A stretch of DNA of 64,000 bases from positions 9,617 to 73,616 of the forward strand of contig JAQTRS010000002.1 of the NCBI GenBank assembly GCA_028711705.1. The letters are read 5' to 3'. This document shows positions 1 through 64,000 of this stretch, one piece after another. Position 1 is the first letter of the stretch, and the number at the start of each line of letters is the position of its first letter. The position numbers were made by a program, and so were the translations under genes. The notes under the pieces were generated by a model that ran no database searches, was not told the origin of the DNA, and saw nothing but the letters and a program-made list of their open reading frames with translations. Origin of the DNA: Candidatus Moraniibacteriota bacterium. GTDB lineage: Bacteria; Patescibacteriota; Minisyncoccia; Moranbacterales; UBA1568.

Positions 1-165
1 GCTCAGGGGCTTCCTGTGCATGTTCTTGGACAAGAACACCGCAGCGACTCTCTGCAAGATGCCTTCCAGACGGCTGCCACCATCGAGGATTTGCTTCTCG
101 AAGCTGGCAATGAAGTTGTCATGGAATCTGATGATAATACCGGTATCATCATCAGCGTGCGCTAG
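1..165 (+). CDS. C-terminal fragment of an upstream gene (…NTGIIISVR*); function not recognised
   Basis: Frame 1 is open from the window edge to TAG at 163-165; no motif recognised. Confidence 0.3.
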   Translation, partial: AQGLPVHVLGQEHRSDSLQDAFQTAATIEDLLLEAGNEVVMESDDNTGIIISVR

Positions 166-651
166 CATGGAACGCAACGACCGTTTCCTCTGATAGAAAA
201 CCGACTTACTCTTTACTGAGCTAAGCGGTTTTTTTATTGTTTCGAAATAGACCTCGAAACAGTGTCTTTATTTTCGGATATATGAAAAGCGGCATCCTGT
301 ATGACAGAAGGCCACTTAATGTTTCAAATTCGTCACTTTTCTTATCTATGTTTCAGATCCACCAATTCGGATCAGGAAACCAACGATCCTTTACTTGGCG
401 CAAACGATTTACCATGCCGCCCAACCAACTCGGCTGGTCTTTGCTTCCCAATAGCCTGTTCATCACAAGCCATATGAGAGCGATCTGTGATACGTTACCT
501 TTTTTCATCTCATTCCCCCGGTCGCATGAGGGATGTCTTTGGCACCCTCATGAAAAAAATATCTCCGCTCCCTGCCCCCTTGCACCCTACTTTGTATGCC
601 AATGCTCTTCCTGAATACCGCAACAGTAGCATATCTTTTTCATCCTGTCAA

Positions 652-684
652 TTAAAAACCCCCAAGCAGAATTCTGCTTGGGGG
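652..684 (-). terminator. Perfect 26-nt palindrome (CCCCCAAGCAGAATTCTGCTTGGGGG, 659-684); on the minus strand it is followed by TTTTT. Likely rho-independent terminator for phoH2 and the small ORF
   Basis: Read directly: an 11-bp stem with an AATT loop. The minus-strand T tract is the complement of 654-658. The plus strand has only TTT after the stem. Confidence 0.55.
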
Positions 685-714
685 TTTAGCCTCATAAGTC
701 ATTCAAAGTATTCA

Positions 715-828
715 CTACCAAATCCCAAGAGGGACATCGGTCGTTGCCGTAATGCAATCAGGAAGGAACATCGCCATATAAACGATGATCACCATCATCC
801 ATTCATTGATTTTTCTTAATGCCGCCAT
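715..828 (-). CDS. Small hydrophobic ORF (37 aa, MAALRKINEWMMVIIVYMAMFLPDCITATTDVPLGIW) with an AAGGAG Shine-Dalgarno 8 nt upstream
   Basis: Translated by hand from the minus strand. It has a strong SD and sits between the phoH2 stop and the palindromic terminator. It is absent from the ORF track because it is under 60 aa. Confidence 0.3.
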   Translation of the reverse strand: MAALRKINEWMMVIIVYMAMFLPDCITATTDVPLGIW

Positions 829-845
829 TTGCCGTACTCCTTATT

Positions 846-2318
846 TTACAACTCATCATTGGCGAAGTCTGCCAACCGACTGCGCTCACCTCTGCGCAAC
901 GTGATATGCGCACCATGTTTCCAGGCTTTGAAATGCTCCACAACATATGTCAATCCAGATGTGGTGGCGCTCAGATACGGCGTATCGATCTGGTCGAGGT
1001 TACCGATACAGATGATCTTCGTGCCAGGTCCCGCGCGGGTAATCAGCGTCTTCATTTGCTTTGACGTCAGATTCTGTGCCTCATCGACAATCAAAAACCG
1101 ATTGAGAAAGGTGCGCCCGCGCATAAAATTGAGCGAACGGATTTTAACACGGTTCATCAGAATATTTTTGGATGCGCCTTGTTCCCATTCACCCTGACCC
1201 AGACGGCTTCCCAAAAGTTCCAGATTGTCCATAAGCGCCCCCATCCATGGTGCCATCTTATCTTCTTCGGTGCCGGGCAAGAACCCGATATCTTCACCGA
1301 TAGGCACCGTTTCACGAGTCATGATGATCTCACTGTATACCTTTCTTTCCATCACCATAACCAGACCTGCGGCCAACGCGGTCAGAGTCTTGCCGGTACC
1401 GGCTGCACCCAGCAAGGTGACAAAATCGATTTCAGGGTCGAGCAACACATTGAGAGCAAAATTCTGCTCACGATTTTTCGCTGTAATACCCCATATATTA
1501 TGGTATTTCACGCGATAATCCTTCAACAGTTCAAGCACCGCGACATCTCCATCGATAGACCTGACAATAGCCTCAAACCCATCTTCATCCCCACCTTCAT
1601 CACCATCAGTATACACGAATTGATTGGGGTACCAATCAGTAACCATGGAATTCTGCAAACGATAAAACGTACGGTCCTTCTCCTTCCATGACTCCATCCT
1701 CGAACCGCATGTATCCCAAAAATCCCTATCCAGAACATAAGCTCCAGTATACAGCAGTTCCAGATCGCTCACAGACTGATCGCTATGATAATCTTCAGCC
1801 ATGATATCAAGCGTCGCAGCTTTGATGCGAGCGTTGATATCTTTTGAAACGAAAATCACATCCGAGTAACCGTTCTTGCACTGCAACAATGCCAATGCGG
1901 CACGCAAAATGACATTATCCGCAAGAATCTCTGAAAGCTCCTCAGGAATATTTTTCGTATCCGGTACCAGTCTTACTGTTTGGAATTTTAATTTTCCAGC
2001 ACATGGAAAGGTATCCGCTAGATTTACATTACCAAGAGGGAGTCCTTGTTTCAATGATGCTGCACTATGCCCGATAGCCAAATCACCAAGGAGGCGAATC
2101 ACTTGCCGTGCATTACGCGCAGCGTCAGGAGCACCCTTCTTCTTTAGATGGTCAAGTTCCTCCAGTACTTGTGTCAGAATAATAACGTCGTGTTCCTTGA
2201 ACCGACAAATAGACCACGGATCATGTATCAGGACACTGGTGTCCAATACATATAATTTAGGCTTTACCGTCGTCATCACACCAGGTACATCACGCTCTAC
2301 AGACGCAACGCCACTCAT
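846..2318 (-). CDS. PhoH2-type protein: N-terminal PIN domain fused to a PhoH-like ATPase (YlaK family)
   Basis: The N terminus has PIN-like acidic residues (YVLDTSVLIHDP…). A Walker A motif GAAGTGKT lies in the C-terminal PhoH domain. Confidence 0.85.
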   Translation of the reverse strand: MSGVASVERDVPGVMTTVKPKLYVLDTSVLIHDPWSICRFKEHDVIILTQVLEELDHLKKKGAPDAARNARQVIRLLGDLAIGHSAASLKQGLPLGNVNLADTFPCAGKLKFQTVRLVPDTKNIPEELSEILADNVILRAALALLQCKNGYSDVIFVSKDINARIKAATLDIMAEDYHSDQSVSDLELLYTGAYVLDRDFWDTCGSRMESWKEKDRTFYRLQNSMVTDWYPNQFVYTDGDEGGDEDGFEAIVRSIDGDVAVLELLKDYRVKYHNIWGITAKNREQNFALNVLLDPEIDFVTLLGAAGTGKTLTALAAGLVMVMERKVYSEIIMTRETVPIGEDIGFLPGTEEDKMAPWMGALMDNLELLGSRLGQGEWEQGASKNILMNRVKIRSLNFMRGRTFLNRFLIVDEAQNLTSKQMKTLITRAGPGTKIICIGNLDQIDTPYLSATTSGLTYVVEHFKAWKHGAHITLRRGERSRLADFANDEL

Positions 2319-2480
2319 ACCATTCTCCTACTCTATTCACTATTGTCAAAGTGCAACCGCACGATGACGGTTCTTGCCGCCTTTTCAAAGCGACACCCTA
2401 TCTTAATACGCTTTTGCATAAAAAGCAAGTGTCTTCCGTTTTGCGAAAAACCCTTTGAAAAACCTCTTGATTCAGAAGCT

Positions 2481-2933
2481 CTACATCTCACCCCCGCCGT
2501 TCTCGATAACGATTCTCCTTCGCGTCTCATCCAGCCACTGGAGCGATAGGGAAATCGCGCTCTCGGGGATAATATCCGCGATGCGCTCCGGCCACTCGGC
2601 AATGACGATGCCGGCCGGATCCTCCATCCATTCTTCCCAGCCGATCGAAAGCATTTCCTGCGTGCCGATGCGATAGGCATCCGCATGATACGCCCGCCTG
2701 ATGCCTTTATGTGCCTCGGGCGAAATGTCATACTGCTTCATGATCACAAACGTCGGGCTCGTGTAGGGCCCCGCCACACCAAGGCCCGAAAGAAGCCCTT
2801 GTGTCAATGTGGTCTTGCCGGCACCCAAGTCCCCGGACAATGCGATCACTGCTCCAGAGGAAAGCCTTGCGGCAAGCTTTTGTCCGAAGCGTATGGTTTC
2901 CTCTTTGGATGTCGTGATGATTTCTTGTCTCAT
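2481..2933 (-). CDS. tsaE: tRNA threonylcarbamoyladenosine (t6A) biosynthesis ATPase TsaE (YjeE)
   Basis: 150 aa with a P-loop SGDLGAGKTT and the typical TsaE size and layout. Confidence 0.8.
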   Translation of the reverse strand: MRQEIITTSKEETIRFGQKLAARLSSGAVIALSGDLGAGKTTLTQGLLSGLGVAGPYTSPTFVIMKQYDISPEAHKGIRRAYHADAYRIGTQEMLSIGWEEWMEDPAGIVIAEWPERIADIIPESAISLSLQWLDETRRRIVIENGGGEM

Positions 2934-3081
2934 ATGCTCCGTATCCTACACGAGAATCTCCCTTTGTGCAAACAAAATAGGCCTTATAGGGTGATTTGAC
3001 ACTCCCTTGCCTTTTTGGTAACCTGAATTACTGTACTGAAACGAAAAGGATATCCGTAAACCGCTATTTCCCATTCTTCCC

Positions 3082-4227
3082 ATGTCCCTGACGCCCCAAC
3101 AACAATTCCAAAAACTCATCCGTGAATCACAAGATATCCTTATCCTTCTTCCTCATTATCTCAATGGAGACGCCCTGACTTCCGCATGGGCCCTTGCCCG
3201 CCTTTTGGAAAAACAGGAAAAGAATGCGACCATCGCAGCCGATATGCTTTTCAAGCACACCGATCAATACCCTTTCCTCACAAAACCGCAAAAGCTCGTC
3301 GAGACGCTTTCCGGCGCCCGCGACTTCATCGTGTCTTTCAATACCAAATACAATAAGATCCAAGCCATCCGCAGCGAAGAAGAGGCGCAGGAATACCGAA
3401 TCTATGTCACGCCCGAACATGGATCCATCAACCCTCGGGATTTTTCATTCATCCCCGCGCAATTCAAGTTCGACCTCGTCGTCGTCTTGGGATCACCCGA
3501 CAAGGAATCGCTCGGCAAACTCTATGAAGATAATGCGGATATTTTTTACGAAGTGCCTGTCATCAATATCGATCACCATGCCAAGAACGACAACTTCGGC
3601 CAGCTCAATGTGGCAGATATCAATGCGTCTTCGACAGCGGAGGTTCTTGCACAGCTTCTGAGCGCCACGCACGCCGAATGGATGGACGAGGACATCGCCG
3701 AGTGCCTACTTACCGGCATCATCAGCGCCACCGAAAGCTTCCAGAAAAAGAACACCACTCCCAAAGCCCTCCACATCGCCTCATGGCTCATGGATCAAGG
3801 CGCCAACCAACAAAAGATCGTCCAGCACCTCTACAAAACCCAGCCGCTTCACCTCCTTAAGCTCTGGGGCCGTATCATGGCGGAACTCAAATGGGACGAA
3901 ACCACCAAACTCATCTGGGCACCGGTCACACCAGGCGACCTTGCCGCCAGCCACGCGCAGGACGATGATCTTCCTTCCATCTTGGAAAAGATCAAGACCC
4001 ACTATTCCACCGGATCCTTTTTCCTCATCCTTTTTCAGGAAACTCCCGAAACTATCCACGGCATCATGAAGGCTGGCTCCCCCGAAGCCCTCACCATCCT
4101 CGCCACCCTCTGGCAGGAAGGCGAAATCAACGACGACACCTTCATCTTCCCTCTCCACCACGCACAGATGGCCACCGCCGAACAGGAAATCATCAGCAAA
4201 CTCGCCGCTTTACTGGCAACGAAATAA
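3082..4227 (+). CDS. DHH-family phosphoesterase (NrnA-like oligoribonuclease / pAp phosphatase, DHH plus DHHA1)
   Basis: Motifs DHH (NIDHHAKN) and GGGH-like; about 380 aa. Confidence 0.65.
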   Translation: MSLTPQQQFQKLIRESQDILILLPHYLNGDALTSAWALARLLEKQEKNATIAADMLFKHTDQYPFLTKPQKLVETLSGARDFIVSFNTKYNKIQAIRSEEEAQEYRIYVTPEHGSINPRDFSFIPAQFKFDLVVVLGSPDKESLGKLYEDNADIFYEVPVINIDHHAKNDNFGQLNVADINASSTAEVLAQLLSATHAEWMDEDIAECLLTGIISATESFQKKNTTPKALHIASWLMDQGANQQKIVQHLYKTQPLHLLKLWGRIMAELKWDETTKLIWAPVTPGDLAASHAQDDDLPSILEKIKTHYSTGSFFLILFQETPETIHGIMKAGSPEALTILATLWQEGEINDDTFIFPLHHAQMATAEQEIISKLAALLATK

Positions 4228-4251
4228 ACCGGCTATCTTCGCAAGCATATC

Positions 4252-4294
4252 AAAAAACAACACCCCGGACAGATACCCGGGGTGTTGTTTTATT
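4252..4294. terminator. Bidirectional rho-independent terminator between convergent nrnA-like and uvrA genes
   Basis: A 10-bp stem AACACCCCGG/CCGGGGTGTT with an 8-nt loop, an A tract upstream and GTTTTATT downstream. Confidence 0.6.
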
Positions 4295-4303
4295 CAGTTT
4301 CTC

Positions 4304-7132
4304 CTAGATATACTTCCCAGTGAAGCTCTTCTTGCATTTCTTAAGTCCTGATGGGATGCCTGCGTAGACGATTTCTCCCCCGCCCTCGCCGCCCTCGGGT
4401 CCAAGGTCAATCACCCAGTCGGCGTGCTTGATCACATCGGTATTGTGCTCGACCACAACAATCGTATTTCCCTTATCGGCCAGCGCGTCCAAAACGATCA
4501 AGAGTTTTCGCGTATCCTCAAAGTGCAAGCCGATAGTCGGCTCATCAAGAATATAGAGCGTCTTACCGGTCGATTTCCGAGCCAATTCCGTCGCCAGTTT
4601 CACTCGCTGCGCTTCACCTCCCGAAAGGGCCGTGGCGCTCTGGCCGAGAATCAGATAGCCTAATCCCACTTCATCCAGCGCCCGCAGTTTCTCTTGAATC
4701 AGCGCATGGTCGCAGAAAAAGCTGCGCGCCTCGGAAACGGTCATATTGAGCACCTGGGATATATTCATCCCCCGATACTCTATAGCCAGTGTCTTTGCAT
4801 TGTAGCGCGTCCCTTGGCACTCCTCGCAGTCGACATAGACATCGGCCAGAAGATACATCTCCACCTTGCGCACCCCGCCACCCTGACAGACCTCGCAGCG
4901 GCCGCCGCGCATATTGAAACTGAAGTGGCTGGCATCATAGCCATCGCGCTTCGCCTCGGCCGTCTCGGCGAACAGATCGCGAATCGGAGAAAAAACCCCG
5001 GTATAGGTCGCGGCATTGGAACGCGGCGTGCGGCCGATCGGCGATTGGTTCACCGTAATCACCTTGTCGATATGCTGCAATCCGGTGATAGTCTTGTGCG
5101 TACCCACCCGCGTCTTGGCCTGATAGAAGTGTCTGGCCAAACTCTTGGAGAGGATGTCCTTAATCAGGGACGACTTTCCCGATCCGGACACGCCCGACAC
5201 CACCACGAATGCCTCCAGCGGTATCTGCACATCGACGTTTTTGAGATTATGCTCGGTGGCCCCGATAATCGATATGAATTTCTTCGCCTTGCGCGGCTTC
5301 CTGTTTTCCGGAGACACACTGATTTTTCCGGACAGGTATTGGCCCGTCAAACTCTTGGACTGCCACAGTTTCTTGGGCGTTCCCGAAAAGATCACCTCTC
5401 CCCCCTCGCGGCCCGCGCCCGGTCCCATATCCACGATCCAATCCGAAGCGGCCATGAGTGCCGGCTCATGTTCCACCACCACCAATGAATTCCCGTTTTC
5501 CCGAAGCGATTGGAGCGCGTGCACGAGCTTTTCCGTGTCGCGGCTATGCAGTCCGACGGACGGTTCGTCCAACACATACAAGATTCCCGTCAGATCCGAC
5601 TTCATCTGGATCGCCAAGCGGATACGCTGCGCTTCCCCGCCCGAAAGCGTTTCCGCACTACGGAAAATTTCAAGATACCCCAGTCCCACTTTTTCCACAG
5701 CCAAAAGACGCATATCCATTTCCTTGAGCAGGGTCGTCATAGCGTTTTTCAAATCTTTGGAAACTGTTTTGACCAGCATCTCCGAAAGACGCTGACGGAA
5801 AGCAGTCACACTGAGCGCCGCCATATCGTGGATAGAGCAATCCTCGATCAGAACCGAAAGGGATTCCTGTTTCAATCGCTTGCCTTGGCACGACGGACAG
5901 GTCCGCACGAGCATATACTTCTCGATCTCTTTGCGCAGGTGTTCCGATTTCGTCTCCTTGTGCTTCTTCTCCAATAACGGAACGATGCCGACAAACATCG
6001 CCTTCTGCTCCGCGGGCGAAAGCTTTTCTTTGCTTTTCAAAACCGCTTCTTCCCCATACAAAAGAATCTTCAGATGCTTGGCCGAGAATTTCTTGATCGG
6101 CGTCTTCATCGAAAAACCGCAACGTTCGGCAGCATCACGCAGGACGCTGAGCTGTCCTGTCTGCACCTGGCGCCCTTCGCTCGTCTTATTCCACGGACGT
6201 ATCGCTCCTTCAAGCAAAGATAGATTCTTGTTCGGGATGATAAGCTCCGGATCGAGCTCGAGCTTCACGCCCAGCCCCGAGCACGTTTCGCACGCACCTT
6301 CCGGACTGTTGAACGAAAAGATATTCGGCGCCAGTTCCGGCAGATGAACATCGCAGGCATGACAAACATATTCCTGACTGTACCAGTATTCTTCTTTTTC
6401 ATTCACCAAGAGGGTGAGCGCGCCATGCCCCAATTTGAAGGCCGTCTCGATAGAATCGAGCAGTCGCTCCTTGTCTGGTTTTTTCGTATCCAAAGTCAGC
6501 CGATCCACCGCTATCTCCATTTCGGAAAGCAGCATATCCGACGCATGCGGCAGCGCTTCGGAAATGAGCATAATCTGGCCATGGAAACGCACGCGGGCAT
6601 AGCCCCACTGCTCCACCTGTTTAAGCGCCTCCTTTTCCGTCTTTTTGAGCGTCTGCGGAAGCTTGGCAAGGAAAATGAAGAAGGTATTGTCCGGAAAATC
6701 CAAAATTTCCGCCAGGATTTCCTGACTGGTCTTTCGATGCAGCATACTGTGGCACTGCGGGCAATGCGGCACACCGGTCTTGGCATACAAAACACGGAGG
6801 TAATCATACACTTCGGTCAGGGTTCCCACGGTCGAACGCGGCGAACGGGAAATACTTTTCTGATCGATGGCGATCGCCGGACTTAAGTGATACATCGCGT
6901 CCACGTCGGGCTTGCCCAAAGATTCCATGAAGTTCCTCGCGTACGAGGAGAGCGACTCCATGTACCGCCTGTTGGATTCGGCATAGATCGTGTCGAAAGC
7001 CAAGGAAGATTTTCCCGAACCGGAAAGGCCGGTGATAACCACGAGCGAATCACGCGGGATTTCGACATCGATATTCTTGAGATTGTTGACACGGGCGCCC
7101 TTGATGATGATGTTATTATTTTTCTTTGCCAT
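4304..7132 (-). CDS. uvrA: Excinuclease ABC subunit A (UvrA, canonical class I, 942 aa)
   Basis: An N-terminal [14 protein letters not shown] motif and tandem ABC ATPase modules with zinc-finger Cys clusters. The length matches E. coli UvrA. Confidence 0.9.
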
Positions 7133-7283
7133 AATATAGTGAAGTGTGATAACTCTAAAACGATCGTCATACCCTTTGCCGTACCCCTCTCATATGACAA
7201 AGCAAGATTGGTATCAATCATACACCATTTTTTCCAGTTTGTAAAACCATTGCGCGCCCGTGTATGAAATGCATTTATTTAAA

Positions 7284-7321
7284 AAGCAAAAAACCCGCAT
7301 ACCGATACTATCGATATGCGG
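7284..7321 (-). terminator. Hairpin terminator downstream of the KP/zinc-ribbon gene
   Basis: An 8-bp stem CCCGCATA/TATGCGGG preceded on the plus strand by AAAAAA (T tract on the minus strand). Confidence 0.45.
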
Positions 7322-7334
7322 GCCATATGCCTTA

Positions 7335-8588
7335 TCAGGCATTTGCCTCTTTCTTCCTTCTTCCTTTCGTGTTCCTCGCGCATTCCGGGCAACCCCTCCC
7401 GGCAAGACGATTATGTCCCGTCGCCCGGTATTCGTGTCCGCATGATTTCACCGGGCATTTCCACCACAAAAGCCGAGTCGTCCCGGCAAACACCTCCCAA
7501 ACATGCTTCGTGTTCCTCCTAGCATACTCGCTTGCCAATGCGGGATGTGTGAAAGACAGATTGTTTGTGGGCGTCAGCACCCGATGCGAACATGCCGGGC
7601 AACCGCCGCCATCGAACCGCGTGACTCCCAACGATTCCCATTCATACTCGCAGGTCCTGCATTTCCACCAAAACCGCTTGCTCGGATGAGGGCACACCTC
7701 GGTGGCCTGCTTCTCATTCTTTTCGGAATACTCCGCTGCCAATTTTGGATACTTCGCGGCAAGATTATTGGTGGAGGTCACGACACGGAAAGCGCAAGCG
7801 GGGCATTTGGTCTTATCCTTCAATGGCCACTGATAGCGACATTCATTACATTCCTGCAATGTTGCCGATACCGGTGTCGCATTGACCTTGGGTTTTCGCC
7901 CTTCCTTAAGCTTTTGCTTATACTGAGCACTGGCCACCCGTTTAGACAGAGTCTTCAGGTCATCGCCATCCTTCACACTCAGGCCTGCTGCACGAAGCTT
8001 TTGTTTCGCAAGTTTCAGTTTCAACTTCAGCTTCGATCGAGGTTTGGGCCTGGGTCTGGGTTTGATCTTGGGCCTCAGTTTGGGTTTGGACACCGGCTTA
8101 GGTTTTCGCCCGGGCTTTTTCTTAGGCCTGGGTTCGGGTTTTGGCTTGGGTTCAGGTTTTACTCTGGGCTCCGGCGCCGATTTCGGTTTCTTCTCCTTTT
8201 TTTGCACCGGCTTGGGTTTTGGTTTCGGTTTGGGCTCAGGTTTTGGTTTCGTTTTCCGTTCTTTCTTCACTCGAGGTTTTGCGTCAGCGCTTTTAGTACG
8301 TTTCCTTTTTACGAAACGCTTCTTGGAAGCCCGCGCTCCCGACTTGGTATCGGACCAGGAAACACTATGCAATGCGGCATCGTACTGCGCCGAGCGGCCG
8401 CTTGAATCGAATGTTTTCAGATACTCCCGAAACTCCCGCACGCAAAACGTCTTCATACCCCGTTCATTTTCATACACGAAATCCGAAGCGCCGAGCAATT
8501 GTGCCATTTCCAATAATGGCACGCCCTCCTCGGTAAGAGCCCTGATTTCCATGTCCGTTTCTTGCAAAATACTCAATGGACGATCCAT
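7335..8588 (-). CDS. Hypothetical protein with three regions: an N-terminal HTH-like segment, a long K/P-rich (KPKPEPKP…) histone-H1/AlgP-like low-complexity region, and two tandem treble-clef zinc-ribbon modules of the DUF4379 type (CPAC…NNL…YP.LA.EY…WWKC..C)
   Basis: The ribbon module is duplicated ([26 protein letters not shown]…[11 protein letters not shown] and [26 protein letters not shown]…[13 protein letters not shown]). About 95 aa of KP repeats. Confidence 0.6.
8030..8270. repeat. Imperfect 6-nt periodic tandem repeat (GGNTTNGG units) that encodes the KP-repeat tract of the zinc-ribbon protein
   Basis: Read directly: ggtttgggcctgggtctgggtttgatcttgggcctcagtttgggtttgg…. Confidence 0.6.
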
Positions 8589-8680
8589 AGGATACGCTCC
8601 CCTTTTGTCAGTGATTGATTTGTTAAGATGCTTCGCTTTTCATCCGCATATGGCATACTCGGATGATAAGGGATAGTACC

Positions 8681-9928
8681 TTATTTCTTGCCCTTCGTCA
8701 ATAAAAAGCTCTTGGCGCGGCGCTTGCGGTGGAAGGTGATGGCGAAGCGGTGCGCCTCGCTGTTGGCAAGCAAAATGGCATCGTGATATTTTTTTGCGAA
8801 CTCCCCTTCTCCCAGGATGCTTTTGGGATTATGGTGCTCGTCCTTCACCACGCCCACCACAGGGATAGCCATAGCGAATTGCTCAAGCACCGCATGCGCG
8901 ACGTTGATCTGCAGATCAAAACCGTCCACCACGATCAGATCGGGCATCCGCCATTCCGAATGCTTCAATCGCCGCATCAGTATTTCCTCGAGGTTCTTCA
9001 CATCGTTGTTGCGTTCTATCGAAAGCTTGAACTGCCGATATTCCTTCTTATCCGGCACTCCGCTCTCCAGCACCGTCATCACGCCCACCACATCACGTCC
9101 CGAAAGATGCGCCACATCATAGGCTTCGATGCGGAACGAATCCGCCGCATAGCTTTCGATCGCATCCTTGCGCAAGAGCGACACGTCATAGATATGGCTC
9201 AAAGCGAACAATGTTTTTTTGAGAGCCTGCGCCTTCTCGAATTCCAATCGCTTGGCATATTCCCCCATCTCCTTCTTCAGATACCTGACGATCATCGATT
9301 TCTTCCCCTCGAAAAAAAGCTTGATATTGCGGATGGTCTTGGCATAGTCTTTCGCCGTCACCGCACCGTCGCACACGCCTGGGCACAAGCCGAGCTGAGC
9401 ATTGAAGCACGGTTTTCCCGAAAGCGGTTTGCACGTGTCGCGATACGGGAAAATCTTGCGCACGATTTTCAACGCTTCCTTCAAAGAGCCTCCCTGCGGG
9501 AACGGCCCGAAGGTATACCTGATCTTCATATCCTTCTTGGCATCCATATCCCTCCCCCGCATGAGCAGCACGCGCGGAAAGGCCTCTTTGGTGATGACGA
9601 CGGAGTAGAAACTCTTATCGTCCTTCTCATCGGTGTTATAGGGCGGCTGATGCTTCTTGATGAGCGACGCTTCCAAAAGCAGCGCCTCCAATACCGAATC
9701 GGTCGTCTGCCACTTCAGGTCCGTCACCTTCTCAAGCATCGCCACGATCTTTGGTCCGCGGGTCGAGGAGATATCGTGCGAGAAATAGCTCCGCACCCGG
9801 GAACGGAGCGAGGTCGCCTTACCGATATACAGAATGCTCTTTCCTTCCATAAAGAAATACACCCCCGGGGTATCGGGAAGCTCTTTTTGAAACACCATTT
9901 CTTTTGTGTTGCCAAACTTCATTGACAT
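8681..9928 (-). CDS. uvrC: Excinuclease ABC subunit C homologue (GIY-YIG plus RNase-H-like endonuclease domain). Short at 415 aa and lacks the C-terminal (HhH)2 region
   Basis: An N-terminal GIY-YIG motif (GVYFFMEGKSILYIGKATSLRSRV). The central endonuclease region DVAHLSGRDVVGVMTV…YRQFKL matches the UvrC/Cho family. Confidence 0.7.
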   Translation of the reverse strand: MSMKFGNTKEMVFQKELPDTPGVYFFMEGKSILYIGKATSLRSRVRSYFSHDISSTRGPKIVAMLEKVTDLKWQTTDSVLEALLLEASLIKKHQPPYNTDEKDDKSFYSVVITKEAFPRVLLMRGRDMDAKKDMKIRYTFGPFPQGGSLKEALKIVRKIFPYRDTCKPLSGKPCFNAQLGLCPGVCDGAVTAKDYAKTIRNIKLFFEGKKSMIVRYLKKEMGEYAKRLEFEKAQALKKTLFALSHIYDVSLLRKDAIESYAADSFRIEAYDVAHLSGRDVVGVMTVLESGVPDKKEYRQFKLSIERNNDVKNLEEILMRRLKHSEWRMPDLIVVDGFDLQINVAHAVLEQFAMAIPVVGVVKDEHHNPKSILGEGEFAKKYHDAILLANSEAHRFAITFHRKRRAKSFLLTKGKK

Positions 9929-10081
9929 AAATGCGGAAGTGTTATAGAATGCAGGAGCAGTTTTTTAACAACCCTGGTTTGATTAAAGTTAATTAAACCA
10001 CATTATAGGAGAAATACGCAATATGATGCCCATTCGTTTGCAACGAGAAATCCACGTCTTTATAATAAAAGGAAAGAAAAA

Positions 10082-10567
10082 ATGAGTACGATAATCGATT
10101 TTTGCAACAGGAACCGCGGGTCACACTGGTGGCTCATGATGATGTTCGCATCAATAATGATACCGTTGTTTGCTATATTCTACACGCTCTATCAATCCCT
10201 GGGGTTCACCCCTCAATTGATGGCGAAACTGATTATAGGATGCGACTACTCCGTCATCGAGTCCCTTTGGATCAATACCGGCCTCCAATGCGAAAACCTC
10301 TTTTCCATGGGAGCTATCATGAAAAACACGCCGTTCGCGCTGGATATCATGCTCCTTTATTGCATGACTTTCTCGACAACGTTTTTCCGTATTTGGAAGG
10401 GTCAGGTTTTCTTATCGGACCCGTCCACGGAATTCTGCGGTTGGAGCGTGCTTATCATGAGATTCAACTCCGAAGAAGAAGTTTCTTTTTCCACATTTCC
10501 TTTTATGAAAAAAGGCTACTGGCTCCAGCCGATTGAAAATTCAAAACAATTCGAGCTGGCAAAATAA
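10082..10567 (+). CDS. Hypothetical membrane protein (161 aa)
   Basis: Third-position C/G bias fits the genome, unlike the overlapping 10102-10536 frame. One clear transmembrane segment and an AGGAAAG SD. There is no homology clue. Confidence 0.35.
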   Translation: MSTIIDFCNRNRGSHWWLMMMFASIMIPLFAIFYTLYQSLGFTPQLMAKLIIGCDYSVIESLWINTGLQCENLFSMGAIMKNTPFALDIMLLYCMTFSTTFFRIWKGQVFLSDPSTEFCGWSVLIMRFNSEEEVSFSTFPFMKKGYWLQPIENSKQFELAK

Positions 10568-10585
10568 TATACACCTCTCAACAAT

Positions 10586-10630
10586 CCCGCTATCGCTTAA
10601 CGAGCGCTCTGGCGGGGTTTCTATTTCACA
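10586..10630 (+). terminator. Weak stem-loop (CCCGC…GCGGG) followed by a T-rich run after the 10082-10567 ORF
   Basis: A 5-bp GC stem with a 21-nt loop, then GTTTCTATTT. Confidence 0.25.
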
Positions 10631-10681
10631 AACAACGATTCCATCCCTTCAGAAAGCGACTTTCAAACAAAATATCATATA

Positions 10682-10710
10682 TTGACATATACGCTACACT
10701 ATGCTATAAT
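10682..10710 (+). promoter_or_regulatory. Consensus sigma70-type promoter TTGACA-17-TATAAT with an extended-10 TG, upstream of the small lipopeptide ORF
   Basis: TTGACA at 10682-10687, TATAAT at 10705-10710, and TGc immediately before the -10. Confidence 0.55.
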
Positions 10711-10786
10711 CGACCGTTGCTTTGAATGATCAAACAACACTCAATACCACTGGCTTTTTAACAAAAATTCTCAAAGGAGAATCGTC

Positions 10787-10918
10787 ATGCAAGAAGACAC
10801 CCGGATCAATCTCGGCATACTGATTTCCGTTATGCTGTTAATAGTATTCATTGCGATAGCATGCAATAAAACGGACAAAACTGAGCAAATCGCTCCGTCA
10901 ACGCTTTCTATCCGATAG
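10787..10918 (+). CDS. Small (43 aa) lipoprotein-like peptide (MQEDTRINLGILISVMLLIVFIAIA|CNKTDKTEQIAPSTLSIR)
   Basis: SD AAAGGAG. The N terminus is hydrophobic and ends in the lipobox-like AIAC. Hand-translated; under 60 aa, so absent from the ORF track. Confidence 0.4.
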   Translation: MQEDTRINLGILISVMLLIVFIAIACNKTDKTEQIAPSTLSIR

Positions 10919-10920
10919 CA

Positions 10921-10949
10921 TCGACAAACGGCTTTTCTTATGCTATATT
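10921..10949 (+). promoter_or_regulatory. Near-consensus promoter TCGACA-17-TATATT (extended-10 TGcTATATT) upstream of the second small ORF
   Basis: Read directly. The -10 context ATGCTATAwT is shared with the promoter at 10682. Confidence 0.45.
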
Positions 10950-10989
10950 CGAAAGGCTAGTAACTTAAAAACTCTGGAGGAAAAGAAAC

Positions 10990-11154
10990 ATGACTTCCGA
11001 AAACGTTGAAAAATGGCTCGAGACTATCGCCGCAAGAGAGGAAACTCAGACCTCGCCGAAAGTGAGACCATCATCACCGCAAGCACTGGAAATCCTTGAT
11101 GGAGCCGATGATCTATATCATTGCCTCGCTGATCAAGATCCGATTGCTCAATAA
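10990..11154 (+). CDS. Small hypothetical protein (54 aa, MTSENVEKWLETIAAREETQ…)
   Basis: SD GGAGG 8 nt upstream. Its N terminus is paralogous to the next ORF (MT-x-E-x3-KW-x-E-x-I). Confidence 0.4.
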   Translation: MTSENVEKWLETIAAREETQTSPKVRPSSPQALEILDGADDLYHCLADQDPIAQ

Positions 11155-11166
11155 TAGGAGAAGAAT

Positions 11167-11343
11167 ATGACTCCCGAAGCACACCGCAAATGGCGGGAAG
11201 ACATTGAAAAAATTCCAATATCTGAGACTCGCGAGATTTTGCTTCGCCATCATAGGCGGATCATTCCGGTTCTCAAAGAACCGATTCGTTTTACAAGTCA
11301 TGCCGAGTTGACACAAACGCCAGAAAAAGAACATATGGACTGA
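11167..11343 (+). CDS. Small hypothetical protein (58 aa, MTPEAHRKWREDIEKIPISETRE…)
   Basis: SD AGGAGA. It is paralogous to the 10990-11154 ORF and is followed by a terminator. Confidence 0.4.
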   Translation: MTPEAHRKWREDIEKIPISETREILLRHHRRIIPVLKEPIRFTSHAELTQTPEKEHMD

Positions 11344-11370
11344 AACATAGTCCCTGGCACCATACATCAG

Positions 11371-11408
11371 AAACAACGCCCGATAGCAATCCTGTCGGGC
11401 GGTTTTTT
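11371..11408. terminator. Rho-independent terminator (CGCCCGA-11nt-TCGGGCG then TTTTTT) that ends the small-ORF cluster. The uvrA2 stop lies at its T-tract edge
   Basis: A 7-bp GC-rich stem with a 6-T tract on the plus strand and A-rich sequence on the other side. Confidence 0.6.
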
Positions 11409-13956
11409 ATATACTCAGCACCCGTTTCAGGTATTCGCCGGTGTGTGAGCCTTTGGCATTAGCAACCTGTTCGGGCGTTCCCTTGGCGACCACTTTGCCG
11501 CCGCCTGATCCGCCTTCGGGTCCGATATCGATAAGATAGTCGGAACTTTTGATCACATCCATATTGTGCTCGATGAGAATCACCGAATTGCCCTTGTCCA
11601 CCAAACGCTGCAAAATCTCGATCAATTTTTTCACGTCCTCGTAGTGCAGGCCGATGGTCGGTTCATCCAAAAGATAAATCGTGCGCTGCAAATGCGGGCG
11701 ATAGAGTTCCGAAGATATCTTGATACGCTGCGCTTCCCCGCCCGAAAGCGTCGTGGCGGATTGACCAAGCTCCAGGTATTCCAAACCGACATCCCGAAGC
11801 GTCTTGAGCCGATCGGCGATGGCCGGGATATCCTTGAAGAATTCCGAGGCTTCCTCGACCGTCATCTTGAGCACATCGTAGATACTCTTTTTCTTATACT
11901 TCACCTCGAGCGTCTCCTTGGTGAAACGCTTGCCATCGCAAACATCGCACGGCACATAGACCGTCGGCAGAAAGTGCATCTCCACCGCGATCTCGCCATT
12001 CCCCTGACAGGTCTCGCAGCGCCCTCCCGGAACATTGAACGAGAATCGCCCAACCTTCCACCCGCGCACGCGAGCCTCGGCCGTCGAGGCATACAAATCG
12101 CGCACATGCGACCACATGCCGGTATAGGTTGCCGGATTGGAGCGTGGCGTGCGTCCGATCGGCGACTGATCGATCATCACGGCCCGGGTCAGGTATTCCG
12201 TCCCGCTCAGGCTCTTGCAATTGATGGCCTTATTATCTTTGTAGCGGCGATCGAAGCGCGCCTGCAGATTCTTGTGCACGATTTCATACAGAAATGACGA
12301 TTTCCCCGATCCGGACACGCCCGTCACGGTGATCAAACGCCCAAGCGGGATATCCACGTCCAAGTTCCGGATATTGAACACGCTGCCCCCGCGGACCTTG
12401 AGCGCGCCTTTTTCTTTGGTACGACGCACGGTCGGAACCTGGATTTTTTTCTCACCGCGAAGATACGAGAGCGTTACCGATCCCGATGCATTCGTCTTGG
12501 CCGTCAGCAATTGCTCCAGATCCCCCGACACCACGATATTGCCGCCATGCACGCCGGCCCCCGGTCCGATGTCGACCAGGTAGTCCGAGGCATAGATGGT
12601 GTCCTCGTCGTGCTCCACCACGATAATCGTGTTGCCCAGCTCGCGCAGACGTTTGAGAGTCGCAATAAGACGGTCATTGTCGCGCTGGTGCAGACCGATG
12701 GTCGGTTCATCCAATACATACAAGGCACCCACCAGCTGCGAACCGAGCTGCGACGCCAAACGGATGCGCTGCGCCTCCCCGCCCGAAAGGGTGTTGGCGC
12801 GCCGATCGAGCGAAAGGTAGTCCAAGCCGACATTCAACAGAAACTGCAGGCGGCTTTCGATTTCCTTCACCACCACGGCGGAAATTTTCTCCTCGCGCTC
12901 GGTCAATTCGAGCGTGGAAATGAACTCATAGGCGTCCCGGATGGTCGAGGCGGTATAGTCGATGATATTCTTGTCCCCCACCAAGACGAACAGAGCCTCC
13001 TCACGCAAACGGTGGCCATGGCAATCCTCGCAGACTTCCTCGCCGAAAAAGTGCTTGGTTCCCAAACCGTTGCATGTCGGGCAGGCGCCGTAGGGAGAAT
13101 TGAAACTGAACAGTCGCGGCTCCACCTCCGGATAGGAAAACCCATCATAGGGGCAGGAGAACTTCGACGACATCACGCGCTCTTCCCCGTCGAGGACGAT
13201 ACGGATCAACCCTTCGGTTTCCTCGAGCGCCTTGTCTATCGCCTCGTTCAATCGCTCCTGCGATCCGAACGCGTCGCTTTGAAATTCATCGAGCACGATC
13301 TCATCCACCAGCATATCGATATCATGCTTCTTGTTCTTGGACAGCACAACCTGATCGCGCAGGCTGCTCCGCACGCCGTCGATACGAGCCTCCACATATC
13401 CCTTGCTCAAGAAATCATACAGCATCTGATAATACTCCCCCTTGCGTCCGCGCACGATCGGCGCCCAGACTTGCAGCGTCGCAGGGACCTTGCTTTTCGC
13501 TTCGGGTTTTTCCTTGCGGTCGCTCACCATATCCACGATGAAATTCACCATCTCTTCGCTCGAGAGTTTCTTGATTTCCCGATTGCACACCAGACAATGC
13601 GGCCGCCCGATACGGGCATAGAGCACGCGCAAATAGTCATAGATTTCGGTGATGGTCGCCACCGTCGAGCGCGGATTGGACGAGCGGGATTTCTGGTCGA
13701 TGGAAATCGCAGGCGACAGCCCGGCAATCTCGTCCACATCCGGCTTCTGGAACTGATGCAGAAATTGCCGCGCATAGGTCGAGAGTGATTCCACGTAGCG
13801 GCGCTGCCCCTCGGCGAAAATGGTATCGAACGCCAAAGAGGACTTGCCCGACCCAGACAAACCCGTAAACACGATCATCTTGTTGCGAGGCATTTCGACC
13901 GTGATATTCTTGAGATTGTGCGTCCGAGCGCCCCGGACGATGATCGTATCCTGCAT
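11407..13956 (-). CDS. Second UvrA-family ABC ATPase (849 aa), about 93 aa shorter than the neighbouring UvrA. Candidate class II / UvrA2-like paralogue
   Basis: The N terminus [28 protein letters not shown] and tandem ABC modules resemble UvrA. The shorter length suggests the UvrB-binding/insertion domains are reduced. Confidence 0.8.
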   Translation of the reverse strand: MQDTIIVRGARTHNLKNITVEMPRNKMIVFTGLSGSGKSSLAFDTIFAEGQRRYVESLSTYARQFLHQFQKPDVDEIAGLSPAISIDQKSRSSNPRSTVATITEIYDYLRVLYARIGRPHCLVCNREIKKLSSEEMVNFIVDMVSDRKEKPEAKSKVPATLQVWAPIVRGRKGEYYQMLYDFLSKGYVEARIDGVRSSLRDQVVLSKNKKHDIDMLVDEIVLDEFQSDAFGSQERLNEAIDKALEETEGLIRIVLDGEERVMSSKFSCPYDGFSYPEVEPRLFSFNSPYGACPTCNGLGTKHFFGEEVCEDCHGHRLREEALFVLVGDKNIIDYTASTIRDAYEFISTLELTEREEKISAVVVKEIESRLQFLLNVGLDYLSLDRRANTLSGGEAQRIRLASQLGSQLVGALYVLDEPTIGLHQRDNDRLIATLKRLRELGNTIIVVEHDEDTIYASDYLVDIGPGAGVHGGNIVVSGDLEQLLTAKTNASGSVTLSYLRGEKKIQVPTVRRTKEKGALKVRGGSVFNIRNLDVDIPLGRLITVTGVSGSGKSSFLYEIVHKNLQARFDRRYKDNKAINCKSLSGTEYLTRAVMIDQSPIGRTPRSNPATYTGMWSHVRDLYASTAEARVRGWKVGRFSFNVPGGRCETCQGNGEIAVEMHFLPTVYVPCDVCDGKRFTKETLEVKYKKKSIYDVLKMTVEEASEFFKDIPAIADRLKTLRDVGLEYLELGQSATTLSGGEAQRIKISSELYRPHLQRTIYLLDEPTIGLHYEDVKKLIEILQRLVDKGNSVILIEHNMDVIKSSDYLIDIGPEGGSGGGKVVAKGTPEQVANAKGSHTGEYLKRVLSI

Positions 13957-13960
13957 AGGA

Positions 13961-13988
13961 TTGACTTTTAACCCAAATCTGCTATATT
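13961..13988 (+). promoter_or_regulatory. Promoter TTGACT-16-TATATT for small paralogue gene A
   Basis: Read directly; the arrangement matches the promoter at 14542-14570. Confidence 0.5.
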
Positions 13989-13992
13989 GAAG

Positions 13993-14033
13993 CTTCTTGG
14001 AAGTCTAGCAGATTCCCTGCAAAGATTCAAGAA
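13993..14033 (+). promoter_or_regulatory. Conserved leader element: inverted repeat TTCTTGgA-N24-TTCAAGAA at or just after the predicted TSS. It is duplicated (about 85% identity over about 65 nt) upstream of paralogue B
   Basis: Alignment of 13990-14063 with 14573-14645 made by eye. Confidence 0.5.
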
Positions 14034-14061
14034 CAGCAACCTTAACAAAGAGGACCCGGTC

Positions 14062-14463
14062 ATGACAATAATACGTTTCACGCTCGCTTCCGTTTTCTTG
14101 GATGCGATGGATCCGATGAACCCATCATCCGCCCACGAATTCCTTGCAAAAGTTCCCTTCTACGAAAAAATTATCGACACCTTGGTGATGATGACCCGAG
14201 GAGGGCACAAAGAAGTGCTCGGTGCCCTCTCGAACGCACCTTCCGAGGAAGAAGGGTTTACGGAAGTTATCTTCAATCAGACCGTACTGATACGCATCGA
14301 TCGTTATGGCGATGATCATCGTGTCACGATCACGACGCAGCATGATACTGAAACTGTCGCAAGCTTCTTCCGTCGATGCGGTATCGAGGCAAGCATACCT
14401 GAGGTTATGCCGAAAGACATCCCGCCCTGCACGGTCTTCGTTTCCCAAAACGACGCCGACTGA
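14062..14463 (+). CDS. Hypothetical small protein, paralogue A (133 aa from ATG 14062)
   Basis: The C-terminal region …DDHRVTITTQHDTETVASFF resembles …DMWRVTVFTDNEITHIVTQL of paralogue B. SD AAAGAGGA. Confidence 0.5.
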   Translation: MTIIRFTLASVFLDAMDPMNPSSAHEFLAKVPFYEKIIDTLVMMTRGGHKEVLGALSNAPSEEEGFTEVIFNQTVLIRIDRYGDDHRVTITTQHDTETVASFFRRCGIEASIPEVMPKDIPPCTVFVSQNDAD

Positions 14464-14485
14464 ATACGCTCGGCAAAACCGCCAC

Positions 14486-14530
14486 AAAAACCGCCGCCGC
14501 TTCCTGTCGCATCAGGAGGGGCGGTTTTTT
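14486..14530 (+). terminator. Stem-loop plus TTTTTT after paralogue A
   Basis: AACCGCC…GGCGGTTTTTT. Confidence 0.45.
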
Positions 14531-14541
14531 CATGGGAAGCA

Positions 14542-14570
14542 TTGACTTTCAAAGCGGGATTTGCTACACT
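14542..14570 (+). promoter_or_regulatory. Promoter TTGACT-17-TACACT for paralogue B, followed by the inverted-repeat leader TTCTTGAA-N24-TTCAAGAA (14576-14615)
   Basis: Read directly. Confidence 0.5.
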
Positions 14571-14642
14571 GACACTTCTTGAAAGTCTCGAGGATTCCCC
14601 GCAAAGATTCAAGAAATTTCCTTAACAAGGAGGATCGCCATC

Positions 14643-15038
14643 ATGTTGACCGCTATAGCATTCCCGATTCATAAAGACTCCGACTTCGAACAAATCTCGC
14701 GCGCATCACTCAATCAAGAAACCGATGAAAGCACGCTGTTTTACAGGAAATTATTCGGGGCCCTGTCTAAAATAGTAGACGTATCCGATGCTCGACTCTA
14801 TGAAGCGATCACGGCATTGCAAACGGACCAAGCGCTCCAGGAATATCCTTTCAAACAAGGGAATCGCATGGATATCGGCCCACGAGAAGAGGATATGTGG
14901 CGCGTCACCGTTTTCACCGATAACGAAATCACGCACATAGTCACCCAGCTCGTGCGTCACGACATAGTAGTCAAACTGACCGATGAAATACCCGACGAAG
15001 TGCCGCTTAAATCAACAGTTATCATTTTCTTCGGTTGA
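14643..15038 (+). CDS. Hypothetical small protein, paralogue B (131 aa)
   Basis: SD AAGGAGGA. Paralogous to 14062-14463. Confidence 0.5.
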   Translation: MLTAIAFPIHKDSDFEQISRASLNQETDESTLFYRKLFGALSKIVDVSDARLYEAITALQTDQALQEYPFKQGNRMDIGPREEDMWRVTVFTDNEITHIVTQLVRHDIVVKLTDEIPDEVPLKSTVIIFFG

Positions 15039-15061
15039 CATCGCACCAACATAAACCCAAG

Positions 15062-15105
15062 AAAAAAACCGCTACCTTTCTAACAAGAAATGTAGCGGTT
15101 TTTTA
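15062..15105. terminator. Bidirectional terminator (AAAAAAACCGCTAC…GTAGCGGTTTTTT) between convergent genes
   Basis: A 9-bp stem with an A tract upstream and a T tract downstream. Confidence 0.6.
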
Positions 15106-15125
15106 TGCGCGCAATGACCGGCATA

Positions 15126-16319
15126 TTACTGATGCCTCACGTCAAATAATGAAACCGGGATATCAATGTCCTTCGCCTTGACCATGAAATCGACGAAAAC
15201 GGATCGATTCAGATCGCTTGCTTGATCAGTATCGCTCCAGTACGACCAATCGGTCGCCTCCGCAAGCTGACTTTTATTTTCAGCGAATATATTCAACCAT
15301 ACGGAATAGCCTTTTTTCTGGGCCGATATGACCTCCGAGAGAATGCCGTTCAGAACATCTTTGCGTTTTCCGGGATCGACCGCTATCGTCATCTTTTCAT
15401 CCAATGTGTATTTCGAAGAGAAGCTTCCCGTATTAAACCAGATATCTTTCACTTCAAGCGTATCGGCGGCTTCCATAGCCAGGCGGGCATTCAGGTATTC
15501 ACGCGCATCAAACAGACCCACCCGTTCGGAACCGGCAGGCGGCGCCCATGGAAACCCCTGGATACCGAAACTGTCGACCAAGCCCTTCTTGATGCCGGAT
15601 ACATACGGAACCAGGCTGACATACTCGCCGCTCTCCCAGTTGAAGTCCTCATTGTCATATGTGGCCGAATTAAGCAGTACGCTCCCCTTCGCCTGAGGGA
15701 ATTCTTTTTTCAATGTGCCCAGGTATTTGTTCACGATAACCGAAAAATCTTTCGGGGTGGCGTTCTCATGGTTCCAATACGGCAAGTTCGCCTCGGGAAA
15801 CGGTACCCAGATACCCATCATATCATCCGTGACACCCTCAGCCTTGATGGCCTTGAAATAAGCTGTGATCCACTTATCGTAGAACCCGGTTCCGAATTCC
15901 TTGAAATCGATCAGTCCCCACTCATTCACGGGCTCGACGACCACGATCGGCGTCACATGGAACCGAGAGAATTCCTTCAGCGTCTCCGCCATTTTTTTCG
16001 CGGACTCGACGGCTCCATTCTTATCTTTCGGCATATCGGTAAAGAGCATGATCCTGTCGGTCACGAAAGAATCGCACACCGCCTGATACTCCGACAGCTT
16101 CAGAAGATGCGGGTCGGATGCCGACTCCAGATCGGTGATCTTCTCCCTATCCGAACATCGGCCCGCCGTCAAAGCGACCTGTTCGGAAACGGTCTTTTTC
16201 GGCAGCCTGATCACACTCCTGACATCGCGATCCGTCATCGAATGAAACACCAGCGTGAATGCGAAAACGGACAGGGCAAGGAATATGGATGAATAGGAAA
16301 GAATGCTTTTTACACTCAT
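15126..16319 (-). CDS. Membrane-anchored conserved protein, paralogue of 24368-25633 (motifs VPFPEAN, FGIQGFPW, WLNIFAENK…TDWSYW). Possibly a glycoside-hydrolase-like TIM-barrel enzyme for polysaccharide processing
   Basis: Clear paralogy with the 24368 gene. An N-terminal transmembrane segment. The start was chosen at the internal Met MSVKSIL; the ORF-track start at 16385 would overlap the GT2 gene. Confidence 0.55.
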   Translation of the reverse strand: MSVKSILSYSSIFLALSVFAFTLVFHSMTDRDVRSVIRLPKKTVSEQVALTAGRCSDREKITDLESASDPHLLKLSEYQAVCDSFVTDRIMLFTDMPKDKNGAVESAKKMAETLKEFSRFHVTPIVVVEPVNEWGLIDFKEFGTGFYDKWITAYFKAIKAEGVTDDMMGIWVPFPEANLPYWNHENATPKDFSVIVNKYLGTLKKEFPQAKGSVLLNSATYDNEDFNWESGEYVSLVPYVSGIKKGLVDSFGIQGFPWAPPAGSERVGLFDAREYLNARLAMEAADTLEVKDIWFNTGSFSSKYTLDEKMTIAVDPGKRKDVLNGILSEVISAQKKGYSVWLNIFAENKSQLAEATDWSYWSDTDQASDLNRSVFVDFMVKAKDIDIPVSLFDVRHQ

Positions 16320-16342
16320 ACCGTTGTCGTACGTTAATAATA

Positions 16343-17617
16343 TTAAATCGTGTCGGTCACTCCGGTCCGCTTCCATTTCTGCCACTCGACATCATCGCCG
16401 CGCAGCACCATCTTGAAACTCTTCAGCAATACCAGATATTCGACCCACACCAGGAAATAGAACAACGGCCACGTGAACGGAAACAGCAGAATCCTCCGCA
16501 AGGAGACGCCGTCGTGAGCGAAAAAAGCGTTGACCAGATAGATCACGAACACGAACAATGCGCCCAAAGTGATGGACAGGTAGTCCCCGGAAATGAAACT
16601 GTATGAGGCGAGAAACGTTATCGAGATGGGCTCGAAAAACAGCTGGATTTCCGCCAAAATAGAGAACGGCAGGATAAACCATGCCAAAAATATATTATGA
16701 TTCCTCCAATCCGTGGAAAAGAACATCCGGCGATATTTGAGGAACGTGTCCATGCGGCCTTTTTTCCAGCGCAAACGCTGGCTTATCAGACCGACTACAG
16801 TCGAAGCGCCCTCGGTATAGCAGATGACATTCTCCGCATAGGCGGAACGCAATCCGTTGAAGCGTATGCGCATCGACATCTCGATATCCTCTGTCTTATT
16901 GCTCGTATCGAAAAGGCCGAGCCTATCGAACACCGTCGCCTTGCGGAACGCGGCGCAAGCGCCTCCGAAAATATATTCCGCCCCCAACACGGAATGGGCA
17001 CGCTTGAAATAGAATCCGAAAAGATACTCGAGCCTTTGCGTGTAGCCGACCATGCTATGGTTCTTGGCGACACGGACATTCCCCACGACGGCATCGATCT
17101 TATCGTCCTCGAAATACTCGACCAGATTCGCTATGGCCCGCCTTTCGAGCGCCGAATCCGCATCGACCGTGACGATGATTTCTCCGGAAACTTTTCCGAT
17201 ACCGAAGTTGAGGGCTTCTCCCTTGCCTCCGTTTTCCTTATAGAAGTACTTCACCTTCGTGCTGTCCAGGTGCCTATTTTCAAGGTTCTTCCTGATGAAC
17301 TCCTTGACCACGGCATCGGAATCATCGGTCGATCCATCGTTTACGACGATAATCTCGATATTCTTATACGAGTTGCGCAGTATCGATTTGATAGTCTTGA
17401 GTATACCTACCCGTTCATTCCAGGCAGGGACGATGACGGAAACGAGGGGAAGGTATGCTCTTCCATGAATCTTACGTAGCTTTTTCAGCCGGATCCTGCG
17501 CATCGATTCCCTCATGGGATACAGCGGTGTTAAGAGCAAAAAGAGGTAATACTTCACCAACATCGCCGTAGCGAAAAAGAAAGCTATATTCTTGAATAGG
17601 TTGAAATACTCGTTCAT
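16343..17617 (-). CDS. Processive family-2 glycosyltransferase of the PgaC/IcaA/NodC type (N-terminal transmembrane segments, DxD, QRLRW)
   Basis: Motifs VIVPAWNE, VNDGSTD, VTVDADS and QRLRWKKG, plus a C-terminal transmembrane bundle. Confidence 0.8.
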   Translation of the reverse strand: MNEYFNLFKNIAFFFATAMLVKYYLFLLLTPLYPMRESMRRIRLKKLRKIHGRAYLPLVSVIVPAWNERVGILKTIKSILRNSYKNIEIIVVNDGSTDDSDAVVKEFIRKNLENRHLDSTKVKYFYKENGGKGEALNFGIGKVSGEIIVTVDADSALERRAIANLVEYFEDDKIDAVVGNVRVAKNHSMVGYTQRLEYLFGFYFKRAHSVLGAEYIFGGACAAFRKATVFDRLGLFDTSNKTEDIEMSMRIRFNGLRSAYAENVICYTEGASTVVGLISQRLRWKKGRMDTFLKYRRMFFSTDWRNHNIFLAWFILPFSILAEIQLFFEPISITFLASYSFISGDYLSITLGALFVFVIYLVNAFFAHDGVSLRRILLFPFTWPLFYFLVWVEYLVLLKSFKMVLRGDDVEWQKWKRTGVTDTI

Positions 17618-18306
17618 TTCTGTGTGTTTTGAATGCTTATGTACATACCTTGCAAGACATAGGTCAGACCGGTATCCTTATCCTCCATGATCAGGATCAG
17701 GGAGTTTGCGGCAGAATCGCCCTTCACATAGGGGTCGTCCGGATGAACGACGCTTCTGTTGGTGATGCGGAACATATATCGCCATCCGGTATCCGTATCC
17801 AAGAACAGGTTATCCCCTATCTTCAGATGCTCCGGCGTCGGGAATGTCCTCCAGCTCGCATTCGCGTATATCACGACATCACCGATATTGCCGTTTTTCC
17901 CATCACTCACGATGATATAATGGCCGTTATTAGCACGGTACAGCCAATCATCCCCGACAACGATCGATTCTATCAGATTGAGCTTGGAACTCATCGAGGG
18001 TATCTTCAGCATTTTCGGTTTCCCGAAGTTCCCGACCTTGCCCGCATCGATGTCTCGAACACCCTCATTCGGGCCGCCGACAATGCTATCGAGCGTCGTT
18101 TTGGAAGACAGTTTATCCAAGGCGTGGATATGCGGGATATCCTTATTGAAAAGCACCTCGATGCTATTCGCGAAAACAAACACCGTCAAAGAGGCGAAAA
18201 TCAGGCCGATAATCGCCATCTTGATCGCCGTCCACACTATTTTTAACGCCTTTTTAACAGCCATTGCAATATTTGTTGAATGATAAGAGAAATGATATTG
18301 ACACAC
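17614..18306 (-). CDS. Hypothetical membrane-anchored protein (start probably at the internal Met MAVKK at 18264)
   Basis: An N-terminal transmembrane segment and a 4-nt overlap with the GT2 gene (translational coupling). Confidence 0.45.
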   Translation of the reverse strand: MCQYHFSYHSTNIAMAVKKALKIVWTAIKMAIIGLIFASLTVFVFANSIEVLFNKDIPHIHALDKLSSKTTLDSIVGGPNEGVRDIDAGKVGNFGKPKMLKIPSMSSKLNLIESIVVGDDWLYRANNGHYIIVSDGKNGNIGDVVIYANASWRTFPTPEHLKIGDNLFLDTDTGWRYMFRITNRSVVHPDDPYVKGDSAANSLILIMEDKDTGLTYVLQGMYISIQNTQK

Positions 18307-18514
18307 AATATGCTTCCCAAAAAACCGGCATACAGCAACGCCAGAAGCTGGTATTGGGATGGTATCATCTGATAAAAATGCAGTATTTGCTCGTACATGA
18401 TCTTTGACACTAAATATAGCCGGCCAAAAAAGACTGACTGTATAGTGTATACCTAAATGATAATATCGTCAATAAAAAACGGTTTTTTGGTATATATACG
18501 CTATGTTTTTTCGG

Positions 18515-20527
18515 TTATTCCATCTGTGATGACATCTCGTCTACCGCTTGCTTACTGGTCAAAACCCGAACGCCTCGGGACTTGAGCCCGGCGAGAACCG
18601 TGTCCAGATGCGCCGGAGTATTCGACCAGGTCGTGCCATTGTCCACGATGTCATGGTAGACGATCGAAAGATTAGCGCCATCCTTGATGGCCTCATCCAC
18701 CCATGCCAGCACCGTTTCAGGAGATGTGGCCGAGGTAGCACTCATCGCGTGCACATTGTATCGGTCGTAATTATCCTTGGTATTGTATCCGACGTCGACC
18801 GACCTATGCGAGGCATAGAATTTCTTGATATGGGCCAAGACCTCGCTATTGTACTCGCCATACGGGGTGGCGAAACTTTCGACAGGAGCTCCCATATACT
18901 GCGCGATCGTATCCCGGGAAGTGCCGAGCTCATCATCCATCTGCGCAGGGGTCAACAGCGGCAGATGCGGATGGGAAATGGTGTGCGCCCCGATCTCGAA
19001 ACCATAATCTTGGATTTCATGCAATTGCGCCGACGTCATCAGCCCTGGCTTGTCCAGGTCCCCGCTCACCAAAAACATCGTTCCTACCATGCCGTACTTC
19101 TTGAAAAGCGGGAAGGCATTATCGTAGAAGGATGTGAAATAGTCATCGAACGTCAACGTCACGGACGGTTTTTTGAAAGGAACTATCGTCACCGGAGTAA
19201 GCGAATAGTCATCGGTGGTCAGGTATCCGGCGGAATATATGAGCGAATATATGGTGACCGATTTCGCATTCTTCGGCATCGAGATGCGTGTCGAAAACTT
19301 GCTCCATCCGGATGGGGACGGGTATACGACACCCAGATACTCATACTTGACCGTTCCGTCGGCCAGAGTGATTTCGGCATCCGTTTCCGCATACATATCG
19401 GACTTGTACTGCATCGAATACTCATACGTTCGATCCGCCTCGATCGTCTGCGGGGCGAACGAATAAAAAGCGACGCCGCTGGTATGCTGAGTAATCTTCA
19501 CCTGAAGGCTCCTTGAACCGGTGTGGCCTGTTTTGAGATACGAGAAAGTCGCGTTATTTGTTCCCGACTTCGTTTTCTTCCACGACAACGGAAGGGCCGC
19601 ATTGGCAGGATTGACCGTTTCAAGCGACGGATTCGGGATAATGTTCACCACCGGATCCGGTGTCGGAGGAGTCGGCAGGACTGGCGCATTATTCACGATG
19701 AAAGAAACGACGCTCGAGGTGGCGGCATTACCTGCCACATCGCGAGCACGCACGCTTACGGTATGCATCCCATCGGCAAGGGTCTTGGTATCAAGAACCA
19801 CGCTGTACGGAGCCGACGTGTCTTCGGATCCGAAGACCGTGTCGTCGATCATGAACTGCACGCCTGTGACTCCTCCGACATCGGATGCGTCCGCAGCCAG
19901 GGTCTGATCACCGGAGACGGTCGTCCCGGCAATCGGAGCAATCACCGCTGCCGTTGGAGGGACGATGTCCACTACCGGAGCAGAATCCCCTTTCTTGGAA
20001 AGCGAAAAATTATCAGTGAAAAGCGCTCCGAGAGATTTCATCCGGTGAATCACCGTGAATGATTTCGCATCGCTCGGAAGGGCAAATTCCACTTCAAGAC
20101 GCTTCCAGTCGGAGGAGGAAGCTATATCCGAGAGCAGCGTTGTCGTACTGACTTTCCCGCTCGTATTGGTTACTCGAACGAAAAGGCTTGTCGGCCCCGA
20201 AGCCTTATAGTATTCGTTGTACCGATACGAAGCCCCCGCATCAGCGCTTATGGGATTAAAGAACCATCCGGAATAACCCGCAACGTATTTCGTCACGGTA
20301 ATCCCAAGAGCCTTCGCTCCATCCTGCCCGTCGGCGTTCCTGTCGAATATCGCTGTGTTATTCCCCAACTTCTCCCTGGACCATCCGTTCGGAAAACCGC
20401 CCGTACCGATCTCGACGGAAGGATTGGCGATCAAATTATCATCCGCCACCGAATAATCGACGCTTCCTAAAAAAGATGCTGCCGCCACAACCACGAACAC
20501 CGCCAGATATTTTCTGATATTGAACAT
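18515..20527 (-). CDS. Secreted polysaccharide deacetylase (CE4/NodB domain, TLTFDDY…HTISHPHL) with two N-terminal carbohydrate-binding-like beta-sandwich modules and an Ig-like domain
   Basis: A signal peptide, a repeated module starting NP(S/T)(V/L)E…W, and CE4 motifs TFDD and H-x-x-x-H. Confidence 0.75.
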   Translation of the reverse strand: MFNIRKYLAVFVVVAAASFLGSVDYSVADDNLIANPSVEIGTGGFPNGWSREKLGNNTAIFDRNADGQDGAKALGITVTKYVAGYSGWFFNPISADAGASYRYNEYYKASGPTSLFVRVTNTSGKVSTTTLLSDIASSSDWKRLEVEFALPSDAKSFTVIHRMKSLGALFTDNFSLSKKGDSAPVVDIVPPTAAVIAPIAGTTVSGDQTLAADASDVGGVTGVQFMIDDTVFGSEDTSAPYSVVLDTKTLADGMHTVSVRARDVAGNAATSSVVSFIVNNAPVLPTPPTPDPVVNIIPNPSLETVNPANAALPLSWKKTKSGTNNATFSYLKTGHTGSRSLQVKITQHTSGVAFYSFAPQTIEADRTYEYSMQYKSDMYAETDAEITLADGTVKYEYLGVVYPSPSGWSKFSTRISMPKNAKSVTIYSLIYSAGYLTTDDYSLTPVTIVPFKKPSVTLTFDDYFTSFYDNAFPLFKKYGMVGTMFLVSGDLDKPGLMTSAQLHEIQDYGFEIGAHTISHPHLPLLTPAQMDDELGTSRDTIAQYMGAPVESFATPYGEYNSEVLAHIKKFYASHRSVDVGYNTKDNYDRYNVHAMSATSATSPETVLAWVDEAIKDGANLSIVYHDIVDNGTTWSNTPAHLDTVLAGLKSRGVRVLTSKQAVDEMSSQME

Positions 20528-20574
20528 AGCTTTCCATTACATCATTACATGAGACCACCATTCACCTTTCGCTC

Positions 20575-21777
20575 TTATTCTTTCTGAAACCATGGATTCC
20601 CACCCAAATGCCATACGGACACGGAGGTAATGCCCAAACTTTCTATCACCTTACGTTTTATACGCATACTCTCGCTATCCTGATAGAAATATACCACATC
20701 CCCTCGTCTCCACGTCATCTCGCCCGAATCGGCATCACGAACGGCCGTCTCAAACCCTTTCTCCTGCCTCAATTGCTCATATGTTAGGATGGTGATCTGA
20801 CTCTTCCTGATAGTGCCCTTGTATCCGTATGACGGGATACCCACGACGATTTTCCTTATGTCCGGAAGCTTTTCTTTCGTTCGAGCGATAACCTCCTTCA
20901 TCCATGGTATCGGAGCTATGGGTGTGCCCGTCCCATGATCGAATTGATAATCATAGAGCATGATAACGGCATAATCAACCGGCAAGACGGCCATATCCTC
21001 ATATCTCCATGAAAACCATCCCGCTTCTTCCTCATTCGCTATCGCCGGACCATCAATCATTAGTTTCTTGCCTTTTTTATGCAATGCGTCACCTAACGCA
21101 GAAACAAATTCCTTATACCTCGGGTATATATCCCCGGTCCATCCCCCAAAATCCTCGAAGTCAAGCTCAATGCCCGTCATGTCATTGTTCACCACGAACT
21201 CGACGAGTGTCCGTATCGTATCATCGCCTCCGAGCGACTTTCGTAAAAACACGTCCATATTCTTCGCATACGATGAGGAGACGGTCGCATACTGGCCTTT
21301 CGAATGCTTCTTCATACCCGCGACATTTTCGGGGGAATACCCGTTGCAGCCAGCTTCCTTTTCAGTGAGGAAAACGAGCTTTCCTTCGTCGGAGACCGTG
21401 AAATATTCTGATTTAAGCACATCCACTATGCCTATATTCGCATATTCGTCGGGAGCCTTGCACGCAGGCTCACCTGGATAGATCCAAGCCATCACCTCCG
21501 TCGTGTTTCGTGAATCCGTAGCGATTTTCGCAGCCGGGCCGGCTGGTGATACAGGCGCCTTAGAAACGGTTTTTTCGTTCGCATCCTCCGCAGGAATATT
21601 CCTGTCGGAAATGACCGGCGAAGAAGGTGTGCTACTACTGCCAAATGTATCGACAGGCGCCTCCTTTCCAGAAAAACATACGAAAACGACCTCGCCTACG
21701 ATTATGAGGCAGACCAAAGCGATGGCAATACTGTATTTTTTGCGATTCAAATCCGACATACGCCTCTTTTTTATCAT
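20575..21777 (-). CDS. Membrane-anchored GH18-like glycoside hydrolase (chitinase-like catalytic motif variant GIELDFEDFGGW)
   Basis: A DxxDxDxE-like motif in which one Asp is replaced by Glu; TIM-barrel-like length. Confidence 0.5.
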   Translation of the reverse strand: MIKKRRMSDLNRKKYSIAIALVCLIIVGEVVFVCFSGKEAPVDTFGSSSTPSSPVISDRNIPAEDANEKTVSKAPVSPAGPAAKIATDSRNTTEVMAWIYPGEPACKAPDEYANIGIVDVLKSEYFTVSDEGKLVFLTEKEAGCNGYSPENVAGMKKHSKGQYATVSSSYAKNMDVFLRKSLGGDDTIRTLVEFVVNNDMTGIELDFEDFGGWTGDIYPRYKEFVSALGDALHKKGKKLMIDGPAIANEEEAGWFSWRYEDMAVLPVDYAVIMLYDYQFDHGTGTPIAPIPWMKEVIARTKEKLPDIRKIVVGIPSYGYKGTIRKSQITILTYEQLRQEKGFETAVRDADSGEMTWRRGDVVYFYQDSESMRIKRKVIESLGITSVSVWHLGGNPWFQKE

Positions 21778-22466
21778 TGCTTCGCCGCCAATAAACGCTC
21801 CGCCAACGCCACATCATTGGGATTGCCGAAAGGCAGCCATCGGGTTGTCACTTCGACCATAACGGGATAATCCAAGCTCATCTTGACCAATGTCTGAGGC
21901 AAACCGAATTCCGTCTCGGATATCGGCACGGGCGGATAGGAGAAGAAATCCGTATTGAGAATATAGGCACCCGTATTCACCAACCCCTCCCCCAATCGAT
22001 GCGGCCGTTCTACCACACCCATCAGATGGTTCGCATCGTCAATCGTCACCAATCCAAAAGAGGCTGCATCCTGCGTATAATAACCGAGCAGGGCCAAGGG
22101 ATGCTGCATCAATTTCTCAATATCTTCGGTAGCATATATATCATCGCCCATCGTCACCAAGAATCGATCATACACCAGATCCTTCACGAAGTGCACCGCG
22201 CCTGCCGTACCGTTGAGCTCTCGCTGCTCGACATAGGTTATGGTCCGCCCGTTCCATTCATCGCCGAAATACTCCGTAATGACTTCCTTCCTGTATCCCA
22301 CAACCAAAATAACCTCATGGAAAGATGCGGGAAGCATATCTATCTTGTGTGCCAAAATGGGCAAACCCAGCACTTCGATCATCGGCTTCGGGAGTTCTTT
22401 CGTCAATTCACCCATACGGGTGCCCCGTCCAGCCGCCAAAATCACACATTGCATACCATTCATCAT
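21774..22466 (-). CDS. Sugar-1-phosphate nucleotidyltransferase (NTP_transferase family)
   Basis: The motif LAAGRGTRM (G-x-G-T-R); 230 aa; 4-nt overlap with the downstream gene. Confidence 0.75.
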   Translation of the reverse strand: MMNGMQCVILAAGRGTRMGELTKELPKPMIEVLGLPILAHKIDMLPASFHEVILVVGYRKEVITEYFGDEWNGRTITYVEQRELNGTAGAVHFVKDLVYDRFLVTMGDDIYATEDIEKLMQHPLALLGYYTQDAASFGLVTIDDANHLMGVVERPHRLGEGLVNTGAYILNTDFFSYPPVPISETEFGLPQTLVKMSLDYPVMVEVTTRWLPFGNPNDVALAERLLAAKQ

Positions 22467-22898
22467 TGAAGAATTACCTCACTTTTCCCATGTGCCGCCT
22501 TCATCCCGAGAAACAAAAACAGGATGGAGCGCGAATACGTTCCGCGTCATATCCTGCAATTTCCTCGCAAGCGACTTCCAACAACAACGATCCCGTTCCC
22601 GGTCTTAGGCATCCCTGAGACAGATTCAAAATACTGTCTTGCGCCAACAATCCTCGATCCCCCCTTCAATACTGGAACTATGATGGATATCTGCTTCATG
22701 CCCCTCAATACGGTATGTCGCTATTCGGTAGAAAAGCGCACTACAGATCGTTAAATAATTTCTTGCAAACCTTTCGTGTTGGTATTCTCTCTTGTCTGGT
22801 AATTACAGAATTGTATCAGCTGACCTGTATTTGTCAACAGAAAATAAGACCATAGATTGACAGGTTTGTCAGTTTTTGCGTTGGTATCGATACAAAAA

Positions 22899-22929
22899 AC
22901 AGCCCCTGTGCTACAGGAGGACTGTTTTT
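22899..22929. terminator. Bidirectional terminator (AAAAAACAGCCCCTGTGCTACAGGAGGACTGTTTTT)
   Basis: An imperfect stem flanked by A and T tracts, just downstream of the minus-strand CE4 gene. Confidence 0.5.
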
Positions 22930-22945
22930 GTGGGTACGCAGCGGT

Positions 22946-24127
22946 TTATTGCTGCATCATTCCTATTCCCTGGCTGAGCGTCACGGTCTTGACGTTCTGG
23001 GCTTTGATATAGTCGACCATGGTCTTAAGGAGCGCCGGGTCATTGCTGAATTCCCCGCCATTCACATCCTGGCGATGCATTTCGAATATCACCCACTGCT
23101 TCTTGGCGACCGCATTATCGATCCATCCCTTGATGGTCGGCCAGGTCACGTCGGACGTGATATGCTGGTCACGCAATTTGTATCTATCAGTCAATGGACT
23201 GTTATACCCCTCATCCACACTTCGTGCCCCGATATATCCAGCATTTTTTACCAACGTGATAATCGAATCATTATAGGTGCCGTATGGGTAGACGAGTGAA
23301 GTCGCAGTGATACCCAAATTTTGCAGATTAACTTTCGACTGATTGATTTCCTTCTTCGCTTGAGCATTGGTAAGTATCGTGAGGTCGGGATGTGTCTGGG
23401 TATGTGAAGCGATTTCATGTCCCCTGGCAGCCATGTCCTTGATTTGTGAGGTTGTCACATATTCCGGTTCTGAGAGATACTTCGTGATAATCGCCTGGGT
23501 GCTTTTGATGCCGGCTGCATCGAGAATCGGCAGCCCATTTGCATAAGTGCTTTTGAAACCGTCATCGAAAGAAAAAGTTACCATCCCTTGGGCAAATTCC
23601 GCCTTCTGACTGACAAGACTTACATCATCAATGGTCAATTGTCCCACTTTGTCGATCAAATGAAACACCGTGAGCGCAGCAACGCCAGTCGGAACGACGA
23701 TAGAAGCTTGCGTCTGTTTCCATGTCGTACCGGTCTTGGGAACGGCTGCCAGATATTCATACTGATACGAATCATCGGTCATGTGGTATTGGGCCACAAG
23801 AGCCGTATCGACATTGGATTTGTACCAATCCGAGAAAAGATACTCCTCCCCCGCATTGACGGCTACTTCGTCGAAATACCATTTGGCATCGCCGTCAGTA
23901 TAGGCGGTGATGGCGACTTTGGCGGCACGGGTGCTTGAGTGTCCGGCGACCGGATAGGTGAACTTCGGCGTGTTGCTCCCCCAGGAGTCGCCCGACCAAA
24001 ACTGCGGATTGGTCCCATCCGCTGTTTCAAGTGTCGGATTTGGCACGAGGTTAGTCGTTGCGGCCGAGGCTGTTGCGATAGGATTCGTTACAAGTACGGC
24101 GAGCAAGAAAACGAGTAGTTTCTTCAT
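22946..24127 (-). CDS. Secreted polysaccharide deacetylase (CE4) with an N-terminal CBM-like beta-sandwich. Paralogous to the C-terminal half of the 18515-20527 protein
   Basis: A signal peptide MKKLLVFLLAVLV and the motifs VTFSFDDG and HTQTHPDL. Confidence 0.75.
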   Translation of the reverse strand: MKKLLVFLLAVLVTNPIATASAATTNLVPNPTLETADGTNPQFWSGDSWGSNTPKFTYPVAGHSSTRAAKVAITAYTDGDAKWYFDEVAVNAGEEYLFSDWYKSNVDTALVAQYHMTDDSYQYEYLAAVPKTGTTWKQTQASIVVPTGVAALTVFHLIDKVGQLTIDDVSLVSQKAEFAQGMVTFSFDDGFKSTYANGLPILDAAGIKSTQAIITKYLSEPEYVTTSQIKDMAARGHEIASHTQTHPDLTILTNAQAKKEINQSKVNLQNLGITATSLVYPYGTYNDSIITLVKNAGYIGARSVDEGYNSPLTDRYKLRDQHITSDVTWPTIKGWIDNAVAKKQWVIFEMHRQDVNGGEFSNDPALLKTMVDYIKAQNVKTVTLSQGIGMMQQ

Positions 24128-24299
24128 ACTGCATATCCTAAAAAAATTATACGCCATCCCATATCTCTTGTTTTTTGTTTTACATAAGCTTGTTCGTTAA
24201 AGAATTACATACGAAACAGGCCTCATTTATTGCCCTTTTGAGTAAACAATACACATTTTTTTCCAAAAAATCAACCTATTTTATACTGAAATAAAAGGG

Positions 24300-24328
24300 T
24301 TGTTTCCAACGTAGCAATCAAGTATAAT
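24300..24328 (+). promoter_or_regulatory. Candidate promoter TTGTTT-17-TATAAT for the 24368 gene
   Basis: Read directly in an AT-rich divergent intergenic region. Confidence 0.35.
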
Positions 24329-24367
24329 CAAAGTACAAAAAATAACGGTTTTTTTAACGGTGTTTTT

Positions 24368-25633
24368 ATGAAAAAAGATACAAAATATCCTTTTGTTTCG
24401 TTTGCGTTTTTTTCGTCCATGATACTTTTGCTCCCGCTCATTTCCTACTCTTGCTACCTGAGAAGCGGCACTTCGGCGGACGCAGAAGAAGAGCCAATCA
24501 TAACGGAAGCGCCTACACCATCGACAGACACACTCTCAGCGATTCCTGCGGAAGCCGCTCTTGCTGCAGCGCCATCGAACGCACCCGACACACTCGTGCC
24601 AGGCGAGGCGCAACCGCGAGCGATAGAAACATTCAAACCGCTCGATCTTACGGGTGCAAATGACGAACAACTCAAAAAATTAAGCGCCTATCAAAATGCG
24701 CTCGGCGGTTTTGTGACCAATCAATTGATGGTATTCGTAGATATGCCACAGACATCTTCGGGTATCAAAAAGTCCGCAAGGTATATCGCTCAAACATCCG
24801 ATGAATTTGCCAGACACGGAGTCACGCCTATCTTCATCTTCGAACCGATAGACGAGAAAGATCGATCGCTCAACCTCAAGAAAGTGGCCGAGGGAAAATA
24901 CCAAAAAAACCTCGATCAGCTTTTCGCTGAAATCCAAAAATCCGGTGCGGTCGAAAAAAATCTCGGTATCTTCGTCCCTTATCCGGAAGCCAATACTTCT
25001 GCTTGGGATAGGAGCGATTCTTCGCCAGAAGAATTCCCCGCCATATTCAACGCCTTTTTTGATACGGCCAAAAAATACTACCCGCACATACGAGGCAGCA
25101 TCCTCCTTGATACCAAAACCTACCCCATCAACGACAACGATTGGGAACACGGACGAGTCCAAAGCTTTGCGCCGTATCTCACCGGTATAAACCCGGAGCA
25201 CGTCAGCAGCTTCGGTCTCCAGGGCTTTCCTTGGTCCGATGAGCACCTGCAAGGCAAAGATTTCGACGCGCACAACTTCCTGCCGACATCCATCGCCACC
25301 GAAGCTGCCTCTATCCTCCATACCGACACGATATGGCTCAATACTGGAACATTTCGAGAAATGTATACCATCGGCAATTCCCCGGTAAGCGCCGATGAAC
25401 GGGCTCAGATATTCCAGTCCATTCTCGGCCAGGCAAACGCCCTCACCTCGCAAGGCTTCAAAACCTGGATCAATATCTTCGCCGAAAACAAGATGGCCGT
25501 CGACGAAAAAACCGATTGGTCCTATCTTGATGCAACCCAGAACAAAACCCTCAGCCCTCACGAATCTGCCCTCAAAAAATTTATCGATGATGCGCGCGGT
25601 TCGGGCGTAGCGCTTTCACTCTTTGACCTTTGA
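24368..25633 (+). CDS. Membrane-anchored conserved protein, paralogue of 15126-16319
   Basis: Shared motifs VPYPEAN, FGLQGFPW and WINIFAENK…TDWSYL. Confidence 0.6.
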   Translation: MKKDTKYPFVSFAFFSSMILLLPLISYSCYLRSGTSADAEEEPIITEAPTPSTDTLSAIPAEAALAAAPSNAPDTLVPGEAQPRAIETFKPLDLTGANDEQLKKLSAYQNALGGFVTNQLMVFVDMPQTSSGIKKSARYIAQTSDEFARHGVTPIFIFEPIDEKDRSLNLKKVAEGKYQKNLDQLFAEIQKSGAVEKNLGIFVPYPEANTSAWDRSDSSPEEFPAIFNAFFDTAKKYYPHIRGSILLDTKTYPINDNDWEHGRVQSFAPYLTGINPEHVSSFGLQGFPWSDEHLQGKDFDAHNFLPTSIATEAASILHTDTIWLNTGTFREMYTIGNSPVSADERAQIFQSILGQANALTSQGFKTWINIFAENKMAVDEKTDWSYLDATQNKTLSPHESALKKFIDDARGSGVALSLFDL

Positions 25634-25645
25634 TACCCGATCGCT

Positions 25646-26542
25646 TCAGCGGATCGAGAGCGTTGATTTCGGCTGGATGATGTCTTCAAACGTCGTAAAT
25701 GTCACATCATTGTCCACCAGCGTCTTTAATAGGACCTCATAGTTTTCTGTGTATTTTTGCATATCGAGGTTGCCGTTTTCGTCGGCATACTCCTGCGGAT
25801 GCAGCATGATTACGCATGGCCTTCCAACAGCGAATATCTTTTCACACGTATCGACAACGCCTTTGATCGGTATCATCTGCTGCGTTGCGAAGTCATACGG
25901 CGACGTCACATAATCGAAGAGGTTCTTTCCTTCCGAGGAATTAACCGAAAAACCCTCATCGCGTACAGCTCTCTTTCCCTCATCGGAAATAAGGTTGAAA
26001 GGCGGGATAAATGTCGTCAGCGGCTTGTTTGATATGAGACTCAGCGCTTTTTTACCCAAATCGATCCGGCGTATCGCATCATCATACCCGATCTGTCCGA
26101 ATTCCGTCAGATACACATGATTCGATGGATCATATTCCCCTCCGGAATGATCCCAGCCATGCATCGCGATTTCCATATTGCAACGATTCCTTTTGAGAAA
26201 ATGCATCATGCTCGTATCTTTTTCAATGTCCTTGGGAATCACGCCCGCCACGATGGGCACACCGTATTTGAAAGCCCCTCGCATAAGGCTCATCGAAACA
26301 TCCCGCCACGCATACGATTGAACATCATCGAGCCGCAGCACCACGAGCTTGCGCCCCACAAGCGCCGATGGCCTATCGGCCTGCTGTATACACACGGCAT
26401 CCCGAGCGATATCGATTACGCTTGTATCGTCGTGATAGGCGCTGTTGAGAAAATACACAACACTCCCTCCGGAAAACAACAGTACGATCAACACGATAAT
26501 GCTGCTTACGAGATAACTTTTACGGCCTTGAGGAGTTTCCAT
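25646..26542 (-). CDS. Membrane-anchored putative divergent polysaccharide deacetylase-like protein
   Basis: An N-terminal transmembrane segment. VVLRLDDV and HGWDH loosely resemble CE4 motifs. Confidence 0.4.
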   Translation of the reverse strand: METPQGRKSYLVSSIIVLIVLLFSGGSVVYFLNSAYHDDTSVIDIARDAVCIQQADRPSALVGRKLVVLRLDDVQSYAWRDVSMSLMRGAFKYGVPIVAGVIPKDIEKDTSMMHFLKRNRCNMEIAMHGWDHSGGEYDPSNHVYLTEFGQIGYDDAIRRIDLGKKALSLISNKPLTTFIPPFNLISDEGKRAVRDEGFSVNSSEGKNLFDYVTSPYDFATQQMIPIKGVVDTCEKIFAVGRPCVIMLHPQEYADENGNLDMQKYTENYEVLLKTLVDNDVTFTTFEDIIQPKSTLSIR

Positions 26543-26620
26543 ACGAGGATAATAAAGATATGGGTTACGAAAGTGAAACCGAGCAAAAAATTCATGTTCA
26601 TACGGGTGCGGTTATGCCTG

Positions 26621-27697
26621 TTAAAAAGAGACGCGATCCACCTTTTGCCACACAAGATCGCGCCTGTTCAACACTATCTCTTTGACGAATTCGGTGCTGA
26701 TGATGAATGCATTGATAAACACTATCAGAACATACGCCGGGAAAAATAAGAGCAATTCATAGCGATGGCCTTTGATGCTCGCGTACAAAGCGAAGAGAAA
26801 CGCATTCAGAAAATACATCGGGAGTATGAAGGTGAAGAACGCCTTCGGATTGGCCAAAGGCATGATGAACAGAAGCATACTGTAAAACACGCCGTCCAGA
26901 AAGATGCACGAGAGCTCGAATGCCGCCGCAGGACGATGGAAGACTATCGGGTAATACTTCCGGATATTCTGCCACCCGCCGCCATACCAGCGCCGCATCT
27001 GCCGAATATAGGAGGGCAGATTGGGCGGATCCTGGGTATACACCTTGGCATCTTCGGCATAGATGATCTTAAGACCCTTCAGGTGCAGCTGGAACGTGAA
27101 ATCCAAGTCCTCGGTCACAGTGTCGTGATTGAACGACAGGCCTCGCAGCACTTCGGTGCGCATGGCCGTCGCACACCCCGGCATCACGAACATGTAGTTG
27201 ATGATCGACTGCGCTTTCTTGAAAATCCCCTGGCCCACGATATAGTCGATCGCCCGGCAGGCCGTCAGCCAATTATGCTTAAGGCTGCACACATAGCCGC
27301 CCACCGCACCCACCTCGCGCTTCTCATCGCTCAAAAACGCCGCTTCTATCCGCTCGACGAAATGCTCGTCGATAATCGTGTCCGCATCCGTCATCACAAC
27401 CACATCCCCGGTCACGCTCGGGAGTCCGGCCTCTTGAGCCTTACTTTTGTTGCCGGTGTTGATGACCAGGTTTATCGCATGTATAACCGCGTGTTCGCTT
27501 GCAAATGACGCGAGAATCTTTTGTGTCCCATCCGTGCTGCCGTCATTGACCACGACGATCTGATCCAATGGACGCGTCTGAACAAGAGCGGACTCGAGGC
27601 ACTTTCGAAGACCCTTTTCTTCGTTATGACATGGGATAAGGAGCGAGATTTTCATAGATGCCATATCATGCCATTCGCACCGTCCAAGCTCCATCAA
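26621..27697 (-). CDS. Second processive GT2 synthase (PgaC/NodC-like; LLIPCHNE, DAD, QMRRW)
   Basis: Motif set as given. A C-terminal transmembrane bundle. The likely start is the internal Met MKISLL at 27655. Confidence 0.8.
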   Translation of the reverse strand: MMELGRCEWHDMASMKISLLIPCHNEEKGLRKCLESALVQTRPLDQIVVVNDGSTDGTQKILASFASEHAVIHAINLVINTGNKSKAQEAGLPSVTGDVVVMTDADTIIDEHFVERIEAAFLSDEKREVGAVGGYVCSLKHNWLTACRAIDYIVGQGIFKKAQSIINYMFVMPGCATAMRTEVLRGLSFNHDTVTEDLDFTFQLHLKGLKIIYAEDAKVYTQDPPNLPSYIRQMRRWYGGGWQNIRKYYPIVFHRPAAAFELSCIFLDGVFYSMLLFIMPLANPKAFFTFILPMYFLNAFLFALYASIKGHRYELLLFFPAYVLIVFINAFIISTEFVKEIVLNRRDLVWQKVDRVSF

Positions 27698-27997
27698 TCT
27701 ATCAGAACCCAGTATCGAGAGGAATAGCCATTTTTTATATTACGGTAATACAATTTTCAATAGATTTCTCCAAGAGTTTCACAATCTATCACAAACACAA
27801 TACTATGGATGTAAAGTTCTTAAATTTTACCAGAAACCAAAGAATCGTCAAGGACTCTTTTCTGTCTGTTTATCCTTTAAATGAGGGTTTATTGTTTCTA
27901 CGTCGCCTTCCTCAAAATTATTCCGCTTTTCGGGCCACACATATTTCCAGCAAATAGCCAAGACAGAAAATATGTATTGTAAGCAACTATTTCAGGC

Positions 27998-28798
27998 CTA
28001 ATGATCCTCATCATCCCCATGTTCATGCGAGTTCTCGCCATGTTCATGATCATGTTCATGATCGTCATCATCCTCTTCATCTTTGCATATCGAGAAAAGA
28101 TCCACCGTTTCAACCTCGCTTTTCCACTCATCGTTCTGCTCCCTTACAGCCTGCACCTGAAGAAAATGGCTTCGTTTTGAGACAGGAAGACAATCCCTCT
28201 CTTCCGTGTCATATTCCTCCCCGCCATCGATAGGGTCATCATCATCATCGGAAAATTCATAATAAATACGGGTATCCGGAAGCGAAGCGGACAGGCGAAT
28301 ACAGAAGGAATCTTTTTCATCCTTCTTATCTGCATCCCTATCCTTATCTTTGTCATCTTTTTCATTATCCTTTTTTTCATCATCATGCCTATCACCATCA
28401 TCCGCATGATCTTCTGGATGCTCTTTGCCATGTCCATCTCCCTCGTCATCCCCATCTTGGCCATGCTCCTTTTGATTCCTCTTGTCATTATCCCCATCGC
28501 CATCATCTTTTTTGGTATGCTCTTTATTTCCATCATTCCCATCTCCACCCTCATCCTGATCATTATCTTCGCAATCCTCTTTGCTCCCATCTTTATCACA
28601 TTCGACATCGATTATCACCTCCGGTATCCACTCGCCCGTTTGCACAAGCAGGTTCTTCGTAATATCATGCGCGGAAAAATATGCCATCGTCAACGCGAAG
28701 CTCTCCTGTTTCAACACCAACGCGAAAATACTCAAAGAAAACAAGGTTATTCGCAAGTATCGTTTGAAAAAATGGGTTGTTTTCTGCCAAGGGAGCAT
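27998..28798 (-). CDS. Signal/transmembrane-anchored hyper-acidic Asp/Glu/His/Lys-rich low-complexity protein (…DDDDHEHDHEHGENSHEHGDDEDH)
   Basis: Its start (MLPWQ…) lies 8 nt after the sipW-like stop. The frame was chosen over overlapping low-complexity frames because of this coupling and the N-terminal hydrophobic segment. Confidence 0.5.
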   Translation of the reverse strand: MLPWQKTTHFFKRYLRITLFSLSIFALVLKQESFALTMAYFSAHDITKNLLVQTGEWIPEVIIDVECDKDGSKEDCEDNDQDEGGDGNDGNKEHTKKDDGDGDNDKRNQKEHGQDGDDEGDGHGKEHPEDHADDGDRHDDEKKDNEKDDKDKDRDADKKDEKDSFCIRLSASLPDTRIYYEFSDDDDDPIDGGEEYDTEERDCLPVSKRSHFLQVQAVREQNDEWKSEVETVDLFSICKDEEDDDDHEHDHEHGENSHEHGDDEDH

Positions 28799-28808
28799 AA
28801 GGGTTTTG

Positions 28809-29528
28809 TTAGACGACTTTTCGGCGTGGCGCGGGCGGCGGCATAGGCTGCCTTGTCTTTGGCTGCGGCGGGACGCTCGCTTTGGCCATCGGCACATACC
28901 GCGGCATACTCATCGCATCCGACATCATGATTCTGCCGATAGGCGGATGCTCCCATTTTTTCTGCGGCGGAAAATCATGGGCGGGGCGCACTCCGGATAC
29001 GGGCCCATTCTGCCGGACGATTTTTCTTTTTTTTAGTATCTTGTATATATTGATCGATTCATCACAAATAATGAACATCATCGGGATAATAATAAGCAGG
29101 ATAAAGCCGGGCTTGCTCTTGGAAAAATGTACGGGATAACCGGCGTACGGAAGGATATACGCCACCTTGCCGACGATGTCGGACTGTTTCACGTCATCCT
29201 CATCCATAAGCTCATTGGCATCGCCTTTGGTATGATAGATGATTGCATCATCTTGCTGGAACTTCCCTATGATCCTGTGCGTCACGGTCACGCTTTCGTC
29301 TCCCACTCGGCGCGTCACCACATCCCCTACCCAATACTCCTGCATCGGCCTCGTCACGATGAAGCTCCCTGTCTTGATCGCCGGCTCCATCGACCCGGAC
29401 AAAACCGTAAACGTGAAGATGTTCGCTTTGTGCGAAAAGATCGAGACACCGACAATAAACATGACCACGAGCGCAAGCGTCGCTGTGCCATACCAGATGA
29501 AATTGATTATGGAGCGTATGACAGCCAT
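28809..29528 (-). CDS. SipW-type (archaeal/eukaryotic-like) type I signal peptidase with a Pro-rich basic C-terminal tail
   Basis: The catalytic motif LSGSMEP (identical to the Bacillus SipW SGSMEP) and an N-terminal transmembrane segment. Confidence 0.7.
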   Translation of the reverse strand: MAVIRSIINFIWYGTATLALVVMFIVGVSIFSHKANIFTFTVLSGSMEPAIKTGSFIVTRPMQEYWVGDVVTRRVGDESVTVTHRIIGKFQQDDAIIYHTKGDANELMDEDDVKQSDIVGKVAYILPYAGYPVHFSKSKPGFILLIIIPMMFIICDESINIYKILKKRKIVRQNGPVSGVRPAHDFPPQKKWEHPPIGRIMMSDAMSMPRYVPMAKASVPPQPKTRQPMPPPAPRRKVV

Positions 29529-29603
29529 AGGAAATGACCGGTGTTATGTTTTTGACCAGCCGCCCCTTTATCGTCAAAAGAGGCAGCAGAGAAAACCACA
29601 ATA

Positions 29604-30197
29604 CTAGAAACCGGTATCCACGCTCGCTGGCCATGTCGGAGCCGTTGCCTGCTTGGTCTGAACCGCGAGAATGGCATCGAATGTCTTGCCCTGATACTTG
29701 TCTCCTGCAGCCTCATCCAGCTTCACCGTCAAACGAAATTGGGCCTTATCTCCCGCAGCGATAGTATAAAGAGCGGCATCGGTACCGGTTGGAGAATAGT
29801 AAAATACACCCGTGATACCGGATGGACTGTTGACTAACACTTCCCACGCGCTGCCATTCCACCGCTCAACCTGGGTCACTTTGATCAAGTTCGGATCCGG
29901 TGATGGGATACTGATATCCCACGTGCCGGTTGCCAAACCGCGGAGATTCACCGGGATATTGGCAGTGCCTCCGTTTTGCACATCGAAATTGACTAATGTC
30001 GTTCCGCCGGGAACCATACCCGTTACATGAAACGAAAGCGGATCAGGAGTGTTCTGATTCAACAGATCGACCGAAAGCGTTCCTGCCGAAAGTGTTCCTC
30101 CAGCCGTATCCGACGCGCTGAAATACGAATACGTGCCCCCTCCGATAACCGCGGCCGCGGCCGCGACCATAAACAGACTTCGTAGAATTCCTAACAT
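29604..30197 (-). CDS. TasA/camelysin (peptidase M73, SipW-cognate signal peptide class) family secreted fibre protein
   Basis: The N terminus AAAVIGGGTYSYFSASD…GTLSVDL matches the TasA signature GGGTWAAFND…GTLDL. Confidence 0.7.
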   Translation of the reverse strand: MLGILRSLFMVAAAAAVIGGGTYSYFSASDTAGGTLSAGTLSVDLLNQNTPDPLSFHVTGMVPGGTTLVNFDVQNGGTANIPVNLRGLATGTWDISIPSPDPNLIKVTQVERWNGSAWEVLVNSPSGITGVFYYSPTGTDAALYTIAAGDKAQFRLTVKLDEAAGDKYQGKTFDAILAVQTKQATAPTWPASVDTGF

Positions 30198-30337
30198 ATG
30201 TTTGTATTTAACGATTTATTCTTTGTATTGCTTTTGTTCCTTCGCTGCCGCATCGACCCTTGAGGCAACCTTTCCTGATCTCTTGTCCTGCGCTGTATCC
30301 CCATCAACCGTACCGCAGTATCCTGCGTATCATCGAT

Positions 30338-30393
30338 AGAAAAACAGACCCATCGGAAAGACGACCGTCGTCATCGTGATGAGTCTGTTTTCA
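30338..30393. terminator. Bidirectional structured terminator (AAAAACAGAC…GTCTGTTTTC) that separates the tasA-like operon from upstream genes
   Basis: A 7-bp outer stem with internal palindromes, flanked by A and T tracts. Confidence 0.45.
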
Positions 30394-30604
30394 TATTCTC
30401 CTTGCAGATACCCCACAGCAATATTTTTTGTTTTTTTGCCATGATCCGAACATTTTAGCGCCCCATACCCGTATTATATGCACGTGCCACACGTTGTCAA
30501 ACGCACTGGAATAACCAAGCGCACTTCCAAATATATCGACACTCCTATTGTACACCACGGGGAATAAAATATTTCTAAAATTATTCTAAATCTACGATAT
30601 GGAT

Positions 30605-31381
30605 CTATCTCCCCAAGATCAAGCTATTCCAGAGCTTGGCAACGCGAAACGACGGCCGGGTGGCGTCATCGCCCTTATTCTTGGATATAACCTCCAACCC
30701 CTCTCCATCGATAAAGGCCGCGCCTTCATTGGCATCGCTGAACCGGAACTTCACCTCATACCGGCTCTCCTCGGAATTCGTTGCCGGCTGCACACGGCCG
30801 ACACCCTCGAATGAAATCTTGTATATCTGCTCGAAGCGCGGGCTATACACGTCCAGATCTTTGCTCTTCTGTATCTCCGCATATTGGCTTTGATTGACCG
30901 TACCGGTAATCTTGACATTGCTGTCCGCGAACAACACGATAACCGGAGAATCCATCGTCAGATAGCTCCCTTCCACCGAATGGATCTGATATACCACGCC
31001 GTCTCGCGGCGCCTTTATCTCATAATCCGCCGCTTTCGATTCGAGCAAGGCGAGTTCCGTTCTGGCAGAAAGATTCTCTTCCGCAAGCGATTGTAGGGAA
31101 CTGATTCTCTGTCCCAGACTGTCATCCGCCAACCGCACCAGCAGATCCCCCTTCTTGACATGCTGGCCGGTACTGACCGCCACCTCGATCACTCTCCCCG
31201 TCACCGAGTTGGAGATCACAACCCTTTCTTTCTCTATCGAGAAAAACAAAGGCTGCTTGGTCATCTCATACGTATTCACTTTCCGCGCCAATGCCTGCGT
31301 CGCGATACCCAGCGATACGATGAGCACGACGGTAAAATAAAGTCCGTTGATAAGAAATTGTTTTGTGTTTTCGAATCGCAT
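30605..31381 (-). CDS. HlyD-family membrane-fusion-like protein (short, 258 aa)
   Basis: An N-terminal transmembrane segment and a biotin-lipoyl-like hairpin (VKKGDLLVRL…KAPRDGVV). Confidence 0.55.
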   Translation of the reverse strand: MRFENTKQFLINGLYFTVVLIVSLGIATQALARKVNTYEMTKQPLFFSIEKERVVISNSVTGRVIEVAVSTGQHVKKGDLLVRLADDSLGQRISSLQSLAEENLSARTELALLESKAADYEIKAPRDGVVYQIHSVEGSYLTMDSPVIVLFADSNVKITGTVNQSQYAEIQKSKDLDVYSPRFEQIYKISFEGVGRVQPATNSEESRYEVKFRFSDANEGAAFIDGEGLEVISKNKGDDATRPSFRVAKLWNSLILGR

Positions 31382-31400
31382 AATAGTATCGATAGGTTAT

Positions 31401-32930
31401 TTAATTATCCAACTGAACAGTGGCTCTCGACAACCTCTTCTCCCCTGTCAAAAACAGGTACAAAAGATAGGTGTTGAGAACGACCCATATGGTATTAAAC
31501 AGCGTCGTCCAGAAGTTTTTCGGCTCATACCATCCCACAGCAAGGCTCAATATCCCGAGCATAATGAGGAGCACATGCGGCCACACCCACTTCATGAACG
31601 CGTCTTTCTGAATTTTCTTCGAGGTGGTGGCCACCCATTCTTGCTCCGTTTCGAAGACCACCGAAAAGAGCGCGAGTATATACGGATAGAAGCTGGCCAC
31701 CGCCGTGGAAAGCGTCGCCAAATACAGGCGCCCGAGAAAAAGCCAGGAAAGCATGTAGTAGAGGACGAAATACGGCACGTAGTGAAGGGCCCATACCAAA
31801 CCTTCGTCCGTATTGAGCGGCTTGATGCCGAAGAGCAGGTACAGGATGGGAAACAGCAGGTATGCCAGAATGGAAATGCCCACCAGAAAATACGTATTGG
31901 AAACGAAATACTGAAGACGCTGATCGAGATTGAGCTTCTTCGAGCGCAACGGATTGGTGGTCAAGAGCATATCCAAGCCCCCTTTCGCCCAGCGCCGTTG
32001 CTGCTTGAAGTACGAGATGACGGTTGCCGGAGCCTCACCGACCGCCAACACCTCGTTGACAAACAAGGTGTGCCAGCCCTTCTCGTGCAGAAGGTATGAG
32101 GTCCAAATATCCTCCGAGTTGTTCTGTGCGATGCCACCGATCTCATCGATAGCCGCCCGACGGAAAATCATATTGGTTCCGACGCAGAAGGCTGAATTGG
32201 AAATGTTTTTCGCCGGGCAGACATATTTATAGAACACTTCCTGGGCCTGGGATGTCCCGGCGGCGATGAAGGAATGCGTGTTGGCGAAGTACTGCGGCGA
32301 CTGCACCATCGCCAGTTTCTTATTGTGCATATAGGGCAAGAGTTTGATAATAAAATCCTGTTTGGGCACCTGATCCGCATCGAAAATAGCGAAAAATTCG
32401 CCCTTGCCGTACCGAAGACCGCTGTTCACATTGCCCGCCTTGGCATGCGAGCGGTCCCTTCGTGAAACATACGCCGCACCGAGATTGGCAGCCAAAGCCT
32501 TCACTTCGAGGGATTGCCCATCATCGAGCACGAATGTTATGTGCGGATACTTCATACCTACCGCCGCGGTCACGGTTTTTCGGATAATATCGATCGGCTC
32601 GCCGGCCGTCGTGATAAACACATCGATGCTCGGCATATGCTCGGTCAGGAAAGCATTCGGGGCGACACGATGGCTGCGATGATGACTCTCGACGACCACA
32701 TCCAAAAGTACCGTCACCCACAGGCCAAGCAGTGCCAAAATGGAAATAGCATCGGCAATCACCTGAATGCAGTACAGCAAGATATTATCGGCATTGGCGG
32801 GATTGAACACGAAAGATCCGTATAGGAGAATCACGAGCGGCGCAGCAAGAAGGAAGAGCGTCGTGGTGCTCAACACTTTGGAGGATGCGATATGTTTCTC
32901 GGTAAAGAGATGTTTCAAATGCATGCTCAT
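31401..32930 (-). CDS. Cellulose-synthase-like processive GT2 (BcsA/CrdS type) without a PilZ domain
   Basis: HAKAGNVN, FDADQVP and QQRRW, plus multiple transmembrane segments; 509 aa, similar in size to curdlan synthase. Confidence 0.8.
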   Translation of the reverse strand: MSMHLKHLFTEKHIASSKVLSTTTLFLLAAPLVILLYGSFVFNPANADNILLYCIQVIADAISILALLGLWVTVLLDVVVESHHRSHRVAPNAFLTEHMPSIDVFITTAGEPIDIIRKTVTAAVGMKYPHITFVLDDGQSLEVKALAANLGAAYVSRRDRSHAKAGNVNSGLRYGKGEFFAIFDADQVPKQDFIIKLLPYMHNKKLAMVQSPQYFANTHSFIAAGTSQAQEVFYKYVCPAKNISNSAFCVGTNMIFRRAAIDEIGGIAQNNSEDIWTSYLLHEKGWHTLFVNEVLAVGEAPATVISYFKQQRRWAKGGLDMLLTTNPLRSKKLNLDQRLQYFVSNTYFLVGISILAYLLFPILYLLFGIKPLNTDEGLVWALHYVPYFVLYYMLSWLFLGRLYLATLSTAVASFYPYILALFSVVFETEQEWVATTSKKIQKDAFMKWVWPHVLLIMLGILSLAVGWYEPKNFWTTLFNTIWVVLNTYLLYLFLTGEKRLSRATVQLDN

Positions 32931-32934
32931 AAAA

Positions 32935-34989
32935 TTATCGTGAAGATACGACGGATTCCCTCCCCAACCTGCCAGACAACCAAGTGCCCATGGTTGTCAG
33001 CAAGACCATGCCTATGCCAAGACCCTGCACCGGCCAGTGCCACCACGGCCAATTGTTTTCCAAGCCGATTTCCGAGGGTCTCATATCATCCGGAAGTATC
33101 AGGTGCATGAAGCGCAGATTGGTCGGTTCGATACGGACATCGCGCGCATTGCTCACGGCCCAGTTCTGATCATAGCTCTGCGCGACGAGCATGTCGGGAT
33201 TGCGAAATGACGCCAGCTCCGAACTTTCCACCGTAAGCTTGTCGGGCCACCCGAAAGCAAGCGGAAGGGGTTTCAGGCTGCCATCGCGAATGAGCTTGGC
33301 CATCTGGCTGATCTCATCGTCCCACGGAATATATGAAGTGGCCTGAAGTGTCGGCTTGGGCAGATTATCGAAGCGCAGCAGTTGTTTTTCGTCATCCTTT
33401 TCGAACGCATACGCATAGGCTATCGGCTGCTTATTGTGCAAAACGGCATAAGCATCCGATGCGGTCACCTCGTCCACTTTTTCAAACATGGCAGGAGAAG
33501 ATTCCCTATCCACGGTCAATCCATCCACAAGCGGAGAAAGTTTCGGGATAAAGATATACTCTACTCCTAAAACCAACGAATAATCGTTGATGATCTCTAT
33601 CTGATGCTCCGTTACACCCGTATACGAGATATCTGTCTTCATGAGGCCATCGAAACGCATAGGATACGGATTGGGCAATAGATGCTGATTGTATGATGTT
33701 ATGAAACGCAATCCAGGTTTTCCTAGGTGACTCGCCTCAGCAACGTCCTTAACATAAATACTTCCCTGCGGAATATCTTTATCGGAAAAATATATCACCG
33801 CCGGATTTTGGATGGATTGCACGGGCTGCCCGGAGTACTGCGATGCGATTTCGATTGATTGAGCTATGCTTACGACAATGACCACGAGAAACACCGTGTA
33901 CAGCATACGGGATCTGACGTAAGGAAACGTGGTTTGTAAAAATGCAGCGAAACAAAAAGCTGATAATAGTGCTATAAAGGGTATCGCTCGAGAAAACTGG
34001 AATTTATTCACAAAGCTCGGATAATATCCCAACAATCCGAAATAAATGAACACAAGATAAAAAGTGCAGTAAATCAGAAGGATTTTTGCCCACCGAGGGG
34101 ACTCGTTTGACTTAAAAATAAGCACTGCCCAACTCAGACTGAGAAAAATGAAATACAAAAGACTCAGGCCGAAGTATTCGGGAGCAAGCAACATCCTCAT
34201 AAACTGAGGGGTAACATAAAACGGGTTACTGAATCCGTACCCTGAAAAAAAGTACTGGATGGTAAACGGCATCGAGCTCACCAAAAAAATGGTCATCGCC
34301 AACATGAAGGCCCAGATATCCTTTTTGAGATTATTCGCGAGCACAAGCACGAAGAACATGCCCGACGCGCTATATCCTATCACAGGATGCACCGACCACA
34401 ATGCCCCTGTCACAGCAGCCAGCGCATAGATATATCGCATATTCTTGAGAGCCGCAATCCAGAGCAGCGTGTAAAAGGGTACGACAATAAATCCGATGTA
34501 TATGGAATATTCTTTCAAAGCGGTCCACTGTTGAGATGTCGCATAGGAGACAATAGTTGTAAAGAAACTGAATAAACGATTTATTCCCAGATATCGGAGC
34601 ACCAGATACATGCTTATCCGGATGCCAATAAACACGCTGATCGATACCCACATCATTGCGTGCGTGATGGAAATCCCGGTCCATCGAGTCACATAAAACG
34701 TGAGGATGTGCTCGATATACTGGAACGCCCGCCAATGATTGACGCCATTGCCCCATACATGATCCCATGAGGCGATGCCGTACTGTGCGATATCCCTGAT
34801 ACGGAAGGCATGGTAGATCCAATCCTGATATCCCGTCGCCAAAAATTCATAACTCGCATAATACCCGATAAGGAACCATCCGACAGCAACGATGCATGCC
34901 ACAAGGAGTATCTCGATCAGCATCGACTGGAGCCATGGCGTTTTTGTTGGCGGCGTATTTTCACGCCCCGATGGCAGTTCCATATTCAT
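32935..34989 (-). CDS. Large polytopic membrane protein (about 12 transmembrane segments plus a C-terminal extracytoplasmic domain). Putative GT-C-like glycosyltransferase or polysaccharide export/polymerisation component
   Basis: The hydrophobicity pattern only. Confidence 0.5.
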   Translation of the reverse strand: MNMELPSGRENTPPTKTPWLQSMLIEILLVACIVAVGWFLIGYYASYEFLATGYQDWIYHAFRIRDIAQYGIASWDHVWGNGVNHWRAFQYIEHILTFYVTRWTGISITHAMMWVSISVFIGIRISMYLVLRYLGINRLFSFFTTIVSYATSQQWTALKEYSIYIGFIVVPFYTLLWIAALKNMRYIYALAAVTGALWSVHPVIGYSASGMFFVLVLANNLKKDIWAFMLAMTIFLVSSMPFTIQYFFSGYGFSNPFYVTPQFMRMLLAPEYFGLSLLYFIFLSLSWAVLIFKSNESPRWAKILLIYCTFYLVFIYFGLLGYYPSFVNKFQFSRAIPFIALLSAFCFAAFLQTTFPYVRSRMLYTVFLVVIVVSIAQSIEIASQYSGQPVQSIQNPAVIYFSDKDIPQGSIYVKDVAEASHLGKPGLRFITSYNQHLLPNPYPMRFDGLMKTDISYTGVTEHQIEIINDYSLVLGVEYIFIPKLSPLVDGLTVDRESSPAMFEKVDEVTASDAYAVLHNKQPIAYAYAFEKDDEKQLLRFDNLPKPTLQATSYIPWDDEISQMAKLIRDGSLKPLPLAFGWPDKLTVESSELASFRNPDMLVAQSYDQNWAVSNARDVRIEPTNLRFMHLILPDDMRPSEIGLENNWPWWHWPVQGLGIGMVLLTTMGTWLSGRLGRESVVSSR

Positions 34990-35004
34990 AGTATCTTAAT
35001 CTTT

Positions 35005-37086
35005 TTATTTTTTCGATGTCATCAGCCACGCTTCCATGAAGCTCTTCGAATTGGCGCCGTCTATATCCTCCGGCTTCAGGGACTGTATTTGCCGTCGCGC
35101 TCCGTCGCTATCATAGAACGCGCTGTACATGGCTAGGTAATCTTTGAACATCGTCGGATTTCGAAACTCCGGTTCCGAAAGCATATTTTCCTGCACCCTC
35201 TTCGTGTCTTGACCCAAGTATAAGCTTCCCGGGCTTATCGGGAGCAGCTGGATGCCGAGTCTGGCTTCGGGACGAGCGTTGAACCAGGTCGCCGCATCGA
35301 GCTTGCCGCCCCATACCAACGAGATGAACGAATGCTTGAAATTAGCGAACCGGGCATCACTTCGATCGATATTGAGCCAATCCCTGATCGCGCTCGCCGA
35401 CTCCTCGGAATACAGGTAGCGAGCCATCTCCTCAAGTTTCTTGTTTCCTATCGCATCGCTCCACAGATACAATGCATACCAGGCATTGACCGCTTCCGAG
35501 CTCGACTCCTGGTTATTGCCGTCCGCGAACAGGCCCTGCCCGGAGGCGAAGCTATGGCCTTCATAGGCATCGAATCCACGAAGGTAGGGGAATGCCGTGT
35601 CCTTCCGATCCGTATTGGCGATATCTTGCACGAGAAGATTGATGAAACGCTCGTTGTCGGCAAGATATTCCTTGTCATACCGGGCAAGGACGCTGGCCGC
35701 ATAGATGAAATATCCGTAATGGAAATGGTGATCATTGAACAGTTCCGACCCGAAGCTGGCCGTCTCACCGACGATACCCTTGACCAAAGAATCGTAGTAG
35801 AAGTATTTTTTCTTCGATTCCTTCGCCAGCGTATTGCTTCGCCACAGTTCAAGCTCGGATCGAATCTTCATCCGCAACACCGCGCTTTCGGAATCCATAT
35901 CAAGCTGCTCCGCGATATCCAAGATATTCGCCAAGGCGAACAATTTTTTCCCGAGGAAATACGTGTCTTCTTCCGTTATGGAAATGTTTGACACATCATC
36001 CCTGACAAGGCTGCGAAGCCGCTCCTGCTCGGCGCTCGACAAGGAGCTCACTGGGAGCTGCAACAAAAGGTCGGGCATATCCCGGGAAAATCCGAAGGAC
36101 TTGCCCTGATACAGAGTCTGCTCGCCCCGCAGCGTCTGATACTTCCCTATCGGTTGGAGATGTTTCATATCCGCATCAAAGGCGAGGGTGCTCTTGGGGA
36201 GCAAGGCGAAGAGGGTTTCGGCATTGTTTTGCGTGGTGATTGCAAAGCGACTCTTCATGGCCTTACCGTCCGCATCAAAGCTTGCCTCGGTCGAAACTAT
36301 CGGATCGAAAGCGTATTTTTTGAATACATCAAGACTCTTGCTATCAGGTAACACGGCAATAGAAAAGCGCGCACCACGGTCGGAAACGAAAACGTCTATC
36401 CCTCTTTTGTCCTGTTCGGCTGTCATTACCTCATTACGGGAAAAGAAGAGGGCGAAGAATTTCCCGTGCACGGTGAAGAGCACGAAGTTGTCTCCCTTTT
36501 CCACGAGAGAAAAATCGTCCGCGAGAATTCGGAACGATTTTTTCGGCAAGACAGAAGCGAACACATAGGGTGATCCGTGCGTGAGGCGGATTTCCGAAAC
36601 GGTTTCGTCCTTGCTTTTCTGGGAGATGGCGACAGACAGGTCGTCATGGGACGCGATAAGCGCATCCATATTGTTTTTCTCGAAGGAAACCCGCAAATCG
36701 GGATTATATGACGCGAAAACGGTGTCGGCAGTCGAAACAACTTTCGGATACGACACCCCGAACCCATCGCCATTCATCTTCACCGCCAAAGGATACACGA
36801 ATAACGGCTCGGAAGTCTGCGCAAACGCCACCGAGCTATACCATTGATTCGTCGGTACCGGCAGGTCTGGACGGGCAGTGAATATCCTGTTCCTGATAAC
36901 CGTCTTGTGCTTCAGGTTGTCTATATCTTCATACACCAACTTCGACGCAGCATCGGATTGCGTCCGCAAGGACTGGGTATCGACAGAAAGACTCCCTGCA
37001 GGTTCGACGATGAATTTAATCGCGCCAAAAACAAGCAATCCGAAAATCAAAAACATACCGATTATGAGCGTACGTTGTCGAACCAT
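35005..37086 (-). CDS. Membrane-anchored GH81 endo-beta-1,3-glucanase
   Basis: GH81 signature NDHHFHYGYF and the catalytic E-x3-E pair (QESSSEA) within a conserved WYALYLW context. The start was chosen at the internal Met MVRQRTL (37086); the ORF-track start appears to be non-ATG. Confidence 0.65.
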   Translation of the reverse strand: MVRQRTLIIGMFLIFGLLVFGAIKFIVEPAGSLSVDTQSLRTQSDAASKLVYEDIDNLKHKTVIRNRIFTARPDLPVPTNQWYSSVAFAQTSEPLFVYPLAVKMNGDGFGVSYPKVVSTADTVFASYNPDLRVSFEKNNMDALIASHDDLSVAISQKSKDETVSEIRLTHGSPYVFASVLPKKSFRILADDFSLVEKGDNFVLFTVHGKFFALFFSRNEVMTAEQDKRGIDVFVSDRGARFSIAVLPDSKSLDVFKKYAFDPIVSTEASFDADGKAMKSRFAITTQNNAETLFALLPKSTLAFDADMKHLQPIGKYQTLRGEQTLYQGKSFGFSRDMPDLLLQLPVSSLSSAEQERLRSLVRDDVSNISITEEDTYFLGKKLFALANILDIAEQLDMDSESAVLRMKIRSELELWRSNTLAKESKKKYFYYDSLVKGIVGETASFGSELFNDHHFHYGYFIYAASVLARYDKEYLADNERFINLLVQDIANTDRKDTAFPYLRGFDAYEGHSFASGQGLFADGNNQESSSEAVNAWYALYLWSDAIGNKKLEEMARYLYSEESASAIRDWLNIDRSDARFANFKHSFISLVWGGKLDAATWFNARPEARLGIQLLPISPGSLYLGQDTKRVQENMLSEPEFRNPTMFKDYLAMYSAFYDSDGARRQIQSLKPEDIDGANSKSFMEAWLMTSKK

Positions 37087-37299
37087 AAGCGAAATAATCT
37101 GACTTAAAGTACCGTGACAGTCACTATCTATGATGATGAAAAAATACCGAAACCGACACAAGCGCTACCCTTCAGCTTTCCATATGCCTCAAAAAATGAT
37201 CCACATCTAAAATCTACGCAACATGGGTACAATAAAATCCCACTTTCTGAAAAGTGGGATTTGTATCGCTTCTGCAAAGGTTTTATGACCATCATCCTG

Positions 37300-38193
37300 C
37301 TACTTTCCCACCCCGCATACTTTTTGGATATTGCCACCGCTATTGCCTCCCTCGAAGCTGTTCCCGGCGAAATGGATGGAGTTCGAAAAGAATCCTGCCG
37401 GCTTTTTGCCGCCGCTCGGCGAACCGCAGGAAACGCCGAATTTCTTGTTCGATGCGAGGGTGTTCCCAGAAACTGTAACGTTTCCGCTTTTGGATGTCTT
37501 GGGATAGGATTGCAACGAAAGTCCACTGGCCGTATTGCCAACGAGAGTGTTGCGGGAGACTGAGAGTGAGGATCCGTTGACGACGATTTCCAGACCGCTT
37601 TCCTTATTGTTGGAAATGCGGTTATTCGCGATGGTGCCCGACACATTGTTACGGATATCGATCCCCTCTTCTTTGTTATTAGTGATGTCATTGTTGGTGA
37701 TCGCCAAACTTTTCCCGGGATGGATATACATTCCCTTCCGGTTCTTGGTGATGCGCGAATCCTTGATGGTGAGCGTGCCCCCGCCGGACTGCGTCATGAT
37801 ACCTGCATCGGAAGCGCCCTTGATCGTCACATTGATAAGTGTGACGCTCGCCCCCCTGGTAACGCTTATGCCAACCACCTTGGCATCGACCGTCACATTG
37901 CGAAGCGTCGATCCGTTTTCCATCCTTACGTCGCCGTTGATGACCGCTTTAGAATTATCCCCCGTCACCGACACGTTTTTCCGTATCCGTATATCTCCTG
38001 AAGATGCATTCGCGAAATGGATGTCCTTTTTCCCTGACTTGAGCTGCTTTTCAAGACCGCTCGCTGCGGCATAGGCCGGCGAAACGCCCTGGAAACAGAA
38101 GGCAACCGAAAGCATCGCAAAAAGGATTGCGAGCTTGTACTGCATGAGGGAGGAGTATTTCATAGGTGTCGTATTATCGGATAATGGTTTCAT
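37300..38193 (-). CDS. Secreted right-handed parallel beta-helix repeat protein (PbH1/NosD-like)
   Basis: A signal peptide, then repeated N-x-(I/V)-x-x-N turns (ITNNDITNNKEEGIDIRNNVSGTIANNRISNN). Confidence 0.6.
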   Translation of the reverse strand: MKPLSDNTTPMKYSSLMQYKLAILFAMLSVAFCFQGVSPAYAAASGLEKQLKSGKKDIHFANASSGDIRIRKNVSVTGDNSKAVINGDVRMENGSTLRNVTVDAKVVGISVTRGASVTLINVTIKGASDAGIMTQSGGGTLTIKDSRITKNRKGMYIHPGKSLAITNNDITNNKEEGIDIRNNVSGTIANNRISNNKESGLEIVVNGSSLSVSRNTLVGNTASGLSLQSYPKTSKSGNVTVSGNTLASNKKFGVSCGSPSGGKKPAGFFSNSIHFAGNSFEGGNSGGNIQKVCGVGK

Positions 38194-38272
38194 TCGGTCT
38201 TTTTTCCTATGCTTTACGGTATACCACGTGCCGCGCCTTGGCAAGCGCCGCATCCATCGCACACCGCCCCCT

Positions 38273-40540
38273 CTATTCTCCGTAATACTCGCTCGCGGAA
38301 ATGAAAATTTCATCGATCGCATCGCTTACCGCAACAGAGGCGGTGGCACTACCCTCATCGCCGCCATACGACACCTCGGACGCATCCTCCCACCGCGAAA
38401 ACATAGGGTCGGTAAAATCTGGCGGAGTTTGTCCGAGTGGATCGTTCTTATTCACGTAATACAAAATGCTATGGGCAGGGTTCTTGATGGAAACGCGGAC
38501 TTTAGAGGATTTTTTCTTCTTCGCTTTCTTTTCCGACAATTCCTTGCCGCTCTTGATATCGTAATACTTCACTTCTCCCCCCTCGCCATCGCGGTTGCCG
38601 GTAAGAAGCGGCTTGTCGGAAGTAACGGGCGTATAGGCACTGAAATTTTCGACGGGTTTGTCTTTGAGGGCGATCTTCATGAAATCATTCCAAATCGGCG
38701 CCGCCACGAAGACGCCGTCGGAACCGGCGGCCATCGCGTGGTTGTCGTTATTGCCTGCCCACACACCGACCGCAAGCGATGGCGTGTAGCCGATCGTCCA
38801 CGCGTCGCGGAAATCCTGCGTCGTGCCGGTCTTGGCAGCCACCGGCCGATCGGGCAAGATGAGCGGGCTATGGCTTCCGAATATCGGGGCGCGCGCCGCA
38901 TTATCCGAAAGAATGGAGTTTATCTTCCGTGCTACTTCCGGATCGAGCACCGACACGGGTTTTTCGGCCGCGTCGTCATCGATATGCTTCCCGCCCTGAT
39001 CGATGATATTCACCACCCCGTGCACCGGCGCCCGCATGCCCTCGCGCGCGAACACGCCGAAAGCTGCGGTCATATCCAAAAGTTTCACCTCTCCCCCGCC
39101 CAGCACCAGCGCCAATCCATAGCGATTGGTTTCATTCAGCGTGGTGATGCCAAGCTTATGCGCCATGTCGATGGTCTGCTGGACACCGGCCAGATAGAGG
39201 GTCTGCACAGCCGGGATATTGAGCGACTGCGAGAGTGTCTGACGCATCGAAAGGACGCCATGAAAACGCCCGTCGTAGTTATCGGGAATATAGTCTTTGC
39301 CCGATCCGTCCGGCCCGAAATTGATCCGCTTATCGGTGAGAATCGTCTCTGGCTGGAATCCTTTGGAAAACGCCGTCGCATAGGCGATCGGCTTGAAGGA
39401 ACTTCCCGGCTGGCGAAGGCGCGTCGTCACATTCACCTCGCCGTCGATAGAAGCGTCATAGAAATCCTTGCTCCCCACCATGGCCAATATCTCCCCGGTT
39501 CTGGGATCGACGGCCGTGAGCGCAGCATTTGTAGCATCGCGCGACATATTTTTTTTGGCCCCTTCGCGCACAGCCCACTCGGCCTGCTTCTGCATCTCCC
39601 AATCGAGCGTGGTATATATTTTCCAACCGCCCGTCTCCAAAGCCAATCGCCCGTATTCTTTCTCCAATTGCTCAATAACATAGAACACGAAATGCGGTGC
39701 GACTATCGCATGGGTCAAGGGAACAATCTTGGCGCCGGTATCGATGGTGATGGACTGCTTGAACTGCACATCCGTGATGAGTCCGAGCGCATACATCCGC
39801 GCCAATATACGGTCACGAGCGTTTATTGTGTGGGAGCGTTTGGCAACATAGGGCGAATACAGGCTCGGTGCCTTGGTGAGCGATGCCAGAAGAGCGGCTT
39901 CGTCCAGTGTCAAATCCTTCGCTTCCTTGCCGAAGTATACTTCCGCGGCCGTGCCCACACCATAGGCATTGGCGCCATAGGGCACACGATTGAGATACAT
40001 ATCCAAAATCTCATCCTTGGAAAAGGTATTCTCTATCTTGATGGCCATCACGGTTTCCAAGATCTTGCGCTTCACGGTGCGCTCCCGACCGAAGAACGCA
40101 TTGCGCGCCAGCTGCTGAGTGATGGTCGATCCCCCTTGCTCGATTTTTCCCGCCTCTATATCCGCGATGAGCGCCCGTACTATCGAGGTGAAATCGACGC
40201 CGTGATGCGCATAGAAATTGCTGTCCTCCGCCGCGATCGTCGCCTTGCGCATCGCATCGGAAATCTGATCATGCGGCATCACCTTGCGATTCTCCTCGCC
40301 GTGCAGCTGATACAGCACATGCGTACCCGTCCGATCATACAAAATCGACGTCTGCTCAAGCGGAATAGTCGGCAAGGTCTTGGCATCTTGGGTACCGAAC
40401 ACATAAATACCCGCAAAAGCGAGTACCGCGCCAAAAGCGAAAAGACTAACAACATAGGTTGTTTCCAAGGCGAAGCGGAGCGTTATACGCCAGATTCGTT
40501 TCATGATCGTTTGAGCATTCCCCATAACCGTTCGTATCAT
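38273..40540 (-). CDS. Class A penicillin-binding protein (PBP1A; transglycosylase plus transpeptidase)
   Basis: GT51 motifs (EDSNFYAHHGVD, GGSTITQQL) and transpeptidase motifs (SxxK, KTG). Confidence 0.9.
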   Translation of the reverse strand: MIRTVMGNAQTIMKRIWRITLRFALETTYVVSLFAFGAVLAFAGIYVFGTQDAKTLPTIPLEQTSILYDRTGTHVLYQLHGEENRKVMPHDQISDAMRKATIAAEDSNFYAHHGVDFTSIVRALIADIEAGKIEQGGSTITQQLARNAFFGRERTVKRKILETVMAIKIENTFSKDEILDMYLNRVPYGANAYGVGTAAEVYFGKEAKDLTLDEAALLASLTKAPSLYSPYVAKRSHTINARDRILARMYALGLITDVQFKQSITIDTGAKIVPLTHAIVAPHFVFYVIEQLEKEYGRLALETGGWKIYTTLDWEMQKQAEWAVREGAKKNMSRDATNAALTAVDPRTGEILAMVGSKDFYDASIDGEVNVTTRLRQPGSSFKPIAYATAFSKGFQPETILTDKRINFGPDGSGKDYIPDNYDGRFHGVLSMRQTLSQSLNIPAVQTLYLAGVQQTIDMAHKLGITTLNETNRYGLALVLGGGEVKLLDMTAAFGVFAREGMRAPVHGVVNIIDQGGKHIDDDAAEKPVSVLDPEVARKINSILSDNAARAPIFGSHSPLILPDRPVAAKTGTTQDFRDAWTIGYTPSLAVGVWAGNNDNHAMAAGSDGVFVAAPIWNDFMKIALKDKPVENFSAYTPVTSDKPLLTGNRDGEGGEVKYYDIKSGKELSEKKAKKKKSSKVRVSIKNPAHSILYYVNKNDPLGQTPPDFTDPMFSRWEDASEVSYGGDEGSATASVAVSDAIDEIFISASEYYGE

Positions 40541-40561
40541 CCAACAAAATATACCCCCATG

Positions 40562-41092
40562 CTACCTCACAAACGGGACAGCGACCATCCAGTGAACGAC
40601 TCGCACCCCGTCGATATGCCGAGCATGCCAGCGCTGCTCGAACAGATCCTTGCGTATCCTGCGGAAACCCCATTCTTTATTACGCATACCCTTCTTCTTA
40701 TACGGATCCGCGATAAAAAAATGCGTTTCGTCGAAACCGAAGACGACCGAGTAGTGGCCGTCCTTGGATCCGTCATCGTGCGCCTGAAAATCCACCAGAC
40801 ACAACTGGAAACGACGGATGCATTCCTCGATCGTCTGCAGGGTGGCCTGTTCTTGGACAACATGCTCCACGCCCAGGCTCTCAAGCGCGCTCACCATCCT
40901 GTCCGGATCGGTACCCGTCTTGGGATTGGTTCCGCACAGCTTCGCGATTTCCAACTCGCTCGGCAGTTTGTCGCGCCCGTTGAGCGTCTCCACGATAATC
41001 CGCAGCGATGCCGGCCCGCAGGTGTATTCTTCATACTGTAAGTGCCTGTGCACGGGCAAAATGACCGACGGATAGATATTATGTCCCTTCAT
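40562..41092 (-). CDS. Papain-like cysteine peptidase of the C39-like family
   Basis: A catalytic Cys in YTCGPASL and a His in DGHYSVVFG; 176 aa; start 21 nt after the PBP1A start. Confidence 0.55.
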   Translation of the reverse strand: MKGHNIYPSVILPVHRHLQYEEYTCGPASLRIIVETLNGRDKLPSELEIAKLCGTNPKTGTDPDRMVSALESLGVEHVVQEQATLQTIEECIRRFQLCLVDFQAHDDGSKDGHYSVVFGFDETHFFIADPYKKKGMRNKEWGFRRIRKDLFEQRWHARHIDGVRVVHWMVAVPFVR

Positions 41093-41372
41093 ACGGTTTC
41101 ACAAGAACCTCCTTAAAACCCCATTTCAAGCCGCAGGCATGGGACTTTCAGCAAGCTCCAACAAATTGGTTATAGTGTACTGTATCAGGAAACCAGGCTT
41201 TTGTACAGGGCGATGGGCAACAGGAGGGTATCCCAAGATTTCAAGAAGCCTATCCTCAAAATACGCATATATGAAAAAACGGCCTTATCATTACAATAAA
41301 GACCGTCTCGTTTCCCGTTTTCCGTCATTGACTTCCTTACGGATTTTTCAGAATCATTCTTCATTCATCCGG

Positions 41373-43454
41373 CTATTTCTTGCTGAACCGCGTATACGTC
41401 GCGATCGAATCATTGCCGCCGCAAGTCGGGGAACCACCATCCCTATTGACGCAAGCCCGCACCGTATGCCACTGATTCTTCCACGCATTGTTGATAGGAA
41501 TCTGCCACCCGCCACCATCCATATAGTCTTCATCCGTGGTTCCCGGAGGAAGCTCACTCGGTTGACTGGCTCCATACCCGATAGTCCACCACGCACCACC
41601 GGTCGCCACAGGACTGCTTATCTGATACATCGTCACTACTTGTCCAGAAGGAGCAGCTGATCCAGTGTTTTGAATCCACACATCGGGTTTGATGCGACTG
41701 CCGAGATTGGTGGTACAGCACCCAACTTCATCTTGAAATCCAACAATATTCAAGATGGGTTTCGGTCTTGGATAGAGAGTAAAAGAAAAAGCCGCACAAT
41801 TGTTGGCTTCATTGGTTTCAGTCCATGCATTCTGATAATCCGCACAAAGATAGGCCGTACACGAGCCCGTTGCATTGGGCATCGTCACCGGATTATCGAT
41901 CTGTTCCATATTGCTCACGCTGGGAGTCAATTCAGCAGCGCTGGTTCCGTCATCGGTCAGATAGACCCTGCCTGTTCCGGGACACTCGACACTATAGCTG
42001 CTCCTGATTCCCACTTGCGAGATATTCAGTCCGATATTCTGTATGTATCCCCTAAACCGTGCTGGGTCTCCCGCATAGGTCGGGGCTTGCAAAAAGCTGA
42101 AGGAATGCGCGACGTAATCGATATCCGGCCGATTGACCACCTGCCCATCCGCCGTAACTTCGAAGACCGCTTCCGTCGAGCAATTATTCGATTCATGCTC
42201 TTCGGGGAACGCGCCGCCGTCATTATGATCATCATAGAGATGATCGATGCAAGCGACGATGTTTGAAATACCCGGATCCGTATCTATCCAAAGCTCGATA
42301 CCTTCTTCTTCGGATTTCGTCATGCCGGATTTGAGGTTATCACATTGGATCTGATCGGTTCCGACGCGTTTCCACTGAGTATGATCATCTTCCTTGTAGC
42401 CCTTGGACAGATAGAAATGAACCTCTATCGTTCCGCTGCAATCGGATGACCCGATGTTTGCGAACTGCGCATACATCTTCATGGTTTCAGGCCTGCCGTA
42501 TCGGTAGGTTTCCGTCTGCCAAGGAGTCGTGAACCAGACTTTATCGACAGCGAAGTCGGGAAGGTTAGGAGCTGCCAGTTCGGTCGCTTCGGTTGAACCT
42601 CCAGGACCGGCGCCGCCTATGCCATAACCGCCTTCAAGATACGTCAAGATGTTCTTGGATTGCCCCGTATCTTGCGAACACCATGTCCAAACACTAGAAC
42701 CGGTTTCCGTTTTAAACAAACCTTCGGTATTTTTGTAATACCGAACATGATTACTGCCATCTTCACAAGTCGTCGGATTATTTGTCCAACACAGCACGCC
42801 TTGATTGTCTGCAAGCAACCTACAGGAAAAATCTGAGAATGATTTACCGATGGGGTTAGACTCGTAGAAATGCCCACTGTTAACGTCACACACAAATTCT
42901 GAAGGCGCATCGGTGGAAAAATATCTCAACGAGTTAGTATCTATATCCAAACCATACACATTCATTGCATGCGATACGCCTGATCCGGGGCCACTGTGCA
43001 CCCCAAAATGCAAGTGATATCCTCCTCCATTACCTATCGATAAACCAGTATTTCCAGAATAAGCGATTGGTTGCCCAGCAAACACTCTTTCACCTTCGCC
43101 GGCAATATACCAACTAAGATGCCCGTACAAGGTAAAATAACCGTTCCCGGCATCCACTTTTGCATATCGACCAAAGGCAGTGAAATTGCCATCTTTAACC
43201 GACTTTTCATGATGCATAACACCATCAGTAGCAGCAACCACAATAGAACCATTTGAGAGGCCAAAATCGACATCAAATTCTGAATACTGATCATTGTGAG
43301 TAGGCGCACTATGACTATTCTGGTTACATCTATACGCCATCCCATCATAAAATGGTAATTGTACATCCATCACTGGATTTTCTGCATAAGAAAACGTCGT
43401 AAAAAACATACTCAACCACAGCAATACTCTTGAAACATCAATAGATCGTTTCAT
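41373..43454 (-). CDS. Secreted M23 (LytM-type) metallopeptidase with about three C-terminal CARDB-like beta-sandwich domains
   Basis: A signal peptide from MKRSIDVSR. M23 motifs HxxxD…GYHLHFGVH. Repeated …E(S/T)NE(A/S)NN… domain ends. Confidence 0.7.
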   Translation of the reverse strand: MKRSIDVSRVLLWLSMFFTTFSYAENPVMDVQLPFYDGMAYRCNQNSHSAPTHNDQYSEFDVDFGLSNGSIVVAATDGVMHHEKSVKDGNFTAFGRYAKVDAGNGYFTLYGHLSWYIAGEGERVFAGQPIAYSGNTGLSIGNGGGYHLHFGVHSGPGSGVSHAMNVYGLDIDTNSLRYFSTDAPSEFVCDVNSGHFYESNPIGKSFSDFSCRLLADNQGVLCWTNNPTTCEDGSNHVRYYKNTEGLFKTETGSSVWTWCSQDTGQSKNILTYLEGGYGIGGAGPGGSTEATELAAPNLPDFAVDKVWFTTPWQTETYRYGRPETMKMYAQFANIGSSDCSGTIEVHFYLSKGYKEDDHTQWKRVGTDQIQCDNLKSGMTKSEEEGIELWIDTDPGISNIVACIDHLYDDHNDGGAFPEEHESNNCSTEAVFEVTADGQVVNRPDIDYVAHSFSFLQAPTYAGDPARFRGYIQNIGLNISQVGIRSSYSVECPGTGRVYLTDDGTSAAELTPSVSNMEQIDNPVTMPNATGSCTAYLCADYQNAWTETNEANNCAAFSFTLYPRPKPILNIVGFQDEVGCCTTNLGSRIKPDVWIQNTGSAAPSGQVVTMYQISSPVATGGAWWTIGYGASQPSELPPGTTDEDYMDGGGWQIPINNAWKNQWHTVRACVNRDGGSPTCGGNDSIATYTRFSKK

Positions 43455-43580
43455 TTTCTTTACCTCATTGTCAAAGAACAAAACTCGATTCACGTTTATG
43501 TGAATCACCTTCACCGCATAACAAAATAATGACGAAACATTTTCTTTCGTACATCACTCCGAGATTCTTCCAGATAACTG

Positions 43581-43610
43581 AAAAAATCTCTGGAGAGATT
43601 TACTCTCCAG
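43581..43610 (-). terminator. Hairpin (CTGGAGAG-ATTTA-CTCTCCAG) with the stop codon of the 43600 gene in its loop, followed by a T tract on the minus strand
   Basis: Read directly. Confidence 0.4.
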
Positions 43611-44313
43611 GCGTGGTTGGCGGAAAAAAATGAATAGATTGATACATTAGCTGGTAAACACTATTTACACCAAAATCATTACTACAATCAATGCTGATCG
43701 CACTTTCGAAATCACCAGCTTCTAATTTTTTTTCATCAAATCGAACGATAAATTTTCCTGAACAGTCACCGCTGTCAACAAAAGACAAATACCGATTAAA
43801 TGTACCCTGAAATTCCTTATAATCATTATGTTCGCAAATCTTTCCTTTTTTTCCTGCAATATCAATAAACTTACACGTGCCATCTTTTTCGACATAGTAC
43901 TCTGTCAAAGATTTCAAGAAGCTTAATGTTAAAATAAACTGATGAGCATCATCATCAATAGAGTACCCTTTTTGAGTTAGCCAAATTCTTAATTCATCTG
44001 GTCCGCTTATAACACCAGCACCATTAGCGCCATCAATCCTTACATCAAACATCTCCTCCGGATACTTAAACTCAATCCCGTATTCTTCATTGCGATATGT
44101 TTTCCATTTCGAAACATCGAGATTGCGAACAACAATATCCGCGTCCGTTTCTTGCGGCTGATTCTCAGTCACCCGTTGCTCTTGATTTTCCACCACAGTA
44201 GGCATTATTTGCTGCTGGACAGGCGCCTTCGATGCATACCAGAACCACCCACCTATTACCACAGCGAGTATGAATACAATGGATAAAATAAGCCTCTTTG
44301 AGATATTTTGCAT
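43600..44313 (-). CDS. Hypothetical membrane-anchored protein
   Basis: An N-terminal transmembrane segment; no recognised motif. Confidence 0.45.
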   Translation of the reverse strand: MQNISKRLILSIVFILAVVIGGWFWYASKAPVQQQIMPTVVENQEQRVTENQPQETDADIVVRNLDVSKWKTYRNEEYGIEFKYPEEMFDVRIDGANGAGVISGPDELRIWLTQKGYSIDDDAHQFILTLSFLKSLTEYYVEKDGTCKFIDIAGKKGKICEHNDYKEFQGTFNRYLSFVDSGDCSGKFIVRFDEKKLEAGDFESAISIDCSNDFGVNSVYQLMYQSIHFFPPTTPGE

Positions 44314-44436
44314 AGGATACTCTAAGTTTCTTAAGATCGTAATTGAGAATAACAGGAATAACTATCCCTGTCAATACAAAACAGAGCCCCGGAGAAGGGC
44401 TCTGCTCGTGCATTTCTCAATCACCGGTATCCCCTC

Positions 44437-45324
44437 CTACTGTTTGAGGGCGGCTTTCAGGTCTGTGCGGGCTTTTTCCATGGTGGCTTTGAAATCGGTC
44501 ATCGCCTTGTCGATGGCGGTTTTTTTGGTGGCGGCCAAGGCTGGGACGGAATCACCGAGTCCTTCGAAAGACTTGCGGCTCTCCTGCAATTTCTCGCGGG
44601 CGTCCTTGATGCTTGATGCGAGCGTGTCGCGGACGGTTTTCGGATCCGTTCCGTTGGCGCAATCGGTCTTGGCCTTTTCAAGAGCGGCCTTAACGGTCGA
44701 TTGGAACGTATCGACGGCGCCCTCGACATTCATCTTCTTGGATGAGATGAGCTTATCCACCTCGTCGCGGAACGAATCGATAGCATCGCTTACGGCATTG
44801 CGGCGAACGGTCACCGCCTCATCCACGGTCTTTTGGAATGCCACGACGGCAGCTTTCTGCGCGTCCGTTTTCGCGAGTTCCTCAAGCTTCATATACATCT
44901 CATTGCGGCGCTCGTCCTGCTTGATGCGGTCATTGTTCAATTTGGCATCGTGATTGCCTCGCTTCTCCTCGAAGATACCCATCTTGTCTTCGCGATTCTG
45001 CGCGAATATCTCCTTTTTCTCGGAAAGTTTCTCGAAATGATCGTTTCGCATCGTGGTCATACGCTCGCATGAAGCGGCCTGCCTTTCGGTCTTGCGCTCT
45101 TCCATATTGGCCTTACGCTCTTCCTTGAAGGCTTCCACAGTCGCCTTGCGACCCTCCATGCGGGCATCTCTGGCTTCCTGGATTTCCTTCATGCGAAGCG
45201 CTCGAGCATCCGCATCGACGGTTTCCGCTTCCACCGCATACGCGATCGGCGAGAGGACGACGGATTGCAGGATAGAAAGGCTCAATACGAAAACGATGCT
45301 TTTCTTAGAGTTGATTTTCATCAT
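44437..45324 (-). CDS. Hypothetical secreted alpha-helical / coiled-coil protein
   Basis: A signal peptide and a K/E/A-rich helical composition. Confidence 0.45.
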   Translation of the reverse strand: MMKINSKKSIVFVLSLSILQSVVLSPIAYAVEAETVDADARALRMKEIQEARDARMEGRKATVEAFKEERKANMEERKTERQAASCERMTTMRNDHFEKLSEKKEIFAQNREDKMGIFEEKRGNHDAKLNNDRIKQDERRNEMYMKLEELAKTDAQKAAVVAFQKTVDEAVTVRRNAVSDAIDSFRDEVDKLISSKKMNVEGAVDTFQSTVKAALEKAKTDCANGTDPKTVRDTLASSIKDAREKLQESRKSFEGLGDSVPALAATKKTAIDKAMTDFKATMEKARTDLKAALKQ

Positions 45325-45643
45325 ATGTTTGGCTCAGGTTATTAATTTCTGTCCCACTTGCGGAGATAGCCTCCTTCTCGCTCGTCACATCGTCTTGCAA
45401 TGCCTGGTCATCGAATGATACCTCGTCGATGATGGCATCCACGGTCGCGTCCGGTGTTGCAGGAATCGTTGCTGCCGGCGCAAGTTCCCGCGTGCTGACA
45501 CCAGAGGCGGTGTTTTTCGTTGTTCCGACAGACAATCCGGACGGAGTATTTCCTACCGAAGAAAACTGGTTGTACAGGAATGCGAGCGCCAACACGATGA
45601 CAAGCGCGGCCGCAACCCCAAGCACTTTTTGCTTTTGAGACAT
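45305..45643 (-). CDS. Hypothetical small membrane-anchored protein
   Basis: An N-terminal transmembrane segment; partly overlaps the downstream gene. Confidence 0.35.
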   Translation of the reverse strand: MSQKQKVLGVAAALVIVLALAFLYNQFSSVGNTPSGLSVGTTKNTASGVSTRELAPAATIPATPDATVDAIIDEVSFDDQALQDDVTSEKEAISASGTEINNLSQTYDENQL

Positions 45644-45692
45644 ATCGTATTTTGATTAGTGTTTATGAGCCACAGGTTACAGAGGTAGTATA

Positions 45693-48600
45693 TCACATAA
45701 GCTCGAATTTCTCTTTCAGGATGATGATTTCGTCGCGCAAAATGGCGGCTGTCTCGAAATCCAGCTCCTTCACGGCGAGTTTCATCTGCTTTTCCTTGAG
45801 CTTGATCAGCTTCTCTGGATTCTTCACAAACACCTGCTCGTCGATCAGGATATTCGCCGACACCGCCTTCTGATGCTCGCTCTCGAAGGCCTCGGTGATA
45901 TCGTGGATTTTCTTGCTGATGGTCTGAGGGGTGATGCCATGCGCCTCATTATACGCGATCTGGATGGCACGCCGACGATCGGTCTCGCTTATCGCACGCT
46001 CCAAAGACCCGGTCATCGTGTCCGCATAGACATTGACCCGGCCGAAAACATTGCGCGCCGCCCGCCCGATGATCTGGATGAGCGACGTTTCCGATCGCAA
46101 AAATCCCTCCTTATCCGCATCCAAGATGCCGATGAAAGTCACCTCCGGCAGATCCAATCCTTCCCGCAACAGATTCACGCCCACCAAGCAATCGAATTCC
46201 CCTTTGCGGAACGACGTGAGTATCCTGATGCGGTCTATCGTTTTGACATCGCTGTGCAGATATTCCGCCTTGACTTTCTGTTCTTTCAAATACGTCGTCA
46301 GATCCTCGGCCATTTTTTTGGTCAAAGTCGTCGCCAGCACCCGCCCGCCTTTTTGTATATCCTTCTTCGCCTCGCCGATAAAATGCCAGATCTGCCCGGG
46401 ATAGTTCCCTGCTTCACGCACGGGCCTCACCGTCACTTCCGGATCGATCAGTCCCGTCGGCCGGATGACCTGCTGCACGACCTGCTCGCTCACCTCGCGC
46501 TCATAGACGCTCGGCGTCGCGGACACATAGATCGTCTGACCGACCCGCTGCTCGAATTCCTCATAACGCATCGGGCGATTATCCAAGGCGCTCGGCAGAC
46601 GGAAACCGAAATCGATCAGCGTTCCCTTGCGGGCCTGATCGCCCGCATACATCGCGCGCAACTGCGGCAGCGTCACGTGCGATTCATCGATCAGTGTCAA
46701 AAAATCCGGCGCGCCATCCGCTTTTTTCGGGAAGTATTCAAGCAGGCTGTCCGGCGCCTCCCCGGGTTTCTTGCCCGAAAAATGCCTCGAGTAATTCTCG
46801 ATACCGCTGCAATAGCCGATTTCCTCTATCATCGCCAGATCATACTGCGTCCGCCGCTTCAGGCGATCCGCTTCCAAAAGCTTTCCCTGTTTATTGAGTT
46901 CCGCAAGCTGCTCCTCCAATTCCGCGCGTATCGTCTGCAGCGCACGTAGTTGCTGTTCCTTGTCCGACACGAAGTGCTTGGCCGGAAACAGGAACATCGA
47001 ATCCATCTCGCCTGTAATCTTCTGCGATACCGGATCGATACCGGTGATGGAGCGCACCTCGCCACCCGAGATATCCAACGAATACATCACGCGCTCCTGC
47101 ACCGGCATGATGTCCACCCGATTGCCCAGGCTGCGAAAAGTTCCAGGCGTCAAATCCGCATTAGTGCGCTCGAAGAAAATCCCGATCAAGCGGCGCAAAA
47201 ATTCCGGACGCAAAATCCGGTCGCCCTTCTTCAGGATAACATGCTCCTTCTGATACTCCTCCGGGCTTCCCAAACCGTAGATGCACGACACCGATGCCAC
47301 GATAATCACATCGCGACGCGTTAGCAGCGACTGGGTCGAGGCATGGCGCAACCGGTCGATCTCCTCGTTGATCTGTGCATCCTTTTCGATATACGTATCC
47401 GTGATGGGCATATATGCCTCTGGTTGATAGTAGTCATAATAGGAGACGAAATAGTGGACGGCATTATCGGGAAAAAATTCCTGAAACTCCTGCGCGAGCT
47501 GGGCCGCCAAGGTCTTGTTATGCGCTATAACGAGGGTCGGCTGTTGGATATTTTGTATGACCTGAGCCATAGTGAAGGTATTGTGAACGAATATCCCTCC
47601 GAACCCAGCTAAAAAAGTTTCATTCTGATCGATTGAAAAATCATACACATATTTTTCGCCTGAAATCATTTCTATTTTTTCGATAGGCGTCCAATATGAG
47701 TTCAAAAGATACGCCTGTTTTTCGATAGCGGAAACATCTGCTAAACCGATTTTTTTCGCTGCTTTAAATAAAGTTTTTATGATTCCCTCGAAACAATTTC
47801 TGGAAGGCAGCCTTTTGCCACTCTCAATCAAACCCATATGAGATCGTCCAGAAATAAAATCTTTCTGCCATAGGCCTAGTTTCTGCCTTATATCCTTAAT
47901 CTGCTTCCCATCGATAGGGATAAGATTGACATTCGTGTTACCAAAAGGTGCTATCGTCGCCCTCAAAGAGTCATTTTTTCTTGTAATTGAAAAACCTATA
48001 TTTTCCTGAAAAATCTCCAGATATTCTTTCCCAGAGATAAAGACTTTCCAGCAATCGGTTCGGTTATCCTGATTCGGAATCTTAACACTCCTTTTTTTCA
48101 TCCTTGCCACAATTCCAAAACGCGACAGGGCATAGAGAAGATCCGATGCCAATCCCTTGCTTACCGTTACACAGGTGATAGCGCCGCTATCGATCCCGCC
48201 ATCTCCCGAGAAATACGCCTTCAAAATATGCCTGAGATGGTTATTCGATAACTGCGCCCAGAACGAAGGAAGCCGCTTCATTCGGGAGGTGTTACCGCAC
48301 CAATATTTAAGCCACTCCGTCCATACCGTAGAAGAGACCTGGTAGTCATACGTTCCCGGACGTAAACGATACCGCAACCCAAGATGGACGCAAATGGAAG
48401 AAAAGTCATCAACAGCCTCTCGATCTCCGGATGAGAACATAAAAAAACCGTCCGCTCCATGTCCTTCGGCTATATAGTAACCGATAAGCCTCATCAATTC
48501 CTCGGTAACCGGAATTTCAAGCGTATGTTCATATCCCCGGCTTACCACCCCAAAAACAGCCTGTTGAGAGAGCATCGGGACTGCTGTAATAATTTTTTTA

Positions 48601-49346
48601 TACAGCGAAAAAGACACTCTCTCTTGATCATGCAGAATCCGATAGGCTTTTTGATATGGCAAAATCGACTGCAATAGCTCTTTATGCTCCGCCCAAGCAG
48701 AGGCAAAATTCGGCATACGAACAAACAATTTCAAACCAACATCCGCAACATCATCCGCTAAAGATATCGACTGTAACGTTTTTCTCGGTTCATCCAAACT
48801 CAATGGGACAGGTAAAAAATCGCCCACTCGTAATTCATCGGTTGAACAAAGAACTGTTTTCCCTTTGCGCACCACATAAAAATTGTGATCCTGAGTCACT
48901 GTTACTTCCCTTCCACAGCTTGTCCTTATGACAGAAAGCTCTTTGGGTGACGCATGTCGTGTGAATTGATTTATAGGCTTCCATGAAACCATTTTTGTCT
49001 GAGAATCGATACTATATGCCTCATACTCTCGGTATCGCGAAGGTAAATCATTCACTTCAAGCAACTCCGTATCATCAATATTTTTTATTTTTCCCGGAAA
49101 GATACTCAGGAGTTCGTCTATAAGACTTCCTATACTTACACATGACACCTTGCCATTCCTTCTTATCAACACAGGCGTGGCACCAGTTACACTTTTCCCT
49201 GTACCCGTGGCTCCCAAGAGGGTCTGTTTTTTCATGCCGCCCCGAATACCCGAAACCAGCGCTTCGATCGCCTGCGGTTGGTCCCCTGCTGGCTGATACG
49301 AACTTCTGAGAGTGAAAGGGTTGCTGCGGGGTGTTGACATTTCCAT
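45693..49346 (-). CDS. uvrB: Excinuclease ABC subunit B (UvrB) precursor interrupted by an intein (extein about 679 aa, intein 538 aa)
   Basis: Extein: …LLGATGTGK | … | [28 protein letters not shown]…, with UvrB helicase motifs and the C-terminal UvrB/UvrC interaction helix. The intein starts with Ser and ends in …FVHN before Thr. Confidence 0.85.
   Translation of the reverse strand: [1217 protein letters not shown]
47580..49193 (-). mobile_element. Intein (S52…N589 of the precursor) with an embedded LAGLIDADG homing-endonuclease domain, inserted in the UvrB Walker-A P-loop
   Basis: Block A [18 protein letters not shown]-like motifs [11 protein letters not shown] and [11 protein letters not shown]. 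Block G FVHN then T. Boundaries were verified codon by codon on the DNA. Confidence 0.8.
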
Positions 49347-49463
49347 ATATACACGATACTATGATTCTTCCATTGAGCATAGCAGAAATCTGCCTTCGTT
49401 TCAAGGAAACACCTCTCTCTGAAAGATATCCTCCCACCTTCACAATTTACACAGGAGCAACAC

Positions 49464-49850
49464 ATGGACCTTCCCGACATAGACCTTCCCGTAAACCTAC
49501 CGAAAGACTACCGCGAGAAACATGATCAGCTGGTCAAACAAATTGTCACGCTGCTCCAAGGAAAGGATCGCGTCGTCTTTGAAATATTTTCCATCAATCA
49601 AGACGCTCCTATAGGCTGGCTCAGGATCGATATTCCCGATGAGCAGCCCGATACAAGGGAAAATGCTCCATCGACACGCTTTGGTGCAATTACGGTTCGC
49701 AGCACGACCATAGCATGGCAAAGTACCGGTCTATCCTGGCTGATACCGATCGATAATACCGGCGAAATATCTGAAAATGACAGTGCTCACACCATCGTCC
49801 TCACTCATGGAGATGTAGTGATAAAGATCACCGTCCCCAAACAAGGCTGA
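49464..49850 (+). CDS. Hypothetical protein (128 aa)
   Basis: ORF with a downstream terminator; no motif recognised. Confidence 0.4.
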   Translation: MDLPDIDLPVNLPKDYREKHDQLVKQIVTLLQGKDRVVFEIFSINQDAPIGWLRIDIPDEQPDTRENAPSTRFGAITVRSTTIAWQSTGLSWLIPIDNTGEISENDSAHTIVLTHGDVVIKITVPKQG

Positions 49851-49884
49851 CGGCAATACTCGCTCCTCAAAAACGCCACCTCTA

Positions 49885-49921
49885 CCCCTCACATGCAATA
49901 CTTCGTGAGGGGATTTTTTTA
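49885..49921 (+). terminator. Rho-independent terminator (CCCCTCAC-12nt-GTGAGGGG-ATTTTTTT)
   Basis: Read directly. Confidence 0.6.
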
Positions 49922-50009
49922 CCCGAAACATCTCTTGTTTCTTTCCACTCTTTTTGTCGTAGTGTGCTTCATTAGAGCCTTGATTCCTCTCTTGTGTACC
50001 GAGAATCAT

Positions 50010-50052
50010 TGACAAATCGCAAAAAACGGAGTATAATCGAGCTAATTCTTGG
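50010..50052 (+). promoter_or_regulatory. Promoter TTGACA-17-TATAAT with a conserved downstream box CGAGCTAATTCTT; duplicated at 52234
   Basis: Read directly; GGAGTATAATCGAGCTAATTCTT versus GGAGTATACTCGAGCTAATCTTA. Confidence 0.5.
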
Positions 50053-50122
50053 GATGGAGCATTCCTTCATCGATAAGAGATAGTTCACTCACAAATACAT
50101 CTACTATAAAAGGAGGGATGTC

Positions 50123-50596
50123 ATGAAAAATCCACTGCATAACAACAAAGGGCATTCGTCCGAACATGAGAATATAGACAGCAGACTCTATCCCGGCATA
50201 GTTGCGCACGAGATAGCAGCCTGCCTTGCTCATAACAACGACTGCACGGAAGATATCAAAGCGTGGCGAGATACGGCCGACAGAATCAGATGGGAACGCT
50301 TAAAACAACTCCATCCCGGACTCATTCGGGCCATCGTGATAAAAGTGTACGACCATAAACATGGTCATATCTTTATCCAAGCAATGCTGGATTGCAATGT
50401 ACTGCACCACAGTGATATAGAGATGATCTCTATAGACTGCACATACATTCATCCGACGCTCGTGGAACTTCTGGTATCGAAGGTTCTCGAGATCGGAAAT
50501 CAATTCCAGCATCCGAAAGAAATGGTTGATGAAGTTGTTACAAATCTCAGAGCACCAAGGGAACAATTCCACCCAATGGAAGCCGAACCCATTTAA
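50123..50596 (+). CDS. Hypothetical His/Cys-rich protein (157 aa)
   Basis: A strong SD AAGGAGGGA; no motif recognised. Confidence 0.45.
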   Translation: MKNPLHNNKGHSSEHENIDSRLYPGIVAHEIAACLAHNNDCTEDIKAWRDTADRIRWERLKQLHPGLIRAIVIKVYDHKHGHIFIQAMLDCNVLHHSDIEMISIDCTYIHPTLVELLVSKVLEIGNQFQHPKEMVDEVVTNLRAPREQFHPMEAEPI

Positions 50597-50635
50597 AAAA
50601 ATCAGCGTGTATCGGCGATAACCGTCGCCGCATTA

Positions 50636-50680
50636 AAACCTGCGAAAGCATTCACTGCTTAGCAGGTTTTTAATTTTTCA
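50636..50680 (+). terminator. Stem-loop AACCTGC…GCAGGTT followed by TTTTTAATTTTT
   Basis: Read directly. It is followed by an extended-10 promoter (TGGTATAAT, 50700-50708) for the PP2C gene. Confidence 0.45.
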
Positions 50681-50777
50681 AAAACGTTTTCCGAACTGTG
50701 GTATAATGGCGCATATAGAGCTTTCATGCGCGCATCAATTTCATATCCGATGTAATCTCCTTTAAGCACACGCCTCT

Positions 50778-52196
50778 ATGCGAACACATTCCATGCTGGA
50801 GCACGCCTTCGAGCCCCAAAGCACCCTTCCTCCGAAGGAGACGAAGGAGGCCCTGACTGAAAAAGCCGAAAAAGAGCCCTCGGATATACTCACCTTGCGC
50901 AAGCGCGTCATCCGGGCGGCGGACAAGCTTCAATATATCGCCCGCATCCTGCGCGTTTACGAAACAAAGGAACAGCAGCAAGTGGCGCAGAAACGATCGG
51001 ACCTCAACTCCCGATTGATCGGTGCCTATATACACAGGAACTCCGTGCTCTACAATGAGGCCCTTTTCAAAACGGTCGACGCGGACAAGGAACTGCAAAA
51101 TATCATCGCTTTCGAACAAGAGATTGACGCACTGGAACAAGAGACGCTTCAGGTCGATGATACCATTGATGCGCGGCAAGACGAACTCCGCAGGCAGCAC
51201 CCGGAAGGCATGTTAGCTTCCGAATCGCGACTATTCGATACGCCGGCATTCGAGCACGACCCTGCTTTTGTCGGCATAAGCTCGTTTGCAAGCGAAGATC
51301 ACCCGAAGCTCAACGAGGATAGGATCGCGCAGATCGGCCCCGATGCCTATGTCGTCTTGGACGGTATGGGCGGACATGAAGGCGGAGATATCGCCGCGGC
51401 GGCCGCACTCAAGGTTGTTCATCGTACGATTCACAGGGAACTTTTCACAAAATCGTCCCCGACACTGGAAGAGGTCGAGCATGCCATACGAAACGCCATC
51501 GCAAGCGCGGACGCATGGATAATCGCCTACAATACATCGCGCATCGAAACGCAAAAACAAGAAGCGGCACAGCATGGCGAAATCCTTTCCGAAGAAGCGA
51601 TCCAAAAAATGCGTATCGGGACGACCGTCGTGCTTTCGATCATCCACACCGCGGAAAACGGAACGAAAACCCTTGTCACCGGAAGCGTCGGCGATAGCAT
51701 GGTCGCCCTCTACGCAAACGGAAGACTCGACTGCCTCACCCTCGAAGACGGTCAGCTGCTCAAATTGGCCGACGGCGATCGGGATGTGGCACGAAAACTC
51801 CAGAGTCTCTTGGCCGATTCCGAAAACGTGGCGGATTTCACACAGAGATTACATCAGGCAGGACTTTCTTTTGATGACGAAATGATCCAAACGGTCTTCT
51901 CAAACAGCAGTATGGTCAATCAGATGCTCGGACACGGCCGTAGCGAAGATGGTCGCGTCATGCCAGATATCATAACCAAGCGGCTTCAAGGAAATGAATC
52001 GCTACTTCTATGTACGGACGGCGTGCACGGTACGGGCGAAAAACTGCGTACCTCCGAAATGGAGCATATCCTTGCAGAACATGAGACTCCTCAGGAACAG
52101 AGCGATGCGCTCTGTCAGAGGGCCCGCGCGATACAAGACGGTGACCGAGGCAAAACCGATGATGCGAGCGCGCTGCTGGTAAAACTATCCGCATAA
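50778..52196 (+). CDS. PP2C-family Ser/Thr protein phosphatase with an N-terminal coiled-coil region of about 190 aa
   Basis: PP2C motifs NEDR, VLDGMGGHEGG and CTDGV…. Confidence 0.75.
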   Translation: MRTHSMLEHAFEPQSTLPPKETKEALTEKAEKEPSDILTLRKRVIRAADKLQYIARILRVYETKEQQQVAQKRSDLNSRLIGAYIHRNSVLYNEALFKTVDADKELQNIIAFEQEIDALEQETLQVDDTIDARQDELRRQHPEGMLASESRLFDTPAFEHDPAFVGISSFASEDHPKLNEDRIAQIGPDAYVVLDGMGGHEGGDIAAAAALKVVHRTIHRELFTKSSPTLEEVEHAIRNAIASADAWIIAYNTSRIETQKQEAAQHGEILSEEAIQKMRIGTTVVLSIIHTAENGTKTLVTGSVGDSMVALYANGRLDCLTLEDGQLLKLADGDRDVARKLQSLLADSENVADFTQRLHQAGLSFDDEMIQTVFSNSSMVNQMLGHGRSEDGRVMPDIITKRLQGNESLLLCTDGVHGTGEKLRTSEMEHILAEHETPQEQSDALCQRARAIQDGDRGKTDDASALLVKLSA

Positions 52197-52233
52197 CTGA
52201 TTTCGGCTCCACAAAGCTCTTGACAAAACCCTC

Positions 52234-52274
52234 TTGACAATGTCTGCCAAAGGAGTATACTCGAGCTAATCTTA
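52234..52274 (+). promoter_or_regulatory. Promoter TTGACA-16-TATACT with the conserved CGAGCTAATCTTA box (a paralogue of the 50010 promoter)
   Basis: Read directly; a second TTGACA lies 12 nt upstream. Confidence 0.5.
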
Positions 52275-52350
52275 AAGATGGTGTAAATATTTCGCCATCT
52301 CCAGGGGATAAGATACCCTTAACAAACACACAGCTTACAGGAGATGTGTC

Positions 52351-53208
52351 ATGACAACAATACAAGGGTCTTCAGTCGCCTTAGAAAAAAGTACTGAAAA
52401 CCGTAGCGAGTTTCTGGAACAGCTGAAACTCTCCCTACAATTAAAAAACGATGTGATCGAAGCCGTAAGTATTCTGTTGCATATCGACGAATTGACAGAA
52501 GAAAGCTGGCAAGAAGTCATCGACCATTTCGGTTGGAAAGATAAGGCGCAGGAACATATCCTGCTCATACACCTGATCGAGATGGTACAGAGCCACAAGA
52601 ACGGGGCCCTGCTGGTCGACAAGATCTTGTCTTTGGATAGCTTCTATTACGAGCATTTCAAAGAAGTGCTCAAGAAACTTTCAGGTGCCAATCTTGGTGT
52701 CATCGATAAGTTGGTCAAAAAAATACGGCATATCGGGGCCGCGTATAATGATGCGAAATGGGAGCCGTTGGCAACCGAATTCATCGCTATCGCAACAGGC
52801 ATGCTGAGTAAAAGCAATGATCTGTCTTACTGGTACGCGGTGGCCGATACGACCGATTTCAGATCTCTGGATTATGGATTCGTTCGAGATATCGCGTTTT
52901 TCGCAAGTAACCATAACTATGGTTATATCTTATTGGAAAAGCTTGTTTCGATCAAAATCCTGCATCTTAAGGACTTGATCGTCATAGCCAAGGCAATCAA
53001 AACGTCGGCTCATCCCATGGAAATTTCGTTCAAAATAGCGATATGGGAAGCAGTGAGGTTCTGCGGACGTAGAGATGGACACGCTCTTATCAACGAGGTC
53101 TATCCTCCAGTGTGCTATCCTAGTGTAAATTCTCATGAGTCATATCATAGACTCATAGCCATCGATCAGCCGAAATTTTCCACACCGACATGGACGCTGA
53201 TCGCATAG
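52351..53208 (+). CDS. Hypothetical alpha-helical protein (285 aa)
   Basis: SD AGGAG; no motif recognised. Confidence 0.45.
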   Translation: MTTIQGSSVALEKSTENRSEFLEQLKLSLQLKNDVIEAVSILLHIDELTEESWQEVIDHFGWKDKAQEHILLIHLIEMVQSHKNGALLVDKILSLDSFYYEHFKEVLKKLSGANLGVIDKLVKKIRHIGAAYNDAKWEPLATEFIAIATGMLSKSNDLSYWYAVADTTDFRSLDYGFVRDIAFFASNHNYGYILLEKLVSIKILHLKDLIVIAKAIKTSAHPMEISFKIAIWEAVRFCGRRDGHALINEVYPPVCYPSVNSHESYHRLIAIDQPKFSTPTWTLIA

Positions 53209-53347
53209 TCTTATCAAAGCGCTTTGCAAACCATGCAAAGCCCATACAGTAAAAACCCTCCCGCGCGCACAAGGCTGTGTCAGGGAGGGTTCTTTTTTTG
53301 TCCTTCTTAGGGTACAATAAGGTATAAACCCTTGTGATACCACCCGT

Positions 53348-54517
53348 ATGCGCATATCCTACTCCTCGCTCGAGACCTATCGCAACTGCCCGCTTAAATA
53401 CCGGTACAAGGAAATAGACAAGCTCAAAGAACCAAAATCCAAAGAGGCTGTCTTCGGGACGCTGGTGCACAGTACGATGAAATTCATCTACGACCCGGCC
53501 CTGATCCCGCCCACTATCGAGCAGGCTCTCGATCATTTTTCGCGCGGATGGAATAGCGAGATCTGGGAAAACGAACTCGAGGAACGTGCCGCCTTCTCAC
53601 AGGGTATCGAGATGATACAGAAATACTACCGTTCCAATGACCCTCGCGAAGCTACCATCGTCGCACTCGAAAGCAATTTCTCGCTCGAGATTTCCGATCC
53701 CCTGCACCCGAGAGAAACGCACACCATCCGCGGCATCATCGACCGCATCGACAAGACCGAGGACGGCTATGAAATTATCGATTACAAAACTTCCAAAAAA
53801 ATGCCGTCGCAGGATTTCGTCGATAATAACCTGCAGCTCTCCATCTATCTTAAGGCCTTCCTTACCCGTTATCCCAAGGAAGTGGAGAATATAGCCAATA
53901 TCACCGTAAGCCTGTATTTCCTCAAACACGGGGTCAAGCTTTCCTCCACACGCACGCTCGAGGACCTGCAGGAAGTGGACAATCTGTTCCTTGAAGTCAT
54001 CGGCCTCATCGAAGCCGGGGAGTTTGACGCGCATGTCTCACCACTATGCGATTGGTGCGGTTTTCAGAAAGTCTGTCCGATGTGGAAGCACAAGTTCAAG
54101 GAAGAACGCAAGATCGATTCCACCGAAATCAATCGGGCCATCGAGGACTATATCGCCACTAAACGCGAGTTGACGCTGCAAAAGCTGCGTGTCATGAAGC
54201 TCCAGGAAACCATCATGAACTATATGGACCAAGAGGATGTGGAGCGCGTCTTCGGCGGCGATGGCATCGTCGAACGAGCCAAACGCATTTCCTACAAATA
54301 TGATCCGGAGAAAATCCGCTCTTTCCTTGAGCCGATGGAAAAATGGGAAAGCGTCCTGAAGCTCGACCCGACCGCGCTCAAAAGGACGCTCGCCTCTTTC
54401 CCGAAGGACATGCAAAAAGAAATAGACTCGGCCTCGAAGATTATCGATAAGGAAAGCACGAGTCTTAAGGTAAAAAAAGGCGGCATGAGCACAGAGGAAG
54501 ATGGCGGGCTGGAATAA
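53348..54517 (+). CDS. PD-(D/E)XK-superfamily nuclease (RecB/Cas4-like nuclease domain with a C-terminal Cys cluster)
   Basis: The N-terminal motif SYSSLETYRNCPLKYRY, the D…IDYKTSK core, and C-terminal CDWCGFQKVCP. Confidence 0.65.
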   Translation: MRISYSSLETYRNCPLKYRYKEIDKLKEPKSKEAVFGTLVHSTMKFIYDPALIPPTIEQALDHFSRGWNSEIWENELEERAAFSQGIEMIQKYYRSNDPREATIVALESNFSLEISDPLHPRETHTIRGIIDRIDKTEDGYEIIDYKTSKKMPSQDFVDNNLQLSIYLKAFLTRYPKEVENIANITVSLYFLKHGVKLSSTRTLEDLQEVDNLFLEVIGLIEAGEFDAHVSPLCDWCGFQKVCPMWKHKFKEERKIDSTEINRAIEDYIATKRELTLQKLRVMKLQETIMNYMDQEDVERVFGGDGIVERAKRISYKYDPEKIRSFLEPMEKWESVLKLDPTALKRTLASFPKDMQKEIDSASKIIDKESTSLKVKKGGMSTEEDGGLE

Positions 54518-54523
54518 TACGGC

Positions 54524-55165
54524 CTACTCCCTCTCCTGTTTCTTTTTCCGCACCAGCCAATAGATGAGGCCGACGGAAACGATCACGAATACCGCGCCGA
54601 TCCAAAAGTGAGCATTGTGTATTTTGCGCACAAAAAAACCGACGGCCCGCATCCCGCCATAGCCGACATAGAGATAGATGAGGTTTTTCACGATAGTACC
54701 CAAAAACGTCGCGCTGATGAAGGTTCTCATATTGAGGCGGATAATGCCGCAGACGATCGAAACGGAAACGCTCGGGAAAATCGGGATGGATCGCAAAACG
54801 AAAAGCGCGACCTCATCTCCCCATCCCCCATTGAATCGCTTGCCGAGATTCTCCACATCCTTGTGATTGATACCGACGAATTTTCCGAATCTGACTACGA
54901 CGATATCTTCGAACTTATCGCCCAAAACATAGAACACCCAAGAAGCGATCGTCTTGCCGATCGCGCCGACGATGGCGATCCACAACAAAAACAGCCAGGT
55001 GTGATGCTGCGTCAAAGACAGGGATCCGGCCGTCGTCATGATGAGCGGCGCTGGGATGGGAGGGATGATTTCCTCCAGAAAAGAACCCAAAAATGCGAAA
55101 ACATCCAGCGGCAACGCATTGGCGGAAGTCTTGACGATCGCTTCGATTTGACGGAATGAATACAT
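54524..55165 (-). CDS. DedA/SNARE-associated (TVP38/TMEM64) family membrane protein
   Basis: The hydrophobicity pattern and the conserved G-rich motif region. Start chosen at MYSFRQ. Confidence 0.6.
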   Translation of the reverse strand: MYSFRQIEAIVKTSANALPLDVFAFLGSFLEEIIPPIPAPLIMTTAGSLSLTQHHTWLFLLWIAIVGAIGKTIASWVFYVLGDKFEDIVVVRFGKFVGINHKDVENLGKRFNGGWGDEVALFVLRSIPIFPSVSVSIVCGIIRLNMRTFISATFLGTIVKNLIYLYVGYGGMRAVGFFVRKIHNAHFWIGAVFVIVSVGLIYWLVRKKKQERE

Positions 55166-55368
55166 AGTTTCGGAAGAATCAAGATGGGAGGCTTGACAGG
55201 GTGTGCACAAGTGCTTTTGCCAAACAAAACCCAGGCGCACTTTACAGATTCATGCTTCTTCAGTCTAGAGTCTCTGCGGTGTCCCGTCAACCGGATATGA
55301 CGATCGCCTTGAATCGGAGTGCTTGTTTTGCTATACTGAACAGGCGAATAAAAACTAAGCGTAACACT

Positions 55369-56121
55369 ATGAACATGAAACTCCTCGCCACGGCGGCGGC
55401 AGTGCTCCTGCTTTCCGGATGCTCGCAAGAGGCGGCCACACCGCAAAAAACGACCCCAGAAGCGGACAGCGCCGTTTCCAAGGCGATAGACACGGTCGGA
55501 AAATCACGCGAGACCGTCGACGACGCGACCGCCAAGAAAAATGCCGAACTCGCGCAGGGCATGCCAGAAGAGGCCATCCCAACGAAAGACACTAAATCAT
55601 CTAACACCTCTACCGATATGCAACACGTAAACCAATACGACGGAGCTACCCTCCACACCAGCCAAGGCGACATCACCGTGAAGTTCTATAACGACGCCTC
55701 TCCTATCACCGTCAATAACTTCCTCAAGCTCGCTAGCGACAAGTTCTATGACGGTACGCGCTTCCATCGAGTCATCAAGGATTTCATGATCCAAGGCGGC
55801 GACCCGAATTCCAAAGATGCGGACTGGTCCAATGACGGCACCGGCGGACCCGGATATGCCTTCGCCGATGAGTTCAACAAGCACGCCCTCGTGAAAGGCT
55901 CCCTCGCCATGGCGAACTCGGGACCCAACACCAACGGATCACAGTTCTTCATTGTCACCGCCGCTTCCACGCCATGGCTCGATGGCAAGCACACGAATTT
56001 CGGAGAAGTGACCGGCGGCATGGACGTCGTCAGCGCGATCGAAGATGCGAAAGTGAACGCCAACGATCATCCATTGACGGATATCACCATCAAAAGCATC
56101 GACCTTATCAAGAAAAAATAA
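55369..56121 (+). CDS. Cyclophilin-type peptidyl-prolyl cis-trans isomerase, lipoprotein (LLLSGCS lipobox)
   Basis: FHRVIKDFMIQGGDP…GSQFFIV. Confidence 0.8.
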   Translation: MNMKLLATAAAVLLLSGCSQEAATPQKTTPEADSAVSKAIDTVGKSRETVDDATAKKNAELAQGMPEEAIPTKDTKSSNTSTDMQHVNQYDGATLHTSQGDITVKFYNDASPITVNNFLKLASDKFYDGTRFHRVIKDFMIQGGDPNSKDADWSNDGTGGPGYAFADEFNKHALVKGSLAMANSGPNTNGSQFFIVTAASTPWLDGKHTNFGEVTGGMDVVSAIEDAKVNANDHPLTDITIKSIDLIKKK

Positions 56122-56145
56122 ACCCTCGGTTTCTTTCATCACACA

Positions 56146-56175
56146 AAAGCTCCCTTAAAAGAGGGAGCTTTTTGA
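56146..56175. terminator. Bidirectional terminator (AGCTCCCT-TAAAAG-AGGGAGCT-TTTT)
   Basis: Read directly between convergent ppi and engB. Confidence 0.6.
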
Positions 56176-56254
56176 AACGGATTCCCACCCTATCGGGAAA
56201 TCCGACATCTATCGCTGCAGGAGATAGAAGACCTAAACAATCTTTACGCATACT

Positions 56255-56851
56255 CTACACGCATTGTTGCTGTGCGGCGATACCATCCATGAGTGCCAGA
56301 AGTTCCTCGCGGCCCTGTTTCGTCTTGGCGGAATAGGGAATCAGATCGCTCGGCCCGACCACTTTCCTGATGAGGCTCATCTGTTTCTGGACGGATGTCT
56401 TACCGGATTTGTCGACCTTGTTCGCGACGAGTATCACCTTCCTGCCGAGCGCATGCAGCAGCTCGAGCACCTCGAAGTCACTCTCCTTGAGCCCGACATT
56501 CACGTCGATGATAAGCACGACCGCATCGATACGGACCTCGGAAGAACCCAGATACCATGCCAAGAGCTTCTGAATCTTGACGCGCTGCCGAAGCGGGACC
56601 TTGGCATAGCCATAGCCGGGAAGGTCGGCAAAATAGAACTTATCGTTGATACAGAAATAGTTGATCTGTTGGGTGCGTCCCGGGGTCGAGCTTGAACGCA
56701 CCAGATCCTTGCGGTTGACCAGAGAATTGATCACGCTGGACTTCCCCACATTGGAGCGGCCGACGAAGGCGAAGGTCGGCTTGTCGGTATCGCCGGAAAT
56801 ATCCGTCGTCCCGATAATGCCTTTCACGAATTGTGCGCTGCGTATGATCAT
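56255..56851 (-). CDS. engB: Ribosome-biogenesis GTPase EngB/YihA/YsxC
   Basis: G1 GRSNVGKSS, G3 DLPGYG and G4 NKVD; 198 aa. Confidence 0.85.
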   Translation of the reverse strand: MIIRSAQFVKGIIGTTDISGDTDKPTFAFVGRSNVGKSSVINSLVNRKDLVRSSSTPGRTQQINYFCINDKFYFADLPGYGYAKVPLRQRVKIQKLLAWYLGSSEVRIDAVVLIIDVNVGLKESDFEVLELLHALGRKVILVANKVDKSGKTSVQKQMSLIRKVVGPSDLIPYSAKTKQGREELLALMDGIAAQQQCV

Positions 56852-56941
56852 CGCTGTGCCTGGTTATGATTACCCTCAAGGAAACGTTTCGTGTATCCTA
56901 CCACGATACGCCGTTCGCATCAAGGCTCTACCCTCTTCTCA

Positions 56942-58213
56942 TCAGCCCAAACTCTTCAGGATTTGTGGAGCGAAAATGAGCAAATACCCCAACAAGAGCA
57001 TGCAGATGCCACCGATCAGTGCGGACCACTTCGAGAAGCCTTGCGTCAGATGCATCTTATCGAATCCCCACAAGGCCAAAGCGAATACCAAAAGGTCGTC
57101 GATCATATAGAAGAAGATATAGACCGCCATATACCACTGCGTCTGCCAAAATCCAAGGTCGTTGATCTGGATGATTTTCGTGAACGCCTGCGGATAGCCG
57201 ATCGAGCACGCGAATTCTATGATATTGACCGAAAATGCCAAGCCGATGATGCCGAAGGCGGAAATGAGCGTGAGCGGCGCTTCAGAAAAGGACTTGATCT
57301 TGCGTACGATTTTCGACCTGTTCTCCGCGTCGATAATCTGGCACGCCATCTCCGTCCCGAGCGATTTGTACCACTCGTATAAGAAAAATAATCCCCCAGC
57401 GATCGCAAGCCCCCCGATGACCGGCGTCACGATCCTGTCGAGCCCGATGAAGTTCCAGGTTTTGAACCACACGTTCAGGATCAGATAATACATGATAGCT
57501 TCGGCCAGAATGAACAATCCGGCGATCGCCCACATTTTGCGTTTGCTGCCGATCTGCATCAATACGATCAAAAACGTGATGAGTACCCACATCGCGCACG
57601 GATTGAAGCCGTCCAAGAATCCGAGCACCGACGAGAGAGCGATCAAAGAATACTTGGCCGCATCGACCGCTCCCATGAAAGGAACTTTCACCAAAAGCGC
57701 CGGCTTATCCACCACGCACAGCGAACTGTCGTCGCATGCGGCGGCGCCCTGCTCTGCCTTGGCGATGGTGGCCTTGTCCGCCCTCAGGTAGGCCTCAAAA
57801 CCCTGCTCTTTCGCCCCCGCGTTTTTTTGGACCAATGACAAGATAGTCGCGCCGGTCGTGTCGGCCACATCAAAACCCTGGATTATGCTCATTCCCACGA
57901 TGGTGATCGGAGTCGATTGCGAAAGCTCCGCCTTGTCCGCTATCTGCTGAAACAACTCCAGATTCTTTCCCTCGCTAATATCTAAGAACCGCACCTCGAT
58001 ATCGTCGCGCTTGGCGATAGTATCGTGCAAAAACGCCTTTTCTGCTTGGCAATGAACACAATCAGCGCGCTCCAATACTTCGATCTTCACCTTCTCTGCC
58101 GCCCGCGCCTCCAGAGGTTGCGCCCATGAAAATACGCCTATCACGATAAACACCGCCATCGCCAGCCATGAAGAGACACGTCGTTTTGAAAACATAGTCA
58201 TAAAGTTATGCAA
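56942..58213 (-). CDS. Membrane thiol-disulfide oxidoreductase-like protein: an N-terminal glutaredoxin/thioredoxin-like domain (CVHC) fused to a CcdA/DsbD-like transmembrane domain
   Basis: CxxC, then a polytopic region with the LGFLDGFNPCAMW motif. Confidence 0.5.
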   Translation of the reverse strand: MHNFMTMFSKRRVSSWLAMAVFIVIGVFSWAQPLEARAAEKVKIEVLERADCVHCQAEKAFLHDTIAKRDDIEVRFLDISEGKNLELFQQIADKAELSQSTPITIVGMSIIQGFDVADTTGATILSLVQKNAGAKEQGFEAYLRADKATIAKAEQGAAACDDSSLCVVDKPALLVKVPFMGAVDAAKYSLIALSSVLGFLDGFNPCAMWVLITFLIVLMQIGSKRKMWAIAGLFILAEAIMYYLILNVWFKTWNFIGLDRIVTPVIGGLAIAGGLFFLYEWYKSLGTEMACQIIDAENRSKIVRKIKSFSEAPLTLISAFGIIGLAFSVNIIEFACSIGYPQAFTKIIQINDLGFWQTQWYMAVYIFFYMIDDLLVFALALWGFDKMHLTQGFSKWSALIGGICMLLLGYLLIFAPQILKSLG

Positions 58214-60968
58214 TTACCGTTATCCGTTTCTTGCGCCATTCCTCATACACGAAGACCACTCCCGTGAAAAAAGCGACCAGCGCCCAATCGGTGGCCTCGA
58301 TCGGCATCATATGCAGAGAGTTTTTGAAGAAGGATATGTTGGTGAAAAGCCAGATCAGAACGAAGGAGCATACGATCGCTCCCCATACGTACATATTGCG
58401 AAACATGCCCATCCTGAAAAAGGAAAGGTGCTCGCTGCGGGACTGCAGGAGATTGGCCATCTGCGTGATCGCCAAGACGATATATGCCGCGGTCGCCGCC
58501 TGCAGATAGATCGGGTTATCGCTCGCGATCGTCTCGCCGAAACGGAAACCATGGCGCCACAGGGAAAAGGTGAAGGTCATGATCGCCCCCGCCGCCATGA
58601 TCGTGCCCAAGATAAGGAGGTGCTTCACTCCGGCAAAGCTGATGATCTGCCGTCCCTGCTGCACGCTCTGTTGCTGCGGAGCCTCTTTATCCTCCGGCTC
58701 CAAGCCGAGCGCGAACGATGGCAACACATCCGTCCCAAGATCGATCGCAAGAATCTGCACCGCCAAAAGCGGCGCCGGAATCTGCAGGAGCAATCCCAAA
58801 AGCACTGTCAGTAATTCGCTGACATTGGATGTGAAGACATAGTGCGTGAATTTGCGCAGGTTGGAATATACCATGCGCCCCTCCTTCACGCCGTGCACGA
58901 TGGAGGCGAAATTATCATCCAAGAGAATCATATCCGCCGCCTCCTTGGATACGTCTGTGCCCATAATACCCATCGCCACCCCGATATCCGCCCGCTTGAG
59001 CGCCGGCGCATCATTCACGCCATCCCCCGTCATCGCCACCACCTCGCCGCGCTCCTGCAGAAGGGTCGCTAATCGCAGTTTCTGTTCCGGCGCGAAGCGG
59101 GCGAACACCACTTCCTTATGTTTGAATTCCTTATACACCTCGTCATCAGAAAGAGTCAAAAGATCCCGCCCGCTGATCACCGTATACGGGTGCGCATCAT
59201 CGATCAGGCATGACTGCTTGGCGATAGCCTCCGCGGTAATCGCATAGTCCCCCGTGATCATCACGACCCGGAGCCCCAAAGAGTGGCATTCCTTCACCGC
59301 CTGGGCCACATCGGCTCGTGGAGGATCTATCATCGCCATCATCCCCACCCACACCAATTGATGCTCCATTTCCTCCGAATAATGCGTTTCTGCAATACCT
59401 TCCAAATCACGATAGGCGAACGCCAATACGCGCAGAGCTTCGCGGGAAAACTTATCATAGAGCTTCCGCGTTTCCTGCTTCTCTGTTTCCGAAAACAAAA
59501 CCGCCTCACCGCTCTCATCCAATCGATGCGTTGCAAGCTCGAGCAGCACGTCCGGCGACCCTTTCACCAGCGACTGTTTGTGCGCATTGCGATAGGCCAC
59601 GCTCATCCTCATACGCTCGGACGCGAACGGAAGCTCGGCAATCTTATGCTCCCCTGTCATGAAAAAATTCGGATCGGAATTGAATTTCCGTGCCGCCACC
59701 AAGATCGCGCCCTCGGTCGGATCGCCCGCAATCACATAGCGCGACGTGTCATCCTGTACCAGACTCGCATCATTGCACAGCGTGCCGATACGAAAGAGCA
59801 GCTCGGCATTGGGGATGGTCCTCGCATTCACCACCTCGCCTGCTGCGAAAAAATTTCCCGTCGGGCTATACCCTTCGCCGCTCACCTCATAGACCGTCTT
59901 ACCCGTCACGATGCGCGTCACCATAAGCTCGTTACGCGTGATAGTGCCTGTCTTATCCGTGCAGATCACCGTCACCGATCCCAGCGTCTCCACCGCGCTC
60001 AATCGCTTCGCCAAAACATTGCGCTTAAGCAACCGCTTCATACCCAAAGCCAAAGCGACCGAAATCGCAGCAGGCAGGCCCTCCGGAACGATAGACACCG
60101 CCAATGCCAGAGCCAACAAAAAATTCTCATACCACGACAACCCGAAATACTGGCCCAAAAACACGGTTATCGCACCGATGGCCACCGCCAGCATCGTCAC
60201 GTTGCGGCCAAGTTTCTTCATTTTTTTCTGCAAGGGAGTCACATCCGATTCCGCATCCGTGGCAAGCTCTGCCAAGCGCCCGAGCTGCGTTTGCGCGCCG
60301 ATAGCCACCACGACCGCCAAGGCCTCGCCCGCCACAACGCTCTCGCCCATAAACAGCATATTCTCGATATCGCTCATCGGGATGATCTCATCTTTCATCA
60401 CCTTCGCCTCGCGCTTCTCTGGTTTGGATTCGCCGCTGAAGATAAAACCATCCACCTTGCAGCTATAGCTTTCCAGGATATACGCATCGGCCGGCACGCG
60501 AGCGCCCGCGTTCATCGCGATTACATCCCCGGGCACGAGCTCCGTCGCATCGATTTCCTTTTTCTCCCCGTCCCGGATCACGATGGCTCGCGCCGTCACC
60601 AGCCGCTCCATATGATCTAAGATCTTCTCCGCCTTGTATTCCTGGATGAAGCTGATCAGCGCATTGGCCAGCACGATGACGAGGATGATCGTCGCATCGC
60701 GCATCTCGCCGAACGCGAATGAAAGCCCTGCCGCCACAAGCAAGATGATCGCCAACGCATCCTTGAACTGACCCAAAAAAAGCCCCAGCGTGCCGCGTGT
60801 CTTCTTGTGATCGAAGGCGTTGCGGCCATACTGGGATTGACGTGCCGCGATATCCCTTGCCAGCAAACCCGAAAGGCCGCTCGAGAGTTTCATCAGCACT
60901 TCCTGCGATTTCAGATGATACCACCGCTCCCCTATGCCGCCCTCCGTTTTATTCTCTGATGTTTCCAT
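58206..60968 (-). CDS. P-type cation-transporting ATPase (type II, Ca2+/Mg2+-ATPase-like)
   Basis: ICTDKTGTIT, TGDGVNDAPALK and TGES-like SGES motifs. Start chosen at METSEN. There is an 8-nt overlap with the downstream oxidoreductase gene. Confidence 0.9.
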   Translation of the reverse strand: METSENKTEGGIGERWYHLKSQEVLMKLSSGLSGLLARDIAARQSQYGRNAFDHKKTRGTLGLFLGQFKDALAIILLVAAGLSFAFGEMRDATIILVIVLANALISFIQEYKAEKILDHMERLVTARAIVIRDGEKKEIDATELVPGDVIAMNAGARVPADAYILESYSCKVDGFIFSGESKPEKREAKVMKDEIIPMSDIENMLFMGESVVAGEALAVVVAIGAQTQLGRLAELATDAESDVTPLQKKMKKLGRNVTMLAVAIGAITVFLGQYFGLSWYENFLLALALAVSIVPEGLPAAISVALALGMKRLLKRNVLAKRLSAVETLGSVTVICTDKTGTITRNELMVTRIVTGKTVYEVSGEGYSPTGNFFAAGEVVNARTIPNAELLFRIGTLCNDASLVQDDTSRYVIAGDPTEGAILVAARKFNSDPNFFMTGEHKIAELPFASERMRMSVAYRNAHKQSLVKGSPDVLLELATHRLDESGEAVLFSETEKQETRKLYDKFSREALRVLAFAYRDLEGIAETHYSEEMEHQLVWVGMMAMIDPPRADVAQAVKECHSLGLRVVMITGDYAITAEAIAKQSCLIDDAHPYTVISGRDLLTLSDDEVYKEFKHKEVVFARFAPEQKLRLATLLQERGEVVAMTGDGVNDAPALKRADIGVAMGIMGTDVSKEAADMILLDDNFASIVHGVKEGRMVYSNLRKFTHYVFTSNVSELLTVLLGLLLQIPAPLLAVQILAIDLGTDVLPSFALGLEPEDKEAPQQQSVQQGRQIISFAGVKHLLILGTIMAAGAIMTFTFSLWRHGFRFGETIASDNPIYLQAATAAYIVLAITQMANLLQSRSEHLSFFRMGMFRNMYVWGAIVCSFVLIWLFTNISFFKNSLHMMPIEATDWALVAFFTGVVFVYEEWRKKRITVIA

Positions 60969-61089
60969 ATATGTATTCGAATAACACCGACCACGCTCTG
61001 AAAAAGAGCCCAGCAATCAAAAAAAAATTATATGAATGTCTCCCTCCATTGTAGGTCAATGCAGCAAAAAAAGAAACTCGTATACTCCC

Positions 61090-61111
61090 GTCCCGCATAG
61101 GGATGCGGGAC
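61090..61111. promoter_or_regulatory. Inverted repeat GTCCCGCAT-AGGG-ATGCGGGAC (9-4-9) in the divergent promoter region. Candidate operator, followed by TTGACA-17-TTATAT
   Basis: Read directly. Confidence 0.4.
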
Positions 61112-61192
61112 CGCATCGTTGACATCGCTAGACCTTCATGGTTATATTGGTACACGGTAACTTTACAATCACACACCCTACAGGAGTCTCTC

Positions 61193-62005
61193 ATGAAATC
61201 CATCCTCGCCCACCCCGCTGTCCCGCTCTATTACGAAATCGTATTCGATGCGGAAACTTTTTCCCTTTCTTTCGTCCTGCATCCCAAAGCGAATGATCAT
61301 TTCCTCAGAACAATGCGTGATCCGCTTCGGATAATCACCGGACTCGAGCAAAACCTTCACTTGAGTACGTTCACTTATCCACAGTCCGAAAGCTTCGGCT
61401 TTGGCGATGCCTTCAGACGCAGCGCGGAGCCGTTTGTCGAGGAGGGTTGGGCGACTTGGACATGCATCCTCCCGCAACATCCCGACGGAAAGAAACTTCG
61501 GGAAATATCGGCAAGCATCTGGTGCATCACCACGGTCGCATCCCTTTTGGACAGATTGCCGTTGACGACCACAAACAAGCAGCTCCCCCAACTTCTGCAG
61601 TTTTTGACCATCGATGAGATGGTCACCTATATGGACAGAGGTCAAGATTCCGGAGCTTTTGGCTTCACCTACTCCAAGCAAGTGCTCGATTTTTGCGCGA
61701 CCATCTGGGATAACGAAGCCTGGTGCGACACGGTGCTCGGAAGCATGGTACGAACGTATGCTCACCTGACAGGAGAAGACCTTACAGCAAGAGATCCTTC
61801 ATTCGTTTTCGATATAAGCAAGGGCGATACGCACCTTCCTTACTTCAAGTGTCCCGGCAATTGCGCATGCGTCCATATCTCCAGCTTCCATGATGCTGGC
61901 GGAGCAAAATACTGTGCTCACAATGTCGATACGAAAATGCAACAACTCACGCTGCTGGCAGGCATTATCACCCTCGCGAATCTGGCGATAGAGCACCCTC
62001 AATAA
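61193..62005 (+). CDS. Hypothetical Cys/Trp-rich protein (start at MKSIL with an AGGAG SD)
   Basis: ORF plus SD; no motif recognised. Confidence 0.45.
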   Translation: MKSILAHPAVPLYYEIVFDAETFSLSFVLHPKANDHFLRTMRDPLRIITGLEQNLHLSTFTYPQSESFGFGDAFRRSAEPFVEEGWATWTCILPQHPDGKKLREISASIWCITTVASLLDRLPLTTTNKQLPQLLQFLTIDEMVTYMDRGQDSGAFGFTYSKQVLDFCATIWDNEAWCDTVLGSMVRTYAHLTGEDLTARDPSFVFDISKGDTHLPYFKCPGNCACVHISSFHDAGGAKYCAHNVDTKMQQLTLLAGIITLANLAIEHPQ

Positions 62006-62107
62006 CCCGATCGGGTAAATTAAAAAGCCTTGCGTACCACATGAAATCATGTACTACGCAAGGCTTTTATCTTTTTCATCACGCTGGATGAGCTTTCCGT
62101 TTCCTCC

Positions 62108-62608
62108 TCATAAACACGGTAAAGGGATTTCCATACCCAGCCGTTCCCAAACATACTCTTTGACATCCGGAGATGCCTCGTCAGCCACGACATACATAAC
62201 AAGATCGCAAGAGCGCTCTTTGGGTCGGACATTCTTATACAAAGAATATTCCAATACGTATTTGATTCCATCGAGCCATTCGTCCCAAGCTGTTCCCAGA
62301 AGGACGCCGGGCTCATCTTTGTTCCCTATGTACTGCCAGTCTGATCTTCGTACACAACGCGGGGGTGGAGAATTCAATACTTCGCCATTTCTGCAAATAG
62401 CGAAGTACTTGGTGATTTCTTCTTTCATCAGCACATTTCCAAAGGTGGAAATGTTGTTCGCTGACATCCCAGCGATATCGGGGATGGTCGCGACATCGAC
62501 TTGAATCATTTCGATACCCTCCACGCTGCGCAGCTTTCCAGCCAGCGTCCTCATGATGCGCTCAGCCAATTCCTGAGGGTCGGTTTGAAACATGCATAAT
62601 TTATTCAT
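62108..62608 (-). CDS. Hypothetical protein (166 aa)
   Basis: ORF only. Confidence 0.4.
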   Translation of the reverse strand: MNKLCMFQTDPQELAERIMRTLAGKLRSVEGIEMIQVDVATIPDIAGMSANNISTFGNVLMKEEITKYFAICRNGEVLNSPPPRCVRRSDWQYIGNKDEPGVLLGTAWDEWLDGIKYVLEYSLYKNVRPKERSCDLVMYVVADEASPDVKEYVWERLGMEIPLPCL

Positions 62609-62742
62609 GGTACTACGCTCCTACTCTACGTGAAAAACGGATATGTTTTTGTTAAATGACCTTTTATCGACGTGTTTTGTCGATTCCTTATTTAAGCATG
62701 GCTTTCCGTGAAAGTCAATCGCTCAAAGATAGAAAAACAAGG

Positions 62743-63369
62743 CTAGAATAAGCCTTGTTTTTTGGATAATCGAAGAAAGAGGATGTCCTCTGCCAATTCG
62801 GGAAACGTTTCCTGATTGAAATGCTGCTTGTCGGTGAATATCCGCGCTTTCGCAGACGGGAGTTTCGCCCGATATTTTTCCACCTGCGCGAACGGTACTA
62901 CCGGATCATCCTTGCTCTGATACAGCACCACTTCCCCACCCTGCTGCGGTAAACGGCTCATATCCTCCGGCAATGAAAAATCCCCGAGCGATTCTTCCAT
63001 CCCTTCGGTATCGAAAGGGGCCGCGATAAGGAACGTCGCTCGCACCTTCACCGGCATCATTTCTTCCGAAAGGTACTTTGCCAGGAAAATCCCTCCCAAA
63101 GAATGGCCGACCAGCACCGTTTCAGTGGTCATGAACGGTATCAATTTCTCGAACCATATCTTCCACTCGACATACTTCGCATTACCACCGCTAGGCATGC
63201 GCGGCGCGATCACCCGATAGCCTTCGCCGATCGATGATTGGATCGTCGATTTCCATCCGCGCGAAAGCAGAAAATCCAGCGTCACTTCCGTGCTTTTCAG
63301 ATTCTCAAGGTAATCTTCATAGGTATCGAACGCCTCTCCTCCGTGTATCAACCAGATCTGTTGTTGCAT
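62743..63369 (-). CDS. Alpha/beta-hydrolase-fold serine hydrolase (YdeN/RBBP9-like)
   Basis: A nucleophile elbow GHSLGG; 208 aa. Confidence 0.6.
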   Translation of the reverse strand: MQQQIWLIHGGEAFDTYEDYLENLKSTEVTLDFLLSRGWKSTIQSSIGEGYRVIAPRMPSGGNAKYVEWKIWFEKLIPFMTTETVLVGHSLGGIFLAKYLSEEMMPVKVRATFLIAAPFDTEGMEESLGDFSLPEDMSRLPQQGGEVVLYQSKDDPVVPFAQVEKYRAKLPSAKARIFTDKQHFNQETFPELAEDILFLRLSKKQGLF

Positions 63370-63481
63370 ATGTTTATCATAAGAATAGCTCGCTCTCCTA
63401 GTATATCACTCCTTCATGAAAAGCGGGGCACATAAAAGTCGCCAGCATTTGCCAGCGACTTTTATGCATCATACATGATTC

Positions 63482-64000
63482 TTAGGCAAGCGCCTGCTCG
63501 ATGTCTGCGATAATATCCTCCACATTTTCAAGCCCGACGGAAAGGCGGATCAGTTCCGGCGGAAGACCGGCCCTGCTTCGGTCCTCCTCGCTCAATTGCG
63601 AATGCGACGTGGATGCCGGATGCAGGACGAGGCTTTTGGCATCGCCCACATTGGCAAGATGCGAGATGAGCTTGACAGAATTAATGAATTTCACGCCGGC
63701 ATCAAGCCCACCCTTCACCCCGAAGACCACCATGCCTCCAAAACCGTTCTTGAGATATTTCGATGCCAGCGCATGCGACGGATCATCGCTGAGTCCCGGG
63801 TAACGCACCCAGTCCACTTGCTTGTGATGCTTCAGAAACTGCGCCACTTTAAGCGCATTCTCACTATGACGAGCGGTACGGAGCGGCAGTGTTTCGACGC
63901 CCTGCAAAATGATCCAGGCATTATCCGGCGAGATGCAGGCGCCCAGCGTTCGTAGCGGCACCAACCTCAGCCGGAGCGCGTAGCAAAGCGGCGAAAGCGC
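63482..64000 (-). CDS. C-terminal part of a PLP-dependent Cys/Met-metabolism enzyme (O-acetylhomoserine sulfhydrylase / cystathionine gamma-synthase family); continues beyond the window
   Basis: A C-terminal domain resembling the MetY/MetB family (…LVLHPASTSHSQLSEEDRSRAGLPPELIRLSVGLE…). Confidence 0.65.
   Translation of the reverse strand, partial: ALSPLCYALRLRLVPLRTLGACISPDNAWIILQGVETLPLRTARHSENALKVAQFLKHHKQVDWVRYPGLSDDPSHALASKYLKNGFGGMVVFGVKGGLDAGVKFINSVKLISHLANVGDAKSLVLHPASTSHSQLSEEDRSRAGLPPELIRLSVGLENVEDIIADIEQALA

Follow-up and report, generated by a model that had tools for sequence, protein, structure and literature searches.

Four close-packed open reading frames on the minus strand of the window (the whole stretch of 64,000 nucleotides analysed here) most likely encode a machinery by which a surface beta-glucan, probably beta-1,3-linked, is made, decorated and trimmed. 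Read along that strand, they encode a membrane-anchored GH81 homologue (35005..37161, a 718-residue open reading frame), a glycosyltransferase with a predicted GT-C fold (32935..34989, 684 residues), a processive GT2 beta-glucan synthase of the BcsA/CrdS family (31401..32930, 509 residues) and a minimal HlyD-type membrane-fusion (periplasmic adaptor) protein (30605..31381, 258 residues), with intergenic gaps of 15, 4 and 19 nt. All four had been listed in an earlier note on this DNA and were found at these coordinates; for the GH81 gene, listed with a TTG start, an ATG at 37086 (residue 26) is the likelier point of initiation. We consider it moderately probable that the four genes form an operon specific to Candidatus Moranbacteria for synthase-dependent beta-glucan biogenesis, in which the GT-C enzyme modifies the nascent chain outside the membrane and the GH81 enzyme trims it.

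The GT2 protein matches the Pfam GT2 families and Cellulose_synt and carries the motifs LDDG, HAKAGN, DAD, FCVGTN, SED and QQRRW. Its best match among solved structures is BcsA (1.7e-52, residues 96-490), and the alignment covers the region of BcsA transmembrane helices 5-8 and the gating loop, where WVATTSKK stands instead of FxVTxKG. The protein terminates 19 residues past the BcsA-aligned region, lacks a C-terminal cytoplasmic domain and gave no Pfam match to PilZ, in keeping with the earlier description of a PilZ-less enzyme of 509 residues with HAKAGN and QQRRW. In a neighbour-joining tree with limited sampling, the Moranbacteria sequences, BcsA, BgsA and the CrdS-like proteins formed one clade with 100% bootstrap and NodC and PgaC fell outside, which places the enzyme with the beta-glucan synthases, as had been supposed, and apart from the chitin/PNAG type. 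The Moranbacteria enzymes nevertheless form a clade of their own, the sister group of all proteobacterial BcsA/BgsA/CrdS-like sequences (94% bootstrap). The GT2 protein is no orthologue of CrdS, and CrdS is not, as had been claimed, of about this size: CrdS-like proteins and BgsA have 655-664 residues and the Moranbacteria enzyme is ~145 residues shorter.

These similarities could also be those of an enzyme making cellulose, another beta-1,4-glucan or a strictly alternating mixed-linkage glucan, in which case the GH81 protein would be a separate, adjoining laminarinase scavenging beta-1,3-glucan of host, algal or fungal origin. Cellulose synthases are indeed the best solved-structure and NCBIfam matches, the JGI names of GT2 homologues read 'cellulose synthase (UDP-forming)', and the protein lies outside the CrdS clade. 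As a BcsA-type cellulose synthase the GT2 protein does not qualify: it scores 253.3 bits against TIGR03030 (CelA), under the NCBIfam equivalog cut-off of 699.1, and 192.9 against PRK11498 (cut-off 992), it has no PilZ match, and neither BcsB nor GH8 was found among the neighbours scanned. Against a cellulose-type product, the FFCGS and TED of BcsA-type enzymes are replaced by FCVGT and SED, a combination common only to all nine Moranbacteria sequences and three CrdS-like ones; these three were chosen on gene order, a single annotation and a match to a crdA start site, and do not include the experimentally studied CrdS. Specificity for beta-1,3 over beta-1,4 linkages is at present not predictable from sequence, and a PilZ-bearing BcsA-like enzyme makes a mixed-linkage glucan, so that similarity does not reveal linkage (PMC10374906). 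Since the synthase stands outside the CrdS clade, phylogeny assigns no linkage either; a beta-1,3-glucan product is plausible on the basis of the GH81 association and the FCVGT and SED variants.

The hydrolase is a genuine GH81 member, as the earlier note had held from its motifs. Both Pfam models score above their cut-off of 25.6 bits (Glyco_hydro81C, 212 bits, E 1.9e-62; Glyco_hydro_81, 28.7 bits), and solved GH81 structures match over residues 98-707 (6fop, 5e-88; BH0236, 1e-64). The motifs NDHHFHYGY and NNQESSSE, containing the acidic residues expected for catalysis (the Asp and the two Glu of E-x3-E), align with those of BH0236 and CtLam81A, and the patterns NDHHFHY and GNN[QE]ES[ST]SE are kept in 13 of 13 orthologues sharing just 29-58% identity. 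An N-terminal hydrophobic peak is likewise present in all 13, and we predict a single N-terminal anchor with the catalytic domain outside the membrane. Endo-beta-1,3-glucanase (EC 3.2.1.39) is the sole activity on record for the family, with laminaritriose as the minimal substrate, and the bacterial members characterised so far are degradative enzymes (PMC9609564), which would suit a scavenging role; the membrane anchor and the absence of any Pfam carbohydrate-binding module set the Moranbacteria protein apart from secreted foraging GH81s and speak against that role.

The order GT-C, GT2, adaptor is unchanged in all related loci, whose homologues carry the names Candidatus Moranbacteria or Moraniibacteriota (CPR/Patescibacteria), and in L001, L003 and L006 the genes for GT-C and GT2 share 4-14 nt. 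At all 16 loci that could be assessed, the GH81 gene adjoins this module, its placement being one of three (upstream co-directional, downstream co-directional or downstream convergent). Constant order together with adjacency across three arrangements points to functional coupling and not to neighbourhood by chance, and the linkage of GH81 and synthase proposed earlier is therefore real. This persistence despite rearrangement and divergence to 29% identity, together with the lack of BcsB and of GH5, GH8 and GH9 cellulase-type partners among the neighbours scanned, makes a cellulose-type synthase beside an independent laminarinase unlikely in our judgement. At the downstream boundary of the operon, a promoter scan found a sigma-70 consensus (TTGACA-16-TATAAT, 30473..30500, minus strand, 12 of 12 positions, predicted by consensus match only) inside the 407-nt gap before the following gene. 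Directly downstream, the window, L001/L015 and L016 have a gene pair for SipW and a SipW substrate (TasA-like); this pair was rejected as part of the operon in view of this gap, the perfect promoter consensus and an adjacency seen in some loci only. A beta-helix protein (37300-38322) was rejected as well, having no counterpart beside the module in other loci.

By sequence, the 684-residue protein matched nothing in Pfam, NCBIfam or the PDB. Its AlphaFold2 model (pLDDT 88.2, pTM 0.87) shows an N-terminal polytopic domain, a soluble domain of ~260 residues and a C-terminal transmembrane helix, and Foldseek returned GT-C enzymes at all of PDB ranks 1-21 with probability 1.0 (best E 2.3e-7, AftD), among them AftD, AftA, STT3/PglB/AglB, DPY19, ALG9, ArnT and Pmt4. 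According to this model, the protein is a glycosyltransferase of the GT-C fold belonging to a family outside Pfam: the GT-C Pfam models (PMT_2, YfhO, PTPS_related, DUF6541 and others) were matched by 0 of 38 members, and PF10131, YfhO or DUF6541 only by the most distant relatives from a profile search. Across the 38 sequences, with identity down to 35%, Asp56 (in YQDW), R63, Q331 and R334 are invariant, the membrane domain having several unchanging Arg, Gln and His positions, and Asp76 is conserved in at least 90%. The model places Asp56 in the first outside loop, just after TM1, where it would be a putative catalytic residue.

About a quarter of the GT-C homologues (~15 of 58) are fused N-terminally to a GT2 domain, the best NCBIfam matches of which are PgfS, ArnC, dolichyl-P hexose transferase, PpgS and AglJ; homologues of 930-952 residues carry such a polyprenyl-P sugar synthase domain (PF00535) at the N-terminus. 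GtrA-family genes lie close by in L006, L016-L020 and L023. These fusions and neighbours support a polyprenyl-phosphate-linked sugar as the probable donor, and a glycosyltransferase takes the place of the uncharacterised export or polymerisation partner that the earlier note had proposed for this protein. Neither a polyprenyl-phosphate sugar synthase gene nor a GtrA gene was found in the 64-kb window, so that the donor pathway, if it exists, is encoded elsewhere in this lineage. No description of a processive synthase tied to a GT-C transferase was found in the literature searched.

Instead of the glucan, the GT-C enzyme could have a protein or lipid as its acceptor. It might then glycosylate an S-layer protein, the adjoining SipW-dependent TasA-like protein, a lipid or a teichoic-acid-like polymer, and its linkage to the synthase would be a sign that surface components are regulated together. 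The GT-C enzymes that match the model include many that glycosylate proteins (STT3/PglB/AglB, DPY19, Pmt), YfhO, a distant relative by sequence, attaches sugars to teichoic acids, and the SipW pair follows directly in the loci named above. On the other hand, the GT-C gene always directly precedes the synthase gene, and the stop codon of the first often overlaps the start codon of the second, whereas the SipW/TasA-like adjacency occurs in a minority of loci and that pair has its own promoter-like site; the best structural matches, AftD and AftA, use polysaccharide acceptors. We therefore judge another acceptor to be improbable and favour the glucan. Still less credible is a structural, BcsB-like activating subunit that guides the chain with its outside domain and C-terminal helix and whose transferase activity is lost or secondary, for although BcsB, in the layout of its membrane anchor, likewise has a soluble outside domain ahead of a C-terminal transmembrane helix, and no BcsB homologue was found among the neighbours scanned, the invariance of Asp56 and of several Arg, Gln and His residues and the fusions to polyprenyl-P sugar synthase domains argue for catalysis.

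The HlyD-like character of the fourth protein was borne out by Pfam, with HlyD_3 (46.4 bits) and HlyD_D23 (40.4 bits) both over the cut-off. In its AlphaFold2 model (pLDDT 83.7), an N-terminal transmembrane helix is followed by a lipoyl domain, a short alpha-hairpin and a beta-barrel, without a membrane-proximal domain; the hairpin helices comprise 13 and 17 residues and there is no long TolC-docking alpha-hairpin. The best Foldseek matches are MacA, EmrA, MexA, ZneB, Spr0693 and BesA (E ~1e-11). All 73 of 73 adaptor homologues have 254-299 residues, compared with 397-518 in BgsB and CrdA-like adaptors, and a specific kinship with BgsB or CrdA was rejected, as pairwise comparison showed nothing significant apart from the common fold.

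In the mechanism we favour, the GT2 enzyme would polymerise glucose from UDP-glucose at the cytoplasmic face and extrude the lengthening chain through its own channel in the membrane, and, being without PilZ or any other C-terminal domain, it would be constitutive or under some other control. To judge from the constant company of GH81 and the FCVGT and SED variants, the polymer would contain runs of beta-1,3 linkages. At the outer face, the GT-C enzyme would add a polyprenyl-phosphate-linked sugar to the emerging chain, for example as side branches, and the minimal adaptor may sit on the synthase as an extracytoplasmic collar or scaffold, in the manner of BgsB and CrdA. Its short hairpin would fit an envelope with no outer membrane, as is generally reported for CPR cells. 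The anchored GH81 enzyme may then trim, release or remodel the polymer, as BcsZ does for cellulose. More tentatively, and in our view rather doubtfully, the operon could encode a hybrid machine for a surface or wall-like beta-1,3-glucan, in which the synthase is physically coupled to a GT-C enzyme that branches or substitutes the emerging chain from a lipid-phosphate sugar donor and a dedicated membrane-bound GH81 remodels the product; if true, this would parallel fungal wall glucan synthesis with Eng1-type remodelling and constitute a new class of co-synthetic polysaccharide modification.

The pairing of GT2 and HlyD-type adaptor is not new, since BgsBA and the crdA-crdS-like clusters are built in this way; it is the rule among PilZ-less proteobacterial beta-glucan synthases (BgsBA, a crdASC-like cluster in which the crdA-like gene is HlyD_3, and four further Rhizobiales clusters). 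In BgsBA of Sinorhizobium meliloti (SMb20390/SMb20391), which makes a mixed-linkage beta-glucan, a PilZ-less BcsA-family GT2 likewise stands beside an HlyD-type protein, and this protein is needed for polymer production (PMC13438883). BgsA gave the highest pairwise scores to the GT2 of the window (208-211 bits, 30-34% identity) but has 664 residues, a C-terminal c-di-GMP-binding domain and the motifs FCCGS and TED, while BgsB, with 410 residues and a long hairpin, has TolC as its partner; neither GT-C nor GH81 belongs to BgsBA, and there the adaptor gene precedes the synthase gene instead of following it. The Agrobacterium curdlan cluster crdASC shares with the window a PilZ-less GT2 with FCVGT and SED, an HlyD-family protein in the crdA-like position and the same proposed beta-1,3 product. 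In contrast, its CrdS-like synthase belongs to another clade and is longer, as described above, its adaptor has 484 residues against 258, no CrdC homologue is present in the operon of the window, and the curdlan clusters lack GT-C and GH81. Like the Bcs complex (BcsA-BcsB-BcsZ-BcsC), the operon combines a processive, channel-forming GT2 with an operon-encoded glycoside hydrolase, but here the hydrolase is GH81 and not GH8 (BcsZ), PilZ, BcsB and BcsC are missing, and the synthase departs from BcsA in its TIGR03030 score (253 against 699) and in the replaced FFCGS and TED. The cyanobacterial tripartite system for cellulose secretion (synthase, HlyD-like protein and TolC; cited in PMC13438883) also combines synthase and adaptor but needs an outer-membrane channel, whereas the modelled hairpin here has only ~30 residues. 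In the three-component systems for extracytoplasmic glycosylation (GtrA/GtrB/GtrC, CsbB/GtcA/YfhO and ArnC/ArnT), a small GT2 makes a polyprenyl-phosphate sugar, a GtrA-family protein flips it, and a GT-C enzyme takes it as donor. Loci related to the window carry all three components, the small GT2 sometimes being fused to the GT-C protein; unlike in those systems, the GT-C gene is here locked to a processive glucan synthase operon, and its family is only remotely related to PF10131/YfhO.

CPR/Patescibacteria have genomes of ~1 Mb, are thought to depend on hosts and have little-known surfaces. No relevant paper emerged from a literature search for Moranbacteria, Patescibacteria or CPR in combination with GH81, curdlan or cellulose synthase. 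This conserved 6.5-kb operon for a proposed surface glucan offers candidate genes for an attachment or envelope polymer in an uncultured lineage. A previously unannotated GT-C protein family of ~160 clusters now has a predicted fold and a probable donor class, and the FCVGT/SED correlation between curdlan-type (three CrdS-like sequences) and Moranbacteria synthases is a candidate marker of beta-1,3 versus beta-1,4 specificity. Horizontal transfer, as judged by composition, was rejected, the GC content of the module (~0.49-0.50) equalling that of the window. Rfam and tRNA scans of the 64-kb window gave no matches. The entries P0121 and P0366 are 100% identical to proteins of the window, and the database copy of the GT2 protein (P0001) begins two codons later than the open reading frame described here.

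The four open reading frames of the module (30605-37161), proposed in the earlier note to serve the synthesis and trimming of a beta-1,3-glucan, were confirmed in position and all lie on the minus strand: a GH81 protein of 718 aa (35005-37161), a GT-C-fold protein of 684 aa (32935-34989), a GT2 synthase of 509 aa (31401-32930) and a HlyD-type adaptor of 258 aa (30605-31381). They are separated by only 15, 4 and 19 nt, and the adaptor gene is followed by a gap of 407 nt containing a perfect TTGACA-16-TATAAT consensus (30500-30473). The short gaps and the promoter consensus downstream suggest that all four are transcribed as a single unit. The GC content of the module is in line with that of the remainder of the window.

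The synthase matched the Cellulose_synt and GT2 models of Pfam and no PilZ domain was detected with this database, in agreement with its earlier description as a PilZ-less cellulose-synthase-like GT2. The best NCBIfam model was CelA (253 bits, far under the cut-off of 699 bits), the protein lies outside the BcsA equivalog, and the best solved structure was BcsA (1.7e-52, residues 96-490). The reference sequences comprised BgsA and BgsB of the mixed-linkage beta-glucan system of Sinorhizobium meliloti (SMb20391, SMb20390; PMC13438883), an Agrobacterium crdASC-like cluster, four other HlyD-paired Rhizobiales GT2s, two BcsA sequences, PgaC and NodC. The crdASC-like cluster was recognised by its gene sizes, by one member annotated as beta-1,3-glucan synthase and by the crdA start, the published ribosome-site and start sequence of crdA matching at the right place (PMC10819609). 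In a tree built by neighbour joining from 489 columns with 200 bootstraps, the Moranbacteria GT2s were monophyletic (100% bootstrap) and clustered with the glucan synthases, with NodC and PgaC apart (100%). This placement excludes a chitin- or PNAG-type assignment for the predicted synthase; the phylogeny does not assign the linkage. The Moranbacteria enzymes also fall outside the group of proteobacterial BcsA, BgsA and CrdS-like sequences (94%), and the synthase, which had been likened to CrdS, is therefore not a CrdS orthologue.

Two motifs were compared, FFCGS at the acceptor site of BcsA and its catalytic motif TED. BcsA itself carries FFCGS and TED, BgsA carries FCCGS and TED, and two other HlyD-paired GT2s carry FCCGT and TED. 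The Moranbacteria enzymes have FCVGTN and SED, and the three CrdS-like sequences FCVGTS and SED. The FCVGT/SED variants common to the latter two groups are suggestive, as a correlation from few sequences.

The adaptor passed the thresholds of HlyD_3 and HlyD_D23, as expected from its initial reading as HlyD-like. In its AlphaFold2 model (pLDDT 83.7), a TM helix, a lipoyl domain and a beta-barrel are accompanied by a hairpin of no more than 13+17 residues, and a membrane-proximal domain is missing; the model matches MacA, EmrA, MexA, ZneB and related adaptors (E ~1e-11). All 73 adaptor homologues are 254-299 aa long, compared with 397-518 aa in BgsB, the CrdA-like protein and the remaining Rhizobiales partners. 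According to the model, the Moranbacteria adaptor would be devoid of the part reaching TolC, a feature consistent with the general description of CPR cells as bounded by a single membrane. The gene at the crdA position of the Agrobacterium cluster (locus L005, 3057-4511) encodes a HlyD-family protein (HlyD_3, E 5.6e-5), and a HlyD-family neighbour was present in 4/4 of the other PilZ-less Rhizobiales GT2 loci examined (L028-L031). That a PilZ-less glucan synthase is paired with a HlyD-type protein is thus well established, as seen for BgsB, the CrdA-like protein and the Rhizobiales partners. The functions of CrdA and CrdC were still given as unknown in 2023 (PMC10819609).

The hydrolase matched both GH81 domains of Pfam (212 and 28.7 bits) and aligned end to end with solved endo-beta-1,3-glucanases (6fop, 5e-88; BH0236, 1e-64), which settles its proposed membership of GH81. 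The N-terminal hydrophobic anchor and the catalytic motifs NDHHFHY and GNN[QE]ES[ST]SE are kept in all 13 full-length orthologues. To follow the module across genomes, loci were collected via homologues and by scanning each GTDB species, represented by a single genome, with the alignment of the 684-aa family (16 loci), and all four proteins were placed on every locus by tblastn. The order 684-aa protein, GT2, adaptor is constant across all loci. GH81 lies next to the module in all 16 assessable loci, the window included; three loci whose contigs end too soon to judge were left out of this count. It occupies three kinds of position (upstream co-directional, downstream co-directional or downstream convergent), and its identity to the window GH81 goes down to 29%. 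Linkage kept through rearrangement at such divergence is good evidence for a functional coupling. Just upstream of the GH81 gene lies a membrane-anchored, NosD-like right-handed beta-helix protein (37300-38322, minus strand; Beta_helix, 116 bits), which has no counterpart accompanying the module elsewhere. Such a fold often belongs to a polysaccharide lyase, hydrolase or epimerase.

For the 684-aa protein, sequence searches of Pfam, NCBIfam and the PDB gave no match; it had been regarded as an uncharacterised export or polymerisation partner. A confident AlphaFold2 model, built with 38 homologues (pLDDT 88.2, pTM 0.87), instead revealed a GT-C fold: the first 21 Foldseek matches in the PDB were all GT-C glycosyltransferases (best E 2.3e-7), among them AftD, AftA, STT3/PglB/AglB, DPY19, ALG9, ArnT and Pmt4. 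Invariant in the family are a number of Arg, Gln and His positions within the membrane domain and D56 (in YQDW) in the first loop after TM1, the place where the catalytic acid of GT-C enzymes usually lies. The family is small (a profile run against 1.84 billion cluster representatives recovered 162); its members gave no Pfam model match, and only the remotest relatives match PF10131 (PTPS_related), YfhO or DUF6541. Distant relatives (P0308, 1518 aa; P0321, 2159 aa; P0295; P0301) have large extra regions that include N-terminally fused response-regulator receiver and TPR domains, which suggests that regulated GT-C variants may exist in other lineages.

Of the 58 homologues that could be detected, about 15 have 930-952 aa and carry an N-terminal PF00535 domain, which in NCBIfam scores best against polyprenyl-phosphate sugar synthases (PgfS, ArnC, dolichyl-P hexose transferase, PpgS and AglJ). 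These fusions hint at a polyprenyl-phosphate-sugar as donor for the GT-C protein. In several related loci the polyprenyl-P-sugar-synthase-like GT2 is also found as a separate gene, together with a gene of the GtrA family. GT-C protein, small GT2 and GtrA would together form the classic three-component set for glycosylation outside the membrane, here locked to a synthase operon. Neither a polyprenyl-P sugar synthase nor a GtrA gene was found in the 64-kb window.

Taken together, the module is very probably a dedicated glucan synthesis operon, in which the synthase would use UDP-glucose and form beta-1,3 linkages. Its product is not readable from similarity alone, since a PilZ-bearing BcsA-like enzyme produces a mixed-linkage glucan (PMC10374906). 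Endo-beta-1,3-glucanase is the sole activity reported for GH81, whose smallest substrate is laminaritriose (PMC9609564). This speaks against a mixed-linkage product with strict alternation, and we consider runs of beta-1,3 linkages in the polymer reasonably likely. By analogy with BcsZ, GH81 would trim or remodel the glucan. Decoration of the glucan by the GT-C enzyme, with the nascent chain as acceptor, is put forward tentatively. BgsBA and crdAS share with the module the combination of synthase and adaptor, and Bcs shares the operon-encoded hydrolase. Its new features are two partners, the obligate GT-C protein and GH81, together with the minimal adaptor, the lack of a c-di-GMP module and the confinement to a CPR lineage; no published account of the module was found in the literature searched.

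The source genome belongs to the CPR/Patescibacteria, and homologues of all three module proteins searched carry the names Candidatus Moranbacteria or Moraniibacteriota. The 684-aa and 258-aa proteins have identical counterparts on a 210,826-bp contig of an NCBI MAG (locus tag PHT88_01850). Several third-party MAGs with a Moranbacteria-type module (L013, L017, L019, L020, L021, L026, L027) are titled Bdellovibrionales, Bacteriovoracaceae, Pseudomonadales or Gammaproteobacteria and one NCBI homologue is named Undibacterium, probably due to taxonomic mislabelling or bin contamination. On one long-read-style contig (L022, 10001-14375) tblastn recovered each of the GT-C, adaptor and GH81 genes in two pieces, which probably reflect frameshift assembly errors and not pseudogenes.

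The genes that follow immediately downstream of the module (28809-30197, minus strand) encode an archaeal-type signal peptidase SipW (TIGR02228, 108.7 bits) and a neighbouring protein whose signal peptide is SipW-dependent and which matches TasA/camelysin weakly. The two genes have a perfect sigma-70 consensus of their own (30500-30473). This neighbourhood recurs in some related loci (L001/L015, L016) and may represent a surface-fibre or matrix gene set beside the glucan operon. A second polysaccharide gene set (16343-27697, minus strand) comprises a PgaC/NodC-like GT2 (26621-27697), a DUF2334 protein (25646-26542), a Polysacc_deac_1 protein (22946-24157), a nucleotidyltransferase (21774-22466), a GH18 protein (20575-21777), a Polysacc_deac_1 protein with CBM4_9 and Ig domains (18515-20527) and a further GT2 (16343-17617). 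The set resembles a synthase of the chitin or PNAG type accompanied by deacetylases and a cognate hydrolase, paralleling the synthase-plus-hydrolase logic of the GH81 operon. Two UvrA-like genes (942 aa, 4304-7132; 849 aa, 11407-13956), the second with no match to the UvrA DNA-binding domain, lie with UvrC (8681-9928) within one 10-kb stretch of the minus strand. At 1217 aa, the product of the UvrB gene (45693-49346, minus strand) is enlarged by an intein that contains a LAGLIDADG homing endonuclease (Intein_splicing, 66.7 bits; LAGLIDADG_3, 59.8 bits).

Follow-up and report, generated by a model that had tools for sequence, protein, structure and literature searches.

Organization of the locus

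The locus comprises a compact block of five genes on one strand. Two of them, coding for proteins of 157 and 285 aa, are each preceded by a copy of the same leader cassette. Coordinates refer to the 64-kb window, i.e. the whole stretch of DNA analysed (64,000 nucleotides); R1 is the covariance model described below.

49464-49850 (+): hypothetical gene, 128 aa, with a different promoter and without the family leader; no Pfam match
50009-50128 (+): leader cassette, copy 1 (R1, 87.8 bits, E 8e-14)
50038-50046 (+): box of copy 1, followed by stem-loop HP1 (50053-50071) and the ATG at 50123
50097-50121 (+): hairpin ACATC/GATGT of copy 1, within which lies the ribosome-binding site AAGGAGG (50110-50116)
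50123-50596 (+): short form of the family (157 aa) with a single helical-repeat domain, paralogous to the 285-aa protein
50635-50682 (+): terminator after the short-form gene, inverted repeat I19 (AAAACCTGCGAA/TTAGCAGGTTTT) followed by a T-run
50699-50707 (+): extended -10 element TGgTATAAT of the PP2C gene
50778-52196 (+): PP2C gene, 472 aa, PP2C_2 (PF13672) match
52234-52356 (+): leader cassette, copy 2 (R1, 92 bits, E 1.4e-14)
52262-52270 (+): box of copy 2, followed by HP1 (52276-52300), HP2 (52303-52320) and the ATG at 52351
52326-52349 (+): hairpin ACACA/TGTGT of copy 2, enclosing the ribosome-binding site AGGAG (52339-52343)
52351-53208 (+): long-form family gene, 285 aa, two tandem domain copies (the 157-aa protein aligns twice)
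53251-53300 (+): long hairpin with T-run (inverted repeat I21), read as an intrinsic terminator, between the long-form and nuclease genes
53348-54517 (+): PD-(D/E)XK Cas4/AddB-like nuclease, 389 aa, four Cys (PDDEXK_1, 131.7 bits)

Separate promoter-like sequences precede each of the five genes and terminator-like hairpins follow three of them. These hairpins with T-runs, behind the 128-aa, 157-aa and 285-aa genes, were recognized by eye (two of the three are I19 and I21), and a terminator scan of the window listed none of them. Internal promoter-like and terminator-like sequences, together with a gene set that differs between relatives, set the block apart from a five-gene operon. Terminator I21 was kept with compensatory changes in loci L002, L010, L012, L014, L017 and L019 and was absent upstream of 79 other Moranbacteria nucleases. 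Its inner CACACAAGGATGTGTC was considered as the relic of a leader hairpin and rejected as such; it is more simply explained as the upper part of a long terminator stem that underwent ordinary compensatory changes.

The order uvrB, paralogues, nuclease, VTT protein and cyclophilin, without the PP2C gene, was found in six relatives. In seven genomes the nuclease is immediately preceded by a family gene; L019, with a different upstream neighbour, is one of them. In the metagenome-assembled genome ELA120 the two genes are on different contigs (family gene, L007; nuclease, L020). One to three paralogues occupy the slot, in a number and of a subtype that vary from genome to genome. Such variable gene content agrees with the preliminary description of the locus as accessory rather than core.

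Promoters and shared box

The two promoters previously described as near-identical were both confirmed, P1 starting at 50009 and not at 50010. P1 displays a -35 TTGACA (50009-50014), a 17-nt spacer and a -10 TATAAT (50032-50037), while P2 displays a -35 TTGACA (52234-52239), a 16-nt spacer and a -10 TATACT (52256-52261), both on the plus strand. Directly 3' of each -10 hexamer stands the box CGAGCTAAT (50038-50046 and 52262-52270). The shared block, initially given as 13 nt, is real and larger, extending over 33 nt with 79% identity (50025-50057 versus 52249-52281). Its 19-nt core GGAGTATAMTCGAGCTAAT gave two matches at up to 3 mismatches in the 64-kb window, versus 0.02 expected; the two agree at 18 of 19 positions and their 9-nt boxes are identical. 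A search for further boxes over the same window returned these two exact copies only and the core nowhere else. The 9-mer box taken alone, at up to one mismatch, was without enrichment in the window (12 matches versus 14.8 expected). The trinucleotide CGA was also observed directly 3' of the -10 at several other window promoters.

Leader cassette

The likeness between the two window copies, overlooked in the preliminary description, extends over the whole promoter and about 80 nt of structured 5' UTR. This cassette of about 120 nt is composed of TTGACA-17-TATAnT, the box, a stem-loop supported by covariation and a hairpin around the ribosome-binding site; an A/C-rich stretch (AACAAAyACACA) is also part of it. 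It was found 5' of family genes in seven other source contig sets (loci L002, L006, L010, L011, L012, L014, L017 and L019). All 15 cassette copies were located upstream of family genes, in one orientation and at a fixed distance. Just 3' of the -10, the box consensus over the cassettes is YGARCTAAT; CGAGCTAAT is the family consensus box, also present in L014 and one change away in L006 and L010, and CGAACTAAT, CGAATCAAT, TGAATAAAT and AGCCTCAGT were encountered as variants. Co-evolution of the box within genomes, which would be the sign of a matched regulator, was rejected as not significant (p = 0.42).

A plain MAFFT alignment submitted to RNAalifold predicted no structure, HP1 being out of register, and the covariance model R1 was therefore built. 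R1 recovered 15 copies at 59-101 bits in 158 kb, these being its own training copies, and the next best match reached 26 bits. No R1 match occurred in 1.36 Mb from 80 other Moranbacteria loci; in the present genome the search for leader copies covered the 64-kb window. Rfam 15 gave no match to the window at gathering score and none at E <= 1 over 49800-54600. At 10787, the start region of a small-peptide gene was of the similar type AACAAA..AAGGAG..GTCATG and gave a weak R1 match (24.5 bits).

HP1 begins 6-7 nt 3' of the box, at about nucleotide 10 of the predicted transcript. Both sides change in 7 of its 8 pairs, in an alignment fitted to the structure, which inflates pair counts. For the whole leader structure, 77% of cells were paired versus 66% in shuffles (0 of 500 reached 77%) and 30-54% in the slid-partner control. 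Leaders also folded better than shuffled sequence (mean z -1.9 and -1.6). A fixed place before homologous genes and compensatory base pairs, the latter in an alignment fitted to the model, are the features of a structured cis-regulatory 5' leader.

The ribosome-binding-site hairpin is of moderate stability (-2 to -9 kcal/mol) and in predicted folds the site is unpaired with a mean probability of 0.42 (0.04-0.81). Its arms are nearly invariant, mainly conserved in sequence with little covariation, and no regulated alternative state was identified; instead of a switch, the hairpin region could be a translation signal that acts through its primary sequence. The exact hairpin pattern matched five metagenome contigs, three of which are known family loci, and none among viral contigs. 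Leaders are 37-73% identical. Their DNA identity amounts to 0.68 versus a shuffled baseline of 0.58; for coding DNA the corresponding values are 0.61 and 0.60, i.e. no retained signal.

A paralogous family of predicted helical-repeat proteins

The 157-aa protein aligns to residues 37-136 and 134-213 of the 285-aa protein (each E about 5e-7), the two coding regions being 23-24% identical. Judging from these alignments, the two proteins are paralogues, a relationship that had been overlooked. The His/Cys-rich character ascribed earlier to the 157-aa protein was verified by count (14 His, 4 Cys). The 285-aa protein, also described as helical, is all-helical in its AlphaFold2 model (pLDDT 74.5); the model of the short form displays 8 helices (pLDDT 81).

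The family consists of 14 cluster representatives among 1.84 billion proteins, with both architectures and including the 157-aa protein, and further members were found by HMM in the fetched loci. No family match was obtained with Pfam, PADLOC or PHROG models. With the 285-aa or the 157-aa protein as query, word-index homology searches recovered nothing beyond these proteins, and a profile built from 14 members recovered only 3. Foldseek yielded no significant match (best E 0.05-0.17, TM 0.2-0.48), the top structural neighbours being designed helical repeats, TPR, importin-alpha and PUF-8. Assignment of the domain to PUF repeats was set aside: PUM-HD matched at E 0.2 with profile A4 only and not with a larger profile, and PUF-8 gave a TM of 0.32.

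Compared with the window, family proteins of other genomes are 27-38% identical (32-38% for the short form, 27-33% for the long form), versus 86-92% for UvrB and 88-92% for the nuclease in the same genomes. The family, found in one Moranbacteria clade, is fast-evolving, and the two genes of the window are ancient sisters within it. One relative of the family was observed near an RNase J gene in L006. The 128-aa protein was rejected as a family member since it displays no similarity. Its sole tie is the 249-aa protein of L002: residues 6-116 of the latter align with it at 27% identity (E 2e-8) and residues 135-244 are recognized by the family HMM (E 1e-19), so that the L002 protein is a fusion of a 128-aa homologue with the family domain.

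PP2C phosphatase

The PP2C gene has, as proposed earlier, its own extended -10 promoter. PF13672 (PP2C_2) matches residues 179-425 at 33.9 bits for a cut-off of 24, and the metal-binding Asp motifs NEDR, LDGMGGHEGG, CTDGV and TDDAS were read by eye from the translation; profile and motifs together assign the product to the PP2C (PPM) phosphatases. Like Stp1/PrpC-type enzymes, it scores above the PP2C_2 cut-off and carries the Asp motifs. It differs from them by a partial match far below the cut-off of the Stp1/IreP equivalog NF033484 (70.7 bits versus 230), by a helical N-terminal extension of roughly 175 aa and by the fact that no partner kinase is evident among annotated neighbours.

No homologue was present in the six syntenic relatives or at 80 other Moranbacteria nuclease loci, and a metagenome scan found no relatives. 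Gene comparison thus identifies it as a lineage-specific insertion between the two paralogues, outside the conserved unit, and the linkage with PP2C put forward in the preliminary description was not supported. Horizontal acquisition is without composition support, GC (0.54) and third-position GC (0.61) matching the backbone. Read-through from the PP2C gene into the long-form gene is possible since no terminator was found before P2.

Nuclease

PF12705 (PDDEXK_1) matches the nuclease over its full length (profile positions 1-247 of 247), which places it in this superfamily, and the motifs IIDRID, EIIDYK, QxxxY, C14 and CxxCx5C were read in its sequence. The Cas4 model TIGR00372 scored 36.4 bits, below its cut-off of 65, short of a CRISPR-associated Cas4, and the annotated neighbours, among them a family gene, a VTT protein and a cyclophilin, include no cas genes. 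The protein resembles Cas4/AddB nucleases with an iron-sulfur cluster in its full-length PDDEXK_1 domain, DYK/QxxxY motifs and Cys pattern. It is unlike them in its sub-cut-off Cas4 score, a C-terminal extension of roughly 140 aa, and its stand-alone and widespread occurrence in Moranbacteria.

Among species-representative genomes, 134 relatives were recorded; the best 80 are 52-65% identical and none of these 80 has a family gene, leader, VTT protein or cyclophilin within 10 kb. In five of the 80 loci, tblastn recorded nothing but a weak uvrB-like segment of small length, some 9 kb upstream. On this comparison the nuclease is widespread in Moranbacteria and usually sited elsewhere. It has its own promoter-like sequence, a terminator-like hairpin parts it from the 285-aa gene, and it is probably a conserved neighbour rather than part of the family module.

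Interpretation of the shared promoters

We consider that the two promoters are copies of a family-specific expression or regulatory leader, inherited by paralogues at a variable locus (probability about 0.62). An ancestral gene for a helical-repeat domain of roughly 110 aa would have been duplicated together with its promoter and 5' UTR, and the short form (157 aa, one domain) and the long form (285 aa, two domains) would have arisen from it. Since then the proteins would have diverged almost beyond recognition, selection retaining the cassette. The promoter would be a consensus sigma-70-type TTGACA-17-TATAnT, and transcription probably starts within the conserved stretch that follows the -10. 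Immediately 5' of the AUG, a hairpin with arms ACACA and UGUGU would enclose the ribosome-binding site AAGGAGG. Each paralogue would be separately transcribed from a strong promoter, and all would share a control exerted at the box or, through mRNA stability and partial masking of the ribosome-binding site, at the leader RNA; coordinated expression would be the result. The paralogues appear to occupy a variable slot between uvrB and the Cas4-like nuclease in one Moranbacteria clade, and in this genome the PP2C gene would have inserted between them. Promoter activity, transcription start and RNA structures are predictions here. The earlier view of the box as the mark of a shared regulatory region was upheld, the box being no generic promoter feature. 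Co-regulation was retained in part: it is plausible for the 157-aa and 285-aa genes through their common regulatory region and is not supported for the PP2C and nuclease genes, which have neither box nor leader.

A generic strong promoter or translation-start feature, or a dispersed intergenic repeat, might also account for the shared sequence. CGA after several other window -10 hexamers and the start region of the small-peptide gene at 10787 (R1, 24.5 bits) would fit a generic feature. Yet the full box with its 19-nt core occurs only twice in 64 kb for 0.02 expected, R1 finds no more copies in 158 kb plus 1.36 Mb, and 15 of 15 copies share orientation and fixed distance 5' of a family gene; the hallmarks of mobile repeats (inverted repeats at the flanks, target duplications) were not seen either. 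This explanation is very improbable. Equally hard to sustain is a recent segmental duplication or gene conversion that made the promoters alike with no function implied. The identical 9-nt box and the 18 of 19 core positions would be expected from it, but identity between the two coding regions is no higher than 23-24%, CGAGCTAAT represents the consensus of the family, shared by L014 and altered by one change in L006 and L010, and boxes are no more similar within genomes than between them (p = 0.42). Leader signatures moreover follow gene type across genomes, with AATTTC/AATTCT in short forms and AATCTG/AATCTT in long forms, so the duplication predates the split of the genomes.

Leader and downstream terminator could alternatively serve mainly as homology anchors for recombining coding cassettes, with diversifying selection on host-interaction or immunity-like proteins. 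The flanks are about 90% identical and the family proteins about 30%, an extreme contrast; paralogues differ in number and subtype and non-coding blocks are conserved on both sides, all of which is consistent with this proposal. It nevertheless seems unlikely to us because conservation is focused on promoter hexamers, paired stems and ribosome-binding site, the pattern of expression signals, and because leaders of 37-73% identity are low for efficient homologous recombination. Slightly less probable still is the original reading, in which hypothetical genes, PP2C and nuclease form one box-co-regulated accessory module for stress or defence. Its compact single-strand arrangement, the variation of slot content as in accessory islands and the Cas4-like similarity of the nuclease made it attractive, and the adjacency of a family gene, which stands just 5' of the nuclease in seven genomes (L019 among them), may point to a functional tie. 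Against it, PP2C is absent from every relative examined, neither PP2C nor nuclease carries box or leader, and a terminator lies between the long-form and nuclease genes. No family gene occurs within 10 kb of the best 80 among the 134 nuclease relatives, which disagrees with a nuclease-based defence module, and in ELA120 family gene and nuclease are on different contigs. With 88-92% identity in the clade, the nuclease evolves slowly, unlike typical arms-race components. Comparison with PADLOC-DB 2.0, which had been suggested, matched no co-located defence system: the 128-aa, 157-aa and PP2C proteins had no match, the 285-aa protein marginal ones (E 0.002-0.009) and the nuclease only sub-threshold Cas4-like ones.

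Comparison with known systems

Decay of mRNA by RNase J1 and RNase Y is known in Bacillus subtilis to be governed by structured 5' UTRs and by strong ribosome-binding sites, hbs being a documented case of a 5' stabiliser blocking RNase J1 (PMC5737220). The present leaders share with such Gram-positive 5' mRNA stabilisers (STAB-SD) a stem-loop near the predicted 5' end and a near-perfect AAGGAGG. HP1 is, however, about 10 nt from the predicted start and not at the very 5' end; the resemblance, here predicted from sequence, is functional only and not one of homology. Leaders that mask the ribosome-binding site (RNA thermometers, translational operators of autoregulated genes) likewise hold this site in a hairpin before the start codon, where CCU can pair with it, and are conserved upstream of related genes. 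In contrast to them, masking is partial here (unpaired probability about 0.42), Rfam has no match and the promoter is conserved along with the RNA. Both protein forms are predicted to be all-helical with repeated helix pairs or triplets, as in alpha-solenoid repeats (ARM, HEAT, TPR, PUF), but no match was significant (best E 0.05, TM 0.2-0.48) and no Pfam repeat family was recognized.

Conclusion

We found no Moranbacteria paper on promoters and hypothetical proteins in the literature and, to our knowledge, regulatory elements and lineage-specific genes have hardly been explored in candidate-phyla-radiation bacteria. This study replaces an attractive but unsupported annotation as a defence or signalling module. 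A non-coding cassette has stayed recognizable while the proteins it drives fell to about 30% identity and their neighbours remained at about 90%. It provides Moranbacteria with a candidate regulatory RNA and promoter motif, and R1 is a marker for family members that are barely detectable by sequence searches. More speculatively, and with rather little probability, the cassette would represent a new class of cis-regulatory RNA and operator in candidate-phyla-radiation bacteria, controlling hypervariable helical-repeat proteins (perhaps host-interaction or immunity-like proteins of an episymbiont) that might bind the leader RNA in a PUF-like manner and autoregulate the paralogue set. The variable locus defined here may hold proteins under diversifying selection.

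Promoters and the leader cassette

The 157-aa gene (short form, 50123-50596) and the 285-aa gene (long form, 52351-53208) are preceded by P1 and P2, the two top-scoring promoter matches of the region. The preliminary description had reported near-identical promoters with a shared box, and this was confirmed with minor corrections: the block common to both regions spans 33 nt (79% identity) rather than 13 nt. Its gene calls were likewise upheld (157-aa ORF, 472-aa PP2C phosphatase, 285-aa ORF and 389-aa PDDEXK_1 nuclease). In both promoters CGAGCTAAT directly follows the -10 hexamer, its only exact copies in the 64-kb window being those at 50038 and 52262, and the 19-nt core GGAGTATAMTCGAGCTAAT matched twice in the window at up to three mismatches (0.02 expected).

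Features of the leaders and of a related locus
50009-50014 and 50032-50037, plus strand: P1, promoter of the 157-aa gene (TTGACA, 17-nt spacer, TATAAT)
52234-52239 and 52256-52261, plus strand: P2, promoter of the 285-aa gene (TTGACA, 16-nt spacer, TATACT)
50053-50071 and 52276-52300, plus strand: HP1, leader stem-loop with two-sided changes in its pairs
50097-50121 and 52326-52349, plus strand: RBS hairpin ACACA...UGUGU
8963-9712 of relative locus L002: 249-aa fusion protein, N-terminal homologue of the 128-aa protein and C-terminal family domain

Family genes on the fetched contigs shared one upstream arrangement, in the order promoter, box, stem-loop, A/C stretch and RBS. In the promoter, TTGACA and TATAnT flank an A-rich spacer of 17 nt that has GG(A/G)N at its end; next come the box (consensus YGARCTAAT), a stem-loop of copy-variable sequence, the A/C-rich AACAAAyACACA, AAGGAGG and GUGUC immediately 5' of AUG. 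Searched with a covariance model trained on 15 leader copies (R1), the window and relatives (158 kb) yielded these copies only, at 59-101 bits, the next match reaching 26 bits; 1.36 Mb of nuclease-gene surroundings from 80 further Moranbacteria species gave no match. When every ORF of all fetched loci was searched with HMMs, members overlooked by the large profile search were added, and each leader copy proved to precede a family gene; no family gene was found among the ORFs of the 80 other Moranbacteria nuclease loci. In 241 million metagenome records an exact RBS-hairpin pattern matched five contigs, of which three are known family loci; no viral contig matched. The cassette is conserved and specific to the family. 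Since the R1 copies precede family genes only and none occurred in the 80 other Moranbacteria loci, the box is no chance repeat and no generic feature of promoters, and it extends beyond this genome.

Elsewhere in the window, a trio of small ORFs (10682-11343, plus strand) adjoins uvrA (11407-13956, minus strand). The ORFs are 43, 54 and 58 aa long, the 43-aa peptide having a hydrophobic stretch, and consensus promoters lie at 10682 and 10921. The start region belonging to the first promoter (AACAAA..AAGGAG..GTCATG) is weakly leader-like (R1, 24.5 bits).

Leader structure and transcription units

The base pairs of HP1 covary: seven of the eight displayed two-sided changes across the 15 copies. 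For the whole leader structure, paired cells amounted to 77%, a value attained in 0 of 500 shuffles, against 66% after shuffling and 30-54% with slid partners, and the covariation score was 0.32 against at most 0.20 in every control, figures to be read with the caveat that the leader alignment was fitted to R1. Conservation of the RBS hairpin was mostly at the sequence level. In predicted folds of individual leaders a CCU stretch pairs with part of the RBS, whose mean unpaired probability was 0.42, and the AUG is mostly open; masking of the RBS would be partial. The leader had no match in Rfam.

Hairpins trailed by T-runs, read by eye as terminators, lie 3' of the 128-aa (49464-49850), 157-aa and 285-aa genes; two of the three coincide with detected inverted repeats and the terminator scan listed none of them. 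The PP2C gene has its own promoter with an extended -10 (TGgTATAAT). Such terminators and individual promoters suggest mostly separate transcription units rather than an operon. The stretch from the PP2C gene to P2 lacks a terminator, so that read-through into the long-form gene is possible.

A narrow family of predicted helical-repeat proteins

The 157-aa protein aligned twice to the 285-aa protein (residues 37-136 and 134-213, each with E ~5e-7 and 23-24% identity). The two genes (PHT88_01905 and PHT88_01915 in a Candidatus Moranbacteria MAG) are paralogues, the long form being a tandem duplication of a domain present once in the short form. A profile of three domain copies retrieved 14 proteins from 1.84 billion cluster representatives, falling into one-domain (147-159 aa) and two-domain (259-291 aa) classes, and at least three short-form subtypes were distinguished among the slots of the different genomes. 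No family member matched Pfam, NCBIfam, PHROGs or PADLOC above noise. AlphaFold2 models of the 285-aa and 157-aa proteins (pLDDT 74.5 and 81, pTM 0.70 and 0.71) were all helix with reasonable confidence; Foldseek found no significant neighbour in the PDB (E at least 0.05, TM 0.2-0.48), the best non-significant matches being designed helical repeats, TPR, importin-alpha and PUF. The lack of database matches together with the all-helical models thus points to a previously undescribed domain of alpha-solenoid-like type. A sequence match to PUM-HD (E 0.2) failed to reproduce and was discounted. The proteins form a new, very narrow family of a common fold type.

Identity to the window was 86-92% for UvrB, 88-92% for the nuclease, 78-86% for EngB, 67-80% for VTT and 62-75% for the cyclophilin; it was 32-38% for the short form and 27-33% for the long form. 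Family coding DNA stood at the shuffled level (0.61 versus 0.60) and leader DNA above it (0.68 versus 0.58; 37-73% identity in the model alignment). The family is under either relaxed constraint or diversifying selection.

Leaders of short forms shared signatures with short-form leaders of other genomes, as did long-form leaders among themselves, and box likeness within a genome did not exceed that between genomes (p = 0.42). For both reasons the duplication separating the two forms is old. Recent conversion as the source of leader likeness is contradicted by the same two observations; the cassette is retained through selection.

Locus organization and neighbouring genes

The window and six relatives (L002, L010, L012, L014, L017 and duplicates) shared a backbone of uvrB (minus strand), one to three family paralogues, PDDEXK nuclease, VTT membrane protein (minus strand), cyclophilin and EngB-like GTPase. 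The locus is variable, the set of paralogues in the uvrB-nuclease slot differing between genomes.

The PP2C protein (50778-52196) matched PP2C_2 above threshold at residues 179-425. The phosphatase linkage initially claimed was not supported, as the gene was absent from all relatives examined: it was missing from the six syntenic relatives, and tblastn with the window protein found nothing in any fetched locus. A metagenome scan uncovered no close relatives either, and the base composition of the gene is that of the genome. The preferred reading is that it was inserted or relocated between the two paralogues in this lineage. Its start is ambiguous: the longest ORF begins at 50778, the public gene call (467 aa, from MLEHAF, on an identical Logan contig) at 50793, and no clear ribosome-binding site precedes either. 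At the junction of the PP2C gene and the second leader copy, two copies of CTCTTGACAA (52217-52226 and 52231-52240) lie 14 nt apart and create two candidate -35 hexamers; this repeat may have been left by the rearrangement that brought PP2C there.

The N-terminal domain of the L002 fusion displayed 27% identity to the window 128-aa protein (E 2e-8), and its family domain (residues 135-244) was 52% identical to a free-standing 151-aa protein of L010. Through this fusion the 128-aa gene is loosely tied to the family module.

UvrB of the window (45693-49346, minus strand) reaches 1217 aa through an intein of ~500 aa (residues ~85-581) that includes a LAGLIDADG homing-endonuclease domain; the UvrB proteins of L002, L012, L014 and L017 (675-702 aa) are without intein. 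The divergent promoter region of uvrB and the 128-aa gene was conserved at the DNA level (window 49334-49410, L002 8830-8915, L017 ~6200-6290). Within the uvrB promoter (minus strand, TTGAAA-17-TATGCT) the spacer contains the palindrome GCAGAAATCTGC (49382-49393), replaced in L017 by GCGGAAATCCGC, a symmetric compensatory change. This palindrome could serve as an operator for a uvrB repressor or form a hairpin within the 128-aa gene's 5' UTR.

A functional link between the nuclease (53348-54517) and the family genes might be proposed from their adjacency: the nuclease lies directly 3' of a family gene in seven genomes, including L019, where a PMT glycosyltransferase gene replaces uvrB upstream and the adjacency is kept. 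Yet the nuclease had 134 relatives among species-representative genomes, and the best 80 of these (52-65% identical) all lacked family gene, leader, VTT and cyclophilin within 10 kb; five displayed a short, weak uvrB-like tblastn segment ~9 kb upstream and nothing more. Furthermore, MAG ELA120 has a family gene flanked by ispG and a gene for a class-I tRNA synthetase, with the nuclease on another contig. A conserved terminator and the nuclease's own promoter-like sequence part it from the long-form gene, and it is without leader. We read the adjacency as a gene order inherited within one clade and consider a functional link improbable. The enzyme is of the PD-(D/E)XK type with a Cas4/AddB-type four-Cys pattern, scoring under the Cas4 equivalog cut-off; both it and PP2C are ordinary superfamily members, and no support for a defence system was found. 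As for the co-regulated accessory module proposed earlier, the locus is accessory and the shared element makes co-regulation plausible; a module including phosphatase and nuclease is unsupported.

Upstream of the nuclease, the terminator hairpin (53251-53300) contains an inner CACAAGGCTGTG hairpin resembling the ACACA..AGGA..UGUGU of the leader; two -10-like boxes in tandem (TACAAT and TATAAA, 53311-53329) come after the terminator. Inner hairpin and boxes are clade-conserved with compensatory changes, and the inner-hairpin motif was absent upstream of 79 other Moranbacteria nucleases.

Possible mode of action

The family promoters would be strong and sigma-70-type, with transcription starting inside the box. 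A shared control acting on the start-site region or on the leader RNA would coordinate the paralogues, and stem-loop and strong RBS may influence mRNA stability and translation. A parallel is proposed with Bacillus subtilis leaders, whose 5' UTR structure, together with initiating ribosomes, controls how RNase J1 and RNase Y degrade the mRNA (PMC5737220). A self-regulating circuit of RNA and protein, or else a locus where cassettes for fast-evolving host-interaction proteins are exchanged, is a long shot. The element adds a new instance to a known kind: structured 5' leaders that are linked to a gene family and come with a conserved promoter.
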